Shown: positions 1 to 64,000 of the stretch, piece by piece
Layout: each line of letters begins with the position of its first letter
Position numbering within the stretch: the stretch's first letter is position 1
Source of the DNA: a virus
DNA: 64,000 nt
Virus record (IMG/VR): IMGVR_UViG_3300035436_000036
Direction: 5' to 3' (one strand)
Position numbers and translations under genes: made by a program
The notes under the pieces: generated by a model
Database searches by the model: none
Seen by the model: the letters and a program-made list of their open reading frames with translations, nothing else
Told to the model about the DNA's origin: nothing

Positions 1-1
1 T

Positions 2-97
2 TTCGGGTTTCTCAGCGAAGGCCATGATGATGATTTTACAGAGGTGTTAGAAGTATCACCGGAGACAGCATCGTTTGAGCGGCTGATGACACTGTAG
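2..97 (+). CDS. 3' end of an upstream gene (partial, C-terminus only)
   Basis: Open frame from window edge to TAG at 95-97; followed by late promoter TATAAATA at 108-115. Confidence 0.25.
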   Translation, partial: FGFLSEGHDDDFTEVLEVSPETASFERLMTL

Positions 98-107
98 TCT
101 ATTAATT

Positions 108-115
108 TATAAATA
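108..115 (+). promoter_or_regulatory. T4-type late promoter TATAAATA upstream of tail sheath gene
   Basis: Exact TATAAATA ~44 nt upstream of ATG at 159. Confidence 0.55.
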
Positions 116-158
116 TGATACGCAACTAAACTATAAGAACCTCTCAGGGGAGACTAAC

Positions 159-2708
159 ATGGCGGTACAAAATTTTGGTTCAGGCGGTGGCGGATACCAA
201 GTAAGCCCAGGCATTAATATTTCAGAAATCGATCTTACAACGGTTGTTCCACCAACATCCACAACTGTAGGCGCTATTGCTGGTGTATTTCGCTGGGGTC
301 CAATTGGCGTTCGTTCGCTTGTAACTTCAGAAAACGATCTGGTAAGAAAGTTTGGCAAGCCAAGCTCGATTAACCCAGAAACATTCTTCACAGCGGCTAG
401 CTTCCTTGGCTATTCGAATGCACTTTATGTTTCACGTGCAGCTAACACAGCTACTGTGTTCTCGGCCATTGCTAACGTATCAGCTTTCTCGGCAGCTGCT
501 TCTCACTCGGTCATGAACGCTGACGACTACGACACAAAGGTCGGTGCGTTCGATCCAGCTGTCGACTTCATTGCAAAGTATCCAGGAGCTCTTGGTAACT
601 CGCTTAAGGTTTCTGTTTGCGACTCCGTAAACGCATATTCTTCTGCAGTAGACTTTGCTGGCAACGCTACTTTCCGCAATACAGCTTTAACGCTTGCGGT
701 AGGTTCGAACACAGCTTCAGTTCTTGTATCGAACACCACTGGTGTAGGTGCTACTTCGCTTCAAGCTAATACAGAAGCAACTCGCCTTGCAGCTCTTCTG
801 ACAGCTGGGGACATTGTCGAGGTAGGTAACTCTTCGATTGGTAAACAGTCGCTCAAGATTACATCTGTTGGTTCTGTTACAGGTCAGGTTGACTTCACAG
901 CAAACACAACAACTGCATCATCTAACGCAACAGCTTTCACCTATCTTCTAGATAACTCAGGTGGTAGTGTTGTTGCTGGTGCTGACGTAACGATCACTGG
1001 CTACAGTGCAACTGGTTATAACGTATCTGCGGCCACCGTAGCTACTGCAAACGCAACGGCTTTCACTGTTGCTAACACAACAGCTACGTCAAACCTCGCT
1101 ACAACTGCTGCAGCGGCTAACACAACAGCTCTGATCTACTCTGTAACAAACACATCTAACACAGTTGTTGCTGGTGACACCATCACTGTTACAGGCTATG
1201 CGAACGCCAACTTCAACGTCACAAGTGCGACTGTAGTAACAGCTAACACCACTGCAATTTCAGTTGCGAGTGTTGCCGATCCAGACGACGAAGCGACAGC
1301 GGGTGTATTGACGTACAGAGGTCTAGTTACCGAAGTGGGCACTACTGGAACCGCTGCATTCAGCGATTCGCAAGTATCGTTCAATATTTCGTTCGATCAG
1401 CCACTTAAGATTGCATCGGCTGTCTCAGCCAATGCTGTTACACGCTACTGGGAATACTACAACCAAGTAGACTCAGCTCCTGGTACATCTTTATTCCAGT
1501 CGCAAACTACAACTGGTAATACTTCAGCAGTAGACGAAGTTCATGTTGTTGTTGTAGATGAAGACGGTGGATTCACTGGTTCGCCAGGTTCGGTTCTTGA
1601 AGTCTACAAGGGCCTATCACGTGCAGAAGATGCTAAGAGCTCAGATGGTTCAACTAACTACTACAAGAATGTTCTAAACGAACAGTCACAGTATATTTGG
1701 TGGGCTTCTCAGAACGCAAATGCTCCTGTAGCTCTTGCTTCTGCTCTAGTATCGTCAACGAACAGCAAGCCAACAACACTCTCCTTCCAGGGCGGTGTTG
1801 ATAACGATGAATCAACTATTCCTTTCGCAGACACAGCTCGTGCATATGACCTATTTGCTTCGGCAGAAGAAGTAGACATCTCTCTACTACTGACAGGTTC
1901 TACACAGGGTGGAACGAATGGTTCGCAGCAAGCTAACTATCTGATCGACAATATTGCAGAAGTTCGTAAGGACTGCGTAGTGTTCGTTTCGCCTCAGAAG
2001 GCAGATGTTGTTAATCAGACAACTGCTGCGGCTCAGAACATTGTCGACTTCCGTAACTCAGTTCGCTCTTCATCGTTTGCGGTGATGGATTCAGGTTATA
2101 AATACATGTACGATAAGTACAACGACATCAATCGTTGGGTTCCACTGAACGGTGATATCGCTGGTCTCTGTGTTGTTACAGACAACTCACGTGATCCATG
2201 GTATTCGCCAGCTGGTACGAACCGCGGTCAGATCCGTAACTCGATCAAGCTAGCTTTCAATCCTGCAAAGGCTGAAAGAGATCTTCTTTACAAGAACGGT
2301 ATCAACCCAGTAATCTCTTCACCAGGTGAAGGTACGATTCTGTTTGGTGATAAGACGCTACTTGCAAAGCCATCTGCATTCGACCGCATCAACGTTCGTC
2401 GCCTCTTCATTGTTCTTGAAAAGTCGATTGCCCGTGCTGCTAAGTCGCTGATGTTCGAATTCAACGACGAATTCACACGTACACAATTCCGTAACCTCGT
2501 TGAGCCATTCCTAAGGGATGTTCAAGGTCGCCGCGGTATTACAGACTTCAAGGTAGTTTGTGACGGTACAAACAATACAGCAGAAGTTATTGACTCGAAT
2601 CGCTTTGTTGGAGACATCTATGTCAAGCCAGCTCGTTCGATCAACTTCATCCAGCTGAACTTTGTTGCTGTGAGAAGCGGTATTGAGTTCTCCGAGATCG
2701 TTGGCTAA
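159..2708 (+). CDS. gp18: Tail sheath protein gp18 with internal Thr/Ala/Asn-rich repeat insertion
   Basis: N-terminus GVFRWGPIGVRSLVTSENDLVRKFGKP aligns with T4 gp18 GKFQWGPAFQIKQVTNEVDLVNTFGQP; conserved sheath C-terminal domain; followed by gp19 and gp20 as in T4. Confidence 0.85.
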   Translation: MAVQNFGSGGGGYQVSPGINISEIDLTTVVPPTSTTVGAIAGVFRWGPIGVRSLVTSENDLVRKFGKPSSINPETFFTAASFLGYSNALYVSRAANTATVFSAIANVSAFSAAASHSVMNADDYDTKVGAFDPAVDFIAKYPGALGNSLKVSVCDSVNAYSSAVDFAGNATFRNTALTLAVGSNTASVLVSNTTGVGATSLQANTEATRLAALLTAGDIVEVGNSSIGKQSLKITSVGSVTGQVDFTANTTTASSNATAFTYLLDNSGGSVVAGADVTITGYSATGYNVSAATVATANATAFTVANTTATSNLATTAAAANTTALIYSVTNTSNTVVAGDTITVTGYANANFNVTSATVVTANTTAISVASVADPDDEATAGVLTYRGLVTEVGTTGTAAFSDSQVSFNISFDQPLKIASAVSANAVTRYWEYYNQVDSAPGTSLFQSQTTTGNTSAVDEVHVVVVDEDGGFTGSPGSVLEVYKGLSRAEDAKSSDGSTNYYKNVLNEQSQYIWWASQNANAPVALASALVSSTNSKPTTLSFQGGVDNDESTIPFADTARAYDLFASAEEVDISLLLTGSTQGGTNGSQQANYLIDNIAEVRKDCVVFVSPQKADVVNQTTAAAQNIVDFRNSVRSSSFAVMDSGYKYMYDKYNDINRWVPLNGDIAGLCVVTDNSRDPWYSPAGTNRGQIRNSIKLAFNPAKAERDLLYKNGINPVISSPGEGTILFGDKTLLAKPSAFDRINVRRLFIVLEKSIARAAKSLMFEFNDEFTRTQFRNLVEPFLRDVQGRRGITDFKVVCDGTNNTAEVIDSNRFVGDIYVKPARSINFIQLNFVAVRSGIEFSEIVG

Positions 2709-2740
2709 GAGATAAATAAAAGATACAAGGAGATCAATAA

Positions 2741-3286
2741 ATGGCTTTTAATATCAACGAGATGAGAGCAGGTCTGGCGCTGGGTGGGGCTCGTCCCACC
2801 CTGTTCCGAGTTGAACTGACAAATCCTGTCAACAACGTATCAGACGCAATTGCCCCGTTCTTGATTCGTGCCACATCCCTTCCGGCTTCGACAATCAACG
2901 CAATCGAAATTCCTTATTTCGGTCGTAAGATTAAGATCGCTGGGGATCGTACGTTCGACACATGGGCTGTTACGGTTATGAACGACGAAGACTTCCGTAT
3001 TCGTCATACGATGGAACAGTGGCACAATCAAATCAACTCACTGCAAACCAACCTCAACCAGAACGCAGATTCTTCACCATCTAACTACAAGTCGACAGCT
3101 CTTGTCACTCAGTACGGTAAGTCGGGCGAAGAGCTACGTAGATACAAGTTCAATGGTATCTTCCCAACGGAAATCTCGACCATTGATCTCGATTGGGATT
3201 CAACCGACCAGGTTGAGACATTCTCGGTCACATTTGCATACGATTGGTACGAAGTAGATGGTGGTAATACCGGTCTAATCGGCTAA
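2741..3286 (+). CDS. gp19: Tail tube protein gp19
   Basis: Direct similarity to T4 gp19 (IAGDRTFDTWAVTVMNDEDF vs VAGDRTFDDWTVTVMNDEAHD; C-terminal LDWDSTDQVETFSVTFAYDWYE vs LDWDSNNEIQTFEVTLALDYWE). Confidence 0.9.
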   Translation: MAFNINEMRAGLALGGARPTLFRVELTNPVNNVSDAIAPFLIRATSLPASTINAIEIPYFGRKIKIAGDRTFDTWAVTVMNDEDFRIRHTMEQWHNQINSLQTNLNQNADSSPSNYKSTALVTQYGKSGEELRRYKFNGIFPTEISTIDLDWDSTDQVETFSVTFAYDWYEVDGGNTGLIG

Positions 3287-3316
3287 GCGATATATAATAT
3301 TATAAGAAAGTGAAAC

Positions 3317-4840
3317 ATGCAGTTATTTGGCTTTGAAATTAAAAAGAAGATAGAAGACCAGGCACCCGTCTCGTTTGCTCCCAAGCAATCTGATGACGGG
3401 GCCATGGTCGTCCAGAGCGGCGGAGTCTATGGGACTTACGTCGATCTCGACGGTTCCATCAGAACAGAGACAGAGCTCGTTACTAGGTATCGAGAAATGG
3501 CTATGCATCCTGAGATCGAAACCGCTATCGACGATGTGGTGAACGAGGCTATTGTTGGCAACCCTGACAAGGAGCCTGTTGAGATCAACCTTGACGATCT
3601 TCAACAGCCAGATAAGATCAAAGCTCTAATCACCGAGGAATTCAAAAACATCCTCGGCCTGCTGCATTTCAATGAATACAGCTATGAGACATTCAGAAAG
3701 TGGTATGTTGACGGTAGACTATACTATCATGTGATCATCGACAACGCTAATCCGAGAGACGGGATCCAAGAGCTTCGCTACATCGATCCTAAGCACATCC
3801 GCAAGATTCGTGAGCAGAAGAAAAAGAAGACTGAGAACGGTGTTCCTGTAATCCAAGATGGTGCAGAGTATTACATCTATAGCGATAAGGGCTTCGTAAA
3901 GGCTCCTGGAGCTACTACTTCGAATGCTCAGGGCATCAAGATTGCTAAGGATTCAATCGTCAATGTGATGAGTGGAATGACCAATCCTAACGGAGACCTC
4001 GTTCTTTCTTATCTGCATAAAGCAATTAAGCCTCTAAACCAGCTTCGTTCGCTTGAAGATTCATTGGTCATCTATCGTATATCTCGTGCCCCTGAGCGTA
4101 GAATCTTCTACATCGACGTGGGCAACCTTCCTAAGATGAAGGCAGAGCAGTACGTTCGTGACATGATGACTCGCTTCAAGAACAAAGTTGTCTACAACTC
4201 TGACACTGGTGAGATCAGAGACGATCGTAAGTTTATGACGATGCTCGAAGACTTCTGGCTTCCACGTCGTGAAGGTGGTAAAGGAACGGAAATTACTACC
4301 CTGCCAGGTGGTCAGAACCTTAGCCAGATTGATGATATTGTGTACTTCCAGAAGAAGCTATACAAGTCACTGAATGTTCCGATCGGCAGACTGGAATCAG
4401 AGGCTGTATACAGCCTTGGTCGTTCGACAGAAATCTCCAGAGACGAAATCAAGTTTTCTAAGTTCGTAGAGCGTTTGAGAATGAGGTTCTCACAGATCTT
4501 CACAAAGATCCTAGAGCGTCAACTTGTCCTTAAGGGCATCGTTACGCTAGAAGAGTGGCCTGAGTTCGAGCGCGCAATTAGATACGACTACACTGTTGAT
4601 AACTACTTTGCAGAGCTGAAAGAAACCGAGATCCTACGTGACCGCGTTTCGATGCTCAGAGACATTGATGACTATGTTGGCAAGTATTATTCGAATGAGT
4701 GGGTTCGTAAGAACGTCCTTCATCAGACAGATGAAGAGATGAAAGAAATTAACAGTCAGGTTGACGCAGAGAAGGCCGTTGGAATCATCGAACCAGATGA
4801 TGAAGAGCAGGCCGCACAGACGCAACCTAGAGGAACATAA
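3317..4840 (+). CDS. gp20: Portal vertex protein gp20
   Basis: 507 aa ORF in the gp20 position of the T4 order 18-19-20-67-68-21-22-23; size close to T4 gp20 (524 aa). Confidence 0.75.
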   Translation: MQLFGFEIKKKIEDQAPVSFAPKQSDDGAMVVQSGGVYGTYVDLDGSIRTETELVTRYREMAMHPEIETAIDDVVNEAIVGNPDKEPVEINLDDLQQPDKIKALITEEFKNILGLLHFNEYSYETFRKWYVDGRLYYHVIIDNANPRDGIQELRYIDPKHIRKIREQKKKKTENGVPVIQDGAEYYIYSDKGFVKAPGATTSNAQGIKIAKDSIVNVMSGMTNPNGDLVLSYLHKAIKPLNQLRSLEDSLVIYRISRAPERRIFYIDVGNLPKMKAEQYVRDMMTRFKNKVVYNSDTGEIRDDRKFMTMLEDFWLPRREGGKGTEITTLPGGQNLSQIDDIVYFQKKLYKSLNVPIGRLESEAVYSLGRSTEISRDEIKFSKFVERLRMRFSQIFTKILERQLVLKGIVTLEEWPEFERAIRYDYTVDNYFAELKETEILRDRVSMLRDIDDYVGKYYSNEWVRKNVLHQTDEEMKEINSQVDAEKAVGIIEPDDEEQAAQTQPRGT

Positions 4841-4860
4841 ATAGTTAGAATGGAGTTTTT

Positions 4861-5157
4861 ATGACAGACTATACAACGGCAGACATTCTTAATTTTAGCG
4901 CGGCCTCGCAACCTTTGCGAGTTGCAGACGCTTTTGATTCTGTTCTACGTGCAAAGATCGAAGCTCAGATGGACGGTGTTCGTGCCAACTTCGAGCAAAG
5001 CGTCTTTGCGAGCGCTGACGAAGAAGAATTTGATCCACAGGAAGATGATTTAGACCTGGACGATGTTGATCTCGATGATGATCTTGACTTAGACGATGAC
5101 CTAGAAGATCTCGACGACTTAGACTTAGACGGGGACGACACCGATGAAGACGCTTAA
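4861..5157 (+). CDS. Small acidic prohead core protein (gp67-like); C-terminal DLDxDD low-complexity repeats
   Basis: Position after portal; extremely acidic C-terminus DDLDLDDVDLDDDLDLDDDLEDLDDLDLDGDDTDEDA. Confidence 0.4.
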   Translation: MTDYTTADILNFSAASQPLRVADAFDSVLRAKIEAQMDGVRANFEQSVFASADEEEFDPQEDDLDLDDVDLDDDLDLDDDLEDLDDLDLDGDDTDEDA

Positions 5158-5902
5158 ACAATTTGCTGAACAGACTGGCTATCGTAAGGTGAAATCGCCT
5201 GACGAGCAGCGTTTCGTTGACAAGCACGAAGTTGAAGTTAAGCAGGACCGTGCTGGCAACAAGGACGATGTGTTCAAGGCTACCAACATCAAGACCATCG
5301 AGCGCAAGAAAGAGCGCAAGGGCTACGATGCAGGAACCGACGAAGCTGTGTATGAAGCAATGGATGCTGCTGCTCGCTTCGATCACCATCACCAGCATGC
5401 CAAGGCTCTTCTCAAGTCGATCTCTCAGCATCTAAAGACTCATGCTACAGAAGCTGCTGCTTATAAAGATCACAAGGGTCGTAAAGGTCCGAATTGGGGT
5501 CACACTGGATCCATGGAGCATGTTGCAAGCCAGCTTAGCAACCTTCACGACCAGCTTGCTCGCACTGGTGAGTATTCGATGCACGAAGAAGTAGAGCTCG
5601 ACGAAAAGACTCTAACTCCTGCAGAGATGAAGAAGCGCGAAGAAGTAGCCAAGGCTATCAAGCGCGACAATCCAAAGATGCCAATGGGTAAGAAGATGGC
5701 CATTGCAACTGCGACAGCTAAGAAGGTTGCAGAAGATCTCGAAGCCGCTATCAGCGGCCTTTCACCTCGTCTTCAAGAAACAATGAAGACAGCATTCGAT
5801 AAGTTGCATGAAGACAACCAAGTCAAGTTTGCTGCTGCATGTGCCACAGAAGAAGGCCTCGAAAAGATGGTTGCCTTCGCTATCGAAAATAGAGGTGAAT
5901 AA
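5144..5902 (+). CDS. Head-module protein (gp68-like prohead core/scaffold?), His/Lys/Glu rich
   Basis: Position between gp67-like and gp21-like genes; no recognisable motif. Confidence 0.3.
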   Translation: MKTLKQFAEQTGYRKVKSPDEQRFVDKHEVEVKQDRAGNKDDVFKATNIKTIERKKERKGYDAGTDEAVYEAMDAAARFDHHHQHAKALLKSISQHLKTHATEAAAYKDHKGRKGPNWGHTGSMEHVASQLSNLHDQLARTGEYSMHEEVELDEKTLTPAEMKKREEVAKAIKRDNPKMPMGKKMAIATATAKKVAEDLEAAISGLSPRLQETMKTAFDKLHEDNQVKFAAACATEEGLEKMVAFAIENRGE

Positions 5903-6303
5903 TGGCTGCTGTAATCACATCAAACAAAAAGAACACCTCTCTAGTTGTACACGTTGCTTCTTCTAACAGTGGCAACATTATCGTTGCTGGCAACTCTTCG
6001 ACTACAAATGTCAACGCCACTAGCGTATGCGTAGCGGTTGGCGACGAAGTATTAACAGGCGCTTACATCACCCAAGCTGTTTGGGGCTGTGATGGTAATG
6101 GGCATATTCAGATCCTTCGTGGCGCAAACGTGGTAGCGGTATACGACTCAACAGGCCAACATGAATATGCTGGCTGTGGAATGCCTATCAACTTGTATCC
6201 AGCTGCTAACGTAGTTGTGAACCTAATTGGCTCAGCAAACAGCTTTATTACATTTGAGCTGCAAAAGACTGGCAATTTCGTATCTGAATACCAGCAGAAC
6301 TAA
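5902..6303 (+). CDS. Hypothetical head-module protein (Ser/Asn/Val-rich, 133 aa)
   Basis: ORF in late head operon; start overlaps previous stop (ATGG). Confidence 0.4.
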   Translation: MAAVITSNKKNTSLVVHVASSNSGNIIVAGNSSTTNVNATSVCVAVGDEVLTGAYITQAVWGCDGNGHIQILRGANVVAVYDSTGQHEYAGCGMPINLYPAANVVVNLIGSANSFITFELQKTGNFVSEYQQN

Positions 6304-6313
6304 GGATTAACCG

Positions 6314-6967
6314 ATGAAACTGATCACTGAGCTGAACGAGTCCATCAAGTACGTTACCGAAAAGACGGAAAGCGGCAAGAAGACTATGTACATTGAAGGT
6401 GTATTCCTTCAGTCGGAAATCAAGAACCGCAACGGCCGTGTATATCCTAAGGCAGTTCTCGAAAGAGAAGTGAATAGATACAACGAGCAGTTCGTTCAGA
6501 AAGGCCGCGCGTTCGGCGAGCTAGGACATCCAGATGGTCCTCAGATCAACCTCGATCGTATCTCTCACATTATCGAATCTCTAAAGCAAGACGGATCCAA
6601 CTTTATCGGCCGCGCTAAGATTACAGACACTCCTATGGGTAACATTGCCCGTGGTATTATTGAGTCGGGTGGCCAGCTAGGCGTATCGACTCGTGGTATG
6701 GGTTCTATCAAGTTAAATAAAGAAGGTGTGAATGAAGTTCAAGACGACTTCCACCTTGCGACAGCCGCAGACATTGTTGCCGATCCTTCGGCTCCGGATG
6801 CATTTGTAAACGGTATCATGGAAGGCGTAGAGTGGATCTGGGAAAACAATATGCTCATCGCTCACCATGCTAAACTACAGGTCGAGCAGGCAGTTCGCTC
6901 ACGCGATCTGGAGACCCAAAAGTTGAAAGTCTTCGAGAATTTCATTAACTCAATATCAAAAATCTAA
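6314..6967 (+). CDS. gp21: Prohead core protease gp21-like
   Basis: 217 aa (T4 gp21 212 aa) immediately upstream of scaffold and MCP genes; GELGHPDG and STRGMGS regions resemble the prohead protease family. Confidence 0.55.
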   Translation: MKLITELNESIKYVTEKTESGKKTMYIEGVFLQSEIKNRNGRVYPKAVLEREVNRYNEQFVQKGRAFGELGHPDGPQINLDRISHIIESLKQDGSNFIGRAKITDTPMGNIARGIIESGGQLGVSTRGMGSIKLNKEGVNEVQDDFHLATAADIVADPSAPDAFVNGIMEGVEWIWENNMLIAHHAKLQVEQAVRSRDLETQKLKVFENFINSISKI

Positions 6968-7016
6968 GTACAATAAATATACAACTAGATTAAATGTATC
7001 TAAAAGGAGTCAGAGA

Positions 7017-8024
7017 ATGGCAATTAAAGAATCATCTGAAATCGAAGAGAACGTAGTTCTCGACGAAACAGCTGCAGCCGACACACTGAAGCCAGGCGCT
7101 GGCTCAGTTGCTGGTGACGTTGGCAAGACAGAGCTTATGGCATCTGTCGTTGCTGCAATGGGCGGTATGTCGAAAGAAGAAATCAATAAGTTCCAGGCTG
7201 TGCTTGCTCAATATGGCAAGAACAAAACACCTGGTGCCGAAGACAAGTCAGCTGCTAACAAGGCATCAGTTGCTGCTAAGGGTGCAATGAAGGAAGACGT
7301 TGAAGAGCTTTTTGCCAACGACGATCTTTCCGAAGAGTTCCGCGAAAAGGCATCAACGCTTTTCGAAGCTGCTGTCAATGCACGCGTAGGCCTAGAAGCT
7401 GCTCGTCTTGAAGAAGAATTCGGAGCTAAGCTGGAAGAAACAGCTGCAGCAATCGAAGAAGAGCTTTCGTCAAAGGTCGACACATATCTCGATTACGTTG
7501 CTGAGCAATGGTTTGAAGATAACCAGATCGCTATCGAATCTTCATTGAAGGTTGAAGCCGCTGATAAGTTCATCGACGGTGTAAAAGCTCTCTTTGCAGA
7601 GCACATGGTAGAAGTTCCAGAAGAAACAGTAGACATGGTCGAGTCTCTCGAAGCACGTGTAGCTGAACTCGAAGGACAGCTGAATGAGGAAATCAACGAA
7701 AAGATTGAACTCACTAAGCTAGTTGAAGAAGCAGAAAAAGAAGCTATCTTTGACGAAGTTGCAGAAGGCCTAGCCGCTACTCAGGTAGAAAAGCTTCGCA
7801 CTCTTGCAGAAGGCCTAGAATACTCTGACGCAGACGCCTACCGCAGGAAGGTCGAACTGGTCAAGGAAAACTACTTCACAGAGAAGAAAGCAACTGCTTC
7901 TTCGCTAGTAGTTGAAGAAACGGCTGTTGGTTCGCTCGAAGAGCTAACTGAACAAACAAACGTAGTTATTGAAGCTGGCATGCAACAGTATGTTTCGGCA
8001 ATCGCAAAAACTACGAAGAAATAA
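7017..8024 (+). CDS. gp22: Prohead scaffolding protein gp22 (acidic, Ala/Glu-rich coiled coil)
   Basis: Composition and position directly upstream of major capsid gene. Confidence 0.7.
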   Translation: MAIKESSEIEENVVLDETAAADTLKPGAGSVAGDVGKTELMASVVAAMGGMSKEEINKFQAVLAQYGKNKTPGAEDKSAANKASVAAKGAMKEDVEELFANDDLSEEFREKASTLFEAAVNARVGLEAARLEEEFGAKLEETAAAIEEELSSKVDTYLDYVAEQWFEDNQIAIESSLKVEAADKFIDGVKALFAEHMVEVPEETVDMVESLEARVAELEGQLNEEINEKIELTKLVEEAEKEAIFDEVAEGLAATQVEKLRTLAEGLEYSDADAYRRKVELVKENYFTEKKATASSLVVEETAVGSLEELTEQTNVVIEAGMQQYVSAIAKTTKK

Positions 8025-8029
8025 GTTTT

Positions 8030-8037
8030 TATAAATA
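8030..8037 (+). promoter_or_regulatory. T4-type late promoter TATAAATA upstream of major capsid gene
   Basis: TATAAATA ~35 nt upstream of ATG 8072; RBS GGAGGG. Confidence 0.55.
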
Positions 8038-8071
8038 ATATACTAGAATAATCCATTTAGGAGGGATAAAA

Positions 8072-9391
8072 ATGCTAGCTGAGGAAGTACAAAACAAGTG
8101 GAAGCCTGTTCTAGAACACGCTGACCTTGATCCAATTAAAGACTCACATCGCCGTGCAGTGACAGCTCAGATTCTTGAGAACACAGAAGCTGCTCTTCGC
8201 GAATCAACTCAAACGTTTGGTGCTCAGAATCTTCTTGCTGAAGCCACACCAGTTAACGCAACTGGTTCAGCAGTTGACAACTTCGATCCAGTGCTTATCT
8301 CACTTGTTCGTCGTTCGATGCCAAACCTCGTAGCTTACGACATCTGCGGCGTTCAGCCAATGACAGGTCCAACTGGTCTTATCTTCGCAATGCGTGCTCG
8401 TTACGCAACGCAGGGTGGAACAGAAGCATTCTACGGCGAAGCCAACACAGGCTTCTCGGCAAACCCAGAAGGCAACACAACTGTCAACCTTCCTGGTTAC
8501 CGTAACGTTGGTACTGTTCCTGGTACTGCAAACAACGCTGAATCAAACACATACAACTATGTTCGTGGTGTTAACACAGCATTCGCAGAAGGTTGGGGCA
8601 ACTCATCCGTATCGATCCCAGAAATGGCATTCTCAATCGAGAAGGTTACTGTTACAGCTCGCTCACGCGCTCTGAAAGCAGAATACTCACTTGAGCTTGC
8701 ACAGGATCTGAAAGCAATTCACGGTCTTGACGCTGAGACAGAACTTGCAAACATTCTTTCGGCTGAAATCCTTTCGGAAATCAACCGTGAAGTTGTTCGC
8801 ACGATCAACGTCACAGCTGAGCGTGGTGCTTCGGAAGGCACAACTACAGCAGGTATCTTCGATCTTGACACCGATTCAAACGGCCGTTGGTCAGTTGAAA
8901 AGTTCAAGGGTCTTATGTTCCAGCTCGAGCGTGAAGCTAACCAGATCGCCAAGGGCACAAGACGTGGTAAGGGTAACATCCTTATCTGTTCGTCAGACGT
9001 TGCATCTGCACTTCAGATGGCTGGCGTTCTCGATTATGCGCCTGCGCTTAACTCGAACAACCTGAACGTAGACGACACAGGCAATACTTTTGCTGGTGTT
9101 CTCAACGGTCGTATGCGCGTTTACATCGATCCATATACCACAGGTAACTACCTGACAGTTGGTTATAAGGGTTCGTCAGCGTTCGACGCCGGTCTGTTCT
9201 ACTGCCCATACGTTCCACTACAAATGGTTCGTGCAGTCGATCAAGACAACTTCCAGCCAAAGATTGGCTTCAAGACCCGCTACGGCATGGTCGCGAATCC
9301 ATTCGCAGACGGTACTTCAGAAGGTCTTGGTGCTCTTACCAAGGATTCGAACAAGTACTATCGTCGTGTGCTTGTTAACAACCTTATGTAA
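8072..9391 (+). CDS. gp23: Major capsid protein gp23
   Basis: 439 aa ORF in gp23 position after gp21/gp22; followed by strong rho-independent terminator; typical highly expressed codon/RBS context. Confidence 0.8.
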   Translation: MLAEEVQNKWKPVLEHADLDPIKDSHRRAVTAQILENTEAALRESTQTFGAQNLLAEATPVNATGSAVDNFDPVLISLVRRSMPNLVAYDICGVQPMTGPTGLIFAMRARYATQGGTEAFYGEANTGFSANPEGNTTVNLPGYRNVGTVPGTANNAESNTYNYVRGVNTAFAEGWGNSSVSIPEMAFSIEKVTVTARSRALKAEYSLELAQDLKAIHGLDAETELANILSAEILSEINREVVRTINVTAERGASEGTTTAGIFDLDTDSNGRWSVEKFKGLMFQLEREANQIAKGTRRGKGNILICSSDVASALQMAGVLDYAPALNSNNLNVDDTGNTFAGVLNGRMRVYIDPYTTGNYLTVGYKGSSAFDAGLFYCPYVPLQMVRAVDQDNFQPKIGFKTRYGMVANPFADGTSEGLGALTKDSNKYYRRVLVNNLM

Positions 9392-9421
9392 TCATAAGAG
9401 TTGGGTAACCAACCAAACTAA

Positions 9422-9455
9422 GGGAGGGGGATCGAAAGGTCCCCCTCTTTTTTTG
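9422..9455 (+). terminator. Rho-independent terminator after major capsid gene
   Basis: GAGGGGGATCGAAAGGTCCCCCTC stem-loop followed by TTTTTTT. Confidence 0.8.
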
Positions 9456-9483
9456 TTGATAAATATAGAGTAAGGAGTACAAT

Positions 9484-10011
9484 ATGTCAGTAAACAATCA
9501 ACCATCCAACCTCAACTTCTTGTCGCCAACTGGCTACAAGCTATTGCTGTCCCGTGCTCCTACTGTTGAATTCATGGTTCAGAGAGTGTCGCTTCCCACT
9601 CTTACGTTGCCTGTGACGTATCAGCCTAACCCCTTTGTAGCTATCCCAAGACCAGGTGATCACCTAGAGTTCGGACAACTAAGTGTTACGTTCAAGGTAA
9701 ACGAGAACCTCGACAACTATCTTGAGATCTATAACTGGATGATAGCTCTTGGTAAGCCAGAGAGCTACAGTCAGTACACTCTCAAAGATAGACCATACGA
9801 GGATGCTAACGAGCAAAAGCAGACTGTGGCTTCTGACATCACCCTGACCTTCCTTACAAGCGCAATGAACGGTAACATCGAGTTCACGATGCGTGATTGC
9901 TTCCCTATCTCGCTTACGGATCTTGAAGTAGATTCGACCGTATCAGATGTCGAGTACATCACAGCCTCTGCTACATTTGCTCTGAGAGACTATACAATCA
10001 ATAAAATCTAG
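9484..10011 (+). CDS. Virion structural protein (tail-tube-family / gp3-like tail completion protein?)
   Basis: 175 aa (T4 gp3 176 aa) downstream of late-type sequence GATAAATATA; no firm motif. Confidence 0.35.
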   Translation: MSVNNQPSNLNFLSPTGYKLLLSRAPTVEFMVQRVSLPTLTLPVTYQPNPFVAIPRPGDHLEFGQLSVTFKVNENLDNYLEIYNWMIALGKPESYSQYTLKDRPYEDANEQKQTVASDITLTFLTSAMNGNIEFTMRDCFPISLTDLEVDSTVSDVEYITASATFALRDYTINKI

Positions 10012-10040
10012 TTGACCTTTGTTCCAAAATCTAGTATACT
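10011..10040 (+). promoter_or_regulatory. Sigma70-like early promoter (GTTGACC -35, TATACT -10)
   Basis: TTGACC N17 TATACT 30 nt upstream of uvsY ATG. Confidence 0.6.
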
Positions 10041-10070
10041 GACTTGTAGTTTTAGGAAGATAAGGTTGTT

Positions 10071-10505
10071 ATGAAGATTGAAGATATTCAGAATCTGTGG
10101 TCGCAAGATGTTAAGATCGATCACACAGAGCTCGCAACAGAAGCTCTGCGCATCCCCTCTCTCCATAGTAAGTATTACAACATCTTTAGCCAAGAGCGTC
10201 TCCGTCTCCGTAAGTTTGAGACTGAGCTCAAGAAGCTCAAGCTAGAGAAGTATGAGTTTTTCACCCAAGGACCTACACCCGAAACACACGAGAGAGGCTG
10301 GAAGCTGCCTCCTGTCGGACGGGTCATTAAGTCTGAAGTCAACAACTACATCGATGCAGATGACGAGATCATCACCCTGACACTGAAGATTGGTATTCAG
10401 CAGGAGAAGGTTGAGATGCTTGAATCTATTATCAAGTCTTTGGTCAATAGAGGATTCCTGATCAAGTCTGCCATCGACTTTGAGAAGTTTAAGGTAGGAA
10501 TGTAA
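10071..10505 (+). CDS. uvsY: Recombination mediator UvsY
   Basis: Similarity to T4 UvsY (IEDIQNLWSQDVKIDHTEL vs LEDLQEELKKDVFIDSTKL; C-terminal NRGFLIKSAIDFEKFKVG vs SRGFAIKHIQDMRAFEAG); adjacent to uvsW as in T4. Confidence 0.8.
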   Translation: MKIEDIQNLWSQDVKIDHTELATEALRIPSLHSKYYNIFSQERLRLRKFETELKKLKLEKYEFFTQGPTPETHERGWKLPPVGRVIKSEVNNYIDADDEIITLTLKIGIQQEKVEMLESIIKSLVNRGFLIKSAIDFEKFKVGM

Positions 10506-11963
10506 TTGGAAACCGTACATCTACAGCATATCAATTCTGTTCACTGTAAAGTAGTCACAGATCCATCTATCCTGATGGAGCTAGCAGATCACTTTACCTT
10601 CTTCGCAGAGAACTATAAGTTCAGTCCGAAGTACAAGTCTCGTATGTGGGATGGTAAGATCCGTCTGTTGAATAGATTGACTGCTACGGTGTATGCAGGC
10701 CTTGCCAGACACATCAAGAAGTTCTGTGATGAGCGCGGCTACGGGTTTACTTATGATCCTGAGTTCCAGCATGATAATGTTTCAGTAAGTGAGACTATGG
10801 ATTTCATCGAATCCTTAAACCTTCCTGAACACATCCAGCCCAGAGACTATCAGATCAAGAGCGTTATCAAGTGCCTCCGCTCAAAGCGCAGAACATTGCT
10901 GTCTCCTACATCTTCCGGTAAGTCTCTGATGATCTATATGATCTCTCAGTGGTATAAGAAGAAGACTCTGATTGTGGTTCCTACCATCGGCCTGGTTACC
11001 CAAATGGCTAATGACTTCAGAGCCTACGGCTATAAGGGGACTATGCACGTCTCTACAGATGGTCTTTCGAAGTCAAATAACATCGAAGAAGACATTGTTA
11101 TCACCACCTGGCAGAGTATGGACAACGGCAAGACAAAGATGCCAAAGCAATGGTATCAACAGTTCGAAGTTGTTGTTGGAGATGAGGCGCATACGTGTAA
11201 GGCTGCAACACTGGTCAAGATCCTTACCAACCTCGACAACTGTCAGTATCGCTTCGGTACGACAGGGACGCTGGATGATCTGCCACTAAACAGAATCACT
11301 ATTGAAGGTCTATTCGGACCACAATATCAGGTTGTCACTACCAAGGATCTGATGGAGAGTGGGCATGTATCCAATCTGAAGATCAAGTGCATCGTCCTGA
11401 AATACACTCCGGAAGTCTGTAAGGACATGAAGGGTAAGACATACCAGGAAGAGATAGACTTTATCATAAACAATGATGATAGAACAAAGTTTATCAAGAA
11501 CCTGGCGCTATCATTGAAGGGGAACAAACTTGTATTCTTTAGGGTTATTAGTCACGGCCAAGCCATATCTGACTCCATACGTGATAGCGGGTCTACTAAT
11601 GTGTTCTATATTGATGGTGGGGTTTCGGGAATGGACAGAGAAGCAATTCGTATTGCTGTCGAGGATGAAGAGAACGCTATCATCGTGGCTTCGCTCGGCA
11701 CTACGTCGACAGGGGTGAGCATCAATAAGCTGCATCATATGATTGCAGCATCTCCTTCTAAGTCGAAGATCAAAGTTCTACAGTCCATTGGACGTATGTT
11801 ACGTAAACATACCACAAAGCAGGAAGCAATCCTTTATGACATTGTAGATGATCTCACACACAAGAACCAAGCAAACTTCACATACAAACACTTCATTGAT
11901 AGAACGAAGATCTATGAGAAAGAGAACTTCGACTTCAAGATATACACGGTAGGATTGAAATGA
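10506..11963 (+). CDS. uvsW: UvsW RNA-DNA/DNA-DNA helicase (SF2, DEAH)
   Basis: Near-collinear similarity to T4 UvsW (WDGKIRLLN, LLSPTSSGKSLMI Walker A, VVGDEAHTC, GKTYQEEI, VLQSIGRMLRKH); TTG start. Confidence 0.9.
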   Translation: METVHLQHINSVHCKVVTDPSILMELADHFTFFAENYKFSPKYKSRMWDGKIRLLNRLTATVYAGLARHIKKFCDERGYGFTYDPEFQHDNVSVSETMDFIESLNLPEHIQPRDYQIKSVIKCLRSKRRTLLSPTSSGKSLMIYMISQWYKKKTLIVVPTIGLVTQMANDFRAYGYKGTMHVSTDGLSKSNNIEEDIVITTWQSMDNGKTKMPKQWYQQFEVVVGDEAHTCKAATLVKILTNLDNCQYRFGTTGTLDDLPLNRITIEGLFGPQYQVVTTKDLMESGHVSNLKIKCIVLKYTPEVCKDMKGKTYQEEIDFIINNDDRTKFIKNLALSLKGNKLVFFRVISHGQAISDSIRDSGSTNVFYIDGGVSGMDREAIRIAVEDEENAIIVASLGTTSTGVSINKLHHMIAASPSKSKIKVLQSIGRMLRKHTTKQEAILYDIVDDLTHKNQANFTYKHFIDRTKIYEKENFDFKIYTVGLK

Positions 11964-12319
11964 GTATTATTACTATATTATTGGCTTCGGGAGAAGAACT
12001 TGTGGCTGACTACATCGATCATGATGATATGCAGATACGAGTACGTCAACCACTACGTATCGAGTATGCAGAAAGAGATAACGATGTCTACACAAGACTT
12101 GCTCGTTTCTTGTCTCAGGAAGATGGCAAAAGAACTATAATCTACATGCGGCATGTTGTTGCTACTGCTGAATGCCCGCAGAAAACTGTTGACTATTATA
12201 CCAAAGCAGTGGATAAGTATTATAGTGATAGTTTAAACACCCCAGAAGAAGATTCGCAGGGTGGTATCACTACCGAAGAGATTTTATCGTTGATCAGTGG
12301 AAGAATCAAACTACAATGA
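11960..12319 (+). CDS. Hypothetical protein (UvsW.1 position)
   Basis: 119 aa ORF, ATGA overlap with uvsW stop. Confidence 0.45.
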   Translation: MSIITILLASGEELVADYIDHDDMQIRVRQPLRIEYAERDNDVYTRLARFLSQEDGKRTIIYMRHVVATAECPQKTVDYYTKAVDKYYSDSLNTPEEDSQGGITTEEILSLISGRIKLQ

Positions 12320-12858
12320 TTAAGAAAAAGCAAAGAGCACATTACGTAGACAACAAGCGTCTCTACGGCGAGATGATTCACTTCATCAACAGCTGCAAAG
12401 CTGCACAACTCGAAGAAGAGCGCCGTCCTAAGATTCCTGAGTACATTGGAGAGTGTATCTTTAAGATCGCTACCAAGTTGGCTACCAAGCCCAACTTCTC
12501 GTCCTATACGTACAAGGATGAGATGATCTCTGATGGCATCGAAGTCTGCATTAGATACCTGCACAACTTTGATCCTGATAAGTCCAGCAATCCTTTTGCA
12601 TACTTCACTCAGATCATCTACTATGCTTTCCTTCAGAGGATCCAGAAAGAGAAGAAGCAGGCCTACATCAAGGCCAAGTCGTTCGAGAACTCTGCTATCA
12701 TGAATGAGCTGGTAGACGATCCGACTGGCAAGTTCTTCAGTCAGTATCACACAATCGACTCTGATAAGCTAGCAGAGCTAGAGAGTAAGATGAAGCCTAA
12801 AGCAAAGGCAAAAGCAAAGTTGGTAGGCATTGAGTCTATCCTTGGAGATGCTGATTAA
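12316..12858 (+). CDS. gp55: Late-transcription sigma factor gp55
   Basis: Similarity to T4 gp55 (HNFDPDKSSNPFAYFTQIIYYAFLQRIQKEKK vs [32 protein letters not shown]); gene order 55-47-46 as in T4. Confidence 0.9.
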   Translation: MIKKKQRAHYVDNKRLYGEMIHFINSCKAAQLEEERRPKIPEYIGECIFKIATKLATKPNFSSYTYKDEMISDGIEVCIRYLHNFDPDKSSNPFAYFTQIIYYAFLQRIQKEKKQAYIKAKSFENSAIMNELVDDPTGKFFSQYHTIDSDKLAELESKMKPKAKAKAKLVGIESILGDAD

Positions 12859-13928
12859 TGAAAGTTGCAGTACTTGGTGACACCCACTTTGGGGTTCGTA
12901 ATGACAATCAAGCTTTTCATGACTACTATGAGAAGTTCTACGCAAATGTGTTCTTTCCCTATATGGAAAAGCACAAGATCGGCACAGTGATCCAGCTAGG
13001 GGATCTGTTCGACAGACGTAAGTATGTAAACTTCTATACCTTGAAGAGGTCACGCGAGTACTTCTTCGATAAGCTGGCCCAGCACAACATCGATATGCAT
13101 ATGTTTGTCGGTAACCACGATACCTACTTCAAGAACACAAACGAGGTCAACTCACCTGAGTTGCTGCTCAAGGACTACTATGAGTCCATTAAGGTGTACT
13201 CAGAGCCTACAGATGTGGAGCTTCCTGACGGCACTCTTGTAACAATGTTGCCTTGGATCTGCTCGGATAACTACGAACGTTGCATGACTCATGTCAAGGA
13301 TACATCATCACAGATCATGTTCGGTCACCTTGAGCTATCGGGGTTCGAGATGCATCGTGGTGCTGTTAATGATCATGGTATGGATGCAAAGCTATTCGAT
13401 AAGTTCGATCTGGTTATGTCGGGTCACTACCATCACAAGTCTTTCCGTGGTAACATTCACTACCTCGGAACACCTTATGAGATGACATGGTCGGACTATA
13501 ATGATCCTCGTGGCTTCCACATCTTTGATACAGAGACACGGGAGCTGGAGTTCATACAAAATCCACATACGATGTTCCAGAAGTGGTTCTATAACGATAC
13601 CAACTGGGTGGATCAGAACGAGATGAACAATCTCGACTTTGGAGATGCCAAGGACGCCTTCGTCAAGGTGGTTGTCAAGTCGAAGACCAATCCCTACTGG
13701 TTCGATATGTATGTCGAGAAGCTCGAGAAGGCTGGTGCTCTTGACATCCAAGTAGTAGATGACAACCTTAACCTGCAGCTAGAAGATGACGAAGATATCG
13801 TCGATGAGGCAGAAGACACGTTGACTATTTTGAAGAATTATGCTAGTATGATTAATTCAACAGTAGACAATAACGAGCTCAACAAGTTTCTGTCTGAGCT
13901 CTACTCTGAGGCATTGGCGGTAGAATGA
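12858..13928 (+). CDS. gp47: gp47 Mre11-like recombination nuclease subunit
   Basis: Calcineurin-like phosphoesterase motifs (GDTHFG, GDLFD, GNHD, GHLE, GHYH); position before gp46. Confidence 0.8.
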   Translation: MKVAVLGDTHFGVRNDNQAFHDYYEKFYANVFFPYMEKHKIGTVIQLGDLFDRRKYVNFYTLKRSREYFFDKLAQHNIDMHMFVGNHDTYFKNTNEVNSPELLLKDYYESIKVYSEPTDVELPDGTLVTMLPWICSDNYERCMTHVKDTSSQIMFGHLELSGFEMHRGAVNDHGMDAKLFDKFDLVMSGHYHHKSFRGNIHYLGTPYEMTWSDYNDPRGFHIFDTETRELEFIQNPHTMFQKWFYNDTNWVDQNEMNNLDFGDAKDAFVKVVVKSKTNPYWFDMYVEKLEKAGALDIQVVDDNLNLQLEDDEDIVDEAEDTLTILKNYASMINSTVDNNELNKFLSELYSEALAVE

Positions 13929-15640
13929 TATACTTTAAAAAGATTCGCTGGCAGAACTTCCTCTCTACGGGGAACGTGATGACAGAGATACAGCTGGACC
14001 GTACGAAGTCCACGCTGATTGTTGGTGAGAACGGTGCAGGTAAGTCTACGATGCTTGACGCATTGTACTTCGCTTTGTTCGGCAGGGCATTCCGTACCAT
14101 CAACAAGCCACAGCTCGTAAACTCTATTACGGGCAAGCATGCTCTTGTGGAGATTGAGTTCTCTATTGGTAAGAAAGAGTATATGATTCGCAGAGGTATC
14201 AAGCCTGCTGTGTTTGATATCTTTATCGATGGTGAACTAGTCAATCAAAACTCAACCTCTAGAGAGTATCAAGACGTTCTTGAGAAGACTATTCTGAGAA
14301 TGAATCCGAAGTCGTTCGGCCAGATTGTAGTACTGGGATCTGCAAACTTTGTTCCTTTCATGCAGCTTCCAGCACAGCATCGCCGTGAGGTCATCGAAGA
14401 CCTCCTCGACATTCAGATCTTCTCTATCATGAATAGTCTTCTCAAGGATAAACAGATATCCAACAAGACGATTGCCACAGATGTTGACTATCGGATCGAT
14501 ATGTGCGAGCAGAAGATTGAGCTACACAAGAAGCATATCGAGACTCTTAACCGTAACAATGCTGCTATCATCAAGCAGAAGGAGAAGCGGATCAAAGAGT
14601 ACGAAGAGCTTTCAGAAGAGCTGATGAGCACCAATGGTAAGTTGACTCTCGAGACAGCGAGCCTATCAGAAAGCATGTCCGACTTTGAAAAGACAAGCGT
14701 CAAGCTGATCAAGGTCAAGGAGATGGAGAAGGCTCTTAAGGATCGGGTGACAAAGATCAGCAAGGAAGTCAAGTTCTTCCACGATCATGATAACTGTCCT
14801 ACCTGTAAGCAGGGTATCGATCATGACTTCAAACAGCAGACGATTGAGAAGCGAAACCTCAAGGTCGATGAGATTGCAGAGGCTCTGACTAAGATCGATG
14901 AAGAGTATACGAAGCTTGATGTACGCATTAAAGAGATCGATGCGATTAACACTCAGATCCATGAGCTAAACGGTAAGATCACAGACAACTTCAGAGACAT
15001 CCAGTTCAACAACAACTACATCGCCAACCTTCGTAATGAGATCGAAGAGCTTGAAAACGATCACGCTAGCGACACTAGCAATCTCGACGAGCTGCGTGAG
15101 TTGAAACAAGACTTGTCTGACCATAAACAGCGGAAGGAGACACTTGCGTTCGAGCGTCAGCTCCACGAAGTGGCTTCCTATGTCCTCAAGGATACTGGTA
15201 TCAAGACCAAGATCATTCGTCAGTATGTTCCTATCATGAATAAGTTGATCAATAAATACCTTGCAGCCATGGACTTCTTCGTCCAATTCGAATTGGATGA
15301 GACTTTCAATGAAACTATACGATCGCGCTTCCGAGATGCTTTCTCGTATGCCTCTTTCTCAGAAGGAGAAAAGATGCGTATTGATCTTAGCCTTATGTTT
15401 ACCTGGAGGGCTATTGCTAAGCTCCGCAATAGTGCTAGTACTAACCTCCTCATCATGGATGAAGTATTTGACTCGTCGCTTGACTCAGGTGGTACAGAAG
15501 AGTTCATGAAGATCCTCGATACACTTACTGCAGAGACTAATACGTTTGTGATCTCTCATAAGGGCGACCAGCTATACGATAAGTTCCACTCTGTGATCAA
15601 GTTCGAGAAGCACAGTAACTTTAGTAGGATCGCTGCATGA
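13925..15640 (+). CDS. gp46: gp46 Rad50/SbcC-like recombination ATPase
   Basis: N-terminal Walker A GENGAGKST, long coiled-coil, C-terminal signature/Walker B (LLIMDEVFDS); ATGA overlap with gp47. Confidence 0.85.
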   Translation: MIYFKKIRWQNFLSTGNVMTEIQLDRTKSTLIVGENGAGKSTMLDALYFALFGRAFRTINKPQLVNSITGKHALVEIEFSIGKKEYMIRRGIKPAVFDIFIDGELVNQNSTSREYQDVLEKTILRMNPKSFGQIVVLGSANFVPFMQLPAQHRREVIEDLLDIQIFSIMNSLLKDKQISNKTIATDVDYRIDMCEQKIELHKKHIETLNRNNAAIIKQKEKRIKEYEELSEELMSTNGKLTLETASLSESMSDFEKTSVKLIKVKEMEKALKDRVTKISKEVKFFHDHDNCPTCKQGIDHDFKQQTIEKRNLKVDEIAEALTKIDEEYTKLDVRIKEIDAINTQIHELNGKITDNFRDIQFNNNYIANLRNEIEELENDHASDTSNLDELRELKQDLSDHKQRKETLAFERQLHEVASYVLKDTGIKTKIIRQYVPIMNKLINKYLAAMDFFVQFELDETFNETIRSRFRDAFSYASFSEGEKMRIDLSLMFTWRAIAKLRNSASTNLLIMDEVFDSSLDSGGTEEFMKILDTLTAETNTFVISHKGDQLYDKFHSVIKFEKHSNFSRIAA

Positions 15641-15840
15641 ATTTACATACATCTGAACTTGGGTGGACAGAATATTGTGTACAAGGCGTCAAGCACCTGT
15701 CCAACCATCATATTGTTGATGGATTGATTAAAAAGCGAGTTACACCTGAAACGGCAACCCACGCGATTGTGGTTGAAGTCGAACGCGTTGATGACGAACT
15801 GCAGATCACATCTGTTGATACAATTGAGGTCAACAAATGA
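15637..15840 (+). CDS. Hypothetical small protein (67 aa)
   Basis: ORF with ATGA overlap to gp46. Confidence 0.4.
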   Translation: MNLHTSELGWTEYCVQGVKHLSNHHIVDGLIKKRVTPETATHAIVVEVERVDDELQITSVDTIEVNK

Positions 15841-15995
15841 ACCAATGGGTAGAGACTAGAGATGGGAAGTCGTATTGGTATCAACAATACACAGCAGATG
15901 AAGTACATCTACTTAAAAAGTATCACAAGACCTTTTCTAGGTTGACTAAAATGGATTTAAGTTGTATAGTGAAACAAGATAGGATGGGAAGATGA
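15837..15995 (+). CDS. Hypothetical small protein (52 aa, MNQWVETRDGKSYWYQQY...)
   Basis: Short ORF chained by ATGA overlaps; typical of T4-type early regions; weak. Confidence 0.2.
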   Translation: MNQWVETRDGKSYWYQQYTADEVHLLKKYHKTFSRLTKMDLSCIVKQDRMGR

Positions 15996-16106
15996 AAAGA
16001 TACAATCATTGGTTTTGGAACTCGAGAGCCATGTATTGGGTTACTCAACAGATAGCATATCTCAACTCGTGGATTTGGCATCAGCAGCATAAGGCGCGAG
16101 GCTGAC

Positions 16107-16664
16107 ATGACAGAAGAAGATCGTCATTACCTCTACAGAGACCTTGTAGATTCTAATGATCCAATTCTCAAGCAGAAGATGGGTCGGTTCGACTTCAACG
16201 ACCCTAGTGTCGACCCCCATGAGATAGCTCACATTCTTGCTCAGACCATGATCAAGAATGATGGGCTTGGACTCTCTGCCAACCAAGTTGGATTGCCTTA
16301 CAGGGTGTTCGTGGCAATGGGTAATCCTATCCTTTGCTGCTTCAACCCTGTCATCGTCGATGAATCAGAAGATGAGTTGATGATGGAAGAAGGATGCCTT
16401 TCGTATCCTAACTTGTTCGTCAAGATCAAGCGCCCACAGGTCATTCGTATTCGTTACACGAGACCAGATGGTGTTACAGTCACAGAACAGTATCAGGACC
16501 TCACTGCCAGAGTCATGCAGCATGAGATGGATCACCTCGATGGTATCTGCCACCTGAGTAGAGCCAACTCTATCCATTTGGAACAGGCGCGGACTAAAGC
16601 GAAAAAAGCGTTGAGAAATACAAAGAGTTCGATTATAATGCCTAATAGGCAACTGATCATATAA
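16107..16664 (+). CDS. def: Peptide deformylase
   Basis: All three PDF motifs: GLSANQVG, EGCLS, HEMDHL. Confidence 0.9.
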   Translation: MTEEDRHYLYRDLVDSNDPILKQKMGRFDFNDPSVDPHEIAHILAQTMIKNDGLGLSANQVGLPYRVFVAMGNPILCCFNPVIVDESEDELMMEEGCLSYPNLFVKIKRPQVIRIRYTRPDGVTVTEQYQDLTARVMQHEMDHLDGICHLSRANSIHLEQARTKAKKALRNTKSSIIMPNRQLII

Positions 16665-16715
16665 GGCAAAATGCTGTAATAGATATATACTTCAGGGATA
16701 AAGTATAACCGAGGT

Positions 16716-17276
16716 ATGTATATGAGCAGTAAATCACCTGAGTTTTTTAGTCTGTTTAGAATCACTAACTTAAAGACCGGACAAACATATGAGGCGCGTG
16801 GATACCGCAACACACTTGTGCTAGCAGGCTTAGCTGCATCTACCCCCGCAGCGCAGATGCGCAACAGCAAAAAATGGAAACTCGAAGAAGTTGCTCCGCC
16901 TGAGAAGTGGGACCAAGCAGCCTATAGGAGAGAGCTCTATAAAAAGACATCGGATCGTTATAGGCTATATGAGGCTAAAAAGCTAGCCCAAGATCCCCTG
17001 TATGAGAAGCGGAAACAGGCTAAACTTCGTGGTTGGAAAAACTATGATGGCTCCCAGTTCACTGCTGAACAACACGAGCGTATGTTAATTCAAAGCTGTG
17101 ATATTTGTGGTACAGAAAGTGATATTGTTGTTGACCATTGTCACGAAACAATGTATGTTCGGGGTAGCTTGTGTCGCAAGTGTAACCTAGCTCTCGGACA
17201 CGCTAACGATGATGTAGGAGTTTTAAAATCTATGATTAATTATATTGAAAGACACAGGAACAAGATATATGACTAA
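16716..17276 (+). CDS. HNH/Endonuclease VII-family nuclease (probable freestanding homing endonuclease)
   Basis: C-terminal motif VVDHCHETMYVRGSLCRKCNLALGH matches the EndoVII/HNH signature DHDH..G.VRGLLC..CN..LG. Confidence 0.65.
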   Translation: MYMSSKSPEFFSLFRITNLKTGQTYEARGYRNTLVLAGLAASTPAAQMRNSKKWKLEEVAPPEKWDQAAYRRELYKKTSDRYRLYEAKKLAQDPLYEKRKQAKLRGWKNYDGSQFTAEQHERMLIQSCDICGTESDIVVDHCHETMYVRGSLCRKCNLALGHANDDVGVLKSMINYIERHRNKIYD

Positions 17277-18228
17277 GAAGCATGCATTCAGCGAAATCTT
17301 CTATTCAATTCAAGGTGAGGGATTTTACTGCGGCGTGCCAACCGCGTGGTTGAGGTTCTTCCTCTGCAACCTGCAGTGCAATGGGTTTGGACAGAAGGAT
17401 CCGACAGATGAGTCGACGTACGTTCTTCCTTACAAGGATTTTGATCCTACGTCTGTTAATCGAATTGAGGATCTTCCGGTTTGGTCACATGGTTGTGACT
17501 CGTCTTACTCTTGGTCATCGAAGTTTAAGCATCTGCAGTATAAGAAGACTGCAGCAGAGATCTGTGATCAGATTCAAGCTGAACTCACGAACGAGTGGAA
17601 CCCTACAGGAACGTTCCATCACCCATTGAGCCATGTTGAACAGCATATGTGTTTCACTGGTGGTGAGCCTTTGATGAAACATGGCAAGCAAGCTGTTGTA
17701 GAGATCATCGATGAGTTCAAGATGCGCATGGGTGGCATGTTAGCTATTGACAAGCTCAAGGGCAGCAATCAACCAGAGTTCATCACATTCGAAACAAACG
17801 GCACACAGGAGCTGACAGATGACTTCGTTAATTATTTTGGCAATCGTGGTTGTTACGATGGCGAACTTTTCTTCTCGGTATCACCTAAGCTCTGGACAGT
17901 CGCCGGAGAGCGCCCAGAGAAAGCTATCCAGGCGGACGTTGTTAAGAAGTATGATTGGATCTCCAAAGGTCGAGGACAACTCAAGTTCGTCGTAGGTGAT
18001 AAGCAAGAGCAGTGGGATGAAGTAGATCATGTTGTGCAGCAGATGCGTAAAGCTGGTGTCACATACCCTGTATGGATCATGCCAGTAGGTGCCACAGAAG
18101 AAGCTCAGACTGGTGAGCTAGAAGGATATGCATCGGCTGGTAAGGTCGCTGAGATGGCGTTCAAACGAGGTTATAATGTGTCTGCCCGAGTGCATGTGTA
18201 TCTCTGGGGCAATTTGATTGGAGTATAA
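17269..18228 (+). CDS. queE: QueE-like radical-SAM 7-carboxy-7-deazaguanine synthase
   Basis: IFYSIQGEGFYCGVPTAWLRFFLCNLQC (QueE pattern F.SIQGEG..G.P..F.R..CNL.C with Cx11Cx3C cluster motif) and GGEPL motif; start moved to ATG with RBS AGGAACAAG. Confidence 0.6.
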   Translation: MTKKHAFSEIFYSIQGEGFYCGVPTAWLRFFLCNLQCNGFGQKDPTDESTYVLPYKDFDPTSVNRIEDLPVWSHGCDSSYSWSSKFKHLQYKKTAAEICDQIQAELTNEWNPTGTFHHPLSHVEQHMCFTGGEPLMKHGKQAVVEIIDEFKMRMGGMLAIDKLKGSNQPEFITFETNGTQELTDDFVNYFGNRGCYDGELFFSVSPKLWTVAGERPEKAIQADVVKKYDWISKGRGQLKFVVGDKQEQWDEVDHVVQQMRKAGVTYPVWIMPVGATEEAQTGELEGYASAGKVAEMAFKRGYNVSARVHVYLWGNLIGV

Positions 18229-18721
18229 TATGGTGAGTGAGATGCCTTCTGTTATAATTTATAGTCAAAACGACTTCCTTGAGGGGGTCGAATACATTGC
18301 TCGTCAGGTCGAGCGAGAAGAATACAAGCCTGACCTGATCGTTGGTATTGTAAGAGGTGGAAGCGTTCCTGCTGTATACCTTTCGCATCGTCTAAAGATT
18401 CCTGTCCAGATGGTTCACTGGAATACTCGTGATAGCTCGAAGTGGGGCAATGAGTCTAACTGTTGGATCCCCGAGCAGATCATAGACAACGATCTAAAGG
18501 TGCTGCTCGTCGATGATATTGTTGATGGTGGCGATACCATTAGAGAGCTTCTTGCAGACTGGCAGACATCAGTAGCTGGTAGCGGCAACTTACCTGTTGA
18601 CAATATTCGAATTTGCAGTATGATATATAACACAGCCCAGAGTGTTAGACCTCATTTCTACCACCAGACCATTGATCGTAATGAAGATCAGCGGTGGGTA
18701 ATCTTCCCTTGGGAAGCCTAA
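18218..18721 (+). CDS. Xanthine/guanine phosphoribosyltransferase-like (type I PRTase)
   Basis: IVGIVRGGSVPAVYLSHRLKIP and PRPP-binding VLLVDDIVDGGDT resemble E. coli Gpt. Confidence 0.6.
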   Translation: MEYNMVSEMPSVIIYSQNDFLEGVEYIARQVEREEYKPDLIVGIVRGGSVPAVYLSHRLKIPVQMVHWNTRDSSKWGNESNCWIPEQIIDNDLKVLLVDDIVDGGDTIRELLADWQTSVAGSGNLPVDNIRICSMIYNTAQSVRPHFYHQTIDRNEDQRWVIFPWEA

Positions 18722-18787
18722 GCGGCCTTTACAGCTCATCCCGCTATACAAACTCTGCTGCTCTATTAACCAATAGAGGAAAACACA

Positions 18788-19240
18788 ATGCCATATTTTA
18801 GTACAAAACATTACGGACATAACATCGGTCTGTCAGCTGTCTTCCGGCAGCCTAATGCCGATCACTCTCACTGCCATTTCCTGCATGGGTATAGTCTTGC
18901 ATTCACATTCAAGTTTGGATGTAATGAGCTTGACAACAAGAACTGGGCAGTCGACTTCGGTGGTCTGAAAGAGATCAAGGCGTGGCTCGAAGATAGCTTT
19001 GACCACAAGGTTGCAATCGATGTCAATGATCCTCACCTCGATAAGTTCAAAGAGCTAGCAGCTCATGACCTTGCACAGATCCGTATCTTCAATGGTGTCG
19101 GTGCAGAGAAGTTTGCCTTTCATGCATTCCAGTTTGCTGATAGGTTGATCAGAGAGAAGACAAATGGCCGCTGCTGGGTGCAGTCGGTTGAGTGTGCAGA
19201 GCACGGAGCCAATTCGGCTATCTATGAAAGAGAAGTATAA
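18788..19240 (+). CDS. queD: QueD / 6-carboxy-5,6,7,8-tetrahydropterin synthase (PTPS fold)
   Basis: HCHFLHGYS zinc motif, DFGGLKEIKAWLEDSFDHKVAID like QueD CGRLHGHS ... DFAELK ... LDHHYLN. Confidence 0.75.
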   Translation: MPYFSTKHYGHNIGLSAVFRQPNADHSHCHFLHGYSLAFTFKFGCNELDNKNWAVDFGGLKEIKAWLEDSFDHKVAIDVNDPHLDKFKELAAHDLAQIRIFNGVGAEKFAFHAFQFADRLIREKTNGRCWVQSVECAEHGANSAIYEREV

Positions 19241-19241
19241 T

Positions 19242-19418
19242 ATGAATCATCCCGATCCTAAAAAACACCAGTTGATTTCTTTTGTAAAGAGTAGTATAAG
19301 GATTGCTGCAAGCTGCGTTGCTTGCCTGATGATGAGCAATCCATCTGTTGCCGTATTCATTCTTGGATTGGGTTACGGTCTGGCAGAGATCGTTGGTGTT
19401 TATGAAGAACTAGTATAA
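19242..19418 (+). CDS. Small hydrophobic protein (58 aa)
   Basis: ATG right after queD stop; single predicted TM segment. Confidence 0.3.
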   Translation: MNHPDPKKHQLISFVKSSIRIAASCVACLMMSNPSVAVFILGLGYGLAEIVGVYEELV

Positions 19419-19427
19419 GGAATTGTA

Positions 19428-20387
19428 ATGAGAAAGCAAGGTAAAACAATCGGCTATAATGACTACTCGAGTAAGATGCCCGATCTTACGTTTGAGTATG
19501 ATGAGGACTTCTATACAGACGACCTACCTGATCCTCAGGTAGAGCCTGTTCTGGTTGGGTCACGTGTTCCAATCCGTAAGGTTGGTATCGCTCCTGTGGA
19601 TCTTCCGATTGTTGTCCAGCGTAGAGATGGTGGGACTCAGGTTCTCCAATCGGAAGCCTCTCTCTACTGTTCGCTCGATGATGTCAATGCAAAGGGTCTG
19701 AATCTCTCTCGTCTGTATCTTCTGATGCATGATAAGATTGAAAACCACCTGACCATTGATGGCATTAGTGGTGCTCTTAAGGAGCTAGCGGAGAAGCAGG
19801 GTTCGAAGAACGCATACTGCAAGCTGCGCTTTAAGTATCCTTGGCACCAGGACGCCTTGCGTTCTCGTCACGATCATACTCATGAGAAGCTTCGTGGACA
19901 CATTGCATACAAGACCGAGATCGAAGGTCAGTATCGTGATGGTGAAACTAAGTTCTTCCTTACGGTCGACTATGTGTATTCGTCAACATGCCCTTGCTCA
20001 TTCGAGCTAGCGCATGATGCTACAGAGAAGCGTAAGGCAGCTGCCAATGCTCACTCGCAGCGTTCGATCATGAAGGTCAAGGTTGAGTTCAAGCCAGAAG
20101 ACATCATCTGGATCGAAGACCTTGTAGAGCTCTGCCGCAAGCAGGTTCCTACCGAAGTTCAGATCGTTGTTAAGCGCCGTGACGAGCAAGCGTTTGCAGA
20201 GCTCAATGGTTCGAATCTCTTCTTCTCGGAAGATGTGTGTCGTCTGATGTACGAAGGTCTGGATGAGTGGTTTGCTGCTGGTCGTATCCAAGACTTCTCG
20301 ATTGCAGTGTCACATGAAGAGTCACTACATCCTTGGAATGCGATTGCTATCACCTCTAAGTTTGACGATCGCGCTCTTCTTTCTTAA
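19428..20387 (+). CDS. folE2: GTP cyclohydrolase FolE2/MptA-like (T-fold)
   Basis: N-terminal LPDPQ...IRKVGIAPVDLPIVV region and STCPCS metal-site-like motif recalled from the FolE2 family; placement with queD/queE. Confidence 0.5.
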   Translation: MRKQGKTIGYNDYSSKMPDLTFEYDEDFYTDDLPDPQVEPVLVGSRVPIRKVGIAPVDLPIVVQRRDGGTQVLQSEASLYCSLDDVNAKGLNLSRLYLLMHDKIENHLTIDGISGALKELAEKQGSKNAYCKLRFKYPWHQDALRSRHDHTHEKLRGHIAYKTEIEGQYRDGETKFFLTVDYVYSSTCPCSFELAHDATEKRKAAANAHSQRSIMKVKVEFKPEDIIWIEDLVELCRKQVPTEVQIVVKRRDEQAFAELNGSNLFFSEDVCRLMYEGLDEWFAAGRIQDFSIAVSHEESLHPWNAIAITSKFDDRALLS

Positions 20388-20395
20388 AATAAATG

Positions 20396-20430
20396 TTGCC
20401 TTTCATTCAGTTTTGTGGGATAGTGGTTCT
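20396..20430 (+). promoter_or_regulatory. Weak early-promoter-like element (TTGCCT ... GATAGT)
   Basis: AAATGTTGCCTTTCATTCAGTTTTGTGGGATAGTGG upstream of 20457 gene. Confidence 0.25.
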
Positions 20431-20456
20431 ACAGACTGAGTGGAAGGCTTTTTGTT

Positions 20457-20972
20457 ATGATCATTACAGAAGAGTTCAAGTTTAACTTTGAAATATCTTA
20501 CCTTGTATACTCAAGGGTATATGATGCGTGGGGTAGTTTATCAGACAGTGCGCGTAGTCGCTCACGTCGTCAAATTGAGGCCTCTGTCCGCGAAGGTGGT
20601 TTCAATGGTAACTCAACAGGTCTTATCAGCGAGAAGGCTTTCGAGACCATCCTTAAACAAAAGAAGGGTCTTCCGATCAGTAAGGACGAACGTCTTGCGT
20701 TGGAGCATCCGATTACTCACAAGAACATCGCGATGCATTGCGTTAACTCGCCAGTCAAACTATCATTTGAAGAGTTCTTCAATGTGTGGTTTGAGAACCT
20801 CGTTACCACATACACCACCAACGAAGAGAACCAAGGTCTTCGTAAATTCCAAAGCAACTACATATTCGGCGTTGACTGTTGGAAGAAAATGTACGAAGAT
20901 GCGGGCATCGTTCTAATGGAACGACCTAAACTGAACACCAAAGCTGCTAAACAGAAGTATGGGATTATCTAA
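20457..20972 (+). CDS. Hypothetical protein (171 aa)
   Basis: ORF; no motif. Confidence 0.5.
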   Translation: MIITEEFKFNFEISYLVYSRVYDAWGSLSDSARSRSRRQIEASVREGGFNGNSTGLISEKAFETILKQKKGLPISKDERLALEHPITHKNIAMHCVNSPVKLSFEEFFNVWFENLVTTYTTNEENQGLRKFQSNYIFGVDCWKKMYEDAGIVLMERPKLNTKAAKQKYGII

Positions 20973-21307
20973 TGGCATATGATAATGAAGTGAGAGAACG
21001 TGGTGTGTACGTTGTTCGTGACAATGTCTTTGTCATGTATATTGGATCATCGAAGTGCATGCTCTCGACCCTTGAGTACAATCACCGTAACTGGAAAGAG
21101 AAGTATGGCCTCGAGGGTCGTACTAACTTTCGTGAAGCGTTGATTGCTGATGGTCGTAAGTGGGAGTTTGAGTGGCTCGTTGAGCCTTTCATGTGCAACG
21201 CAGAAACGATTGAACATATAGAGGGCTGTCTAATTAGACAGTTGACTCCAGAACTGAATCTTGATAAGGATCCAGTAGCAAGCTCAAAAAGAAATGGGAG
21301 ATATTAA
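20972..21307 (+). CDS. GIY-YIG nuclease domain protein (111 aa, domain only)
   Basis: GVYVVRDNVFVMYIGSSKCM...R...EH...N pattern of GIY-YIG catalytic domain; TAATG overlap. Confidence 0.55.
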   Translation: MAYDNEVRERGVYVVRDNVFVMYIGSSKCMLSTLEYNHRNWKEKYGLEGRTNFREALIADGRKWEFEWLVEPFMCNAETIEHIEGCLIRQLTPELNLDKDPVASSKRNGRY

Positions 21308-21654
21308 TGAAGTACATTTGGGTTACCTTCCAGAAGGAAGGCATTCACCGTTATCCTGAGGCTCTGACTAATCCAGAGCTAGAGGATGTCAAGTTCCTTG
21401 GATATGATCATCGTCATATCTTCCACTTCCGTGTAGACCTGGAAGTCCGTCATGACAATCGTGACGTTGAGTTCATCCAGATGAAGCGCTGGCTCGAGTC
21501 GTTGTATCAGACTGAAACTCTCAAGCTAGATTATCGCTCATGTGAGATGATGTCAGACGATCTTAGCGTTTTGATTAAAGATAAATATCCTGGACGTAAA
21601 TTCAAGATCTCGGTCTCAGAAGATAATGAGAACGGAAGCTATGCAGAATACTAA
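21307..21654 (+). CDS. Hypothetical protein (115 aa)
   Basis: ORF; GYDHRHIFHFRV region, no firm family. Confidence 0.45.
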   Translation: MKYIWVTFQKEGIHRYPEALTNPELEDVKFLGYDHRHIFHFRVDLEVRHDNRDVEFIQMKRWLESLYQTETLKLDYRSCEMMSDDLSVLIKDKYPGRKFKISVSEDNENGSYAEY

Positions 21655-21667
21655 CGGGGATACAAAG

Positions 21668-21889
21668 ATGAAAACTTTCAGCGCATTCATGGCAGAATCA
21701 CAAGAGATTAACGAAGCCCATGATGTTGAACTTAAGCCACATGAGAACGGTACACACTACATCGTTCATAAGGTCCACCCTAGCTCTGGCATCGAATCTG
21801 ACCAGCTAAAGAAGGGTGAGATGATCTCGGATTCCCATGTTGACGATTTACACGACATGGGCTATAGTGTAAAGATCCACAAGAAGTAA
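21668..21889 (+). CDS. Hypothetical protein (73 aa)
   Basis: Start reassigned to ATG with RBS GGGGATACAAAG. Confidence 0.4.
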   Translation: MKTFSAFMAESQEINEAHDVELKPHENGTHYIVHKVHPSSGIESDQLKKGEMISDSHVDDLHDMGYSVKIHKK

Positions 21890-21921
21890 TTCACTTCTAC
21901 AATTTGTAATGAGGTTATATT

Positions 21922-22779
21922 ATGGTTGACTTTTGTCATATCGCACCCACGCGACATCTTTCTACGTTTGTAAACAATCAAACACATCACCTACTCCTTG
22001 CCCATCTCGTCGAAGAGGACAAGGAGTATACTAGGTTTTATCAGAGCGGTCGCAACCTAGCTGATACCTACATTCTCGATAACTCTGCCTTTGAGATGTA
22101 CAAGCAGGGTCGGGAGATGTATCCATCCGATAAGCTGATCGAGATGGGTAAGATGGTTGGCGCTGACTACATCGTGATGTCGGACTACCCTAACGAACCA
22201 GGCTCAAAGACCATCAAGGCTGCAGAGCAGCTTGCCCCTTTGTTCCGTAAAGCAGGCTTCGGAACGTTCTTCGTGCCTCAATCAGAGATTGGGGACATCG
22301 AAGACTACATCGCAACCTTTGCGTGGGCTGCTACTTCCCCTCTCGTCGACTACATTGGTGTATCGATCCTCGGTGTTCCCAATGCATATGGTGTAGAGAA
22401 GGACAACAAGCTGCAGCGCTTCATGAGTCGCTTTACGATGATGCACGAGCTCGAGCGCCGTGGGATCCTTCGTCTTGCTCGTCTGAACGGTAAGAAGATC
22501 CACTTCCTCGGAATGGTAGATGGGCCTAACGAGATTCGGCTCTGCGGTCGTTTTGATATCGATACGTGGGACTCTTCTGCAGCTATCTGGGCTGGTCTCA
22601 ACGACATCGCCTTCGACACCTCACCTACGGGATTGGTTGACGGTAAGTTCGAGAAAGAAGTTGACTTTAACTTCAATACGTTAGATAAGGTAAAGATCGA
22701 CTTGGCTAAGTCGAACATGAAGTACATTAATGATCTATGTGAGGAATATAGCAATGACAAGCCCGAAGCAGCCTGGTAA
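21922..22779 (+). CDS. Candidate DpdA-like DNA-guanine transglycosylase (TGT fold)
   Basis: ILDNSAFE (cf. TGT LTDSGGFQ) and IHFLGMVDGPNE (cf. TGT YLMGVGKPDD) at appropriate spacing; located in deazaguanine gene cluster; tentative. Confidence 0.35.
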   Translation: MVDFCHIAPTRHLSTFVNNQTHHLLLAHLVEEDKEYTRFYQSGRNLADTYILDNSAFEMYKQGREMYPSDKLIEMGKMVGADYIVMSDYPNEPGSKTIKAAEQLAPLFRKAGFGTFFVPQSEIGDIEDYIATFAWAATSPLVDYIGVSILGVPNAYGVEKDNKLQRFMSRFTMMHELERRGILRLARLNGKKIHFLGMVDGPNEIRLCGRFDIDTWDSSAAIWAGLNDIAFDTSPTGLVDGKFEKEVDFNFNTLDKVKIDLAKSNMKYINDLCEEYSNDKPEAAW

Positions 22780-23050
22780 CTCAATCGCTTATAAATACAA
22801 TGAAGGCGATATCCTGCAAGAGGTGCAGGCCTATATCGATTCAACCTACGGACAGCACTATGTTGGTAACGGCGAAATACAGACCGTAGACTTCTGGGAG
22901 TCACTTGGCTCCCTCGACACCACCGCCCGTGATACTGCAATCAAGTATCTGGCCCGCTTCGGAAAGAAGGGTGGTAGCAACCGCAAAGACCTTTTGAAAT
23001 CTATTCATTACATCGTGCTTATGATGTATGCAACGCGTGAGGATACATAA
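22754..23050 (+). CDS. DUF3310-like phage protein
   Basis: YGQHYVGNG ... AIKYLARFGKKGG ... DLLKSIHYIVLMM pattern. Confidence 0.4.
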   Translation: MTSPKQPGNSIAYKYNEGDILQEVQAYIDSTYGQHYVGNGEIQTVDFWESLGSLDTTARDTAIKYLARFGKKGGSNRKDLLKSIHYIVLMMYATREDT

Positions 23051-23646
23051 TGAAACATATCTCAGGGCCTAACTCTAGGTCATCTCTAACCAATGTACAA
23101 GATCAGGACGTTCAACCTAATGCCGTAGACCTTCGTCTCGGTAAGGTGTTCTTTATCCGTCCTGCAGCTTTCGTCATCGATGAAGAACAAAAGAAACATC
23201 GCGGCTCTGTTGAACTCACTCCTGATCCTGATGGCTACTATACGCTCAAAGAAGGTCATTATGAAGTTGTCATGGAGAACGTCATCGAAGTTGGAGAAGG
23301 CGAGGCTGGTTGGGTCATTACTCGCTCCACCCTTAACCGTAATGGCGTGTTTCTCACCTCTGGCCTTTATGATAGTGGTTATCATGGTGTTATGGCTGGG
23401 GTGATGCATGTCACTTGTGGTCCTATGAAGATCAAGCCAGGCACTCGCATCGGTCAGTATCTGTCGTTCGATTCTGAGGCTCTGTCGAAGTATGATGGCT
23501 CTTATGGCATCGGTAAAGAGCACGACAAGAAGTACGAAGACACTCAACAAGCTATCGAGGATATCCTCGAAGAGTTGAAGAATCCAGTTATCGAAATCGA
23601 AGAACCAAAACGCGGCCGAGGCCGCCCTAGAAAGGTAAGTGAATAA
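23050..23646 (+). CDS. dCTP deaminase / dUTPase-superfamily protein
   Basis: NAVDLRLG, GLYDSGYHG, TRIGQYLSF motifs of Dcd-type trimeric dUTPase fold. Confidence 0.6.
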   Translation: MKHISGPNSRSSLTNVQDQDVQPNAVDLRLGKVFFIRPAAFVIDEEQKKHRGSVELTPDPDGYYTLKEGHYEVVMENVIEVGEGEAGWVITRSTLNRNGVFLTSGLYDSGYHGVMAGVMHVTCGPMKIKPGTRIGQYLSFDSEALSKYDGSYGIGKEHDKKYEDTQQAIEDILEELKNPVIEIEEPKRGRGRPRKVSE

Positions 23647-24626
23647 TGGGTATGGAAATTAAGGTCCCAGTTGAAGAGTTGCGCAAGCGCAAGCTGTTTG
23701 TGGCTGCTCCAATGTATGGCGGTCAGTGTGCCGGTATGTTTACACGATCGATCGCAGACCTCTCTGCTCTGTGTACTCACTATGGCATTCAGGTAAGGTT
23801 CTACTTCCTGTTCAACGAGTCTCTGATCACTCGTGCTCGTAACTACTGCGCAGATGAGTTTATGCGTTCAGATGATACGCATCTGATGTTCATTGACTCT
23901 GACATCGGGTTCAACCCACATGACGTCATCGCTCTCCTTGCTCTGCAGGATCCAGATCATACCAAGGACGGCTACGACATCCTTGCTGGTCCATATCCTA
24001 AGAAGTGCATCTCATGGGAGAAGATTGCTCAGGCTGTTAACAAGGGCTTCGCTGACGAAGATCCTAACAACCTCGAGAACTTTGTGGGTGACTATGTGTT
24101 CAACCCTGCAGACGGTTCGGGTCAGATCCCTCTTGGCGAGCCTGTAGAGGTTCTCGAAGCTGGTACTGGCTTCATGATGATTCGTCGTAATACGTTCGAG
24201 AAGTTCCAAGAAGCATATCCACATCTCTTGTATAAGCCAGATCACGTTCGCACCGAACACTTCGATGGCACACGTGAGATCATGGCTTTCTTCGATGCTC
24301 TTATCGACGACAAGACTCAGAATCTGATTCCGGAAGTATCGGCCTTCTTTGATAAGAACCCGAACCCTACCAAGGAACAGATGGTCGAGTTCCTCCAAGA
24401 TAAGCGCAGCGGTCTTACCAAGGACCAATACTCAAATCGCTATCTGTCAGAAGACTACATGTTCTGTCAGTGGGTTCGTAATGCTGGACTCAAGGTATGG
24501 CTCTGCCCATGGATGAAGTTGCAGCACGTTGGTTCGTATGTGTTTGGTGGATCGCTTGTCGACCTTGCACAGATCGGGGCATCAGCAACCGCTGATGTTG
24601 ACAAACTGAAAAAGAAAAAGAAGTAA
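23646..24626 (+). CDS. GT-A fold (family 2-like) glycosyltransferase
   Basis: KLFVAAPMYGG ... ARNYCADEF ... FIDSDIGF (DxD) arrangement typical of GT-A nucleotide-sugar transferases. Confidence 0.4.
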   Translation: MGMEIKVPVEELRKRKLFVAAPMYGGQCAGMFTRSIADLSALCTHYGIQVRFYFLFNESLITRARNYCADEFMRSDDTHLMFIDSDIGFNPHDVIALLALQDPDHTKDGYDILAGPYPKKCISWEKIAQAVNKGFADEDPNNLENFVGDYVFNPADGSGQIPLGEPVEVLEAGTGFMMIRRNTFEKFQEAYPHLLYKPDHVRTEHFDGTREIMAFFDALIDDKTQNLIPEVSAFFDKNPNPTKEQMVEFLQDKRSGLTKDQYSNRYLSEDYMFCQWVRNAGLKVWLCPWMKLQHVGSYVFGGSLVDLAQIGASATADVDKLKKKKK

Positions 24627-24638
24627 GGATAATTATAT

Positions 24639-25292
24639 ATGATGCTTGACGTGAAAACTATCCAGACGCTTAAGGCGTTTTCGATGATCAACCCTTCGCT
24701 TCTGTTTAAGCCTGGCAATGTGATCAAGACGATCTCTCCTGCCAAGACTATTCTAGCCAAGGCTACTGTTCCGGCTACATTCGACAGAGAGTTTGCTATC
24801 TATGACCTCATGAGGTTCCTGGGTGCATACTCGATGTTCGATGAAGCCGAACTAGACTTCCATGAGCGATCTGTGAAGATCGGTTCTGGTAAGGAGAAGA
24901 TCAACTACCTGTATGCAGACCCTGCAGTCATCGTAGTTGCTCCTGATAAGGAGTTGGTCGTCGAGAACCCTGTAGTAGAGTTCGACCTGACCTCTGACTT
25001 GCTTCAACGTACTCTCAAAGCATTGAGTATGATTGGAGCTCCAGAGGTTGCAGTCACTGGAGAAGATGGTGTAGTCTATCTTGAAGCCATTGACTCAAAG
25101 AACAGCTCGTGCTCCACATACCGTGTGGAAGTCGGACAGACCGACAAAGCATTCCGCTTAATTATGACAGCCGACAAGTTAAAACTGTTGACTTGTGACT
25201 ATAAAGTGGCTATAACGGATAGGTTCGCTCACCTCAAGGGCCAGGACATTGAGTACTGGATTGTCCTTGAAGCGCATTCGACCGTTGGCTAA
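24639..25292 (+). CDS. gp45: Sliding clamp gp45
   Basis: Similarity to T4 gp45 (FAIYDLMRFLG vs VAIYDLNGFLG, ADPAVIVVAPDKELV vs ADPSTVVAPNKPIPF); order 45-44-62-regA as in T4. Confidence 0.8.
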   Translation: MMLDVKTIQTLKAFSMINPSLLFKPGNVIKTISPAKTILAKATVPATFDREFAIYDLMRFLGAYSMFDEAELDFHERSVKIGSGKEKINYLYADPAVIVVAPDKELVVENPVVEFDLTSDLLQRTLKALSMIGAPEVAVTGEDGVVYLEAIDSKNSSCSTYRVEVGQTDKAFRLIMTADKLKLLTCDYKVAITDRFAHLKGQDIEYWIVLEAHSTVG

Positions 25293-25311
25293 AACTCCAA
25301 TAACATAAATA

Positions 25312-25337
25312 GGCCTATACTTTTAAAACTATAGGCC
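25312..25337 (+). promoter_or_regulatory. Hairpin (GGCCTATA / TATAGGCC) sequestering the RBS of the downstream GIY-YIG gene, preceded by late-promoter-like CATAAATA (25303-25310)
   Basis: 8-bp inverted repeat ending 3 nt before ATG 25341. Confidence 0.5.
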
Positions 25338-25340
25338 AAT

Positions 25341-25880
25341 ATGATATACTTAATCACCAACAAAGTAAACGGTAAACGTTACATAGGTAAGACTTCTCAA
25401 ACTATCGAAAAGAGATGGTATCAGCACTGTAAGAACGCAGAGTATGGTCACAACACCTATCTATACCGAGCCATTAGAAAATATGGTAAGGATAGCTTCG
25501 ACGTTGCTAAGCTATGTGATGGATTGAATGAGGAAGAGATCTTAATGATTGAAACACATTCACCTGAATATAACATGACTTTGGGTGGCGATGGTGGCGA
25601 CACTTCTACAAGTCCTAACTACAAGTTGGCTTTGTTAAACAGAGATATGTCGGGAGAGAATAATCCCAACTATGGAAAGAAAGGTCCATCCAGCCCTAAC
25701 TATGGTAAACGGAGAACCGAAGACCAGAAGCAAAATCATCGCGATGGCTACAAGGGGAAGCGTGTACCGGTTAGAGTAGATGGTGTTGATTATGAATCTG
25801 TCTCAAGAGCAGCTAAACTCTTGGGACGCAGTGAAAGATATGTGAGGCTACATGACGAACTTAATGAGTGGAAATACTAA
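25341..25880 (+). mobile_element. Freestanding GIY-YIG homing endonuclease (I-TevI/Seg-like) inserted between gp45 and gp44
   Basis: MIYLITNKVNGKRYIGKT GIY-YIG motif, R and E residues, NUMOD-like GENNPNYGKKGPSSPNYGKR repeats. Confidence 0.8.
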
Positions 25881-26811
25881 CGAATTCTTATGGTGTGAGC
25901 GCTACAGACCGAAGACCATCAGTGACACTATCCTTCCTCAAGAACTGAAGGCTACGTTCCAACAGTTCGTTGATCAGAAGAACATTCCGAATCTCATCCT
26001 GGCAGGGAGTGCGGGCGTAGGTAAGACTACTGTCGCTCGTGCAATGCTCGAAGAGCTCGGCTGTGACTATCTCGTCATCAATGGATCCATGAACGGAAAC
26101 ATTGACACTCTACGTAACGAGATCCTTGAGTTTGCTTCTGCTATGTCACTTAGTGGTGGTCGCAAGTATGTTATCCTTGATGAGGCTGACTACTTGAACG
26201 CAAACTCAACACAGCCGGCTCTTCGTAACTTCATGGAAGAGTTCTCCAAGAACTGTGGGTTCATCCTTACCTGTAACTTTGTCAATCGTATCATCGAGCC
26301 TCTTCACTCTCGTTGTTCGGTTGTTGAGTTCAAGTTCTCGAAGAAGGAGCTGCCTGAGCTTGCCAAGCAGATGATGGTTCGTTCTACTACCATCCTCGAT
26401 ACCGAAGGTGTGCCTTATGATAAGGCTGCTGTGGCAGAATTGCTCAAGAAGCATCTGCCCGACTGGCGACGTCTCCTTAACGAGCTACAGCGCTACTCTG
26501 CTACTGGTAAGATCGACTCGGGTATCCTTGTCAATACGACTCAGGAGGCTATTAAGGCGCTTCTAGACGCTATGAAGGACAAGAACTTCAGTCAAGTACG
26601 TAAGTGGGTGGGAGAGCACTCAGACACCGAGACTACGATGCTATACCGTCAGTTCTATGACAATGCAGCATCATACTTCCAGCCTCAGTCTATCCCCCAA
26701 CTCGTTCTGACTCTTGCCAAGTACCAGCATCAGGCTGCGTTCGTGGCTGACCATGAGATCAACAATGCTGCGTGCATGCTCGAGATCATGATCGACTGTC
26801 AGTTCAAGTAA
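25852..26811 (+). CDS. gp44: Clamp loader large subunit gp44
   Basis: 319 aa = T4 gp44 length; Walker A GSAGVGKTT, DEAD-box VILDEAD, SRC motif PLHSRC. Confidence 0.9.
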   Translation: MTNLMSGNTNEFLWCERYRPKTISDTILPQELKATFQQFVDQKNIPNLILAGSAGVGKTTVARAMLEELGCDYLVINGSMNGNIDTLRNEILEFASAMSLSGGRKYVILDEADYLNANSTQPALRNFMEEFSKNCGFILTCNFVNRIIEPLHSRCSVVEFKFSKKELPELAKQMMVRSTTILDTEGVPYDKAAVAELLKKHLPDWRRLLNELQRYSATGKIDSGILVNTTQEAIKALLDAMKDKNFSQVRKWVGEHSDTETTMLYRQFYDNAASYFQPQSIPQLVLTLAKYQHQAAFVADHEINNAACMLEIMIDCQFK

Positions 26812-27185
26812 TGACTCCGTTCGACTTTATCAACTCAATCAACAACGGCAAAGACATCATGGTAGACGAGGCTACCGAGAATGCATATGTGCCGTTCGTT
26901 GTCAATAGAGGACTCTCGTACTTCGCCGATACTATCATGTATGCCAACGAGCTGAACAAGGTAGCTAATACTGACAAGAAGCTGCAATATCACTATCTCA
27001 TAAATACCATTATACCTCGAAAGAGGTTTAGTAAGTGGGCTAAAAAGCATGACGATAGTGACATTGAGCTTGTTATGAATAACTACAACTACAGTTACGA
27101 AAAGGCAGCACAGGTACTATCATTACTTACTAAACGTCAATTGGAAGAACTGAAAAATAAAAATAATAAAGGTGGAATACGATGA
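26811..27185 (+). CDS. gp62: Clamp loader small subunit gp62
   Basis: YHYLINTIIPRKRFSKWAKK vs T4 gp62 FNYLMAAVPRGKRYGKWAKL. Confidence 0.75.
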   Translation: MTPFDFINSINNGKDIMVDEATENAYVPFVVNRGLSYFADTIMYANELNKVANTDKKLQYHYLINTIIPRKRFSKWAKKHDDSDIELVMNNYNYSYEKAAQVLSLLTKRQLEELKNKNNKGGIR

Positions 27186-27580
27186 GTTTAGTAGATAGTT
27201 TAGTTGAGGTTCGCCTAGGCGAACAGGATGACTTCCTGAAAGTGAAAGAGACGCTGACTAGAATCGGTGTTGCATCACGCAAAGAGCAAGCTCTCTATCA
27301 ATCGTGCCACATTCTTCACAAGCAAGGTAAGTACTACATCGTACACTTTAAAGAGCTGTTCATGCTCGATGGCAAGCCTGCCAACTTCTCAGATGACGAC
27401 AAAGGTAGACGCAATACAATCGCTGCACTCCTAGAAGAGTGGGGACTGATTAAGGTTGTCGACTCCGAGCGTGTCAATGAGATCAAACTTCCTCTGAACC
27501 AGATCAAGATCCTCCCCTTCAAAGAGAAGAACGAGTGGCGTCTTGTAACAAAGTACAACATAGGCAGGAAGCCTCAATAA
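27182..27580 (+). CDS. regA: Translational repressor RegA
   Basis: DDFLKVKETLTRIGVAS...ALYQSCHILHKQGKYYIVHFKELF nearly identical pattern to T4 RegA. Confidence 0.9.
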   Translation: MSLVDSLVEVRLGEQDDFLKVKETLTRIGVASRKEQALYQSCHILHKQGKYYIVHFKELFMLDGKPANFSDDDKGRRNTIAALLEEWGLIKVVDSERVNEIKLPLNQIKILPFKEKNEWRLVTKYNIGRKPQ

Positions 27581-27584
27581 CTGT

Positions 27585-27612
27585 TGACTTTATTCCAATA
27601 ACAGTCTATATC
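27585..27612 (+). promoter_or_regulatory. Early promoter (TTGACT N16 TATATC)
   Basis: Member of repeated promoter family. Confidence 0.5.
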
Positions 27613-27618
27613 TAAGAT

Positions 27619-27843
27619 ATGTTGGAATGGATAAGAATCAGAGATGAAGTCACCTGCGAGGTGTATTACGATCTGTATGATCATGTTGTACAGAATACCG
27701 TAGTCACCATTCGCGAGGTATCAAAGCGGTATCAAGTCAGGATACTTGATCACGTACCATTCCATACAAAGACAGTAAGAGTTGCTAAAGAGGCAGGTCA
27801 GCACATTTATGAGCAGACCTGCGTCAAGCAATTGGCGTGTTGA
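27619..27843 (+). CDS. Hypothetical protein (74 aa)
   Basis: ORF after early promoter. Confidence 0.45.
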   Translation: MLEWIRIRDEVTCEVYYDLYDHVVQNTVVTIREVSKRYQVRILDHVPFHTKTVRVAKEAGQHIYEQTCVKQLAC

Positions 27844-27939
27844 TGCTACCTGCCAGTACTCAACATGGGTTAGATCATTTGATCGGTGATAGAGCGGGTG
27901 GGGGCTGCTATCACGCATAAAAGAGATATATAGTTAAAT

Positions 27940-28016
27940 GCGCCGTTAGCTCATCTGGATAGAGCGCGAAACTTCTAATTTTGAGGCAGCAGGTTCGAGT
28001 CCTGCACGGCGCACCA
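27940..28016 (+). tRNA. tRNA-Arg (anticodon TCT)
   Basis: Cloverleaf folded by eye; T-loop TTCGAGT, CCA encoded. Confidence 0.7.
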
Positions 28017-28021
28017 TATAC

Positions 28022-28096
28022 ACTCCCGTAGCTCAACGGTAGAGCTGACCGCTCATAACGGTTAGGTTAGGGGTTCGAATCCCTTCGGGAGTACCA
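28022..28096 (+). tRNA. tRNA-Met/Ile2 (anticodon CAT)
   Basis: Cloverleaf, T-loop TTCGAAT, CCA encoded. Confidence 0.7.
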
Positions 28097-28097
28097 T

Positions 28098-28175
28098 GTC
28101 ACGGTGGCAGAGTGGTCCAATGCACAGGTCTGCAAAACCTGAAAGCCGCGGGTTCGAATCCCGCCCGTGACTCCA
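28098..28175 (+). tRNA. tRNA-Cys (anticodon GCA)
   Basis: Cloverleaf, T-loop TTCGAAT, CCA encoded. Confidence 0.6.
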
Positions 28176-28181
28176 TATTGA

Positions 28182-28628
28182 GTGAGTACAATGATTGAAG
28201 AAGCGAAGCAAGCGATTATAGCATCAAGTCAGCAGTCCTCTGTCTACATTGGCTGTGACTCGATTCGTTTCAGAAAGAACAAGCAGTGGTACGCCAAGTA
28301 CTCTACTGTCGTAATCGTTCACATGGATACCAATAAGGGTGGAAGAATATTCCACTCTTCTGTAGACATGCCTGACTATGGTAACTTGAAGCAACGCCTG
28401 CTGATGGAAGTACAGCTTGCTGTTACAACTGCAACAGAGATTGTAGATGTAATCGGTGACCGTCACTTCGAGATCCATTTGGACATCAATCCGAATCCAA
28501 ACCATAAGTCTTCGGTTGCGGTCAAAGAAGCTCTTGGCTGGGTCAAGGGTTCACTCGGTATGGATGCTAAGATCAAGCCTCACAGCTTTGCCGCTACTCA
28601 TGCTGCGGATCACGTAGTCCGACATTAA
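28182..28628 (+). CDS. Hypothetical protein (148 aa) immediately after tRNA cluster
   Basis: ORF; no motif recognised. Confidence 0.5.
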   Translation: MSTMIEEAKQAIIASSQQSSVYIGCDSIRFRKNKQWYAKYSTVVIVHMDTNKGGRIFHSSVDMPDYGNLKQRLLMEVQLAVTTATEIVDVIGDRHFEIHLDINPNPNHKSSVAVKEALGWVKGSLGMDAKIKPHSFAATHAADHVVRH

Positions 28629-28629
28629 C

Positions 28630-28670
28630 TGTTGACCTTTTCGTGAAAATGTCCGATAAGGTATTATATA
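28630..28670 (+). promoter_or_regulatory. Early promoter cassette copy (GTTGACCTTTTCGTGAAAATGTCCGATAAGGTATTATATAAT)
   Basis: Repeat family member. Confidence 0.6.
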
Positions 28671-28687
28671 ATGAAAAGGCTTGAAAC

Positions 28688-29836
28688 ATGAACTACGAAT
28701 TTCCTACCATCCGAAACATCTCTGATGTACTGCCTGCTATCGAAGGTCGCGACGAATTCGTTGTGGCTGTCAAGGAAGGTTACACTGTCATCAATTACAA
28801 TGTGATGATGGCTGATACGTTCGACTGTGACATTCGTCGCGAGTGTCGTGGTATCATCTTCGATACTGAGTCGGGTGAGATCCTTCGTCGTCCGTACCAC
28901 AAGTTCTTCAACGTCAACGAGCGTGAAGAGACTCAGGACAATGTAGTCGATCTGTCGCAGTCACATGCTATCCTCGAGAAGCTTGATGGCTCGATGATCG
29001 CTCCGTTCATTGTGAATGGTCAAATGATCTGGGGTACGAAGATGGGTGCTACTGAGGTGGCAGAGCCTGTCGAGGACTTCGTCGAGCTCAACGAAGAGTA
29101 TCGTATATTTGCGCGGTTTACAATCCGCCGTGGATATACTCCTATCTTCGAATGGTGTTCGCGCAAGCAGCGCATCGTTCTTGATTATAAAGAAGATCAG
29201 CTTATTCTGACTGGTATTCGTGATCTTACGACTGGTCGATATATGTCCCACGATCTTATGGTAGCGCATGCCGAAGCATATCGTATTCCTACGGTTCGTA
29301 CGTTTGAACCTGAAACTGATATGAAGGCTTTCGTTGAAACTGTTCGTGATCTAGAAGATCGCGAAGGCTTTGTTGTTCGTTTCTCTGATGGTCATATGTT
29401 GAAGCTCAAGTGCGATTGGTATGTTCAGATCCACAAGGCCAAGGAAAAGATCCTTCAAGATCGTAACATCGTTGAGTTGATTCTTGATGATAAGCTCGAT
29501 GACGTGAAGGCTCACTTGCCTCAGGAAGATCGTGATCGGTTAACTGTGTTTGAGGATGACTTCAATTGGTCGCTTGCTGATACGGTTTTCATGTTAGATA
29601 ATGATCTTAGCTGGATACGCGAACAAGATATTGATCGTAAGACGTTTGCTCTCGAGCATGCTGGAAGGTACGATCAGTATATGCGAGCACTGATCTTCAA
29701 GAACTTTGAAGAACTTGGCCACCCAAAGCTTTGGACTGATGTTCGTAACACGATTCGTAACAACCTGACCAAGACTGTAAAGTACGAAGCAATTCGTGAT
29801 GCTTGGTTTCCTGGAGTGATTTACAATGAAGTCTAA
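28688..29836 (+). CDS. rnlA: RNA ligase 1 (T4 RnlA-like)
   Basis: Nucleotidyltransferase motif I EKLDGSMIAPF (T4 Rnl1 KEDGSLVST); 382 aa vs 374 aa for T4 RnlA. Confidence 0.7.
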   Translation: MNYEFPTIRNISDVLPAIEGRDEFVVAVKEGYTVINYNVMMADTFDCDIRRECRGIIFDTESGEILRRPYHKFFNVNEREETQDNVVDLSQSHAILEKLDGSMIAPFIVNGQMIWGTKMGATEVAEPVEDFVELNEEYRIFARFTIRRGYTPIFEWCSRKQRIVLDYKEDQLILTGIRDLTTGRYMSHDLMVAHAEAYRIPTVRTFEPETDMKAFVETVRDLEDREGFVVRFSDGHMLKLKCDWYVQIHKAKEKILQDRNIVELILDDKLDDVKAHLPQEDRDRLTVFEDDFNWSLADTVFMLDNDLSWIREQDIDRKTFALEHAGRYDQYMRALIFKNFEELGHPKLWTDVRNTIRNNLTKTVKYEAIRDAWFPGVIYNEV

Positions 29837-30044
29837 GTTTATTGCTCAAGAGATCGAACAATTAGTCACCACCTATATGACAGAGATTGGTCTTCAGACT
29901 TATTTCCGTAAGCCGCATGAAATGTTGCAAACTGACCAACGGTGGAAGATTCAAAAGATTGAAGCTCTTTGTCGGGAACTTCAAAAAAAGGTTCAGTCGC
30001 TCAGTGCAGACCTTATAAAGGAATTGGATAAAAAAGATGCCTAA
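29826..30044 (+). CDS. Hypothetical protein (72 aa)
   Basis: ORF. Confidence 0.4.
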   Translation: MKSKFIAQEIEQLVTTYMTEIGLQTYFRKPHEMLQTDQRWKIQKIEALCRELQKKVQSLSADLIKELDKKDA

Positions 30045-30519
30045 GTGTATTATTCTCGTTGGTGTTCCTGCATCTGGTAAGTCTACTTGGCACCGCAACA
30101 AGTTTGGTGAGTATCCGCCGGCTGTGGCGTCAACAGATAAAATAATCGAAGCAGTAGCTAGCAGCTACGGTATGACATATGATGAAGGATTCAAGGGACT
30201 GATTCAGTTTGCCGAACAGATAATGTGGAGGCAAATTACTACATGTCTGATGCGTGGATCTGACTTTATTATTGATCGCACTAACCTGTCGGTGAAGTCT
30301 CGTAAGAAGTTTATCGATAAGCTCAAGCTGCATCGCTACGAGATCGAGTGTGTAGTCTTCCCGATGCCTGGTAGTGACGAGCTGTCATCAGATGAGTGGA
30401 ATCGTCGCCTGAACTCGCGTCGAGGTAAGACTATCCCAGGCTACATCCTCTCGTCGATGATTGAGCATTATGAGCCACCTACGCTTGCAGAAGGTTTTTC
30501 GAAGATCACGATCATTTAG
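30037..30519 (+). CDS. Polynucleotide 5'-kinase (T4 Pnk kinase domain only)
   Basis: [21 protein letters not shown] vs T4 Pnk [29 protein letters not shown] vs ISDTNLN; ends with RRG like T4 SKRG; no fused phosphatase domain. Confidence 0.75.
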   Translation: [160 protein letters not shown]

Positions 30520-30522
30520 TTG

Positions 30523-30560
30523 TTGACCTTTTTGTGAAAATGTCCGATAAGGATATATCA
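30523..30560 (+). promoter_or_regulatory. Early promoter cassette copy
   Basis: GTTGACCTTTTTGTGAAAATGTCCGATAAGGATATATC + conserved leader CAAGAGTGAAAAGGAAG. Confidence 0.6.
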
Positions 30561-30582
30561 AGAGTGAAAAGGAAGATTGGTT

Positions 30583-30801
30583 ATGAAATACGATTTTGAA
30601 CAAGTTGCTGACGCTTTCGCGTTTCTCGACACTCTTCGTGAGTTTGGTAGCGTCAATATGTTTGGTGCTGCAACCTACGTAGCAGAAGAACTGGGTCACG
30701 ATAAAGCGACCTCACGTGAACTCGTCTCAATGTGGATGAAGTCGTTTGATGGTGAAGTGACCGCCGAAGATCGCGCGCGGTCGTTTGGAGAAATGGTGTG
30801 A
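30583..30801 (+). CDS. Hypothetical protein (73 aa)
   Basis: ATG after conserved leader. Confidence 0.4.
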   Translation: MKYDFEQVADAFAFLDTLREFGSVNMFGAATYVAEELGHDKATSRELVSMWMKSFDGEVTAEDRARSFGEMV

Positions 30802-31421
30802 CTAGATTCGTAAACAGGTTCGTTATCTCTGACCATCACCTTGGTCATACGAACTCGTGGGAAAAGTTCAAGCTAGAGGATGGTAGTCCTCTCCGTCCGT
30901 TCTCCTCTAACGAGGAAATGAACGAGACTATGATCGAGCGTCACAACGCTAAGGTCAAGGAGCAGGACACTGTCTACTTCCTGGGGGATGTTGTCATCAA
31001 CAAGAAGTATCTCGAGCTGGTGAAGCGGATGAACGGTCGTAAGATCCTCGTTCGTGGCAACCACGACATCTTCGGAGACGAGCTCTACTACGATGCAGGG
31101 TTCGAGCAGATCCATGGTGTTCGTGTGTTCGTGGATAAGTTCATCCTGAGCCATATCCCTCTACATCCTGATTGTGTGACAGAACGGTTCCGTGTCAACG
31201 TACACGGCCATCTTCATGCGAACCAGGTTATGAGCTGGCAGATCATTGATGAAGATCCGGTGTACAAGCCTGATCCTCGTTACCTTTGTGTATGTGTCGA
31301 GCAGACTAACTTTACGCCTTTGCATTTTGATGAGGTCGAGAAATTGATTCAACAGCGTTGGAAAGATTCAGAATACGAAGGGCCGGTGAAGGCCTGGGGA
31401 AATGGAAGTGGACCTAACTAA
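30798..31421 (+). CDS. Calcineurin-like metallophosphoesterase (candidate RNA 2',3'-phosphatase, Pnkp-type)
   Basis: Motifs SDHHLGH, GDVV, RGNHD, SHIP, GHLH. Confidence 0.7.
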   Translation: MTRFVNRFVISDHHLGHTNSWEKFKLEDGSPLRPFSSNEEMNETMIERHNAKVKEQDTVYFLGDVVINKKYLELVKRMNGRKILVRGNHDIFGDELYYDAGFEQIHGVRVFVDKFILSHIPLHPDCVTERFRVNVHGHLHANQVMSWQIIDEDPVYKPDPRYLCVCVEQTNFTPLHFDEVEKLIQQRWKDSEYEGPVKAWGNGSGPN

Positions 31422-31597
31422 TGAGTAAAATGATTTTAAGTTTTCTTATACTGTTTGCATTGGCGTTCGTCGGTGTGAAATTCTTTGTTGCTGCAACTGG
31501 TAGAGAAAAAATTCAGTTGATTAAATCACTGGGTTATAGTATGGTAATAACAGTAGTGGTGATGTCCATCATTGCTGGTATCGTTATCTTGTTTTAA
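31421..31597 (+). CDS. Small membrane protein (58 aa, two TM segments)
   Basis: ORF not in track; ATGA overlap with previous gene; hydrophobic. Confidence 0.3.
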   Translation: MSKMILSFLILFALAFVGVKFFVAATGREKIQLIKSLGYSMVITVVVMSIIAGIVILF

Positions 31598-31609
31598 AGG
31601 AAGTATATT

Positions 31610-32407
31610 ATGAATCGTATTGCAAAAGCTGCCGTCCTCGTTGGTCTGATGGCCACTGCTTCGGCTTGTACTCGTATCGAAACTGGTGAAGTTGGTGTTC
31701 GTCGTTCGTTCGACAAGACCATTGAAACTACAGAGCTGATGCCTGGATCTGTTAACCAGACTATGTTTGGTGATGTTATGACCTTCCCAACGAAGGACGT
31801 TCAGGTTGACGTATCGGACTTGACCCCTTTGGCGTCAGACAATTCGACAGTCGCTGACTTCGATATGGCTGTCATCTACTCGATCAATCCTGGTTCGGTT
31901 GCCGAACTGTATATCGAGAAGAACCGTGGCTTCCATGCCGAGACCGAAGAAGGTGATACTCTGTTGATGTATAACTACATTCGTCAGCTTGGTCGTAACG
32001 CTGCCTACAAGGTTGCACGTAAGTACGAGTCGTTGAAGATGGCTGACAACCGTGCAGAGATCGAACAGCTCGTTCGTCAAGAGATTGTCAACCAACTTGC
32101 TTCTGAGAAGCTTGATGGATCGATTGCAATCTCGCAGGTTCTGGTTCGTCAGATCAAGCCTGCAGCGAACATTGTAGCCTCGGCCAACCAGCTGGTGCAA
32201 GCGCAGAATGCTGAAAAGCAGAAGCAAGTAGAAGTTCGTACAGCGAAGTTGGAAGCAGAACGTATTGCTGCTCTTAACGCCAACGCTGGTGCAACGAAGT
32301 ACATGGAAGCAACTGCTCTCGTGACTATCGCAGAAGCTGTTAAGGAAGGCAAGGTCTCGACGATCATCGTTCCTTACGACTTCAAGGGAATTGTCAACGT
32401 AAAATAA
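31610..32407 (+). CDS. SPFH/band-7 (prohibitin/HflK-like) lipoprotein
   Basis: Lipobox ...TASAC; IETGEVGVRRSF SPFH start; Ala/Glu/Gln coiled-coil tail. Confidence 0.65.
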   Translation: MNRIAKAAVLVGLMATASACTRIETGEVGVRRSFDKTIETTELMPGSVNQTMFGDVMTFPTKDVQVDVSDLTPLASDNSTVADFDMAVIYSINPGSVAELYIEKNRGFHAETEEGDTLLMYNYIRQLGRNAAYKVARKYESLKMADNRAEIEQLVRQEIVNQLASEKLDGSIAISQVLVRQIKPAANIVASANQLVQAQNAEKQKQVEVRTAKLEAERIAALNANAGATKYMEATALVTIAEAVKEGKVSTIIVPYDFKGIVNVK

Positions 32408-32409
32408 AT

Positions 32410-32438
32410 GTTGACTTAAATTGGAAAAAGAGTATAAA
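32410..32438 (+). promoter_or_regulatory. Promoter for tRNA cluster 2 (TTGACT N17 TATAAA)
   Basis: ~10 nt upstream of tRNA-Asp 5' end. Confidence 0.6.
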
Positions 32439-32447
32439 TAAAACTCT

Positions 32448-32523
32448 GGACTCGTAGCTCAATTGGGAGAGCACCGCACTGTCACTGCGGAGGTAGTGGG
32501 ATCGAAACCCATCGAGTTCGCCA
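32448..32523 (+). tRNA. tRNA-Asp (GTC)
   Basis: Cloverleaf by eye. Confidence 0.7.
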
Positions 32524-32529
32524 GTTTGT

Positions 32530-32604
32530 GTCGGTGTGATGTTAATGGTAGCATGACGGTCTCCAAAACCGTTCGTCAAGGTTCGAATCCTTGCACCGAT
32601 GCCA
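32530..32604 (+). tRNA. tRNA-Trp (CCA)
   Basis: Cloverleaf by eye. Confidence 0.65.
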
Positions 32605-32629
32605 GACTTGTTCTTTCTCATTGTTGTTC

Positions 32630-32705
32630 GCGTCTGTAGCTCAGTTGGCAGAGCACTCCCCTGATAAGGGAGAGGTCGCAGGGTCAGGACCTGCCAGACG
32701 CACCA
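32630..32705 (+). tRNA. tRNA-Ile (GAT)
   Basis: Cloverleaf by eye; atypical T-loop GTCAGGA. Confidence 0.6.
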
Positions 32706-32761
32706 TTATGGGGTTGCTACCTAATAAGCACGCGAGGGGCCACGGTTAGCTCCTCAACATT

Positions 32762-32851
32762 GGAAGCGTGTCAGAGTGGTCGATTGATCTGGTCTTGAAA
32801 ACCAGCGTAGGCGCGAGTCTACCGTGGGTTCGAATCCCACCGCTTCCTCCA
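32762..32851 (+). tRNA. tRNA-Ser (TGA), type II
   Basis: Long variable arm, T-loop TTCGAAT. Confidence 0.7.
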
Positions 32852-32852
32852 T

Positions 32853-32927
32853 GCGGACGTAGCTCAGTGGTAGAGCTTCTCGTTGCCAACGAGAAGGTCG
32901 TGGGTTCGAATCCCATCGTCCGCTCCA
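32853..32927 (+). tRNA. tRNA-Gly (GCC)
   Basis: Cloverleaf by eye. Confidence 0.7.
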
Positions 32928-32929
32928 AT

Positions 32930-33004
32930 GGCCCGGTCGTCTAATGGCTAGGACACCGCTCTTTCACAGCGGAGAAGAGGGATCGAAACCCTTTCGGGCT
33001 ACCA
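32930..33004 (+). tRNA. tRNA-Glu (TTC)
   Basis: Cloverleaf by eye. Confidence 0.65.
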
Positions 33005-33010
33005 GATTTA

Positions 33011-33098
33011 GGAACGTGGGCAGGACGGTAATGCAACGCACTGCTAATGCGTACAACCTGTAATGGGTTGACAGGGTTCGACTCCCTGACGTTCCGCC
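33011..33098 (+). tRNA. tRNA-Ser (GCT), type II
   Basis: Long variable arm, T-loop TTCGACT. Confidence 0.7.
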
Positions 33099-33269
33099 AA
33101 GTTTATGGAGTCGTGAACACGGTAATGGTCGATCGCAGCGTACAGGGGTGTTCGGGGGCGATTGGCAACTCCGCCAAGATGAGGGAAACGCTAGGGCAAT
33201 GTCAGACGGTGCCTGCGTAGCGGGTGTCGTGAGGTGCTGGGTAACCGGCGGGGTCTGACACGAGTTTAT
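33099..33269 (+). ncRNA. Unassigned structured RNA segment inside tRNA operon (possible stable small RNA like T4 species 1/2 RNAs, or degenerate tRNAs)
   Basis: ~170 nt between tRNA-Ser and tRNA-His; GTCAGAC...GTCTGAC inverted repeat; both halves start with AGTTTATGG like tRNA leaders; no convincing cloverleaf. Confidence 0.3.
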
Positions 33270-33345
33270 GGTGGTCGAGGTGTTAATGGATACATGCTGG
33301 ATTGTGAATCCGGAGTTGCGGGCTCGATACCCGTCGATCACCCCA
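33270..33345 (+). tRNA. tRNA-His (GTG) with G-1
   Basis: Extra 5' G paired to discriminator C; T-loop CTCGATA. Confidence 0.65.
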
Positions 33346-33346
33346 T

Positions 33347-33422
33347 GGGGATATAGTCCAACGGCAGAGACAGGGCACTTAAAATGCCTCCAGCGTGAGT
33401 TCGAATCTCACTATCCCTACCA
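33347..33422 (+). tRNA. tRNA-like, anticodon TAA, with short (type I) variable arm
   Basis: Good acceptor/T arms (GTGAG TTCGAAT CTCAC), anticodon loop CTTAAAA; UAA normally belongs to type II tRNA-Leu. Confidence 0.5.
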
Positions 33423-33531
33423 GAATTTAGTAGACAGTGGGGCCTTCAGAAATGATTGCTACTAATAGCTCACCTTAATGGTCGGTACACCACGGTAAGG
33501 AGCAACCCACCAAACTTTTTTAAAATAACTG

Positions 33532-33570
33532 TTGCCTTTTTCGAAAATATGTCCTATAAGGATATATAAG
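33532..33570 (+). promoter_or_regulatory. Early promoter cassette copy (TTGCCT variant)
   Basis: ACTGTTGCCTTTTTCGAAAATATGTCCTATAAGGATATATAAG. Confidence 0.5.
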
Positions 33571-33591
33571 ATGAAGAAAAAGGAATTGGTT

Positions 33592-33795
33592 ATGGAAGTT
33601 TTTGTTTTGATGGGTGCGATGGATCACGATGCACATTACGTTCTTGGTGTTTATGCTTCTGAACAAGAAGCTGTAGATGCCTTGGGTGTTTACCTTCGTG
33701 ACCTTGATGAATCTTGGCATGATCGTTATTATGTTGATCGCCGTGTGCTCGGTGCACATGCGGAATACGATTCCGATCCTTTTCGACATCTGTAA
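33592..33795 (+). CDS. Hypothetical protein (67 aa) between tRNA clusters
   Basis: ATG after AAAAAGGAATTGGTT leader (same pattern as 30583 gene). Confidence 0.4.
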   Translation: MEVFVLMGAMDHDAHYVLGVYASEQEAVDALGVYLRDLDESWHDRYYVDRRVLGAHAEYDSDPFRHL

Positions 33796-33802
33796 GTTTA
33801 AT

Positions 33803-33878
33803 GGACGATTAGCTCAGTCGGTAGAGCGCGGGACTCTTAATCCTTAGGTCATAGGTTCGAATCCTATATCGTCTACCA
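33803..33878 (+). tRNA. tRNA-Lys (CTT)
   Basis: Cloverleaf by eye. Confidence 0.65.
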
Positions 33879-34093
33879 AGTTCTATGTTGGGTATCACAT
33901 AGGTGTGTCCTGAGGGAGTCATGACCCAAGGGAGAATGGAGAAAATCTCATATAGGATGCATAATGCATAACCATCTTATGATTATGAGAGGATGCGATA
34001 ATCCCCGCCCGACGCCAAATTATCCGTACCATTTTATAGGAGGTTGTATATGTCACTGCGGGAAGCAAGAAGCTAGGTAAAAATTTTAAAAAG

Positions 34094-34357
34094 ATGATTA
34101 CTCTGTATGAGTATTTCGGTAAAGAGTGTGGTGGTCTAGATTGGAGCGATAGTGCTCTCTATGATCTATACGTATTCGAGTCTACTGGTAAAGGTAGCAT
34201 AAAGCCGAATAACGGATATGCATATGGCAAACACACTATAGATATAACAATCTCTATGTGGAAAGAGGACTTAGATAAGACCCTCTGGCTACATGAATTA
34301 TATCAAGATCCTAACCTACCAGATTGGTGGTTGGATAAAGTTTTTAAGGGTCGGTAA
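34094..34357 (+). CDS. Hypothetical protein (87 aa)
   Basis: ORF between tRNAs; W-rich C-terminus. Confidence 0.4.
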   Translation: MITLYEYFGKECGGLDWSDSALYDLYVFESTGKGSIKPNNGYAYGKHTIDITISMWKEDLDKTLWLHELYQDPNLPDWWLDKVFKGR

Positions 34358-34432
34358 AGCCGGTGGCTCCGGCAGTCAGACTGTAAATCTGATCCGTTCG
34401 CGGGGGAGGATCGATACCTCACTGACCCACCA
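34348..34432 (+). tRNA. tRNA-Tyr (GTA), type II
   Basis: Anticodon stem TCAGA/TCTGA, loop CTGTAAA, long variable arm; 5' end overlaps stop of upstream ORF. Confidence 0.6.
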
Positions 34433-34440
34433 AGTTTTAA

Positions 34441-34516
34441 TGCCCTTTGGTGTAATTGGCAACACGTCTGATTTTGATTCAGAAGAGTCCAGGTTCGAGC
34501 CCTGGGAGGGCATCCA
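34441..34516 (+). tRNA. tRNA-Gln (TTG)
   Basis: Cloverleaf by eye. Confidence 0.7.
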
Positions 34517-34525
34517 AAAATAAAT

Positions 34526-34558
34526 GTTGACTTATATCTAAAAATGAGATATATAATA
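34526..34558 (+). promoter_or_regulatory. Promoter internal to tRNA cluster 3 (TTGACT ... TATATAAT)
   Basis: Upstream of tRNA-Pro. Confidence 0.5.
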
Positions 34559-34567
34559 TACTAGTAA

Positions 34568-34643
34568 CGGGAAGTAGCTCAGGTGGGAGAGCGCGTGGTT
34601 TGGGACCACGAGGTCGCAGGTTCGAGCCCTGTCTTCCCGACCA
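34568..34643 (+). tRNA. tRNA-Pro (TGG)
   Basis: Cloverleaf by eye. Confidence 0.7.
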
Positions 34644-34647
34644 TTTT

Positions 34648-34723
<76 letters not shown>

Positions 34724-34730
34724 GAATAAA

Positions 34731-34804
34731 GCGGGCTTGGCGTAGAGATAACGTACCTGGCTTCCACCCAGGGGTCAAGGGTTTGATTCCCTTAGTCCGC
34801 ACCA
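34731..34804 (+). tRNA. tRNA-Gly (TCC)
   Basis: Cloverleaf by eye. Confidence 0.7.
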
Positions 34805-34810
34805 GAATAC

Positions 34811-34885
34811 GGCACAGTAGCTCAGTGGTAGAGCGACGGTCTCATACGCCGTCAGCCGGTGGTTCGAATCCATCCTGTGTCACCA
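34811..34885 (+). tRNA. tRNA-Met/Ile2 (CAT), second copy
   Basis: Cloverleaf by eye. Confidence 0.7.
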
Positions 34886-35033
34886 TTTAGGAATGTGAAT
34901 ATGAGAAGCGAGTCTGCAGAATGTGTGATGTATGTACCCGACACTCCTTTAAACAGGGCTGCGTTTACAGACGAAACGGTTTTGGCAGAGATATATAAAG
35001 TTTCGAATATTAAAATTGTGTTTAAAGATAATG

Positions 35034-35108
35034 GGGGATTAGCTCAGTTGGGAGAGCGATTGCTTTGCAAGCAATAGGTCAACGGTTCGATCCCGTTATC
35101 CTCCACCA
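35034..35108 (+). tRNA. tRNA-Ala (TGC)
   Basis: Cloverleaf by eye; G3-U70 present (GGGGGAT...ATCCTCC). Confidence 0.7.
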
Positions 35109-35397
35109 AGTTTTGTAGCGCCTAAGGCATAGCCCGAAGGATAACCAAAGGTTCACCGTATTGGGGGCTCGCTACAAAAAAATATAGACCACCTCGGCTG
35201 AACCCGTGAAGTGATAAAGACATTGTTGCAACATTGTTTTTATCTGGGAAGATTGCAACGTCCGGAAGTAAGCAATCAAGGCACACTGTAGGTGGTCACT
35301 CACATTGACTCCGACCTCTGGTTTTAAGTCCCGACCTGAAATGACAGGCGGTAACATATGTGTCCTAGGAAACGCATTTGTTTGGGAGTTTTTATTT

Positions 35398-35473
35398 GCC
35401 TTTGTAGCTCAGTTGGTAGAGCAGTGGATTGAAGATCCACGTGTCGGGGGTTCGACTCCCTCCAAAGGCACCA
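35398..35473 (+). tRNA. tRNA-Phe (GAA)
   Basis: Cloverleaf by eye. Confidence 0.7.
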
Positions 35474-35592
35474 CAAGTTTGGGACTAAGCGGTGTGAATA
35501 GGGAACCCGCTGAATATGGACTGCTAGTAAAACTGTTAAAACTCACCTATGAGAAGCAAGGCATAAGATCCCAAAACATTATGCTCCAATGG

Positions 35593-35675
35593 TGGAATGG
35601 TAGACACGCTAGTCTTAGGAACTAGTGCCTAGTGCGTGGGGGTTCGAGTCCCTCTTGGAGTACCAAGTTTAATGC
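35593..35675 (+). tRNA. tRNA-Leu (TAG), type II
   Basis: Long variable arm, discriminator A. Confidence 0.7.
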
Positions 35676-35683
35676 CGGATTAG

Positions 35684-35758
35684 CTCAGTGGTAGAGCGCC
35701 TCGTTTACACCGAGGATGTCGGGAGTTCGACCCTCTCATCCGGTACCACGCCCTCGTA
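35684..35758 (+). tRNA. tRNA-Val (TAC)
   Basis: Cloverleaf by eye. Confidence 0.7.
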
Positions 35759-35759
35759 G

Positions 35760-35836
35760 CTCAACTGGATAGAGCTCTTGATTACGAATCAAAAGGTTGC
35801 AGGCTCGAATCCTGCCGAGGGCACCAATTAACTGTT
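35760..35836 (+). tRNA. tRNA-Arg (ACG)
   Basis: Cloverleaf by eye. Confidence 0.65.
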
Positions 35837-35844
35837 GACATTAA

Positions 35845-35873
35845 CAGCTATAAGTACTATAAAGAATTATGAA
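35845..35873 (+). promoter_or_regulatory. Promoter (TTGACA N17 TATAAA) upstream of tRNA-Asn
   Basis: sigma70-like spacing. Confidence 0.5.
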
Positions 35874-35879
35874 GTTTAT

Positions 35880-35954
35880 TCCCCAGTAGCTCAGTGGTAG
35901 AGCAGGTGACTGTTAATCACCTGGCCGGTGGTTCGAACCCATCCTGGGGAGCCA
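35880..35954 (+). tRNA. tRNA-Asn (GTT)
   Basis: Cloverleaf by eye. Confidence 0.7.
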
Positions 35955-36381
35955 ATTTCAGTTAAGCAGTACCGTCTGCTGAACCAACGTATATACCCTA
36001 ACAGATTATACGTTGTAAACAAAACGGATGAAGGAAGTTCCTGTGGCGACCAAGCGATTGGGGGAAGATAGGAACGTAAAGAGCGAAATTACCGACTGTA
36101 GCGAGTCGACACCTCAGTAGCCTTCTTATTACTAACACCGCCGCCCGTATGGTGTATAACAATCCCGGGCCTAGTTTCGATATCGGCCTCGACGGAGGCT
36201 GTAAGAAGTGTGACTGAATAATCCCCTTGTCAGTGGGGATAAAGTAGACTCGGGGATTGGTCTCCCGCTCAACCGGCAAACGAGTCGTAGGCTGAGATTA
36301 CAGACTGTAATTGACTGGGCCTTGGAGGTATAACTGAATCCTCCCACTTCGCTTTTATAGATATTATGTTAGGAGATTATT
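35955..36381 (+). ncRNA. ~425-nt non-coding, comparatively GC-rich region downstream of tRNA array (candidate structured RNA)
   Basis: No credible ORF on either strand (only a 93-aa antisense ORF of poor composition); multiple local inverted repeats (e.g. CAGTGGGGATAAAG...GGGATTGGTCTCCC, CACCGCCGCCCGTATGGTG). Confidence 0.25.
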
Positions 36382-36972
36382 ATGGTAGAAACTGTTTCAA
36401 TTAAACGTCATTGGGATAAGTACGATGACAATACTCACGAACTGCCTGAGGTTGTTCCTAGTGTAGTATTCAAGACTCGTGTCCGCGATGACTCAATCGA
36501 AGGCCCCAATCCTTACCGCTGGGAAGACAAGACTAGCTTTGACTACTTCGGTGGCAAGCGTGTCATCCTCTTCTCACTCCCTGGCGCATTCACCCCCACA
36601 TGTTCCACATACCAGCTTCCGGATTTCGAGAATAGCTACGAAGCATTCAAGAGCTTTGGTATCGATGAGATCTATTGTGTCTCTGTCAACGATGCCTTTG
36701 TGATGAACTGCTGGGCTCAACAGCAAGGTGTAGAGAACGTCAAGATGATTCCAGATGGTTCTGGCAAATTCACTCGCAAGATGCAGATGAATGTCTACAA
36801 AGACAACCTTGGGTTCGGTGAGCGCTCATGGCGTTATGCATGCCTTATCGAGAATGGTAAGATCCTCAAGTGGTTCATTGAACCAGGTATGGAAGACAAT
36901 TGCGAAGAGGATCCATACGGCCGTACGGATCCAGCAAAGATCCTCGAGTATGTCGAGGCGTTCTATGGCTGA
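36382..36972 (+). CDS. Peroxiredoxin (Prx5-like, 1-Cys/atypical 2-Cys)
   Basis: PGAFTPTCS peroxidatic-Cys motif. Confidence 0.85.
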   Translation: MVETVSIKRHWDKYDDNTHELPEVVPSVVFKTRVRDDSIEGPNPYRWEDKTSFDYFGGKRVILFSLPGAFTPTCSTYQLPDFENSYEAFKSFGIDEIYCVSVNDAFVMNCWAQQQGVENVKMIPDGSGKFTRKMQMNVYKDNLGFGERSWRYACLIENGKILKWFIEPGMEDNCEEDPYGRTDPAKILEYVEAFYG

Positions 36973-37153
36973 TAAGAAGGTTGTAGCTGGTGTCGCTGCC
37001 GTTGCTGTTGTAGGAGCTCTCTCCTACCTCGGCTACAAGGTGTACAAAGAGATCTCGAATATCAACTTCGATGATCTCGACTGGCTAGAGACGGATGGTA
37101 TCCCCGAAGGATACAATGAATGGTTAAAGGAGACAGAAGTTGCCACTCGGTGA
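36965..37153 (+). CDS. Small membrane protein (62 aa; TM VVAGVAAVAVVGALSYLGY)
   Basis: ATG overlapping peroxiredoxin stop (ATGGCTGA). Confidence 0.4.
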   Translation: MADKKVVAGVAAVAVVGALSYLGYKVYKEISNINFDDLDWLETDGIPEGYNEWLKETEVATR

Positions 37154-37166
37154 AACTCTTATTTTT

Positions 37167-37346
37167 ATGGTGATTGCCTATGTTGTAGGTTCTGTCGTTA
37201 CCTTCTTCATTGGAAGGCAGATGGGTATCAAGATTGGTGCTGTGTTAACTTTTGATTTATTTGCGAGGTTAGGTTATGTTAAATATTATGTCGATGAACG
37301 AGGTGAAGTCGTTCTTCAAAAAGTCGGTGAGTCTCAAGAAGACTGA
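37167..37346 (+). CDS. Small membrane protein (59 aa)
   Basis: Hydrophobic ORF; alternative TTG start at 37140. Confidence 0.35.
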   Translation: MVIAYVVGSVVTFFIGRQMGIKIGAVLTFDLFARLGYVKYYVDERGEVVLQKVGESQED

Positions 37347-37458
37347 TCTGCTATCATACAATGTTCCCAGTAGCAACATTACTGTAACATATGGGCCTAC
37401 AACGAGTAGGCAAGGGTATACGATCCCAACTGACTTCAGTTTCGATCAGTATTAATTA

Positions 37459-37490
37459 GAGGGGGTGGCTTCGGTCACCCCCTTTTTTTA
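37459..37490 (+). terminator. Rho-independent terminator
   Basis: GGGGGTGGCTTCGGTCACCCCC + TTTTTTT. Confidence 0.8.
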
Positions 37491-37496
37491 TAAATA
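37489..37496 (+). promoter_or_regulatory. T4-type late promoter TATAAATA driving the 37.5-43.1 kb module
   Basis: Exact TATAAATA 6 nt upstream of ATG 37502, immediately after terminator. Confidence 0.5.
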
Positions 37497-37501
37497 CTAT
37501 C

Positions 37502-37789
37502 ATGAACTATGACGTTGTTTTCAAACTAATTGCTGATGTCGGGTTCCCCATCGCAGCTGCACTGCTCGCAGGAGTATTCGTATACTTCGTCATCAATTAC
37601 ATACTTGAAAGTGTCGTGAAAGCCATTAAAGGCATGCAGGGTATTATTATGGGACTCGATAACAGAGTCAAGACAATGAACCATGATATCATCCGTGTTG
37701 ATGCCGTAGTAAGTTCCGCTCTAGGTCTTAAACCAGATCTAGATCGCATCGCTCGAGCTGACGGGAAGAACGATGCGAGAAAAGACTAA
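37502..37789 (+). CDS. Small N-terminal-TM protein, paralog A (holin-like?)
   Basis: Tandem paralog pair (VFKLIADVGFPIAAALLAGVFVYFV vs IAELIKQYGFPIVAAVGMGYFVWFI). Confidence 0.5.
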   Translation: MNYDVVFKLIADVGFPIAAALLAGVFVYFVINYILESVVKAIKGMQGIIMGLDNRVKTMNHDIIRVDAVVSSALGLKPDLDRIARADGKNDARKD

Positions 37790-38052
37790 TGGATGTAAAT
37801 GTAATTGCTGAACTTATAAAGCAATATGGGTTTCCGATCGTCGCCGCTGTGGGGATGGGATACTTCGTATGGTTTATCTACAAGTTTGTTACTGATAAGT
37901 TAATGCCGCTGATAGGTGAGACCAATGTCATTCTGATTGCTCTCATTGATCGCGTTCGCATGCTGGATAACGATCTAATAAGATTGAACCAGAAGGTGAA
38001 TGTCGTACTGCAGATAAAGGAGGATCACAGTGACCATAAATCTAAAGATTGA
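37789..38052 (+). CDS. Small N-terminal-TM protein, paralog B
   Basis: Tandem duplicate of previous gene; TAATG overlap. Confidence 0.5.
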   Translation: MDVNVIAELIKQYGFPIVAAVGMGYFVWFIYKFVTDKLMPLIGETNVILIALIDRVRMLDNDLIRLNQKVNVVLQIKEDHSDHKSKD

Positions 38053-38126
38053 GATCCTCAAAGTATTCTCGCTTGAACTTAGCCTTTCTTCTGATAAAGA
38101 AATCAAACTAAAGAAAGACAAACAAG

Positions 38127-38564
38127 ATGAGAAAGAGTCTGCTCCTGCTACTCCTAGTAAGCAGCCCGCTCCAAGCAAGTGAGATAGTATTTGGATTTAA
38201 GAACCCTTCGTTCTCTGGCAACAATGCCGGAGCGCAATGGCTGACTATTGAGAATCAAGAGACTACTCGTAAAAAGGCTATAGCGGATAAGATCGAGGCC
38301 GAACTCAAGGCTCAGGCTCTTGAAGAGAAGAACTCGATCCTCAATCGCTTTATGAACAACCTACAGTCTCGTATCTACTCGCAGCTTGCTCAACAGCTGA
38401 CAAACAATCTGTTTGGTGAGATGGGTGGCGAAGAGGGTGAGTTCGGTCTTGAAGGCAACTCTATCAAGTACAAGAAGACTGACACAGAGATCACACTATC
38501 AATTACTGATGCGGCTGGTAACACTACCGAGATTATAATTCCGACGAGTGGCTTCAAATGGTAA
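38127..38564 (+). CDS. csgF: CsgF-like curli assembly protein
   Basis: Signal peptide then FGFKNPSFSGNNAGAQWL (E. coli CsgF FQFRNPNFGGNPNNGAFLL) and ITLSITDAAGNTTEIII (LQLNVTDRKTGQTSTIQV). Confidence 0.75.
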   Translation: MRKSLLLLLLVSSPLQASEIVFGFKNPSFSGNNAGAQWLTIENQETTRKKAIADKIEAELKAQALEEKNSILNRFMNNLQSRIYSQLAQQLTNNLFGEMGGEEGEFGLEGNSIKYKKTDTEITLSITDAAGNTTEIIIPTSGFKW

Positions 38565-39349
38565 GGAATTGGTTTCTCTTACTAATACCGCTGTTGCTGG
38601 GCGGGTGCATGTCAATGGGTTCTGGTGTGCTTGACATGCAGGATCGACCTGAACTTAGCCGCACACTGACAAAGGAATTGTATACTCTGAGCCCACCTAA
38701 GCAACAGGCTGTAGTTGCGGTGTATGACTTTCCGGACCTTACAGGTCAAAGAAGAGATAAGGATGGCATTGCCAGCATCTCGACTGCAGTGACTCAGGGT
38801 GGCACAGCGCTTCTAATCTCTGCACTGACAGATGCAGGTGGTGGTTCGTGGTTCAGAGTTGTTGAACGCAATCGCGTTGACGATCTTGCAAAGGAACGTC
38901 AGATTGTTAGACAGACTCGTGAAGAGTATATTGGAGAAGGAGCAAATAAGCTAGAGCCAATGCTCTTTGCTGGTTTGATTATCCAGGGTGGAATCATTGG
39001 CTATGATAGCAACATCCAGACTGGCGGGGCAGGCGCAAGGTATCTGGGCATTGGTGGAACAACAGTGTATCGTAAGGACCAAGTGGTAATTGCGTTGCGT
39101 GGTGTCAATACAAACACAGGGGAAGTGATCCTCAACGTACAGGTTTCCAAGACCGTGCTTTCGGTTGGCAGAGACCTTTCGGTTTTTAAGTTTGTTGATG
39201 TAGGAACAAAGCTGGTAGAAGCGGAAGCCGGCATGACTGAGAATGAAGCTAACACAATGGCAGTTAAGATGGCCATAGAGGAAGCAGTATTACAGTTAAT
39301 CAAACAAGGTATCGATAAGGGATACTTTAGCTATAGGGAAGAAGGATGA
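38558..39349 (+). CDS. csgG: CsgG-like curli secretion channel lipoprotein
   Basis: Lipobox LLGGC; AVVAVYDFPDLTGQ; IIGYDSNIQTGGAGARYLGIGGTTVYRKDQVVIALRGVNTNTGEVIL strongly similar to E. coli CsgG IIGYESNVKSGGVGARYFGIGADTQYQLDQIAVNLRVVNVSTGEIL. Confidence 0.9.
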   Translation: MVRNWFLLLIPLLLGGCMSMGSGVLDMQDRPELSRTLTKELYTLSPPKQQAVVAVYDFPDLTGQRRDKDGIASISTAVTQGGTALLISALTDAGGGSWFRVVERNRVDDLAKERQIVRQTREEYIGEGANKLEPMLFAGLIIQGGIIGYDSNIQTGGAGARYLGIGGTTVYRKDQVVIALRGVNTNTGEVILNVQVSKTVLSVGRDLSVFKFVDVGTKLVEAEAGMTENEANTMAVKMAIEEAVLQLIKQGIDKGYFSYREEG

Positions 39350-40044
39350 TGAAAAAGGCACTAGCACTTTTCATTATGTCTCTGATGACGAGTTCGTTAG
39401 CTTATGCACAGTCGACGACTAACTCGATTTTTATCGACCAAGTTGGTAACGGTAGTACAATTACAGTTACCCAGAAGGGTCAGAACAATAGAATTGGTTC
39501 TGAACAAAACCGTGTTGTGATTGAAGGCAACAACCAGACAATCACTTCTACGCAAGAAGGTAATAATAACCTTATTCAGGGTTCTATTACACAGGGCGAT
39601 AACGTCAGCATCGATTCGACCGTGACAGGTGACAACAATACAGTTACCTATGACATGGGTGATGCAGCAAGCGTTGCAGGTTCAACTAAGACACTCGCGG
39701 TGACAGGCGATTCGAACAACCTGACATTCAACCAGGGCACAGCAGCTTCGGCTACAGGGGCTACACAGAACATCACGTTCACCGGTGATACCAATACCTA
39801 TACCTCGACAATCAATACGGATGACGTAGTCAATGATATGACTATTGCTGGTGATGGTAACACGATCACAATGGTGCAAGATGGCACAGCTGGTAAGAAT
39901 GTTGAAATGGTGCTTACAGGCAGCACAAACAATGTTACTGTAAATCAAAAGAGCACAAACAATGTTGATACGATCAAGATCAATAGCACAAGCACTGGTA
40001 GCACTCTTGTTATTAATCAGTGCAACGCCGGCGGCCCTTGCTAA
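39346..40044 (+). CDS. Secreted curlin-repeat (CsgA/CsgB-like) protein candidate
   Basis: Signal peptide; ~20-residue imperfect repeats with Q-x-G-x-N-N / N-x-[VI]-T-x-x-Q cores, Gln/Asn/Thr/Gly-rich; encoded directly after csgF-csgG. Confidence 0.5.
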   Translation: MMKKALALFIMSLMTSSLAYAQSTTNSIFIDQVGNGSTITVTQKGQNNRIGSEQNRVVIEGNNQTITSTQEGNNNLIQGSITQGDNVSIDSTVTGDNNTVTYDMGDAASVAGSTKTLAVTGDSNNLTFNQGTAASATGATQNITFTGDTNTYTSTINTDDVVNDMTIAGDGNTITMVQDGTAGKNVEMVLTGSTNNVTVNQKSTNNVDTIKINSTSTGSTLVINQCNAGGPC

Positions 40045-41053
40045 TATTGGCAACGTAACGCAGGCGCGTGGTAATAGCGAAGTCGTGAAGAAAGCCACTA
40101 AGGTTCCTACACGACTTCAGCTACCTATTGCTAAGTTAGATAGAGTACAGACTGGAAACGGTAGAGTCGAGATCAAGTTTATCGACGACTCTACCGTCAG
40201 GGTAACAGAACATTCGAAGCTCGTGATCGACGACTTCGTCTATAGTGGTAAGCCATCCACTTCAAGAATGGCTCTCAAGTTTGCCTCTGGCACTGCTAGA
40301 TTCGCTACCGGTCAGTCTGGTAAGATGAACAAAAGCAACATCAATCTCAGAACACCCACTGCTACAATTGGTGTTCGTGGAACAGACTTCGCAGCAACCG
40401 TAGACGACTTTGGCAAAAGCCTTATCATTCTCCTACCCGAGCCAGATGGATCCGTGGGAGAAATCACTGTGTCTAATGCTGCGGGGTTCGTTATTCTCAC
40501 GAAAGCCTTCCAGGCCACCATCGTGTCGACAGCAGATAGTAGACCATCTCGTCCCGTGATCCTCAACCTGACACTGGATCAGATTGATAACATGCTGATT
40601 GTATCCCCAGCAGAAGAGGTTGATATGGGCGAAGATGCTGGCGAGACAAGATCAAATATCTTGGACTTATCAGAGCTCGATGTAGACTTCCTGGCTAAAG
40701 ATGATCTGAAAGAAGATCAGCTGGCGAGTTCGGATCTAGACATCAATGCAATCGATACCAACTTCCTTGGAGAAGACTTTCTCGATGATAGTCTTGCTGG
40801 AGGTGATTGTATCACACGTGAAGGTACGAAGCTATGCGGCACAATATTCGGTCTTGATAGCGTAACACAAATCACAACGATTCTATCTGGAGATTCAATC
40901 CGTCTCGTAAGAACTCTCGGCACTACTGTAGATGTCAGGTTCAAGAAGGACGAAAACAAAACTTTATACATAGATAGTAGTGGCAAGTCATTTTTGATCG
41001 AAATAAACGATCCAGCTGGGGGTACAATAATCAATGTCAAACAAAGTGACTAA
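39962..41053 (+). CDS. Secreted FecR-domain protein with acidic C-terminal region
   Basis: Clear signal peptide ALVALLLLISATPAALA; FecR-type core (TVRVTEHSKLVID ... TPTATIGVRGTDF); start overlaps previous gene by 83 nt. Confidence 0.6.
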   Translation: MLIRSRSIAQALVALLLLISATPAALANIGNVTQARGNSEVVKKATKVPTRLQLPIAKLDRVQTGNGRVEIKFIDDSTVRVTEHSKLVIDDFVYSGKPSTSRMALKFASGTARFATGQSGKMNKSNINLRTPTATIGVRGTDFAATVDDFGKSLIILLPEPDGSVGEITVSNAAGFVILTKAFQATIVSTADSRPSRPVILNLTLDQIDNMLIVSPAEEVDMGEDAGETRSNILDLSELDVDFLAKDDLKEDQLASSDLDINAIDTNFLGEDFLDDSLAGGDCITREGTKLCGTIFGLDSVTQITTILSGDSIRLVRTLGTTVDVRFKKDENKTLYIDSSGKSFLIEINDPAGGTIINVKQSD

Positions 41054-43091
41054 GGTCTTATTGTCCCCATGGCTGGCTCTCCTGACATTTGCTTTGCTAT
41101 TCGCAGTCAAGGTTCAGGATCCGTTCCTAGTAGAATCTGCTAGGCTTAAGTTCTATGATTACATTATGATCGACAAACCAGTCGAATCAAAAGACATAGT
41201 CGTTGTAAACATAGGGGAGAAAGCAATTGAAAAATATGGCCAGTGGCCTTTCCCGAGGGAAGTACATGCTAAGATTATTAGCGACCTTTATAGGGCAAAC
41301 GCTGGTCTCGTTGGTAGCACTATACTTATGCCTGAGCCTGATCGTATGGGGACTGATAGAGTTCTTGTCGATGTCCTGAAACAGGCTCCGGTTGTTCTCA
41401 GTCAGACTGTGAGCGACTCTTGTTCACGGGCAGGTGCGACAATTCGGAAGACAGGCGTTGCCGTAATCGGCGATGGAGAACCAACTGAATTTCTTCCTCA
41501 ATATCCGTGCGTTCTAAGTAATATCGCACCTCTTCAAGAAGCCGCAGCCGGTGTTGGGATAACATCAACCCTACCTGAGGCTGATGGGGTCGTGAGGCGA
41601 GTTCCTCTTCTAGCTCAATCTGAAAACGAATACTACCCCGCATTTGCTCTAGAGCTTCTACGTGTAGCTGCTGGAGATCCTTCGTATCAAGCGAAGATAA
41701 ATCAGACTGGTGTTGAAGCATTACGGATTCCTCAATTCGATACTATTAAGACGGATGAATATGGTCGCATATTTATTAACCCAAATTATAAGTTCAAAGA
41801 GATTGAACTGGGTGTTCCTACAACTGTAGACTTGAATCAAAAGATTGTAGTTTTAGGTGTAACTGCTGCCGGCATTCAGAATCCACTAGCAACTCCTCAA
41901 GGAGCTCAGTATCCTCAGAATGTACAAGCAAGCATCCTTCAGACACTACTAGACGGTGACTCTGTATCGATTCCACTTTGGGCTTCTTCTTTGGATTTGG
42001 CACTGCTATTATTCCTTACTATTGGTATCGTTGTCCTATCAAAGGTGAGATACTCTGTTGTATGGATCATGATATTGATCGGTGGGTATGTTTACCTACC
42101 TGTCTATTTATTCGCCAGTCAAAAGCTGCTACTTGACATTTCTTTCAATGTCTTCGCTGTTCTTATAATTTACCTACACATCTATACAGTAAAGTTCATC
42201 TCTGAATTCCTACAGAAGCAGCAGATCAAGAAGCAGTTCGGAACGTATCTCTCACCTGACCTGGTCGCAAAGCTCCAACGCAATCCTGAGCTTCTGGCTC
42301 TCGGTGGCGAAGAGCAAGAGCTGTCAATCATGTTCACAGACGTTCGTGGATTCACAACGATCTCAGAGCACTATGGTAAGGACGTTCAAGGTCTGACAAA
42401 GATCATGAACCGCTACATGACGGCTATGACAAAGGCGATCCTCGAGAACAACGGAACGCTGGACAAGTACATTGGTGACGCTCAGATGGCATTCTGGAAC
42501 GCACCTGTCGCAAACGAAAAACATGCTCTGGATGCTGTAAGAACATCCTTTGAGATGATGAAAGCCCTGGAGACATTTAATGCAGAAATTAAAGAAGAAG
42601 GCGTTCCAGCTTTCGGTATGGGTCTTGGTATTAACACTGCCACTGTGGTGGTTGGCAATATGGGTAGCGATCAGCGCTTTGATTATACTTGCCTGGGTGA
42701 CGGGGTTAATCTGGCTGCTCGTCTCGAAGGTCAGTCCAAGCCTTATGGCGTCAAACTCGTCCTCGGGTCTCGCACAGCGGACCTGGTTAGGGATGTATAC
42801 CAAGTAGTCGAGCTTGATCTAATAGCTGTTAAAGGTAAGACCGAACCGGCACGCATCTATACCGTGGTGGAGAACTTCGACACATACTCGCAGGTGATGC
42901 ATGATACGTTCCTGGATCTGTATCGCAAGGGCGATTGGGCCAGAGCGATAAAGCAGGCTCAAGAACGCAAGGCACAGGCCTGGGGCGGTGAGCTTGAGGC
43001 ATACTATGATATGATGATCGAGCGCAGCGCAGATATGAAGGCTGCTGGTGTAAAGAATTTTGATGGAATCTACAGAGCGACTTCCAAATAA
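41034..43091 (+). CDS. CHASE2-sensor class III adenylate/guanylate cyclase
   Basis: N-terminal TM + periplasmic CHASE2 region (DIVVVNIGEKAIEKYGQWPFPREVHAKII), three TM helices, cyclase domain with FTDVRGFTTISE ... KYIGDAQMAFWNAP ... GDGVNLAARLE. Confidence 0.85.
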   Translation: MSNKVTKVLLSPWLALLTFALLFAVKVQDPFLVESARLKFYDYIMIDKPVESKDIVVVNIGEKAIEKYGQWPFPREVHAKIISDLYRANAGLVGSTILMPEPDRMGTDRVLVDVLKQAPVVLSQTVSDSCSRAGATIRKTGVAVIGDGEPTEFLPQYPCVLSNIAPLQEAAAGVGITSTLPEADGVVRRVPLLAQSENEYYPAFALELLRVAAGDPSYQAKINQTGVEALRIPQFDTIKTDEYGRIFINPNYKFKEIELGVPTTVDLNQKIVVLGVTAAGIQNPLATPQGAQYPQNVQASILQTLLDGDSVSIPLWASSLDLALLLFLTIGIVVLSKVRYSVVWIMILIGGYVYLPVYLFASQKLLLDISFNVFAVLIIYLHIYTVKFISEFLQKQQIKKQFGTYLSPDLVAKLQRNPELLALGGEEQELSIMFTDVRGFTTISEHYGKDVQGLTKIMNRYMTAMTKAILENNGTLDKYIGDAQMAFWNAPVANEKHALDAVRTSFEMMKALETFNAEIKEEGVPAFGMGLGINTATVVVGNMGSDQRFDYTCLGDGVNLAARLEGQSKPYGVKLVLGSRTADLVRDVYQVVELDLIAVKGKTEPARIYTVVENFDTYSQVMHDTFLDLYRKGDWARAIKQAQERKAQAWGGELEAYYDMMIERSADMKAAGVKNFDGIYRATSK

Positions 43092-43095
43092 GCTG

Positions 43096-43132
43096 TTGAC
43101 CTTTTCGTGAAAATAACGGATAAGGGTATATC
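43096..43132 (+). promoter_or_regulatory. Early promoter cassette copy
   Basis: GCTGTTGACCTTTTCGTGAAAATAACGGATAAGGGTATATC + CAAGAGTGAAAAGGAA leader. Confidence 0.6.
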
Positions 43133-43153
43133 AAGAGTGAAAAGGAATACAGC

Positions 43154-43504
43154 ATGATTAAGGTTTATCAAATTCAACTTACCGATGCAGAGATCGATCT
43201 TGTCAACTCTGGTGGGGATTATACTCCTCGCATCAAAGCCTACTTCGACCGTTCGTTTGAATCGTCATTCAAAGCGGAGAACTTCCAATACTACACTCAT
43301 GTTGCTAACGTCGATGTAGATGGCTTCGAGCAGGCTTTCGAAGCTACGAACCTCTGGGAAGAGAGCTCGTTGTTTGATCGTGTTGAGAAGCTCGGTCGTT
43401 GCTCGTCGATGTCGGTTGGTGACATCGTTGCAGATCATGATGGTAAGCTCTATCGTTGCGCTTCCTTTGGCTTCACGCAGCTTGAAAATTATCAAAAAGA
43501 TTAA
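43154..43504 (+). CDS. Hypothetical protein (116 aa)
   Basis: ORF after early promoter. Confidence 0.5.
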   Translation: MIKVYQIQLTDAEIDLVNSGGDYTPRIKAYFDRSFESSFKAENFQYYTHVANVDVDGFEQAFEATNLWEESSLFDRVEKLGRCSSMSVGDIVADHDGKLYRCASFGFTQLENYQKD

Positions 43505-43507
43505 CTG

Positions 43508-43723
43508 ATGCCAGTCTTCCATATTATTGAAACTGCCTGCCCAACCGTTGCGGTCCGCACGACTCGCAACCGTAGGTCTGCGGAGATGCTGCTCTCTTAC
43601 TTCGGCGAAGGCTTTGAAATCACAGAAGATGTTTGTGGTGAGATCAGAGAGAAAACTGTTGACATATTAGCCGAACTCCGGGATACTGTATATACAGACT
43701 TAAGGAGCTCTTATGATTGTTAA
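43508..43723 (+). CDS. Hypothetical protein (71 aa)
   Basis: ORF. Confidence 0.4.
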   Translation: MPVFHIIETACPTVAVRTTRNRRSAEMLLSYFGEGFEITEDVCGEIREKTVDILAELRDTVYTDLRSSYDC

Positions 43724-44180
43724 TGTATTCGGTGCCGGCAAACAGCGTCAAAAAGACCTCGAAGAGGCAGCTCGGTTCTTCGCATGCGCGTTGATGGATC
43801 CTCGCATGGTTCGTAACCTAGAGCTCGATATCGAAGTTGAGCGTGGCCTCGACATCATGGGTGAGTGCATCAACGAAGACGATACGAAGAACTCTCGTTA
43901 CTTCACGATCCGGTTGGAACGCAACCATACAGAAGATATCATCAAGACTCTGGCACATGAGATGGTTCATGTCAAGCAGTATGCAAAGAATGAGCTCGGA
44001 AAGCAGCTTCGCGTTTCGCGTGGTGGTGGATTGAAGATCACCACTGAGTGGCAAGGCAAGACCTGGAACCCGAAGCGGAAAGAAGATGCGTACTTCGACG
44101 CTCCCTGGGAGATCGAAGCGTATGGCCGTGAAGTCGGTCTTTATGCAAAGTGGATTCAATACAAGAAGGAAGTGAAATGA
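43713..44180 (+). CDS. SprT-like zinc metallopeptidase-domain protein
   Basis: HExxH motif in LAHEMVHVKQ context resembling SprT TLLHEMCHA. Confidence 0.4.
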   Translation: MIVNVFGAGKQRQKDLEEAARFFACALMDPRMVRNLELDIEVERGLDIMGECINEDDTKNSRYFTIRLERNHTEDIIKTLAHEMVHVKQYAKNELGKQLRVSRGGGLKITTEWQGKTWNPKRKEDAYFDAPWEIEAYGREVGLYAKWIQYKKEVK

Positions 44181-44416
44181 AAGATATTATGAAAACAGTT
44201 TTTGATGCAATCTTTAGCATTAACGCACTTATTGCATTCATTATTTTGGGTTTTGGATATGCGGTGGGTGCAGTCCTCATTAATGATAATAAAGAACAAG
44301 CGCTGGTTAAAGCCACAACTAAGCTTTGCTATGATAACGGCCTGGTTAAGGTCGATACTGATGCAGGTTTCTACTGCGTTGCTCCCGCAAACCTTGTAAA
44401 AGTAGAGGCGAAGTAA
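44177..44416 (+). CDS. Small membrane protein (79 aa)
   Basis: ATGA overlap; TM LIAFIILGFGYAVGAVLI. Confidence 0.45.
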   Translation: MKDIMKTVFDAIFSINALIAFIILGFGYAVGAVLINDNKEQALVKATTKLCYDNGLVKVDTDAGFYCVAPANLVKVEAK

Positions 44417-44417
44417 T

Positions 44418-44630
44418 ATGAGTTTCTGGTTAATCGTATATCTGTTCACCGCCGATGGTGAGTACTTTGCAAAAGATATCTATGAGACTGCAAGCAAAGA
44501 GCAGTGCGTAGAGTTTGCTGGTCGAGTGACAAAGACTATCGTCAATACCAGTCTGCAGGCACAGTTCCATTGCGTAAGTGATGACCACTACATGGGTCGC
44601 AAGCAGGATGATGGCATCGAGTATGACTAA
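44418..44630 (+). CDS. Hypothetical protein (70 aa)
   Basis: ORF. Confidence 0.4.
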   Translation: MSFWLIVYLFTADGEYFAKDIYETASKEQCVEFAGRVTKTIVNTSLQAQFHCVSDDHYMGRKQDDGIEYD

Positions 44631-44805
44631 TACATTAGGATATAATTATTCTCTTGAGGATCTTAGAAAAGAATGGAATGCATATTCATCGTTTGTATTT
44701 CAACAAATGGTTAATGACAATAGTAGCACAGAAGAGAAAAAGTTTCTTAAAACGTGGCATTCTTTTATTATGGAAGATTTAAATGGTATCAGAGGAAAGC
44801 TATGA
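44623..44805 (+). CDS. Hypothetical protein (60 aa)
   Basis: Start reassigned to ATG overlapping previous stop. Confidence 0.35.
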   Translation: MTNTLGYNYSLEDLRKEWNAYSSFVFQQMVNDNSSTEEKKFLKTWHSFIMEDLNGIRGKL

Positions 44806-44911
44806 CTAATCATCCTCGTCAACGTGAGATGTGGGATGGCCTGACTAAATCAGGCTGCCTCTCTATTATATTAATAATTGTGATTACAACCATTATACAG
44901 GCGATTTTATA
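44801..44911 (+). CDS. Tiny hydrophobic ORF (36 aa)
   Basis: ATGA-chained ORF, C-terminal hydrophobic stretch; weak. Confidence 0.2.
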
Positions 44912-45325
44912 ATGAGCGAAGAACGCGTAGGTATTGTAGCAAGTTGTTTTGATCTGTTTCATGCAGGCCATATCCTTATGCTAATGGAAGCAAAGAAGGA
45001 ATGCGATCGATTGATCGTAGCCCTCCAGTCAGATCCTACAATCGATCGGCCCGAGAAGAATAAGCCGATTCAAGGTATGTATGAGCGATACATTCAGGTG
45101 GATTCGTGCGAGTATGTTGATCATGTAGTTCCATATGATACAGAAGCAGATCTTTATAATCTACTCGCAAGTTTCGACTGGAGTGTTCGATTCCTCGGCG
45201 AAGATTACATCGATCGTCGCGACTTCACAGGATCTGACCTAGACATTCCAATTCATTACTGTAGTCGCAAGCACGATTACAGCTCATCTAATCTGCGTCA
45301 GAAGATCACAGGTAAAGGCAAGTGA
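44912..45325 (+). CDS. Cytidylyltransferase-family nucleotidyltransferase (TagD/RfaE-II-like, HxGH)
   Basis: VASCFDLFHAGHILMLMEAKK vs B. subtilis TagD GTFDLLHWGHIKLLERAK. Confidence 0.6.
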   Translation: MSEERVGIVASCFDLFHAGHILMLMEAKKECDRLIVALQSDPTIDRPEKNKPIQGMYERYIQVDSCEYVDHVVPYDTEADLYNLLASFDWSVRFLGEDYIDRRDFTGSDLDIPIHYCSRKHDYSSSNLRQKITGKGK

Positions 45326-45744
45326 GCAAGTGGTCTGATCGCTTCCTAGCACTCGCAGAGCACGTTGCAGAATGGTCTCAGGATCCTTCAACGAAGGTTG
45401 GAGCTGTGATTGTGGATGATAAGAAGCGCGTGGTCTCTATGGGCTATAACGGCTTTCCACGTGGGATCAAAGACCTACCTGAGCGTTATAACAACAGCGA
45501 TACTAAGCATTTGTTTGTCTGTCACGCAGAGCGCAATGCTATCGACAACACTCCCATCTCAGTAGAGGGATGTACGATGTATGCTCTTCTAATGCCTTGC
45601 AATGAGTGTGCTAAGTCGATCATTCAGAGTGGTATCAAGAAGGTGATCACTTACAAACCTACCCGAGAGGATAAGTTTAATTGGGACATCACAAGAATTA
45701 TGTTCCAAGAAGCTGGAGTGATTCTGTACGAGATTGATAAATAA
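45322..45744 (+). CDS. cd: dCMP deaminase
   Basis: Zinc motifs CHAERNAI and PCNECAKSI. Confidence 0.8.
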   Translation: MSKWSDRFLALAEHVAEWSQDPSTKVGAVIVDDKKRVVSMGYNGFPRGIKDLPERYNNSDTKHLFVCHAERNAIDNTPISVEGCTMYALLMPCNECAKSIIQSGIKKVITYKPTREDKFNWDITRIMFQEAGVILYEIDK

Positions 45745-45798
45745 CCCCGTCACGCCTAATGGGTGACACAACTAAACTCGCTTAATAGGAGAATATAC

Positions 45799-46320
45799 AT
45801 GAAAAGTTTTTATGACGCACGCGCATTTAAGAATCTCGATGGTTTCTTTGTCGGATTCGATGACATTGCTAAAAAGCTAACCGAAGCTCAAAAGGCAGCG
45901 ACAGATGCAGTCAAATATCCCCCATACAATCTGAAGAAGATCGACGAGAATCGATACACTATCGAACTCGCGGTAGCCGGCTTTGCTAAGCAAGATCTTG
46001 AAATCGAGATTGCGGATGATAAGCTAATCATCAAGGGCAACACCACATCTGGTGAACCCTCAGAACAAGATTCTGCTGGCGAATGGACTTGGCCGCAAGT
46101 TCTTCATCACGGGCTTGCAATGCGCCCATTCACTCGCACCTTTACTCTTTCGGATAACGTAGAGATTCGTGGTGCTTCACTTCTGAACGGCATTCTAAAG
46201 ATTGCTCTGGAAGCTATTATTCCTGAGCATAAGAAGCCTAAGAAAGTTGAGATTCAAGATGCCGAGGAGGAGTATCCTTCCCAGGCTGCTGAATTCTTGG
46301 CAGAAGGTAAAACCAAGTAA
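45799..46320 (+). CDS. Small heat-shock protein (Hsp20/IbpA-like)
   Basis: PPYNLKKIDENRYTIELAVAGFAKQDLEIEIADDKLIIKG vs E. coli IbpA [40 protein letters not shown]; start set at ATG with RBS TAGGAGAA. Confidence 0.8.
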   Translation: MKSFYDARAFKNLDGFFVGFDDIAKKLTEAQKAATDAVKYPPYNLKKIDENRYTIELAVAGFAKQDLEIEIADDKLIIKGNTTSGEPSEQDSAGEWTWPQVLHHGLAMRPFTRTFTLSDNVEIRGASLLNGILKIALEAIIPEHKKPKKVEIQDAEEEYPSQAAEFLAEGKTK

Positions 46321-46322
46321 AA

Positions 46323-46356
46323 AGAAGGGGGCCTTTTGAGCCCCCTTCCCATTTTA
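46323..46356. terminator. Bidirectional rho-independent terminator between convergent sHSP and endolysin genes
   Basis: GAAGGGGGCCTTTTGAGCCCCCTTC with T-runs on both strands. Confidence 0.75.
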
Positions 46357-47538
46357 TCCCCAGTTGGCGTACTGTTTGGTCTTCTTAAGCCTGTCATCCA
46401 GGCCGTGAGTTCCACCATTAACACGCTTTGTGATCTGAGTGATGATTGCATCCGTTACACCCTTGTCTGCAATCGCTAGCAGACCATTCTTACGGAAGAA
46501 CCACAATGCAGACTCGAAAGCCAACTCCCCAACCACAAGATCAGGATTCGTTAAAACGTCAGGGCGTCCAATGTCAGCGGCAAAGGCTGTATAGTTCGCT
46601 TTCCCGGTCAGTTGGATCGGGCCTCGACCACGATACTTCCAGCCATCTCCAGAGGCTTCTGGTCCGTTCCCCATCCGATTAGCATACACTTTGTTTGCAA
46701 TCTTCTCTGGCTTGCGAGCATAACCTGCTGTCGAAGCAATCGTTGGGAAGTACTTCTTGAAGATCCCATTGAGACCCTTGTCCGAGTAGTTAAGGTTTTC
46801 TGAAAAGACTTTGAAGCCACCCGACTCGTGAGCACACTGACCAAAGAAGTGAGCTGCTTGAGTGTTTGATAGCTTGAAGAAGTCACGAGCTGCCTTATAA
46901 GTACCAGGACCCCACTTACCATCGGCAGTGATGCCACACTTAGTTTGGAGAGCCGCTAATGGACCAAGACCCGCTGCAACTGGAGCTGCCTTTGGAGCAG
47001 CCGCTGACGGCTTCGGAGCAGCTTGACCAGCTACTTGAGGAGCTCCTGCTTCGCGAGTCGTTGATGGATCGAAATCCTTCACAGTAGTGTATACAGTGCC
47101 ACCAGCCTTCGACTTAGAAGCGATCATGCGAACCTTACGGTTGCCACCTTCCTTCTTGATCGAAGCGTGAACCCAACCAGAGTTCTTATCACCAGCAGTG
47201 TAGAACTCGAGGATGACTTGGTCGAACTCTAGATTGTCACCAATCCAGTCTGCAACTGTCTTGTTATCAACACCCTTGACTTCGAAGTCAATTGCCTGAC
47301 CATTAACGTGCTGTGAGGTCTTTGAACCACCAACAGCTCTGTTAACAGCAGGAGCGCGGTAAGAAGAGTTGATCGTTACCGGACCAAACTTTGCACGGAC
47401 TGGCTCGAGGATCTTCTCGCAGCAGTAGCGCATGTTCTCAATGTGCTCTGGGGTTGGAGTGTTCGAAAGTCCCAGTTTCTTGGCAGTAGGAGATACGGTC
47501 ATCTCGCTAAGTTTAAAGTGTTCTGTTAGTTGTGTCAT
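46354..47538 (-). CDS. Multidomain endolysin: M15 peptidase + peptidoglycan-binding domain + GH19 muramidase/chitinase-like domain
   Basis: N-term FKLSEMTVSPTAKKLGLSN...SQHVNGQAIDF (M15); middle CGITADGKWGPGTYKA; C-term GQCAHESGGF...YRGRGPIQLTGKANY (GH19). Confidence 0.85.
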   Translation of the reverse strand: MTQLTEHFKLSEMTVSPTAKKLGLSNTPTPEHIENMRYCCEKILEPVRAKFGPVTINSSYRAPAVNRAVGGSKTSQHVNGQAIDFEVKGVDNKTVADWIGDNLEFDQVILEFYTAGDKNSGWVHASIKKEGGNRKVRMIASKSKAGGTVYTTVKDFDPSTTREAGAPQVAGQAAPKPSAAAPKAAPVAAGLGPLAALQTKCGITADGKWGPGTYKAARDFFKLSNTQAAHFFGQCAHESGGFKVFSENLNYSDKGLNGIFKKYFPTIASTAGYARKPEKIANKVYANRMGNGPEASGDGWKYRGRGPIQLTGKANYTAFAADIGRPDVLTNPDLVVGELAFESALWFFRKNGLLAIADKGVTDAIITQITKRVNGGTHGLDDRLKKTKQYANWG

Positions 47539-47548
47539 GATTTAATCC

Positions 47549-47998
47549 TTAGAATGGTCCATGGTCTTCGTCTGAGTCAAGATACTTGTCGACAGCTGCC
47601 ATCATTTTGATTTCGTTGTCTGTTTCGATTGACTCGGCTTGTGCGTTGATTACGTGAGCTTCTGCAAGAGCCTTATGATCGGTCTTGCCGAGCTCTTGAG
47701 TCTTTACGTTTGGATCAAGCTCAGAAACTTTCATTCCCATCATCGTAGCGAAGGCTCCGACAAAGGCACCGATGATCATTGAGAACGCTGGGCCGATGAT
47801 CTTGAAGATTTCGTTATTATCGATTAGCTCGTTTGGCATAAACATACCAATGAGGAAGATGAATACAACTGCTAGCATGATAGACGACAGCACAAGTGTG
47901 ACCATCTTCATGATAGAGAGTTGGATCTTACCCTTCTCGAGTTCGAGTTGCTCCATCGATGTGATTGGTGGGGTAGATAAAAAAGATAGTAAGGACAT
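47549..47998 (-). CDS. Putative holin / lysis membrane protein
   Basis: Immediately upstream of endolysin on same strand; 2-3 TM segments; RBS GAGGT. Confidence 0.4.
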   Translation of the reverse strand: MSLLSFLSTPPITSMEQLELEKGKIQLSIMKMVTLVLSSIMLAVVFIFLIGMFMPNELIDNNEIFKIIGPAFSMIIGAFVGAFATMMGMKVSELDPNVKTQELGKTDHKALAEAHVINAQAESIETDNEIKMMAAVDKYLDSDEDHGPF

Positions 47999-48017
47999 AC
48001 AATACCTCAATTAGTGG

Positions 48018-48045
48018 TTGACATAATTCGAAAAGTATTTATAAT
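48018..48045 (+). promoter_or_regulatory. Early promoter (TTGACA N16 TATAAT) for DNA polymerase
   Basis: Canonical sigma70 elements 22 nt upstream of ATG 48067, RBS GGAG. Confidence 0.65.
48036..48043 (-). promoter_or_regulatory. Late promoter TATAAATA on minus strand for holin-endolysin, embedded in divergent early promoter of gp43
   Basis: Reverse complement of TATTTATA at 48036-48043. Confidence 0.45.
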
Positions 48046-48066
48046 AGGGAGTCAATTGGAGATCAT

Positions 48067-50622
48067 ATGAGCACATTCTACACTCGCGTCGACCCCCTAG
48101 GCAACGACCTTCTCGTCCGAGGCTTCGAAGATGGTAAGCCTATCATGAAGAGGGTTCCCTACAAGCCGTACATGTTCGTACCGTGTCGTACGGATACAAA
48201 GTACAAGACGATCGATGGTAAGCCTGTCGACAAGCTGCACTTCGACTCGATACGCGATTGCCGAGACTACATCCGTCAGTACAAAGACGTTGCTGGCATG
48301 CCGATGTACGGCTTCGATAAGTTTCACTTCATGTACATCTACGACACCTACAAGGGAGAGATCAACTACGATCCCTCTCTGACGTCCGTTGTCTCACTCG
48401 ACATCGAAGTCGACATTGCGAATAGCAGAGGCTTTCCTAAGCCAGAGCTGGCGGAGAATGAGGTCACTCTGATCACGATCTCTCGCAAGGGTAAGAAGGC
48501 TGTGTTCGGATGTCAGCCATTCGATAACAAGGATCCTGAGAACGTCACATACTACAAGTGCGTCGATGAGACTGCACTCTTGCGTTCGTTCCTTGATGTG
48601 TGGAACTCGGTCGAGTACTCACCTCACATTGTCACTGGCTGGAACATTGACTTCTTCGATATTCCCTACATCATTAACCGCATTGCTCGTGTCCTTGGAG
48701 AGAGTGCTGTAAAAAAGCTCTCTCCTTGGGGCATCGTCAAGTCTCGTTCGATCAAGCAGTTTGGTCAAGAGGACATGCAGACTGTCTGGGACATCTACGG
48801 TGTCACTAACCTCGACTACATCCAACTCTACAAGAAGTTTGCATACACTCCTCAAGAGTCTTACTCTCTGGATCACGTAGCTTATGAAGAGCTGGGCGAG
48901 AAGAAGACTGACTACTCTGACCTCGGAACGTTGGCTGACCTTCAAGTCAAGGACTGGCAGCGCTACACAGAGTATAACATCCGAGACGTCGAGCTCGTTG
49001 ATAAGCTAGATGATAAGTTGAAGCTGATCGAACTGGTGATGGCTATGGCATATGACGCTAAGGTCAACTACCACGACACCTTCACTACGGTGGGGATCTG
49101 GGACGTCATTATCCACAACTACCTGCTCGATAGATGCTATGTCATCCCTCCTGTGAAGGTCGGAGACGCACGGGACACCATCCTGGGTGGTTATGTGAAG
49201 GATCCTCAGGTTGGTGAGCACAAGTGGGTTGTGTCGCTCGACTTGAACTCTCTATACCCTCACATCATCATGCAGTATAACATCTCTCCCGATACGTACA
49301 AGGGTGTGTTCCCCGATGCTCCCATCCACCTCAGCGAAGGTCCGGACAAGGCTGAACCCCTTGTTATGATGATGCAGGATGGATATCTTAACGCCGATCG
49401 ACGTAAGTATCTACAGGATAACGACCTGACTTGTACTGCCAACATGCGTATGTTCTCGCGATCAAAGCAAGGGTTCCTTCCTGCTCTGATGGAGAAGATG
49501 TACAACGACCGTGTGGTCTACAAGAACCAGATGATCGAGTCTAAGAAGCTACTCGAACAAGAGAAGAGTGTCCAGCTCGAAAAGGACGTTGCTCGGTATA
49601 ACAACCTTCAGATGGCAAAGAAGATTCAGTTGAACTCAGGATATGGTGCTCTTGCTAACATCTACAACCGTTGGTATCGTGCAGAGTTCGCTGAGGCGAT
49701 TACATCTTGTGGTCAGCTGACCACTCGTTGGATCGAAGGTAAGCTGAACGAACTTCTCAACAAGACGTTCAAGACCGAAGGCTTTGACTATGTGATTGCT
49801 TGTGATACTGACTCTGTGTACATGAAGGCTGACAAGTTCATTGAGCTTGCTGGTAAGGAGATGACTACCGAGCAGTGTGTTGCATATCTCGATAAGGTAT
49901 CGCTCCAGCTCCTCGAGCCGTTCATCGACAAGAAGTATGACGAGCTGTGTCAGTATGTGAACGGCTATGCTCAGAAGATGAAGATGAAGCGTGAGTGTAT
50001 TGCTGAGAAGGGTATCTGGACAGCCAAGAAGCGCTACATCCTCAACGTATGGAACCAAGAAGGTGTTGCGTATAGTGAACCTAAGCTCAAGATGGCTGGT
50101 ATCGAAGCGATCCGTACATCTACTCCTATGGTCTGTCGTAAGGCTATTAAGGATACGCTTAGCCTTATCATGAACTCTACAGAGGACGACATGCAGAAGT
50201 TCATCGCCGACTTCCGTAGAGAGTATGACGAGCTTGCGTTTGAGGTGGTAGCTTCCCCTCGTTCAGTGTCGGACTTGAATAAATATAGAGATGGTGGTTC
50301 TGTCTTCAAGAAGGGCACACCCATCAACGTGAAGGGTGCGCTGATGTATAACCATCTTCTTCGTGAGCATAAGCTAGAGAAGAAGTATGAAGCGATTGGG
50401 GACGGACAGAAGATCAAGTACTCCTATCTCAAGACACCTAACCCTATCCAATGTAATGTGATTGCTTCGCCTGGAGGGCTTCCTCCTGAGTTTGGTTTGG
50501 ATCGATACATCGATCGCACTATGCAGTTCGATAAGTCGTATCTCGAACCAATCAAGACGATCTGTGATAGCATCAACTGGAAGACAGAGAAGACATACAC
50601 GCTAGAGGACCTTTGGGCTTGA
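48067..50622 (+). CDS. gp43: DNA polymerase gp43 (family B) with 3'-5' exonuclease domain
   Basis: Exo motifs (LDIEV..., YNIRDV), polymerase motifs (LDLNSLYPHI, KIQLNSGYGAL, IACDTDSVYM). Confidence 0.95.
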   Translation: MSTFYTRVDPLGNDLLVRGFEDGKPIMKRVPYKPYMFVPCRTDTKYKTIDGKPVDKLHFDSIRDCRDYIRQYKDVAGMPMYGFDKFHFMYIYDTYKGEINYDPSLTSVVSLDIEVDIANSRGFPKPELAENEVTLITISRKGKKAVFGCQPFDNKDPENVTYYKCVDETALLRSFLDVWNSVEYSPHIVTGWNIDFFDIPYIINRIARVLGESAVKKLSPWGIVKSRSIKQFGQEDMQTVWDIYGVTNLDYIQLYKKFAYTPQESYSLDHVAYEELGEKKTDYSDLGTLADLQVKDWQRYTEYNIRDVELVDKLDDKLKLIELVMAMAYDAKVNYHDTFTTVGIWDVIIHNYLLDRCYVIPPVKVGDARDTILGGYVKDPQVGEHKWVVSLDLNSLYPHIIMQYNISPDTYKGVFPDAPIHLSEGPDKAEPLVMMMQDGYLNADRRKYLQDNDLTCTANMRMFSRSKQGFLPALMEKMYNDRVVYKNQMIESKKLLEQEKSVQLEKDVARYNNLQMAKKIQLNSGYGALANIYNRWYRAEFAEAITSCGQLTTRWIEGKLNELLNKTFKTEGFDYVIACDTDSVYMKADKFIELAGKEMTTEQCVAYLDKVSLQLLEPFIDKKYDELCQYVNGYAQKMKMKRECIAEKGIWTAKKRYILNVWNQEGVAYSEPKLKMAGIEAIRTSTPMVCRKAIKDTLSLIMNSTEDDMQKFIADFRREYDELAFEVVASPRSVSDLNKYRDGGSVFKKGTPINVKGALMYNHLLREHKLEKKYEAIGDGQKIKYSYLKTPNPIQCNVIASPGGLPPEFGLDRYIDRTMQFDKSYLEPIKTICDSINWKTEKTYTLEDLWA

Positions 50623-50623
50623 G

Positions 50624-50935
50624 ATGACTAAAGATAAGGTTGCACTGCTCCATGCTTATGTGACCAAGGCTGCAAAGGCTTTGGATGGTAAGCTGCCGGA
50701 TCATCCAGCGCACCCTTATGGAAGAATACCTATAGCACACATCTATGATGTGATCAAGAGGGTGATGGGTTGCCCTGCCAAAGATTGTAGAAACGAACGC
50801 TACGATGACCTTATCAAGATTGTCGACTTCTGTAGAGACTTTCCTGATGAGCCCCACTGCGCTTCTGCTCTCAGAGTGTCGATCCAACCCGAACCAGTAT
50901 ATAAACAAGTAACACTAGAGGACCTTTGGAACTAA
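50624..50935 (+). CDS. Hypothetical protein (103 aa) sharing the C-terminal TLEDLW peptide of gp43
   Basis: C-terminus QVTLEDLWN vs gp43 KTYTLEDLWA; ~20-nt near-identical DNA. Confidence 0.45.
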   Translation: MTKDKVALLHAYVTKAAKALDGKLPDHPAHPYGRIPIAHIYDVIKRVMGCPAKDCRNERYDDLIKIVDFCRDFPDEPHCASALRVSIQPEPVYKQVTLEDLWN

Positions 50936-51213
50936 TGGCTAACATCAAACTAGACGAATCATTCGACTTCGGCTTCTCCATCGTGGATGAAGGAGAGCTG
51001 GAAGTACTACAAGAGGCACAAGATACCATCACGACTGTATCTGCAGAAGCAGCTACACTCGAGGACAGGCTGAACAAGCTGTACAATATGATGATGCCAC
51101 TACTCAACAACCTTGCAAAGAACCCAGACAAGAACTATATCTTCTGGCCCAATAGACTTGCAAAGATCGAACAATTCCGCGATCAGTTGGACAAGGTCTA
51201 TCTTAACAGTTGA
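50935..51213 (+). CDS. Hypothetical protein (92 aa)
   Basis: TAATG-overlap ORF. Confidence 0.4.
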   Translation: MANIKLDESFDFGFSIVDEGELEVLQEAQDTITTVSAEAATLEDRLNKLYNMMMPLLNNLAKNPDKNYIFWPNRLAKIEQFRDQLDKVYLNS

Positions 51214-51238
51214 CCTTTATAGTAAAACATCGTATAAG
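51210..51238 (+). promoter_or_regulatory. Early promoter cassette copy upstream of uvsX
   Basis: CAGTTGACCTTTATAGTAAAACATCGTATAAGGT. Confidence 0.55.
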
Positions 51239-51269
51239 GTAACTACAGTTAGAGCTACAAGGAGTCATT

Positions 51270-52340
51270 ATGTCGCTTATTGATAAACTAAAGAAGAATT
51301 CTACATCGAAGTACACCGCCGTTCTATCTGAGTCCAAGTTCTTCTCGGACAAGGATATGATCCAGACCAAGGTGCCTATCGTAAACGTTGCTCTGTCGGG
51401 CAAGCTCGATGGTGGCTTTACTCCTGGTCTGACGATGTTCGCAGGACCATCGAAGCACTTTAAGACTGCGTTCTCGCTTCTGATGGCTAAGTCGTATCTC
51501 GACAAGTATGCAGACGCTGTGCTGTTGTTCTATGACTCAGAGTTTGGTACGCCGCAGGCCTACTTCAACTCATTTGGTATCGACACGTCACGTGTTCTCC
51601 ATACTCCTATCACAGACGTCGAGCAGTTGAAGTTCGATATCATGAGTCAGCTTGATAACATCGAGCGTGGTGATCATATCATCATCGTAGTCGACTCGAT
51701 CGGTAACCTTGCTTCCAAGAAGGAAGTAGAGGATAGTCTGAACGAGAAGTCGGTTGCAGATATGTCTCGGGCGAAGCAGCTCAAGTCATTGTTCCGTATG
51801 GTAACACCTCACCTTACACTCAAGGATATCCCGATGTGTGTTGTGAACCATACGTACATGGAAATCGGTATGTTCCCTAAAGCAATCGTAGGTGGTGGTA
51901 CGGGTTCGTACTACTCCGCAGATAACATCTTCATTATTGGTCGCCAGCAAGAGAAGGATGGAAGTGAGGTTTCTGGCTACAACTTTATCATCAACGTAGA
52001 GAAGTCACGCCATGTCAGAGAAAAAGCAAAGATCCCGGTTACGGTTCTTCATGAGGGAGGCATTTCGCGATGGTCGGGGCTTATTGACCTGGCCACTAGT
52101 AGTGGTCATGTTATCAAGCCTTCCAATGGTTGGTATCAACGAGTGGACATGTCTACAGGAGAGATTGAAGACAAGAAGTGGCGATTCAAAGACACTGAGT
52201 CAAAAGACTTCTGGCTGCCAGTACTCTCCTGCAGCAAATTTAGCGAGTTTGTGGAAAAGAAATACCGAGTAGCATACGGTGATATTCTTCAAGACGAAGA
52301 CTCGGTTCAAGACGTATATGATGCGATGGGTGAAGAATGA
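51270..52340 (+). CDS. uvsX: UvsX recombinase (RecA family)
   Basis: Near-collinear identity with T4 UvsX (LFYDSEFG, VDSIGNLASKKE, NHTY, GGGTG, NVEKSR, NGWY). Confidence 0.95.
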   Translation: MSLIDKLKKNSTSKYTAVLSESKFFSDKDMIQTKVPIVNVALSGKLDGGFTPGLTMFAGPSKHFKTAFSLLMAKSYLDKYADAVLLFYDSEFGTPQAYFNSFGIDTSRVLHTPITDVEQLKFDIMSQLDNIERGDHIIIVVDSIGNLASKKEVEDSLNEKSVADMSRAKQLKSLFRMVTPHLTLKDIPMCVVNHTYMEIGMFPKAIVGGGTGSYYSADNIFIIGRQQEKDGSEVSGYNFIINVEKSRHVREKAKIPVTVLHEGGISRWSGLIDLATSSGHVIKPSNGWYQRVDMSTGEIEDKKWRFKDTESKDFWLPVLSCSKFSEFVEKKYRVAYGDILQDEDSVQDVYDAMGEE

Positions 52341-53725
52341 ACACTGAGAAAGTAATCCTTTCTAGTCTAGTTACGAATGATGAGTATGCGAGGAAGGTTA
52401 TCCCCTTCCTCGATACCACCTACTTCCACACGAAGTCTGAGCAGATTGTCTTCAAGCTGATTGAGGACTATGTGGCCAAATACAATGCCTTCCCTACAAA
52501 GGAAGCATTGCAGGTGGACCTCAGTGATAAGTCGATCCAGCAAGAGCTGTTTGATCAAGCGAAGCAGGTGATCGATGAGGTCACCCAGCCTAATACCCTT
52601 GAGCGTTCTGTAGACTGGCTTGTCGATACTACAGAGAAGTTCTGCCAAGACAAAGCCATCTACAATGCTATCATGGAATCGATCTCGATCCTAGATAACA
52701 AGGGTGAGAAGAAGCAGACGAAGGGAGCTATCCCTAAGATCCTACAAGACGCTCTTGCTGTATCGTTTGACTCATCTATCGGACACGACTTCATTGAGGA
52801 TGCAGAGGCTCGTTACGAGTTCTATCATCGCAAGGAGCAACGTCTCAAGTTCGATCTGGACTACTTCAACAAGATCACTGGTGGAGGTCTTCCTAACAAG
52901 ACTCTCAACATTGCTCTGGCTGGTACTGGCGTTGGTAAGTCGATGTTCATGTGTAGCTGTGCTGCAGCTAACCTCAAGGACCACAAGAACGTCCTCTACA
53001 TCACTCTCGAGCTTGCAGAAGAACGAGTAGCAGAACGTATCGATGCTAACTTGCTAGACTGTCCTATTGGAGAGCTTGCTGACCTGCCTAGGAACGTGTA
53101 TGAGAAGCGAATGGCCAAGCTCAGGGAGACTTCGAAGGGTAAGCTGATCATCAAGGAGTATCCGACTGCATCTGCCGGCTCTGCTAACTTCCGTCACCTC
53201 ATACAAGAGTTGAAGCTCAAGAAGAACTTCATTCCTGACGTCATCTATATCGACTATCTGAACATCTGTACATCTAGCCGTATCAAGGCAGGTGCCAATG
53301 TCAACTCATATACGGTGATCAAGGCAATCGCAGAAGAGCTTCGTGGTCTGGCTGTGGAGTTCAATGTTCCGATCATCTCGGCTACTCAGACTACTCGTTC
53401 AGGCTTCTCTAACTCTGATGTTGGTCTTGAGGATACCTCGGAGTCATTCGGTCTGCCTGCAACGGCTGACTTCATGTTCGCTCTGATCACATCCGAAGAG
53501 CTCGCTGCTCTGAATCAGATCATGGTCAAGCAACTCAAGAATCGCTACAACGATCCTGATAGGTTCAAGAGGTTTGTGGTGAGTGTGGATAAGTCGAAGA
53601 TGCGTCTGATGGATGCAGAAGACGCCACAGATGATCTAGTAGACGATACGCCGGTGATGGATAAGACTCAGATCGGTCAACGTATGCAGGATGAACGTAA
53701 GCAACTGTTTGAAGGATTTAAGTGA
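52337..53725 (+). CDS. gp41: Replicative helicase gp41 (DnaB family)
   Basis: Walker A AGTGVGKSM, DnaB-like motifs; position after uvsX as in T4. Confidence 0.9.
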   Translation: MNTEKVILSSLVTNDEYARKVIPFLDTTYFHTKSEQIVFKLIEDYVAKYNAFPTKEALQVDLSDKSIQQELFDQAKQVIDEVTQPNTLERSVDWLVDTTEKFCQDKAIYNAIMESISILDNKGEKKQTKGAIPKILQDALAVSFDSSIGHDFIEDAEARYEFYHRKEQRLKFDLDYFNKITGGGLPNKTLNIALAGTGVGKSMFMCSCAAANLKDHKNVLYITLELAEERVAERIDANLLDCPIGELADLPRNVYEKRMAKLRETSKGKLIIKEYPTASAGSANFRHLIQELKLKKNFIPDVIYIDYLNICTSSRIKAGANVNSYTVIKAIAEELRGLAVEFNVPIISATQTTRSGFSNSDVGLEDTSESFGLPATADFMFALITSEELAALNQIMVKQLKNRYNDPDRFKRFVVSVDKSKMRLMDAEDATDDLVDDTPVMDKTQIGQRMQDERKQLFEGFK

Positions 53726-53952
53726 TGGTGGATACTGATGATGGCAGCTGGTATGCAAAGGAGATGCCCGACAACCTGGTTATCAAACTACCAGAGAGGT
53801 CTGAATGGAAGGTGTGGCTGATGGGAGATCATGATAGTGGTCAACACGGTGCTATCGTTTATCACCCTATTAAGGGAAGGGAACCTAACTGGTTTCACCG
53901 TAAGATGCAAGAGCTTTGTTTTGGATTTCAATGGAGGAAGATCGATGGTTAA
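53722..53952 (+). CDS. Hypothetical protein (76 aa)
   Basis: ATGA-overlap ORF. Confidence 0.4.
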   Translation: MMVDTDDGSWYAKEMPDNLVIKLPERSEWKVWLMGDHDSGQHGAIVYHPIKGREPNWFHRKMQELCFGFQWRKIDG

Positions 53953-54181
53953 GTATAAGATTGTGAACACTGGACAACTTGTCGAAGTAGGTGGAGGTTA
54001 TGCTGAACACGGTGGCGATATCCTAGAGACCAAGACCAATCAGATTGTCAAGTCTGGCATCCGTATGTCTATAGCCAAGGGGATCCTCAATCATTTGAAC
54101 CTCGGCGGTGGATTTAATGGCGAAACTCCTTCGTTTTTTTTAAAAAACATTCCGTGTGAAGCAAGTGCTTCTTATAAATAA
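53945..54181 (+). CDS. Hypothetical protein (78 aa)
   Basis: Start reassigned to ATGG overlapping previous stop. Confidence 0.35.
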   Translation: MVKYKIVNTGQLVEVGGGYAEHGGDILETKTNQIVKSGIRMSIAKGILNHLNLGGGFNGETPSFFLKNIPCEASASYK

Positions 54182-54292
54182 AACACTGTAATGCGTGTAA
54201 GTGTGACATGTTCATGCTAGTGGCAAGTGCTTCGGCGACTGGAATTGACGGGGAAGCTGCAAGGCAGGTGGGGTTCCTCCCGTCCACGCATC

Positions 54293-54324
54293 GGGCAGGC
54301 TCGAAAGGGCCTGCCCTTTTTTTA
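54293..54324 (+). terminator. Rho-independent terminator (preceded by a second GC hairpin at ~54246-54283)
   Basis: GGGCAGGCTCGAAAGGGCCTGCCC + TTTTTTT. Confidence 0.8.
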
Positions 54325-54335
54325 TGGAGAAAGTG

Positions 54336-54794
54336 ATGGCTAATTGGTCAAAAAGAACGTCCAGTAAATCAGGGACATATTCAAGAACAACGAGAACAAC
54401 AAACAGTAAGGGTGGATCGACCCGCTCTATAAGTACGCGTGTAGGCTCGGGGCCGCGGACTACAGAATCTATTAAGCAACAGAATGGTAAGGTCACCATT
54501 CGTAGATACACAACCGAGTACAATCCTTCTTTGGGCACAAAGCGGACTCAGCAGACTGTGTATAACACCAAGGCGACAAAAACACCCAAGCCTAAGAAAC
54601 CAAGGAAGCCGAGAAAGGCAAGAGTATCCCGCTCTCGTAACAGCGCGATATCATTCACCTCAGCGCCTATACCGAGAGATTGGGAAAAGCATCCTCATGG
54701 TTCAAGGTGGGAAGATACTCACGTTTTCCCCGAGTGGTGTCACTGGATGTTCTGGGGACTCCTCGGTTACTTTGTCGTAAGCCTTGTAATATAG
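54336..54794 (+). CDS. Highly basic Ser/Thr/Arg/Lys-rich protein with C-terminal TM anchor
   Basis: Composition (TKTPKPKKPRKPRKARVSRSR), hydrophobic tail WMFWGLLGYFVVSLVI. Confidence 0.5.
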   Translation: MANWSKRTSSKSGTYSRTTRTTNSKGGSTRSISTRVGSGPRTTESIKQQNGKVTIRRYTTEYNPSLGTKRTQQTVYNTKATKTPKPKKPRKPRKARVSRSRNSAISFTSAPIPRDWEKHPHGSRWEDTHVFPEWCHWMFWGLLGYFVVSLVI

Positions 54795-54797
54795 TTG

Positions 54798-54837
54798 TTG
54801 ACCTTTTTATGAAAATAAGGGATAAGGGGGTATCAAT
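54798..54837 (+). promoter_or_regulatory. Early promoter cassette copy
   Basis: GTTGACCTTTTTATGAAAATAAGGGATAAGGGGGTATCAAT. Confidence 0.6.
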
Positions 54838-54850
54838 TACGGAGAAAATC

Positions 54851-55093
54851 ATGATAAAGCAAGTGACGACCGAAGAACTGGCTGGGGCTCTCAAGGGAAT
54901 CAGCATGGGACTGATTGAAAAAGAGAATCAGACCACAGATGAGATCTGCCTGGGCATTGAATTCTTCGAGCTGTGGGGCCTCGATGAGGGTGCCAATATT
55001 ATGTGGGACAAGCTCGGGGGTCGTGATGGGGCCAACAAGATTTACAAGAAGTGGCAGAAGGATGAAGCGAGACGGCGAACAAATAGTCGTTGA
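54851..55093 (+). CDS. Hypothetical early protein (80 aa)
   Basis: ATG 14 nt after promoter with GGAGAAAATC RBS. Confidence 0.45.
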   Translation: MIKQVTTEELAGALKGISMGLIEKENQTTDEICLGIEFFELWGLDEGANIMWDKLGGRDGANKIYKKWQKDEARRRTNSR

Positions 55094-55127
55094 CCTTTTT
55101 GTGAAAATAAGGGATAAGGGTATATAA
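55089..55127 (+). promoter_or_regulatory. Early promoter cassette copy (consensus form)
   Basis: CGTTGACCTTTTTGTGAAAATAAGGGATAAGGGTATATAATG. Confidence 0.65.
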
Positions 55128-55144
55128 TGAAAAAGGAAACAAAC

Positions 55145-55447
55145 ATGACAGCTTTCACGAAACAGAATTTGGTAATCAGTGGCGACTACGTCTTCTATCA
55201 GCCTCACGCTGACAACTACTGGGAAGATCGTCAGTTCGTTGCTCGCTTCAAGCATCGTGGTCCAGTCACGAAAGCTAAGTTCATTAAGACTCTCATCAAT
55301 CACTACTCACCCGAAACTTACTTCGCTCGTCTGGCTGGTGCTTTTAACCCTAAGGGCGAAGCTCCGCTGCAGATCCTCATGAACGATGACATTCTTGTCT
55401 TCGACAACGAAAACCGTAAGTTCATCCTCGACGGAAAGGTATTATAA
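55145..55447 (+). CDS. Hypothetical early protein (100 aa)
   Basis: Start placed after AAAGGAA RBS rather than ATG inside -10 box. Confidence 0.45.
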   Translation: MTAFTKQNLVISGDYVFYQPHADNYWEDRQFVARFKHRGPVTKAKFIKTLINHYSPETYFARLAGAFNPKGEAPLQILMNDDILVFDNENRKFILDGKVL

Positions 55448-55448
55448 T

Positions 55449-55664
55449 ATGGCTATTGATGTTAAAGAAGTTGGCTCGGTTTGGAGCCTCACGGATATGG
55501 AGTTCACCTCGTACGACGAAGGCGAAGAGCTGGTCTACACAGGCGTTTATGGATTGTTCACGACACGTGAAGGTGCAGAGCGCGCTAGTCGTTTGCTCTC
55601 CGAATCAGACTCCAATCTGCCACGTGGTAACTGGGTTATCGCAGAAGAGTATCTGTACGAATGA
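55449..55664 (+). CDS. Hypothetical early protein (71 aa)
   Basis: ORF. Confidence 0.4.
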   Translation: MAIDVKEVGSVWSLTDMEFTSYDEGEELVYTGVYGLFTTREGAERASRLLSESDSNLPRGNWVIAEEYLYE

Positions 55665-55668
55665 TCTG

Positions 55669-55705
55669 TTGACCTTTTTATGAAAATAAGGGATAAGGGT
55701 ATATC
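55669..55705 (+). promoter_or_regulatory. Early promoter cassette copy
   Basis: TGTTGACCTTTTTATGAAAATAAGGGATAAGGGTATATC. Confidence 0.65.
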
Positions 55706-55728
55706 AAAAGCAAACAAAGGAATTCAAA

Positions 55729-55911
55729 ATGAATCTTCGTAACCCAACCTACACATACAATTTTCAAACTTCACAGCCCCTTACAGAAGCTCAAATTGAA
55801 TGGCTTAATAACCAACTTTGGGACAACCTTCCTACCGAAAACGATCTCGAAGATATCCCAGAATGGACCACAGAAATCAAACTCGATAGCGTCGAAGAAG
55901 AAATCGATTAA
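55729..55911 (+). CDS. Hypothetical early protein (60 aa)
   Basis: ORF. Confidence 0.4.
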   Translation: MNLRNPTYTYNFQTSQPLTEAQIEWLNNQLWDNLPTENDLEDIPEWTTEIKLDSVEEEID

Positions 55912-55922
55912 TTGGAGTAATT

Positions 55923-56165
55923 ATGAATCTGTACTCAACTACTGCGCTGACTCCATTTCTTACCCAGGAGGCAATAGAATACCATAGACGTATGGAAGAA
56001 CTGTATGAAGAGATCAGTAATCGTGCCCGGAGAATGCGCCGTATGACATGGTCAGATCATGATTGGGATAATTGGGATCCAGCTGCGGAAGAGGCACGGA
56101 TCCGTGCTGAAGTACGGGCGCGGATGAAATGGGAAAGATGTAATCAGTCGTTGACCTTTTTGTGA
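55923..56165 (+). CDS. Hypothetical early protein (80 aa; Arg/Glu-rich)
   Basis: ORF. Confidence 0.4.
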   Translation: MNLYSTTALTPFLTQEAIEYHRRMEELYEEISNRARRMRRMTWSDHDWDNWDPAAEEARIRAEVRARMKWERCNQSLTFL

Positions 56166-56188
56166 AAAAGAGGGATAAGGGTATATAA
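56151..56188 (+). promoter_or_regulatory. Early promoter cassette copy (overlaps 3' end of upstream ORF)
   Basis: CGTTGACCTTTTTGTGAAAAAGAGGGATAAGGGTATATAATG. Confidence 0.65.
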
Positions 56189-56205
56189 TGAAAAAGGAAT
56201 TGAAA

Positions 56206-56439
56206 ATGACTGATGGTGAAATGACCCAATATCTTTTGGACACGGCTGATGTTCCCAAGGCAGCTCGGACCTCCTATGCTGCAGGATACTTTGAATCGAC
56301 TCTCCTGACTCTGATGGCTCAGTTTCCCGAGGTCCGCAAGGAGATCGAGTGGCGGGTCAATTACCGCCAGAATGAGATTGAAGTCAAAGAGTACAACGAG
56401 CGTGCCGATGCTCGGCGTGCAACGATGGAGATTGCATAA
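56206..56439 (+). CDS. Hypothetical early protein (77 aa)
   Basis: ORF after AAAGGAATTGAAA leader. Confidence 0.45.
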   Translation: MTDGEMTQYLLDTADVPKAARTSYAAGYFESTLLTLMAQFPEVRKEIEWRVNYRQNEIEVKEYNERADARRATMEIA

Positions 56440-56603
56440 TGTATAAGGCTGTATTGTTGAACGTAGGGGAAACGATCTACGAAGGTATGGATCAGCTCCA
56501 GGCTATCCTCAAGGCTCAGTTCGCTGGTTCGGAAGCGATCGTATACTCGCCGGACGGTGGTTCGATGATCTATGATCCTGCTTCTGGCTGGCGGCAGTTA
56601 TAA
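56439..56603 (+). CDS. Hypothetical small protein (54 aa)
   Basis: TAATG-coupled ORF not in track. Confidence 0.3.
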   Translation: MYKAVLLNVGETIYEGMDQLQAILKAQFAGSEAIVYSPDGGSMIYDPASGWRQL

Positions 56604-56615
56604 TTAAAATAACTG

Positions 56616-56652
56616 TTGACCTTTTCGTGAAAATATCGGATAAGGGTATATC
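56616..56652 (+). promoter_or_regulatory. Early promoter cassette copy
   Basis: CTGTTGACCTTTTCGTGAAAATATCGGATAAGGGTATATC + CAAGAGTGAAAAGGAAG leader. Confidence 0.65.
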
Positions 56653-56675
56653 AAGAGTGAAAAGGAAGATTTAAA

Positions 56676-56951
56676 ATGGCTTATCCTACAAATGTTCTAG
56701 TTGGTGACCGCGTTCGTTGGCAGTCGTGCGAAGGCACGAAGCGTGGTGAAGTGATGCAGATCTTTACTGCGATGGATTCGTATGGTGATGACATCGAATT
56801 CTATCACATCGCATACAGCGATGGTTTCAATGGAACTGCGATGGCTATGATCTCGGAAGATCGTCTCCATGAGATCGAATTCAAGGTCATCTTCCGTGAC
56901 TGGGAGCTTCAAGCTGCTCAGAACGACTATGAGCGTATGGTGGAGATGTGA
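56676..56951 (+). CDS. Hypothetical early protein (91 aa)
   Basis: ORF. Confidence 0.45.
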   Translation: MAYPTNVLVGDRVRWQSCEGTKRGEVMQIFTAMDSYGDDIEFYHIAYSDGFNGTAMAMISEDRLHEIEFKVIFRDWELQAAQNDYERMVEM

Positions 56952-57011
56952 GATAGAAATACCTAGTTGCCTTTATTCCTCAGCTAGGGTATAACTAGAA
57001 TATGGACAGGG

Positions 57012-57082
57012 TCACGAGTGACTTTTCGTAAATTGCTGAATTGCTATGTGAGTCGGCCCTGTCCATATTCCTTTTTTGGAGA
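57012..57082 (+). terminator. Long imperfect hairpin (ATATGGACAGGG ... CCCTGTCCATAT) followed by T-run; preceded by a second hairpin CCTAGTTG...CAGCTAGG (56964-56990)
   Basis: 12-bp inverted repeat separated by ~45 nt, then CCTTTTTTGG. Confidence 0.5.
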
Positions 57083-57087
57083 TTGTT

Positions 57088-57303
57088 ATGTATCAACGTG
57101 GTGGTAAAGTTTCGAAGCCGATTGGCGATGAGCGGATTAATCCGATGACTCTGATGCAGTTCGCGCGCGAATGCGCAGCGCAGCTTAATGGAGCTGGCGA
57201 AGAAGATGCAGCTCATTACTTCGAGCAGATTGTGGATCATCTGCGTTCTGGTAAGGGTCTGACTGCGGATCCTCGTAAAGTTTCCTCTATTCTAGGATTG
57301 TAA
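57088..57303 (+). CDS. Hypothetical protein (71 aa)
   Basis: ORF. Confidence 0.4.
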   Translation: MYQRGGKVSKPIGDERINPMTLMQFARECAAQLNGAGEEDAAHYFEQIVDHLRSGKGLTADPRKVSSILGL

Positions 57304-57304
57304 T

Positions 57305-57472
57305 ATGGATATTGCACAACAACTGGGACGCATTCATGATGCTCGAATGGCTATGATTCGAGCTCAGAATCCTAAGTTCCGAGAGCTATGGTTTAATGTG
57401 GCCAATAAGTTAGTCGACAGCCTGGGACCGGGTCAACCTTGGCTCCGTACATATGATGGGAAATTGAAATGA
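57305..57472 (+). CDS. Hypothetical protein (55 aa)
   Basis: ORF not in track; ATGA overlap with next gene. Confidence 0.3.
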   Translation: MDIAQQLGRIHDARMAMIRAQNPKFRELWFNVANKLVDSLGPGQPWLRTYDGKLK

Positions 57473-57873
57473 TTATTCAGAACGCAGTGACGTGTTTAGG
57501 ATGTGGAGACTTCATCGTCTCTAAGCATCGTCACGATTTTGTAACTTGCACCTGTGGCTCTATCTCGGTAGATGGTGGTCAGGCATACCTTCGTCGGGTC
57601 GGGGACTTTACAAACGCTGTCGATCATTCGTGGGAACTTCCTGACGAATTGTATCGGCAATGTGCCGATGCGGTAGAAGAGGCTATCGATACCAATCGTA
57701 ATAAGTTTGGTATTGCTAATGCTGTATTGCGGAGGCTTCGAGCAGTTGCGCGTATTGTGGCTGACGGTGAACAGCGTATTATAGCATGTAATACCGAGCA
57801 TGATGAGATCATGATCGAAGAAGCAGACGGCACGTTTAATCGTTATAGGAAGGTGACTGATGTCGTGGAATGA
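57469..57873 (+). CDS. Zinc-ribbon (CxxC...CxC) protein
   Basis: CLGCGD...CTCGS cysteine cluster. Confidence 0.45.
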   Translation: MIIQNAVTCLGCGDFIVSKHRHDFVTCTCGSISVDGGQAYLRRVGDFTNAVDHSWELPDELYRQCADAVEEAIDTNRNKFGIANAVLRRLRAVARIVADGEQRIIACNTEHDEIMIEEADGTFNRYRKVTDVVE

Positions 57874-58147
57874 TATCATCCCCGCTAGCATTTTAAGAGA
57901 AGGTACGAATATGAACCTCGAAGTCGAAGCCTACGAAGGTGAGCTTGAAATGCTCCGCCGCTGCTTTCAGCTTGTTAAGCATACGGGCCTGGCAGAGAAG
58001 ATGGGTGGCATCTACTTCATCTCTGGTGAGGGTGGCGAGAAGGATAAGAACAACCTTCCTGAACGAATCCATATCTGCCCTGCCTATGGTGTTGACTGGT
58101 TCCAGATCTACGAACGCACCGATAAAACTTTCGGTCCGGAGTGGTAA
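57860..58147 (+). CDS. Hypothetical protein (95 aa; alt start 57911)
   Basis: ORF. Confidence 0.4.
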   Translation: MSWNDIIPASILREGTNMNLEVEAYEGELEMLRRCFQLVKHTGLAEKMGGIYFISGEGGEKDKNNLPERIHICPAYGVDWFQIYERTDKTFGPEW

Positions 58148-58154
58148 AATAATT

Positions 58155-58184
58155 GTTGACTTTTTCGTGAGAATGATATAAATT
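58155..58184 (+). promoter_or_regulatory. Early promoter (TTGACT ... GATATAAAT)
   Basis: Diverged copy of cassette. Confidence 0.5.
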
Positions 58185-58209
58185 GTATTATAGATTGAAA
58201 GGAAGTCAA

Positions 58210-58374
58210 ATGAAGAAGCATATCGAACTTGAGAAGATCGCAGTCGCTAACGTACTTAGCGAGTTCACTGTGTCGAGCATTGCTCGTAACCCCGTTGAGG
58301 TTCACATACTGATTGCTCGTGCAAGTCAGTTGCTGCTTCAATCAGCAAAGACCCCTCGCAAGGTTGCTGCATAA
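58210..58374 (+). CDS. Hypothetical protein (54 aa)
   Basis: ATG after AAAGGAAGTCAA RBS. Confidence 0.35.
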   Translation: MKKHIELEKIAVANVLSEFTVSSIARNPVEVHILIARASQLLLQSAKTPRKVAA

Positions 58375-58397
58375 AATTTGTTTGTGAAAGATATATT

Positions 58398-59462
58398 ATG
58401 ACCTATTTTCTACGTTCTGGCAATACCTATCGTGTGACTGACGAGGCCGCTCTTGATCTCCATCAGCTGCTTCCTGCCGGTAACTACATTATCAAGCAGG
58501 ATCCTTTCGGGAATCTCTTCCTCGAGGAAACCGATAAGTTCAAGCCACTCTCAAAGTACTACGGGGATTGCTTGAAGCACTCTGAGCGAATCCATCGTAC
58601 TTTTGATGAACGCCCCTCGTCTACTGGTGTCATGCTGACTGGCGAGAAGGGTTCTGGTAAGACTCTGCTGGCTAAGCAGCTCTCGATCCTTGGCTATGAG
58701 CTTGGTATTCCTACCATTGTGATCAATCACGATTGGACAGGGGATGCTTTCAATAAGTTTCTTGCCGACATCGACCAGCCCTGCATCATTCTCTTTGACG
58801 AGTTTGAGAAGGTCTACGACAGCCACAAGCAGGAAGCTATCCTGACTCTGCTCGATGGTGTGTTTCCTTCGAAGAAGCTGTTTGTCCTGACTTGCAATGA
58901 CAAGTGGCGTATCGACCAGCATATGCGTAACCGTCCTGGTCGCATCTTCTACATGATCGACTTCAAAGGTCTTACCTCGGAGTTCATTATCGAATACTGT
59001 AACGATAATCTTGAGGATAAGTCGTACACCGATCAGATCACAAAGATCGCTACTCTGTTCACCGAGTTCAACTTCGATATGCTCAAGGCAATGGTTGAGG
59101 ATATGAATCGTTACGGCGAGAGTCCGCAGGAAGTTATGCAGCTGCTGAACGCCAAGCCCGAATATGATAATCGTGATCAGGCAAAGTTCAAGGTCGAGTT
59201 GGTTGATGAAACAGGTCAGCGCGTAGAAGAGAAGTATCTCTATACGAAGACGTGGAATCGCAATCCTCTGGCTAGCAACACCATCATGATTGAACTCGTC
59301 GATGATGATGAGAATGATGGCGCGATCTATAATTTCGATCAGTCCGAGCTGTTCAACGTCAACGGACAGACAGGCACGTTCGAATACCGAGCCAAGGACG
59401 GCTCGCGTCTCAAGCTGACTCGTGAGAAGCAGCAAACCTTTAACTACTTTGGAGCACTTTGA
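58398..59462 (+). CDS. AAA+/P-loop ATPase
   Basis: Walker A GEKGSGKT, Walker B IILFDEFEK. Confidence 0.55.
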   Translation: MTYFLRSGNTYRVTDEAALDLHQLLPAGNYIIKQDPFGNLFLEETDKFKPLSKYYGDCLKHSERIHRTFDERPSSTGVMLTGEKGSGKTLLAKQLSILGYELGIPTIVINHDWTGDAFNKFLADIDQPCIILFDEFEKVYDSHKQEAILTLLDGVFPSKKLFVLTCNDKWRIDQHMRNRPGRIFYMIDFKGLTSEFIIEYCNDNLEDKSYTDQITKIATLFTEFNFDMLKAMVEDMNRYGESPQEVMQLLNAKPEYDNRDQAKFKVELVDETGQRVEEKYLYTKTWNRNPLASNTIMIELVDDDENDGAIYNFDQSELFNVNGQTGTFEYRAKDGSRLKLTREKQQTFNYFGAL

Positions 59463-59463
59463 T

Positions 59464-59703
59464 ATGACTAAGATTTCTATTGATTTGGATTATGAAGTTA
59501 TCGATGAGATTGTTCAGGGTCAGCTAGTACGTAGTTGGGAAGCTCTCAAGGATGACCTTGGAGCTGGTCGTAACATCTTCGTCTGGGGCGTCTTCCTCGC
59601 GGATGATGTAGAGATCCAGAAACATCTAGATGCATTTGAGCTTTTGATCAAATGGTATTCAACTCCTGATCAGCTTCGTGAGCTGGGTCTCAAGGTCGAC
59701 TAA
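59464..59703 (+). CDS. Hypothetical protein (79 aa)
   Basis: ORF. Confidence 0.4.
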   Translation: MTKISIDLDYEVIDEIVQGQLVRSWEALKDDLGAGRNIFVWGVFLADDVEIQKHLDAFELLIKWYSTPDQLRELGLKVD

Positions 59704-59704
59704 A

Positions 59705-60256
59705 ATGAACATCTTCTACCTTGACGAAGATCCCAGGCAGTGTGCTGAGTGGATGGTCGACAAGCATGTAGTCAAGATGATTCTCGAAACGGCTCAACTA
59801 CTATCTACTGCTCATCGTCTGATTGATGGGGAAGAGGTGGTAGTTGAGCTGCGGCACAAAGATACAGGAAAGGTGAAGAAGAAAAGTGTGTGGATCCTGC
59901 CCGACGACCGCAATGACGTTATTTACGCTTGCACACACCGCAACCACCCCAGTGCTATATGGTGTCGAGAGTCAGTTGAAAACTACAACTGGTTGGTCGA
60001 CCATCTCCACGCTCTGGGACAAGAGTATACCTGCAGATATGGAAAGAAACATGCAACGATTGAGAAATGCTTTTATCAACTCCAATCCCCTCCTTTTGGG
60101 CTCCGTACTTGGGATTGGAGCAGCCCTCCTTCTGCAATGGATGGGTCTTATATAATCTCGGATGATCCGATTGTGAACTATCGTAACTATTACACTAAAG
60201 CTAAGGCCTATCTTAAGAGCTATAAGAATCGCCAGCCGCCGCCGTGGTGGCAGTAA
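59705..60256 (+). CDS. Hypothetical protein (183 aa)
   Basis: ORF; YLDEDPRQCAEWMVDKH N-terminus, no family assigned. Confidence 0.45.
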   Translation: MNIFYLDEDPRQCAEWMVDKHVVKMILETAQLLSTAHRLIDGEEVVVELRHKDTGKVKKKSVWILPDDRNDVIYACTHRNHPSAIWCRESVENYNWLVDHLHALGQEYTCRYGKKHATIEKCFYQLQSPPFGLRTWDWSSPPSAMDGSYIISDDPIVNYRNYYTKAKAYLKSYKNRQPPPWWQ

Positions 60257-60881
60257 TGGTTTTAATGTTATAATTTGACAACGGGGTAACACCCTTAATT
60301 ATATTAAGAGCTGTTGTTCTCGTAACTCCCAAATAACGTCCCAATTGGGACTTGCTCTTGAAGAGCATCGTCACACCATTTGTGAATGTGACAGCTATAG
60401 CTTCGCCCCTTCCTTCGCTAATCTTATCCTTAGTTTCCTCGGTATGGCGGTGGCGCCCACCTTTGATACGTGAATCAATACGTTTGGTAACGTGGTCAGG
60501 AGTCTGCTTTCTACCCTTCAGATAATTGAGTCCCATATGAGACTCTGATATTCTTCGCTTGGTTTCATCTGACAACGACTTGCCCAACCGGTGCTTATTT
60601 CCTATACCCCACCCCATCAAGCCGTCTTCGTCCTTAAGGTTGGCCCACTCCTTTGACTCTATAATATTATTAGATTTGGAGTAGCTGAGGGCGAACTCTG
60701 TGCACTCTTCTTGATTGTCGAACACCCATACTTCTAGAGTTTCTACAAACTCTTTGCCGTGTCTTTTAATATGACGAAGCCATTTGAGTCCTGACCCATT
60801 ATAGCTATACGGATCTCTAACAGTTTTACCGAAATATTTGAGTTTCGTGATTGAATGTTGTTTAACGTATAAGTAGATCAT
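60213..60881 (-). mobile_element. Freestanding GIY-YIG homing endonuclease on opposite strand, driven by late promoter TATAAATA (minus strand, + coords 60899-60906)
   Basis: MIYLYVKQHSITKLKYFGKT...YSYNGSG GIY-YIG motif; NUMOD-like ETKRRISESHMG / EETKDKISEG; start re-set to internal ATG with RBS AAGGAAAG. Confidence 0.8.
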
Positions 60882-60948
60882 GATCTTTCCTTGCTGCTTA
60901 TTTATAATTTTAACTACTACAAGCACGGTAAGAAAACACATAGGCTTT

Positions 60949-60980
60949 ATTTGAAACCGGCTTCGGCCGGTTTTCCTTTG
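60949..60980 (+). terminator. Stem-loop AAACCGGCTTCGGCCGGTTT + T-rich
   Basis: Perfect 7-bp GC stem with TTCG tetraloop. Confidence 0.45.
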
Positions 60981-61011
60981 TCTGATAAATAGACCATTAA
61001 CGTTAAACCGA

Positions 61012-62322
61012 GTGGGTACAATGGCTGTTTTAAGAACTACAGGAGCTGGGAGACTGAGTAAGTATACCTCGAGTCTACTTGGGGTAGTGACTAGCTCTAT
61101 GGAAAGCGGCGCGAAGCTCAGTTTTACAACCAGCAATAAGACCACTTCCTATGCTATTAAAAAGACTGCAGCTAACAAAAAAGCTCTAGAAGAGTACACC
61201 AAGCTAGCAGCCACAGCTTCAACTGAACCTAAAGCAAAATCAACTACTCTTGAAACAACAACAGGTGTTGACGTTCCGATAGGTAACCTTGAAAAGAAGC
61301 ATGTGAAGCCTGACGCCTTCAATAGAGGGGACGTATCGGAAGGACTACTCGCTGCAGCAATTACTGCGCGTTTCATAAACAAGAACAAAACTATAACAAA
61401 GCAAGATGCTATCAACGTTCTTAAAGCTCTCCGCCCCTCTGGTGGAACGAAGGTAGACCAGATATTTACATCTGAGAACCAGAACCCTGCAATTAAGGAT
61501 CGAGTACGAGTCGTGATATCTCTAGCCGAGATAAACATGAAGGCTTTGTTAAATCCTGCTAACCTTAACAGCCTTGGAGATCTGATTGTAGCCAGCGTCA
61601 AGTATGCGAACGGTCCATATATTACAGCGTGGTCAAAACTACTTTATGAAAATAACGTCCGTAATGACATCGATGTTGTATCTGACGGGTTGCTGGATCA
61701 AAGCGGAACCAAAGTTGACCTAAGAGTCAAGGTGGATGGCAATCAAACTAACGTGAACGTATCTTTGAAGGCTGGTGACGTCAAGCAGTTCGGCCAGGTG
61801 TCAGGATCCAAGTTAGAGAATATGGCCGCATTGTTCAATCCTCTCGGCTTAAGAGTCGAGACTCAGGAATCGAAATTCAATCAGTTTCTAATGAAGAAGG
61901 ATACGGTCGGGGCCACATCGTTGATCTACAACTACGTCTCGAAGACACTAGCGGCAGAAGCATCGAACAATAAAAACAGCTTTCTTAAACACCTGAGCGC
62001 ATTCATCAAGTTCCACGCTACGCGCGACGAAGAGAATGTTACGCTAGTCCAGCTTAATAGAAACGAAGCAAAGATTTACGATTTCGACAACCTACAGAAG
62101 ACGATGACAGACGTTGAGCCAACTGTGTTCATCAAGAATGGATACTCTGATGTAGCGAAGGCTCAGGTGCCAACCATCGTGATTGCTGACAAATCAAGAA
62201 CAGGTAAGAATGAGCTTCTCACTATCAGAATGAAAATTGATACCAGGCCCGATGGATTCTATCATAGAAACTACATCGAGAAGGGCGCTCTGCTGGGTGA
62301 TCTAATTGCCGAATATGCATAA
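61012..62322 (+). CDS. Hypothetical protein (436 aa)
   Basis: ORF; region SDGLLDQSGTKVDLRVK loosely resembles a PD-(D/E)xK nuclease core, unconfirmed. Confidence 0.5.
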   Translation: MGTMAVLRTTGAGRLSKYTSSLLGVVTSSMESGAKLSFTTSNKTTSYAIKKTAANKKALEEYTKLAATASTEPKAKSTTLETTTGVDVPIGNLEKKHVKPDAFNRGDVSEGLLAAAITARFINKNKTITKQDAINVLKALRPSGGTKVDQIFTSENQNPAIKDRVRVVISLAEINMKALLNPANLNSLGDLIVASVKYANGPYITAWSKLLYENNVRNDIDVVSDGLLDQSGTKVDLRVKVDGNQTNVNVSLKAGDVKQFGQVSGSKLENMAALFNPLGLRVETQESKFNQFLMKKDTVGATSLIYNYVSKTLAAEASNNKNSFLKHLSAFIKFHATRDEENVTLVQLNRNEAKIYDFDNLQKTMTDVEPTVFIKNGYSDVAKAQVPTIVIADKSRTGKNELLTIRMKIDTRPDGFYHRNYIEKGALLGDLIAEYA

Positions 62323-62328
62323 TAGCTG

Positions 62329-62358
62329 TTGACTTTTTATGAAAATGAGTCTATAAGG
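62329..62358 (+). promoter_or_regulatory. Early promoter (TTGACT ... TATAAG)
   Basis: GCTGTTGACTTTTTATGAAAATGAGTCTATAAGGGTAATATG. Confidence 0.55.
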
Positions 62359-62363
62359 GTAAT

Positions 62364-62966
62364 ATGATAAAGAAACGTTTTAAAGAATTCATCGGTTCAG
62401 GCACCCTCACGATATTCGATATCGATGAGACCCTGTTCCATACCAAAGCCAAAGTAGCTGTCGTCAAGGACGGAAAGGTTGTTCGCATGTTGGACAATCA
62501 GGAGTTCAATACGTACAAGCGCAAAGCTGGCGAAGAGTACGACTTCAAAGAGTTTCGTTCTGCTGAGGTGTTCCGTAAGACATCTACTCCTATCGCAAAC
62601 ATGATTGCAAAGGCTAAGGCAATCGTCAAAGCGAAAAAGAATCCTGCTAGTCGTGCTATCATCGTTACGGCTCGTGCAGACTTCGATGACAAGGAAATGT
62701 TCCTACAGACGTTCCGTGATCATGGTCTTCCTATTGATCAGATGCACGTTGAGCGCTCAGGCAGCCTCGGTATTGATTCTCCTGCAGAAGCCAAGAAGGT
62801 TGTCTTCCGGAAGTATCTAAATACAAAGAACTACACAAAGACTCGCCTTTATGATGACGCAATGTCGAACATTAAAGCGTTTCTGGAACTCCAAGCAGAG
62901 TATCCCAATATCGAATTCGAAGCTCAGTTTGTCAAGGCTGATGGCTCAATCAAGAGGATCAAATAA
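62364..62966 (+). CDS. HAD-family phosphatase (candidate detached polynucleotide 3'-phosphatase or dNMP phosphatase)
   Basis: DxDxT motif FDIDETL; IIVTARAD motif II; K; LYDDAMS motif IV resembling T4 Pnk phosphatase domain (FDVDGTL, VVVSGRE, IDDRT). Confidence 0.6.
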   Translation: MIKKRFKEFIGSGTLTIFDIDETLFHTKAKVAVVKDGKVVRMLDNQEFNTYKRKAGEEYDFKEFRSAEVFRKTSTPIANMIAKAKAIVKAKKNPASRAIIVTARADFDDKEMFLQTFRDHGLPIDQMHVERSGSLGIDSPAEAKKVVFRKYLNTKNYTKTRLYDDAMSNIKAFLELQAEYPNIEFEAQFVKADGSIKRIK

Positions 62967-64000
62967 TGAGCTTTAAGCGCTATCTCGAAGAACAGAAGAA
63001 CACTCACATGGAACACGCAGAGGACCTTGTCCTCAATGCAGGCGTTCAGGGTGCTCGTATGGCTATCAACTACTTCCAGGGTGTCCGTGACATGCTGGCA
63101 GGTCACTCTAAGCGTGCAATGAACATCACAGTAAAGTGGGACGGTGCTCCTGCTGTGTTCGCTGGTGTGGATCCATCCGATGGAAAGTTCTTTGTAGCCA
63201 AGAAGGGTATCTTCAACAAGAACCCTAAGGTGTATAAGACTCCTGCAGAGATCGATGCAGACACTTCTGGCGACCTCGCAACGAAGCTCAAGATGGCTCT
63301 CAATCACTTCAAGGGTCTTGGTATCAAGGGTGTTGTGCAGGGTGACCTGTTGTACACACATGACACTATCGACCACACAGAGATTGATGGTGAGGCTTAC
63401 ATCACGTTCCAGCCTAACACAATCGTATATGCTGTGCCTGCAGACTCTAAGCTAGCCAAGCAGATCCTTCGTTCGAAGATTGGCGTTGTGTGGCACACTC
63501 TTTACACTGGTGACTCATTTGAGACGATGAAGGCATCGTTCGGACAAGCGATTTCAACTAAGCTGAACAACTCTGCGAGCGTCTGGCATACTGATGCTAC
63601 GTTCAAGGACGTATCGGGTGCAGCAACGTTCACAGACGCTGAGACAAAGGCTCTGACGGGCATTCTATCGAAGGCAGGCCTACTGTTCAAGTCGATTCCT
63701 GCAAGCACTCTGAACGACATCTCAGACAACGATGAGTTCCTGATGCGTGTCAAGACGTTCAACAACTCTAAGGTTCGTGCTGGCGAGAAGATCACTAACA
63801 CCTCTGCTCACGTTACTGGTCTGATGAACTTCATTCATGGTTATTATCAGAAAGAAGCTGAAAAGAAGAAGACAGAGGCCGGGAAGAAGGTTCAGCTGGA
63901 CAAGCAGAAAGAGATGCTTCGCTACTTCACCAACCACAGCAAGTCTGACATCGTCAAGGTGTTCGATCTGATGAACCTTATGGTCGACTGTAAGGACATG
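62966..64000 (+). CDS. KxDG nucleotidyltransferase (ATP-dependent DNA/RNA ligase-like), 3'-truncated by window end
   Basis: Motif I NITVKWDGAP near N-terminus; ORF continues past position 64000. Confidence 0.4.
   Translation, partial: MSFKRYLEEQKNTHMEHAEDLVLNAGVQGARMAINYFQGVRDMLAGHSKRAMNITVKWDGAPAVFAGVDPSDGKFFVAKKGIFNKNPKVYKTPAEIDADTSGDLATKLKMALNHFKGLGIKGVVQGDLLYTHDTIDHTEIDGEAYITFQPNTIVYAVPADSKLAKQILRSKIGVVWHTLYTGDSFETMKASFGQAISTKLNNSASVWHTDATFKDVSGAATFTDAETKALTGILSKAGLLFKSIPASTLNDISDNDEFLMRVKTFNNSKVRAGEKITNTSAHVTGLMNFIHGYYQKEAEKKKTEAGKKVQLDKQKEMLRYFTNHSKSDIVKVFDLMNLMVDCKDM

Follow-up and report, generated by a model that had tools for sequence, protein, structure and literature searches.

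The DNA stretch analysed here (64,000 nt; IMG/VR record IMGVR_UViG_3300035436_000036; referred to as the window) belongs to a T4-like myophage and encodes a tail sheath, a portal, a major head protein, a DNA polymerase and a helicase. On the + strand it carries a curli module in the order CsgF-CsgG-curlin-FecR-CHASE2 cyclase, which is syntenic with the modules of Methylophilales phage Melnitz and Pelagibacter phage HTVC008M. The CsgF-like gene (38127–38564; Pfam PF10614, E 5.6e-23, 82 bits) overlaps the gene for a CsgG-like outer-membrane channel (38558–39349; PF03783, E 8.4e-49, 166 bits) by 7 nt, both scoring above the Pfam gathering score, and the CsgG-like gene overlaps the curlin-repeat (CsgA/B-like) gene (39346–40044) by 4 nt (ATGA). 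This is followed by a FecR-domain gene (39962–41053; 363 aa; PF04773, E 7.3e-12) and by a CHASE2 adenylate/guanylate cyclase gene (41034–43091; PF05226, E 9.8e-40; PF00211, E 2.4e-18), the latter two sharing 20 nt (41034–41053). Upstream of the module, a strong terminator-like hairpin (37458–37485, + strand) precedes the T4-type late-promoter motif TATAAATA (37489–37496, + strand). Judged from these motifs, the region 37458–37496 is likely the start of the transcription unit holding the curli module. The motif TATAAATA was observed nine times in the window compared to 1.27 occurrences expected. This points to the use of T4-type late promoters in this phage and to late transcription of the curli module.

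The surroundings of the module show further features. The tRNA genes, 24 in number and thus a large set for a phage, form two clusters (27940–28175 and 32448–35954, + strand), and a manA RNA motif (36185–36354, + strand; Rfam RF01745, 64.8 bits at a gathering score of 55.2) is located 3′ of the tRNA array and directly 5′ of a peroxiredoxin ORF (36382–36972; PHROG 2281). The GC content of the window is 45.9%, compared to 36.9% for the Melnitz locus, and the host may be other than SAR11 or OM43.

The subject of this analysis is the junction between the curlin-repeat and the FecR-domain ORFs, which have 83 nt in common (39962–40044, + strand), the FecR frame being +1 relative to the curlin frame (window frames 2 and 1, respectively). 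The initial annotation had described an out-of-frame overlap at this position, and its coordinates proved exact when both ORFs were re-checked. From this stretch the curlin gene takes its last 27 sense codons and the stop codon, and the FecR gene takes a 27-codon signal peptide and the first mature codon. The FecR-frame translation across the overlap reads MLIRSRSIAQALVALLLLISATPAALA up to the predicted cleavage site and continues with NIGNVTQ. An in-frame TAA (39941–39943, + strand) six codons 5′ of the FecR ATG rules out a FecR start farther upstream. The openness of the FecR frame over 27 codons, taken alone, is weak evidence for coding: the frame contains 13 stops in the 205 codons 5′ of the overlap and the chance of 27 open codons is about 0.17. 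When 15-residue windows of the FecR frame are ranked by hydrophobicity over the whole curlin gene, the top eight all fall within the overlap. A scan for promoters and terminators detected no promoter-like or terminator-like site within the overlap.

The curlin-repeat gene encodes a protein of 232 aa ending at TAA 40042–40044. The protein has a separate signal peptide (MMKKALALFIMSLMTSSLAYA), and its C-terminal tail is QCNAGGPC. Its score against the Pfam family Curlin_rpt is slightly below the gathering score (20.1 versus 20.7 bits), and by tblastn it shares 38% identity with homologues in Melnitz and HTVC008M that are annotated as curlin repeat proteins. As the initial annotation had stated, the curlin frame keeps its repeat up to the stop at 40044, with NVTVNQ, VDTIKIN and TLVINQ followed by CNAGGPC and the stop codon. 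In an alignment with the homologues of Melnitz and HTVC008M, the last unit matches their C-terminal units, G218, I223 and Q225 being invariant. An AlphaFold model computed from the single sequence has low confidence (pLDDT 62); it shows an all-beta fold whose strands reach residue 226, and it weakly indicates that the overlap-encoded strands 210–214 and 220–226 belong to the fold. Cysteine-containing tails were also found in the other clades with the deepest overlaps (besides QCNAGGPC: QCGPSGNC, QCNTIGGC, QCASGC and C..QSDGGTSTSC) and are absent from the Melnitz-type and HTVC008M-type curlin proteins. These tails (40021–40044 in the window) may close a cap by a disulfide bond, or FecR-frame alanine codons may have produced them as a by-product.

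The sequence encoded in the FecR frame by nucleotides 39962–40042 has the properties of a Sec-type cleavable signal peptide. It is composed of the Arg-rich n-region MLIRSRS, the h-region IAQALVALLLLIS with a mean Kyte-Doolittle value of 2.56 and the c-region ATPAALA. Applying as rules a positively charged n-region, an h-region of at least seven residues and small residues at positions −3 and −1, cleavage by signal peptidase I is predicted to release a mature protein starting with NIGNVTQ. The signal peptide proposed in the initial annotation is supported by its n/h/c pattern and the −3/−1 rule. Moreover, a signal peptide is located 5′ of a conserved [IV]G.[IV] motif in all FecR homologues compared.

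Searches at the nucleotide level yielded little, as the 5-kb operon had no blastn match among 50,697 phage records and megablast of 20 kb returned tRNA fragments only. By protein-level search, Melnitz and HTVC008M were identified as relatives with the same module. A scan of IMG/VR resulted in 80 loci, 13 of which, originating from 11 datasets, have a FecR protein with 73–92% identity to that of the window. All 13 share the same ATG and the same position of the curlin stop and hence the same 83-nt overlap. Furthermore, all of them have an in-frame stop 0–6 codons 5′ of the FecR ATG, and their curlin tails read NQCNAGGPC or a near variant. In bacterial genomes, the full order CsgF-CsgG-curlin-FecR-cyclase was found only in eight phage-like contigs binned into MAGs (L087–L094), which are assigned to Caulobacteraceae, Flavobacteriaceae, Luteolibacter and Rhodobacteraceae and are probably mis-binned phage contigs. 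True bacterial loci contain FecR and a neighbouring CHASE2 cyclase with CsgFG and curlin not adjacent, so that the overlap is not traceable to a bacterial donor.

The initial annotation had regarded both frames as genuine and had proposed to compare them across homologous phages. This comparison bears out the claim, as both frames are kept in all 14 members of the clade, i.e., the window and the 13 close contigs, and codon-position diversity reveals constraint on both. In the nucleotide alignment of these 14 sequences, diversity at the third codon position of the curlin frame is 0.295 in the overlap versus 0.541 outside, where the minimum of 158 sliding windows of the size of the overlap is 0.476. 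For the FecR frame the respective values are 0.153 and 0.535, with a minimum of 0.401 among 312 such windows outside. Upon resampling, none of 20000 draws was as low as the overlap. At first and second positions, the curlin frame has diversities of 0.147 and 0.098 in the overlap compared to 0.185 and 0.142 in the rest of the gene; this similarity points to normal purifying selection on the curlin frame in the overlap, where the curlin residues are near-invariant across the 14 sequences. Wobble diversity of both genes is likewise lowered in a second clade, whose overlap measures 44 nt (0.254 versus 0.582 and 0.296 versus 0.572). On the FecR side, the ATG and the alanine at −1 are present in 14 of 14 sequences, position −3 is Ala or Val, and codons 4 and 6 encode Arg, Lys, His or Gln. 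In the hydrophobic core, position 2 of the FecR codons is T or C in all 14 sequences, save for one Leu/Trp site, and the core varies by Val/Ala, Ile/Thr and Leu/Ser swaps. Judged from these alignments, both frames were shown to be open, conserved and under constraint. As a separate observation, the least diverse 81-nt stretch of the clade alignment corresponds to window positions 40966–41050; there the C-terminus of FecR is encoded and the cyclase gene starts, and this stretch may be a second small dual-coding signal.

The overlap extends beyond the immediate clade. For each locus, the junction was described by the [IV]G.[IV] motif, by the FecR start judged most plausible and by the position at which the long ORF upstream stops, the choice of the start being heuristic in distant loci. 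Among 66 distinct junctions, 57 overlap, by 19–125 nt (at least 40 nt in 49 and at least 80 nt in 18), and this count is still 57 if, of the starts that leave 15 residues or more, the one farthest downstream is taken. The +1 frame relation is found in all overlapping junctions but one. The upstream stop never lies beyond the first mature FecR codon, and the distance from its end to the [IV]G.[IV] motif is 1 nt in 18 junctions, 4 nt in five, 10 nt in six and 13 nt in 15. Eight of the nine non-overlapping junctions fall into one group centred on HTVC008M, as defined by a quick neighbour-joining tree, and the ninth is a single other locus (L073); the HTVC008M-centred group also contains Melnitz-type overlaps of 23–38 nt. 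The curlin and FecR genes overlap by 23 nt in the annotation of Melnitz and are separated by 2 nt in HTVC008M, and in HTVC008M-type loci the gap between the two genes reaches 86 nt or they lie in the other frame. Since these relatives work without it, the overlap is not needed for function.

Taken together, the comparative sequence data make it probable that two genes of the phage curli (T8SS) module, each translated separately, share a genuine same-strand overlap that has been maintained in evolution. Ribosomes on the curlin-repeat gene would read through to TAA 40042–40044, and other ribosomes would begin at ATG 39962 inside the curlin ORF and synthesize the FecR-domain protein. The DNA of the last two curlin strand units would thus carry, in its +1 frame, the whole Sec-type signal peptide of FecR. 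The overlap would have originated by overprinting on a permissive region, and the loose sequence requirements of a signal peptide allow it to persist.

From the genetic code we infer why the overlap lies at this place. Position 2 of the FecR codons is the wobble site of the curlin codons. Hence curlin codons ending with a pyrimidine (Asn, Thr, Ser, Ile, Val, Gly, Cys) are read as Leu, Ile, Val, Ala, Thr or Ser in the FecR frame, and the share of pyrimidines at curlin wobble sites is 82% in the overlap versus 62% elsewhere. A stop in the curlin frame requires a FecR codon NNT followed by AA., AG. or GA., i.e., by a codon for Lys, Asn, Ser, Arg, Asp or Glu. As these residues are absent from the signal-peptide core, no curlin-frame stop arises inside the core, and an upstream ORF entering the signal-peptide region runs on to the polar cleavage region. 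In the window, the curlin Cys codon and stop (TGC TAA) read GCT-AAT in the FecR frame, encoding Ala(−1)-Asn(+1), and the first Cys of CNAGGPC overlaps a FecR-frame Ala codon seven residues before the cleavage site.

At a distance of 8 nt, the FecR ATG is preceded by a weak Shine-Dalgarno-like sequence, AAGAG (39949–39953, + strand), which is part of an A-rich region predicted to be unpaired. Its duplex energy of −2.1 kcal/mol is comparable to those of csgF and csgG, weak sequences of this kind occur equally in several other genes of the phage including these two, and in four of the 14 clade members it reads CAGAG. Folding around the FecR start (minimum free energy fold of 39917–40072; RNAalifold with 13 sequences) resulted in z = −0.67 and no compensatory pairs, giving no evidence for an RNA structure that gates the FecR start or stimulates a frameshift. 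Initiation at 39962 would accordingly occur independently on the polycistronic late mRNA, at a weak Shine-Dalgarno sequence in an A-rich and unstructured region, and its rate is probably below that of curlin translation, as elongating curlin ribosomes would cover the FecR start.

The strongest competitor of separate initiation is termination-reinitiation coupling, by which ribosomes terminating at 40044 would back up 83 nt and restart at 39962, so that the output of FecR would depend on that of curlin. The weak Shine-Dalgarno sequence at the FecR start speaks for it, as does the observation that every junction of the operon overlaps (7, 4, 83 and 20 nt), suggesting a tightly coupled polycistronic unit. 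The efficiency of reinitiation drops steeply with distance and the usual range is a few bases. The other three junctions do fit the close start-stop spacing of coupled genes. However, the FecR start lies 83 nt 5′ of the curlin stop, and up to 125 nt in relatives, far above this range, and in an A-rich, unpaired start region de novo initiation needs no help. Strict coupling over 83 nt is unlikely.

Somewhat less probable still is a mispredicted FecR start, with the true start being located downstream at TTG 40007 or GTG 40086 and the overlap thereby reduced to 38 nt or abolished. In cellular genomes, annotated co-directional overlaps of more than 60 bp mostly represent 5′ over-extensions of the downstream gene (PMC2478687), and the Shine-Dalgarno sequence before ATG 39962 is weak. 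However, all 14 sequences keep the ATG, and three of them have TGG in place of the TTG at codon 16, which argues against the conserved downstream start that the initial annotation had named as an alternative. Initiation at TTG 40007 would moreover leave a 12-residue peptide without a charged n-region, and initiation at GTG 40086 would delete the signal peptide found in every homologue. Finally, both the reduced diversity at curlin wobble sites and the restriction to pyrimidines run through all 27 codons.

It is very doubtful that the overlap is more than tolerated compaction, either by allowing a low-rate fusion by +1 slippage or as a selected device that fixes a low FecR-to-curlin ratio. A low-rate fusion is thinkable because the curlin stop coincides with the FecR signal-peptidase site in several clades. 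If this were true, slippage at the Cys-stop would yield a fusion of curlin and mature FecR exported by the curlin signal peptide, and through such a fusion the FecR/CHASE2-cyclase sensor could be anchored on the secreted fibre. In the case of a device, ribosome traffic on the curlin gene would set the FecR-to-curlin ratio.

A programmed +1 frameshift at the curlin stop, generating a curlin-FecR fusion joined exactly at the mature FecR N-terminus (TGC-T-AAT ATT GGC), is highly improbable. The geometry is seamless in 18 junction types, in which the curlin stop straddles the last signal-peptide and the first mature codon, and the +1 relation in all overlapping junctions save one would suit such an event. 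However, a shifty codon is not conserved, the last sense codon being TGC, CAA, AAC, CAC, CAT, GAT, GAC or GAA, and the stop codon varies across the family (TAA, TAG, TGA). A stop codon followed by T is an efficient termination context, and T is nearly always found 3′ of the stop. The survey of stop contexts across the family detected neither a frameshift motif nor a slippery site, and neither a Shine-Dalgarno-like stimulator nor a conserved RNA structure was found. Furthermore, HTVC008M-type genes, up to 86 nt apart or in another frame, do not fit, and the stop position is more simply explained by a signal-peptide core free of curlin-frame stops. The programmed event considered in the initial annotation is thereby not borne out. 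Its second option, a sequencing or assembly indel falsely shifting one frame, is a generic possibility for a single metagenomic contig with nothing specific found in its favour, and it is excluded by the same frames and boundaries, including the 83-nt overlap, in 13 other contigs from 11 datasets at 73–92% protein identity, by the overlap in 57 of 66 junction types and by the annotated 23-nt overlap at the same junction in the cultured phage Melnitz. The curlin/FecR junction is an ordinary, though unusually long, gene overlap and neither an error nor programmed recoding.

Gene overlaps and hydrophobic proteins encoded in alternative frames are well known in phages, as for phiX174 E within D and MS2 L across coat/replicase, which are overprinted hydrophobic proteins of small phages. 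The genuine overlap proposed here shares with them a hydrophobic membrane-targeting sequence in the alternative frame of another gene. However, E and L are whole small proteins embedded in this way, whereas here only the cleavable signal peptide of the 363-aa FecR protein is overprinted. With +1 frameshifting of the prfB type, the junction has in common the +1 relation and a stop codon at the would-be shift point. In contrast to prfB, it has neither a conserved slippery codon nor a Shine-Dalgarno stimulator, its termination context is strong, and both a conserved ATG and a signal peptide belong to the downstream FecR ORF itself. In a study of 338 prokaryotic genomes, no real co-directional overlap above 60 bp was found and the longest was 56 bp (Palleja et al., 2008; PMC2478687), in line with the statement of the initial annotation that such long overlaps are uncommon. 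An overlap reported there is likewise a conserved same-strand C-terminus/N-terminus overlap supported by both proteins in relatives, but it comprises 32–56 bp in cellular genomes, compared to 83 bp, and up to 125 bp in relatives, over a signal peptide in phages.

The T8SS (curli) module of pelagiphages was described as CsgF-CsgG-CsgA/B-FecR-(CsgA/B)-adenylate cyclase (Zaragoza-Solas, 2020, PMC7029224; Buchholz, 2022, PMC9004378; Wittmers, 2022, PMC9599517), and its gene order and Pfam families are the same as in the window. A FecR-domain gene and an adenylate cyclase gene 3′ of the fibre gene, as reported in one of these papers (PMC9599517), are present in the window (PF04773, PF05226, PF00211), and so are the CsgG and CsgF homologues. 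The best phage matches, Melnitz and HTVC008M, show 37–47% identity for FecR and 38% for curlin. They contain a second curlin-repeat gene between FecR and the cyclase, which is missing in the clade of the window (the region concerned in relatives is 5031–6047 in L001 and 5031–6356 in L002). The GC content of the window phage, 45.9%, is above the filter of 30–35% used for pelagimyophages in PMC7029224. With respect to the overlap, the window belongs to the deepest class with 83 nt, compared to an annotated 23 nt in Melnitz and none in HTVC008M. The searched passages of PMC7029224, PMC9004378 and PMC9599517 contain no mention of the curlin/FecR overlap.

As a summary, the curli operon is already published and the mechanism is not new; in this respect the overlap is a detail of genome compaction, which leaves the known function of the module unchanged. 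Beyond this, it represents a well-supported long co-directional dual-coding overlap of 83 nt, and of up to about 125 nt in relatives, in a size class that the survey of 338 cellular genomes took entirely as annotation errors above 60 bp (PMC2478687). As a rule, it is suggested that regions coding for signal peptides are permissive sites for such overlaps, because the need for a pyrimidine at codon position 2 matches the wobble position of the upstream frame and because the core holds no stop of the upstream frame. An annotation pipeline in which long overlaps are trimmed would place the FecR start wrongly and lose the signal peptide, and the phage curli module affected by such trimming is widespread and marine.

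Follow-up and report, generated by a model that had tools for sequence, protein, structure and literature searches.

The gene at 41034..43091 of the window (the whole 64,000-nt stretch of viral DNA analysed here) very probably encodes an active adenylate cyclase. It closes a compact cassette of seven genes (37502-43091), which also carries homologues of CsgF and CsgG and a FecR-domain protein. Based on the results presented below, we consider it reasonably likely that the protein serves as a cAMP generator that is driven by an envelope signal and acts late in infection. The cyclase gene itself is not a new discovery: a viral T8SS-FecR-AC cluster of pelagiphages was described by Wittmers et al. 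in 2022 (PMC9599517), and annotations of the cassette exist for Pelagibacter phage HTVC008M and Methylophilales phage Melnitz. What is new here is the assignment of CHASE2 and class IIIb to the cyclase and the parallel between fecR-cyclase and nsrA-cyaK of S. meliloti; the CHASE2 domain, the class IIIb signature and the parallel are unmentioned in the published work on the cluster (PMC9599517).

The window is part of a T4-like myophage genome. T4-like core genes are located on both sides of the cyclase gene (tail sheath, portal, major head protein, UvsW and gp46, with RNA ligase, DNA polymerase, gp41 helicase and UvsX as further flanking genes), which confirms the phage context and agrees with the preliminary description of the sequence, in which the cyclase was taken to be phage-encoded. 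The nearest relative of the major head protein is that of Stenotrophomonas phage DLP6, at 72% identity, and a nucleotide comparison with deposited phages gave no match for the window. Its GC content is uniform at about 46% (range 43-49%); with this GC content and a DLP6-like head protein, the window phage belongs to a lineage other than that of the pelagiphage members of the T8SS-FecR-AC cluster. These two features may also indicate hosts of another group than Pelagibacter or the marine streamlined heterotrophs. The idea that the cyclase gene is bacterial DNA, derived from host contamination, a chimeric assembly or a prophage flank, deserves next to no credence and is refuted by synteny. The nearest cellular homologues of the cyclase are indeed alphaproteobacterial, but bacterial homologues are at most 36% identical to it, the surrounding T4-like core genes lie on the same strand in DNA of uniform GC, and the same cassette recurs in a T4-like setting in two cultured phages and in more than 58 contigs of IMG/VR.

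The cyclase and its parts are arranged as follows.

41034..43091, + strand: predicted CHASE2-sensor class IIIb adenylate cyclase, a single ORF of 685 aa with an ATG start.
41112..41978, + strand: predicted periplasmic CHASE2 domain, approximately aa 27-315, between TM1 (aa 8-28) and TM2 (Pfam, hydropathy and an AlphaFold2 alpha/beta fold with pLDDT >90).
41982..42197, + strand: three predicted TM helices, aa 317-388, leading the chain back to the cytoplasm (hydropathy, AlphaFold2).
42306..42869, + strand: class III cyclase catalytic domain, aa 425-612 (HMMER alignments, Foldseek, residue conservation).
42870..43088, + strand: helical C-terminal extension, aa 613-685, with DGIYRATSK as the last residues (alignment, AlphaFold2).

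In the Pfam search, CHASE2 (PF05226) matched aa 21-330 with an E value of 9.8e-40 (137 bits against a cut-off of 26.3), spanning profile positions 8-253 of 257, and Guanylate_cyc (PF00211) matched aa 428-604 with an E value of 2.4e-18 (66.8 bits against 21.9). Hydropathy gave one N-terminal hydrophobic segment at approximately aa 8-26 and three more within aa 317-386, and the distribution of charged residues is compatible with an N-in topology. The AlphaFold2 monomer model (mean pLDDT 93.2, pTM 0.77) consists of a helix at 12-28, an alpha/beta domain at 50-307, helices at 317-335, 341-363 and 370-405, a cyclase fold at 423-612 and a four-helix extension at 617-671. The complete architecture first read from the letters, with a TM helix, a CHASE2 region, three TM helices and a class III domain containing FTDVRGFT (aa 434-441), is therefore borne out by Pfam, hydropathy and the model. 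The C-terminal extension is also conserved: matches to bacterial homologues reach residue 685, the alignment with CyaK of S. meliloti reaches residue 664, and its four helices are modelled with pLDDT 94-98; it is absent in HTVC008M. The cyclase is under purifying selection (dN/dS 0.13-0.20), and the catalytic domain is its most constrained part (0.05-0.16, compared with 0.12-0.21 for the CHASE2 domain).

The catalytic domain was aligned by HMMER with CyaB of P. aeruginosa (3r5g), CyaC of Spirulina platensis (1wc0/1wc1) and Cya2 (2w01), and all seven catalytic residues are present: D436, D482, K478, T552, R548, N559 and R563. D436 and D482 occupy the columns of the metal-binding Asp pair of CyaC and CyaB and are invariant across 282 homologues, N559 and R563 are the transition-state Asn and Arg, and R548 is the phosphate-binding Arg, so the loss of metal-binding or transition-state residues that would have marked a pseudo-cyclase is not seen. 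The seven residues are conserved in 120 of 120 close homologues and in 79-82 of 82 viral loci. With regard to substrate specificity, which the preliminary description had singled out for inspection, K478 and T552 stand in the columns that hold Lys and Thr in CyaB and CyaC but Glu and Gly in Cya2, a guanylate cyclase. By comparison with these enzymes, the Lys/Thr pair marks the protein as an ATP-type adenylate cyclase of class IIIb rather than a guanylate cyclase or pseudo-enzyme, and cGMP is an unlikely product. CyaB and CyaC share with the phage cyclase both the catalytic fold (TM 0.80-0.85, rmsd approximately 2.5 Å; for CyaB 3r5g against the AlphaFold2 model, Foldseek gave TM 0.85 and rmsd 2.5 Å) and the identical set of catalytic residues, including the adenine-type pair. 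In their sensor modules they differ from the phage protein, as CyaB carries MASE2 and CyaC is soluble. Several class IIIb enzymes are stimulated by bicarbonate/CO2.

It is highly improbable that the protein is a guanylate cyclase, or an inactive pseudo-cyclase kept as a mere sensor or scaffold. Apart from the Melnitz orthologue, in which Ser replaces the transition-state Asn, nothing specific speaks for such a role; the near-invariance of the seven residues, the position of K478 where Cya2 has Glu, and the strong constraint on the catalytic domain all argue against it. The Asn-to-Ser replacement in Melnitz implies that high activity may not be essential in every lineage.

An equally small chance is given to a Pycsar-like or other immune-type cyclase with a pyrimidine-based or otherwise non-canonical cyclic nucleotide as its product and a role in superinfection exclusion or counter-defence. 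The catalytic domain does match the PADLOC PycC models (best E 1.3e-24), and the next ORF (43154-43504) gives a weak PycTM match (E 0.0016). The PycC models share the generic class III fold, and this fold and the profile similarity are what Pycsar PycC has in common with the phage cyclase, but characterised adenylate cyclases score higher (CyaB, 116-120 bits), and the Lys/Thr pair is an adenine signature. The PycTM match amounts to 16 bits and concerns a 116-aa ORF that lacks TM segments and is unlinked to the cyclase in relatives, in which it often precedes the cassette or is missing. In addition, the phage cyclase differs from Pycsar in its membrane sensor architecture and in the lack of an adjacent cNMP-binding effector; no cNMP-binding protein was found among the scanned window ORFs, which comprised most of those from 100 aa upwards and several shorter ones around the cassette. 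The preliminary description had suggested that the cyclase could manipulate cAMP/cGMP-dependent regulation of the host or feed a cNMP-dependent effector.

The other six genes of the cassette precede the cyclase on the same strand.

37502..37789, + strand: small single-pass membrane protein 1, 95 aa (phrog_18771, E 1.5e-30).
37789..38052, + strand: small single-pass membrane protein 2, 87 aa (phrog_18771, E 9e-31).
38127..38564, + strand: CsgF homologue (type VIII secretion) with a signal peptide (Pfam CsgF, E 5.6e-23).
38558..39349, + strand: CsgG homologue, an outer-membrane lipoprotein channel with the lipobox LGGC (Pfam CsgG, E 8.4e-49).
39346..40044, + strand: secreted Asn/Gln/Thr/Gly-rich protein with about eight curlin-like repeats (composition, repeats and a weak Pfam match).
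39962..41053, + strand: secreted FecR-domain protein, 363 aa (Pfam FecR, E 7.3e-12, its sole Pfam match).

The junctions between the seven genes are, in order, -1, +74, -7, -4, -83 and -20 nt, the last being the overlap of 20 nt between the stop of fecR and the start of the cyclase gene. Small protein 1 shares 51% identity with the earlier of the two small ORFs that precede csgF in HTVC008M and Melnitz, and it probably corresponds to an 'HK' gene of Wittmers et al.; small protein 2 is its paralogue (33% identity, E 2e-15). The N-terminus of the CsgF homologue reads MRKSLLLLLLVSSPLQA. The product of 39346..40044 is a candidate CsgA/B-like substrate: its Curlin_rpt match in Pfam is weak (E 6e-4, 20.1 bits, just under the cut-off of 20.7), and the syntenic gene of Melnitz is annotated as a curlin-associated repeat protein. 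In the FecR protein, a signal peptide is followed directly by the FecR domain (aa 60-149) and then by an acidic segment (aa 216-300) with 24 Asp/Glu within 85 residues, and there is neither an anti-sigma domain nor a TM anchor.

Relatives of the cyclase are encoded in more than 587 IMG/VR stretches, with 7,290 proteins matching at E <= 1e-20, and csgF, csgG, fecR and the cyclase gene are all present in 58 viral loci. The order csgF-csgG-curlin-fecR-cyclase is kept in every related viral locus with enough upstream flank, and also in HTVC008M and Melnitz. The cyclase is consequently ruled out as a stand-alone moron, being the last gene of a conserved CsgF-CsgG-curlin-FecR cassette. Known members of the cluster are AGE60353 of HTVC008M, gp104 of Melnitz (QZI94833) and phrog_35576; the cyclase matches phrog_35576 over its full length (E 2e-238) and is 40-41% identical to the cultured-phage proteins. 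The published T8SS-FecR-AC cluster, which likewise occurs in T4-like myovirus genomes, has the same gene order as the window (two small genes, CsgF, CsgG, curlin, FecR and cyclase) and the same cyclase architecture. An additional gene lies between fecR and the cyclase gene in 41 of the 58 viral loci; the window cassette is the short form, without the second curlin gene at this place. It is located inside a replication and nucleotide-metabolism region, unlike the published cluster, which lies beside baseplate genes. In ocean viromes, the T8SS cluster was estimated to make up about 0.1% of the viral proteins assembled (PMC9599517).

Two transcription signals are situated immediately upstream of the cassette.

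37458..37485, + strand: intrinsic-terminator-like hairpin, a 12-bp stem with 7 G-C pairs followed by a T run, closing the upstream transcription unit.
37489..37496, + strand: T4-type late-promoter-like motif TATAAATA, directly before the first cassette gene.

The motif TATAAATA occurs 9 times in the window against 1.27 expected; copies at 108, 8030 and 48036 (the last on the minus strand) immediately precede the tail sheath gene, the major head gene and the lysis genes, respectively. Among related viral loci with at least 1200 nt of upstream flank, it lies 609-648 nt upstream of csgF in approximately 22 of 58, and the distance in the window is 638 nt. The copy before the cassette ends 5 nt from the annotated ATG of the first gene. 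Judging from this motif, the cassette appears to be a late transcription unit under a T4-type late promoter.

Two published alternatives were weighed. Buchholz et al. (2022) proposed that CsgG/F is a gated secretin or pinholin (PMC9004378), and the whole cassette might accordingly time lysis and progeny release, with the cyclase reporting the envelope state; we regard this as unlikely. The late-promoter motif would suit such a role, as would the two conserved small single-pass membrane proteins, the second of which has a weak N-terminal match to a holin family (E 3e-4), but the holin similarity spans only about 20 residues, a lysis module distinct from the cassette is encoded 3 kb downstream of it (an endolysin at 46354-47538 on the minus strand and an adjoining membrane protein, which has its own TATAAATA), and no link between cAMP and lysis is known in T4-like phages. 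The other alternative, offered by Wittmers et al. (PMC9599517), is that the cyclase regulates transcription of the phage curli/T8SS genes through cAMP and a host CRP-type factor, comparable to cAMP-CRP upstream of csgD in enterobacteria. The strict co-location of the cyclase with T8SS genes is in its favour. It is nevertheless improbable, as the cyclase is co-transcribed with its supposed targets behind the late-promoter motif, csgD is lacking, CRP-type sites (at most one mismatch) number 0 in the whole 64-kb window against 3.6 expected, and the periplasmic CHASE2 sensor would be left without a role.

For the favoured reading, an envelope-driven cAMP generator, the closest parallel is found in S. 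meliloti, where free ribosomal protein uL2 elicits cAMP signalling that needs both NsrA and CyaK (PMC7529298, PMC13001267). In that organism nsrA overlaps cyaK, and NsrA has an N-terminal FecR domain (E 2e-15), to which the phage FecR protein is 28% identical over 137 aa (E 5e-5); the phage cyclase and CyaK share 46% identity across aa 398-664, a stretch that covers the catalytic and C-terminal regions. As in the phage, a FecR-domain gene lies directly upstream of and overlaps a TM-CHASE2-3TM-cyclase gene in the NsrA-CyaK system (to which CyaD1/CyaD2 also belong), and an outer-membrane component stands upstream of an inner-membrane CHASE2 adenylate cyclase with cAMP as output. In its arrangement, the phage fecR-to-cyclase gene pair mirrors nsrA-cyaK. 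The two systems differ in that NsrA (1200 aa) combines its FecR domain with TPR repeats and an outer-membrane beta-barrel in one polypeptide, whereas the phage protein (363 aa) carries only a FecR domain followed by an acidic tail, and the sole outer-membrane channel of the phage cassette is the separate CsgG/CsgF. Because the phage protein lacks the TPR region and beta-barrel of NsrA, the analogy requires that CsgG/CsgF supply the outer-membrane part, which we infer purely from this comparison. S. meliloti also has a Clr-like cAMP receptor, and no Clr-like or CRP-like protein was found among the scanned ORFs of the phage window.

The relay from FecR/T8SS to CHASE2 is accordingly proposed only tentatively. 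Across the viral loci, FecR identity correlates with that of the T8SS genes (rho 0.62-0.83) but not with that of the CHASE2 or cyclase domains (rho -0.26 to 0.20), and this pattern, together with the additional gene in most of the 58 loci, argues against a tightly co-evolving FecR-CHASE2 pair. A FecR-domain ORF is found near 27 of the 80 closest bacterial homologues, in 11 of them directly upstream on the same strand, and the other 53 have no FecR ORF within 8 kb. Another FecR-domain protein of S. meliloti, SMc02177, belongs to the output side of the cAMP pathway and is dispensable for signal perception (PMC5498481). A recurrent operon of Burkholderia similarly encodes a secreted FecR-domain protein beside a TM-CHASE2-3TM sensor, but its output is a histidine kinase with a response regulator, its FecR protein carries LysM, and it has no T8SS (PMC5192318). 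Wittmers et al. read FecR as an iron regulator (PMC9599517). Signalling of the FecI-FecR-FecA iron-citrate type was rejected for the phage protein, which lacks the cytoplasmic anti-sigma domain and the TM anchor; no match to sigma-70_r2/r4 or a TonB-dependent receptor was found among the scanned window ORFs.

In the favoured mechanism, the cassette would form an envelope device composed of two small inner-membrane proteins, the CsgG/CsgF channel, the curlin-repeat protein, the FecR protein and the cyclase. The last would be an inner-membrane receptor-type class IIIb adenylate cyclase with CHASE2 in the periplasm and the catalytic domain in the cytoplasm, most likely a homodimer converting ATP to 3',5'-cAMP. 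A periplasmic or cell-surface cue may be passed by the FecR-domain protein to CHASE2, in parallel to NsrA/CyaK, and the resulting rise of cAMP in the infected cell would act on a host cAMP receptor. Among phages, curli/T8SS clusters are widespread, and an intact CHASE2-gated cyclase, an NsrA-like rather than iron-regulator FecR protein and the late-promoter motif together provide a concrete model (envelope cue, FecR/T8SS, cAMP) that is testable in the culturable phages Melnitz and HTVC008M. If it is true, these would be among the few lytic phages with their own receptor-type second-messenger synthase.

A bolder version, which we think improbable, is that the cassette is a trans-envelope sensing organelle by which the phage reads the lysis or infection state of neighbouring cells as cAMP. 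CsgG/CsgF, possibly with an exposed curlin fibre or FecR acidic tail, would replace the NsrA beta-barrel and capture an extracellular or periplasmic protein cue, the FecR protein would relay it to the CHASE2 cyclase, and cAMP would tune processes of late infection, for instance the timing of lysis, aggregation or metabolism. The S. meliloti cue uL2 is found in crude lysates of many cell types and could hence mark nearby lysis. Such an organelle would be a protein-sensing analogue, in lytic T4-like phages, of lysis inhibition or arbitrium-type communication.

Downstream of the cyclase gene, the cassette is followed closely by a repeated element.

43096..43131, + strand: repeated 36-nt promoter-like element, TTGACC...GGATAAGGGTATAT (repeat count in the window).

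The element has 4 copies in the window at up to 3 mismatches, all on the + strand, against 0 expected, and its core occurs 8 times against 0.84 expected. It probably opens the next transcription unit and would in this way set the downstream boundary of the cassette.

Two Pfam domains are encoded by the open reading frame at 41034-43091 (+ strand, 685 aa, in the ORF listing of the window): CHASE2, complete, at aa 21-330 (E 1e-39), and a class III cyclase at aa 428-604 (E 2e-18). Each scores far over its curated cut-off. The hydropathy profile contains one N-terminal and three central hydrophobic segments, and the motif FTDVRGFT occupies aa 434-441. The gene is present exactly as set out in the preliminary description, which had read it as a phage-encoded CHASE2 sensor nucleotide cyclase; that reading was right about the identity of the gene and incomplete about its context, as the gene is part of a cassette. 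With a diverse 132-sequence alignment as input, a confident AlphaFold2 model was obtained (mean pLDDT 93.2, pTM 0.77); an earlier model from a shallow alignment of 120 close homologues was poor (pLDDT 57) and was discarded. The parts of the accepted model are as follows.

aa 12-28: first transmembrane helix
aa 50-307: alpha/beta CHASE2 domain
aa 317-405: three transmembrane helices running on into a long cytoplasmic helix
aa 423-612: cyclase fold
aa 617-671: four-helix C-terminal extension

The best structural match to this model is CyaB (3r5g; TM 0.85, rmsd 2.5 Å). Foldseek matches in the PDB are confined to the cyclase domain, with no solved CHASE2 structure among them, so that no ligand-binding family could be matched to the sensor fold.

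The roles of individual residues in class III cyclases are known from the structures of CyaC, CyaB and Cya2; Cya2 is a guanylate cyclase, and CyaB and CyaC are class IIIb adenylate cyclases. The phage cyclase falls into register with all three (CyaC from S. platensis, CyaB from P. aeruginosa, Cya2 from Synechocystis) in HMMER alignments to these solved structures. By the roles established for class III cyclases, we take D436 and D482 in the alignment computed here to be the metal-binding Asp pair, R548 the phosphate-binding Arg, N559 and R563 the transition-state pair, and K478 and T552 the base-specifying pair. All seven residues are kept in 120/120 close homologues and in 79-82 of the 82 viral loci, the shortfalls being truncated contigs, phage Melnitz (T552D, N559S) and phage HTVC008M (T552S). 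Pairwise dN/dS is low: 0.13-0.20 across the whole gene, 0.05-0.16 within the catalytic domain and 0.12-0.21 within CHASE2. Loss of the metal-binding Asp pair or of the transition-state Asn/Arg had been named beforehand as the sign of a pseudo-cyclase; D436, D482, N559 and R563 are all present and conserved, and with all seven catalytic residues aligned and dN/dS low, a pseudo-cyclase is rejected. The substrate had been left open between ATP and GTP. At the two specificity columns Cya2 has Glu and Gly, whereas CyaB, CyaC and the phage cyclase have Lys and Thr, and a guanylate cyclase is rejected on this ground. As judged from its sequence, the phage protein is very probably an active adenylate cyclase.

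The cyclases of the cultured phages depart from this pattern. In Melnitz (5932-7983 of its locus), Asp replaces T552 and Ser replaces the transition-state N559; in HTVC008M (5944-7779), Ser stands at position 552, and a C-terminal helical extension of roughly 70 aa is missing. In view of these changes, the cultured representatives may differ from the large uncultured clade in activity or regulation.

The surrounding genes are those of a T4-type phage. Structural genes in the window comprise tail sheath, tail tube, portal, prohead protease, scaffold and major head protein; those for replication and recombination comprise UvsY, UvsW, gp46/47, clamp, clamp loader, DNA polymerase, UvsX and gp41 helicase, and RegA, RNase H and RNA ligase are also encoded. 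With this gene set and a GC content that is uniform across the window (43-49%), the cyclase is truly phage-borne, and contamination is excluded by synteny. A DNA-level near-identity search against deposited phages gave no match; the major head protein is nearest to that of Stenotrophomonas phage DLP6 (72%), followed by Melnitz (68%) and the Sinorhizobium phiM12 group (65%). The cyclase gene is carried by an uncultured T4-like phage lineage.

The other cassette genes lie 5' of the cyclase on the same strand, abutting or overlapping, with successive junctions of -1, +74, -7, -4, -83 and -20 nt. The cassette and the elements before it are listed here.

37458-37485: strong terminator-like hairpin, directly before the late-promoter motif of the cassette
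37489-37496, + strand: TATAAATA, the T4 late-promoter consensus, right after the hairpin
37502-37789, + strand: small single-pass membrane protein 1 (phrog_18771)
37789-38052, + strand: small single-pass membrane protein 2 (phrog_18771), paralogue of protein 1 (33% identity)
38127-38564, + strand: CsgF
38558-39349, + strand: CsgG with lipobox
39346-40044, + strand: secreted Asn/Gln/Thr/Gly-rich protein with about eight curlin-like repeats
39962-41053, + strand: secreted FecR-domain protein (Pfam)

The start of the FecR gene is ambiguous (39962-40044): the longest ORF gives a good signal peptide and shares 83 nt with the curlin gene, and many database homologues are called 14-22 residues shorter.

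The motif TATAAATA is enriched seven-fold in the window (9 copies against 1.27 expected), at 108, 2097, 8030, 22790, 32433, 37489 and 54173 on the + strand and at 48036 and 60899 on the minus strand. A copy stands just 5' of the genes for tail sheath and major head protein and of the cassette; among 58 related viral loci, the motif recurs at the same spacing from csgF in about 22. We infer a single late transcription unit spanning 37502-43091, its timing being read from the motifs alone. A part for the cassette in lysis timing, as proposed by Buchholz et al., would fit the late-promoter motif and a weak holin-like match; however, a separate membrane-protein/endolysin pair on the minus strand (47549-48010 and 46354-47538) lies nearby with its own copy of the motif just 5' of it. 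The copy at 32433 directly precedes an array of 21 tRNA genes.

Another repeated element, the promoter-like 36-nt TTGACCTTTTCGTGAAAATAACGGATAAGGGTATAT, occurs four times in the window against 0 expected (43096-43131, 55090-55125, 55669-55704 and 56616-56651, all + strand and intergenic), the first copy directly after the cyclase stop codon. Its core is also found at 56173 and, with 2 mismatches, at 30545, 54820 and 60017. It is probably an early or middle promoter class of the phage, and its repetition accounts for the peptide 'LLIYPY..FS.KGQQL' recurring in spurious minus-strand ORFs. A Pycsar-like role for the cyclase is suggested only by PADLOC matches to the PycC profile, which reflect generic class III homology, and by a 16-bit PycTM match on ORF 43154, which is non-syntenic in relatives; the latter match was rejected as chance.

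The cyclase and its cassette are not new as a kind, since the cluster is already seen in Pelagibacter phage HTVC008M (2013) and Methylophilales phage Melnitz (2022), whose last gene is annotated as adenylate/guanylate cyclase, and in Wittmers et al. 2022. The cyclase family corresponds to PHROG phrog_35576. The 'curli operon' was discussed with the cyclase unmentioned by Zaragoza-Solas et al. 2020 and Buchholz et al. 2022, and a literature phrase search on phage-encoded adenylate cyclase gave no match. Wittmers et al. 2022 described the viral type VIII secretion (T8SS) cluster as one or two 'HK' genes, CsgF, CsgG, CsgA/B, FecR and adenylate cyclase, sometimes with a second CsgA/B, and reported alphaproteobacterial affinities, metatranscriptome expression and ubiquity in ocean viromes; FecR was read as an iron-dependent regulator, and CHASE2 was unmentioned (PMC9599517). 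These 'HK' genes are probably the two small membrane proteins of the window, whose orthologues (51% identity) are the two ORFs before csgF in HTVC008M and Melnitz. The present analysis adds the CHASE2 and class IIIb assignment, the late-promoter motif, a correction of the 'iron regulator' reading of FecR and a parallel with nsrA-cyaK of S. meliloti, which together give a testable signalling model for an unexplained and very abundant viral cassette.

Relatives of the cyclase are numerous: 7,290 metagenomic proteins reach E <= 1e-20 among the candidates that were scored, an exhaustive search of 50%-identity representatives gives 12,666 clusters of the wider family at E <= 1e-30, and more than 587 IMG/VR stretches encode a relative. 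Every fetched viral locus with sufficient flank on the upstream side has its genes in the order csgF-csgG-curlin-fecR-cyclase. In the long form (41 of 58 loci), to which Melnitz and HTVC008M belong, fecR and the cyclase are separated by an extra gene; the short form of the window accounts for the other 17. Identity to the window covaries among csgF, csgG, curlin and fecR (rho 0.62-0.83) and is uncorrelated between these genes and the cyclase domains (rho -0.26 to 0.20). The pattern suggests that two blocks recombine, FecR moving with the T8SS genes, a result that is only indicative because the measure is crude, using the window as single reference and loci chosen through the cyclase. The cassette is mosaic among the viral loci: in some, the cyclase is 72-75% identical to that of the window and the T8SS and FecR genes 37-47%; locus L082 has the opposite pattern (cyclase 54%, csgF 79%); and in L070 CHASE2 identity falls to 43% while the catalytic domain stays at 85%.

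In the phage FecR protein, a signal peptide is followed directly by the FecR domain, with neither an anti-sigma domain nor a membrane anchor, and the window ORFs that were scanned include neither an ECF sigma factor nor a TonB-dependent transducer; membership of a FecIRA iron system is rejected for these reasons. The 80 closest bacterial cyclase homologues (30-36% identity) are mostly from Alphaproteobacteria, and csgG/csgF lies within 8 kb of the cyclase in 0/80 of their loci; fusion of T8SS and cyclase thus appears to be confined to viruses, which agrees with PMC9599517. A FecR-domain ORF is near 27 of the 80, directly upstream on the same strand in 11, and ranges from 316-350-aa proteins to FecR-cadherin-RTX-like proteins of 1,200-2,100 aa. 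In Bradyrhizobium centrosematis, a 1,692-aa protein encoded directly upstream of a CHASE2 cyclase (2787-7865 of its locus) carries FecR at its N-terminus, a serralysin-type C-terminus, and cadherin-like and Ig repeats; the FecR-domain proteins that accompany CHASE2 cyclases thus vary greatly in size, and probably in location too. On S. meliloti pSymB, nsrA (1,200 aa, 'signal perception protein') overlaps the start of cyaK. By Pfam, CyaK is a CHASE2 cyclase, and NsrA begins with a FecR domain (E 2e-15), after which come TPR repeats. The phage FecR protein is 28% identical to the NsrA FecR domain over 137 aa (E 5e-5), and in the catalytic and C-terminal regions the phage cyclase and CyaK share 46% identity. 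In published work, the C-terminal half of NsrA is described as an outer-membrane beta-barrel, and genetics shows NsrA and CyaK both to be needed for the cAMP response to free ribosomal protein uL2; crude extracts of E. coli, S. meliloti and yeast contain this signal too (PMC7529298; PMC13001267). A recurring pair of a FecR-domain protein and a CHASE2 histidine kinase is reported from Burkholderia (PMC5192318).

Late in infection, the phage would install CsgG/CsgF in the outer membrane, export the curlin-repeat and FecR-domain proteins to the periplasm and place the CHASE2 cyclase in the inner membrane. CHASE2 could then receive a cue from the periplasm or the cell surface by way of the FecR-domain protein, with the CsgG/F channel perhaps standing in for the barrel of NsrA, and the dimeric catalytic domains would make cAMP for a host receptor. 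The relay through FecR to CHASE2 is tentative, and we put it somewhat short of an even chance. Counting against the mechanism are the uncoupled identities of FecR and cyclase, the extra gene between them in most loci, the absence of a FecR neighbour from most bacterial homologues and the Asn-to-Ser change in the Melnitz cyclase. In addition, the S. meliloti FecR-domain protein SMc02177 is an output, not an input, of a cAMP pathway. A Pfam scan of most window ORFs with 100 aa or more, and of several shorter ones close to the cassette, found no cNMP_binding, CRP or GAF domain, the rest of the phage genome lying outside the window; this too counts against the mechanism. A search for CRP boxes (TGTGA-N6-TCACA, at most 1 mismatch) found none in the window, which also weakens the proposal of Wittmers et al. 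that cAMP-CRP controls curli transcription, as does the apparent co-transcription of the cyclase with the curli genes behind a phage late-promoter motif.

Several further features of the window deserve mention. The 24 tRNA genes, all on the + strand, form a cluster of 3 (27940-28175) and the array of 21 (32448-35954), which covers most amino acids. A manA RNA motif (36185-36354; Rfam, 64.8 bits against a gathering score of 55.2) lies directly 5' of a peroxiredoxin/Redoxin gene (36382-36972). Grouped at 18218-20387 are genes for a phosphoribosyltransferase, a PTPS/QueD-like protein and FolE2, a type I GTP cyclohydrolase, which look like a 7-deazaguanine (queuosine/archaeosine-type) DNA-modification pathway. 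A GIY-YIG/NUMOD3 homing-endonuclease-like ORF (25341-25880) separates the sliding clamp and clamp-loader genes, and a second NUMOD3 ORF is at 60213-61145 on the minus strand. Host-like auxiliary genes encode an SPFH/Band 7 protein after a small membrane protein (31421-32407), Hsp20 (45763-46320) and peptide deformylase (16107-16664). Finally, a 354-aa AAA/STAND-like NTPase at 58398-59462 has weak PADLOC matches (E 4e-5 to 1e-3) to the candidate defence families mad8 and IetA.
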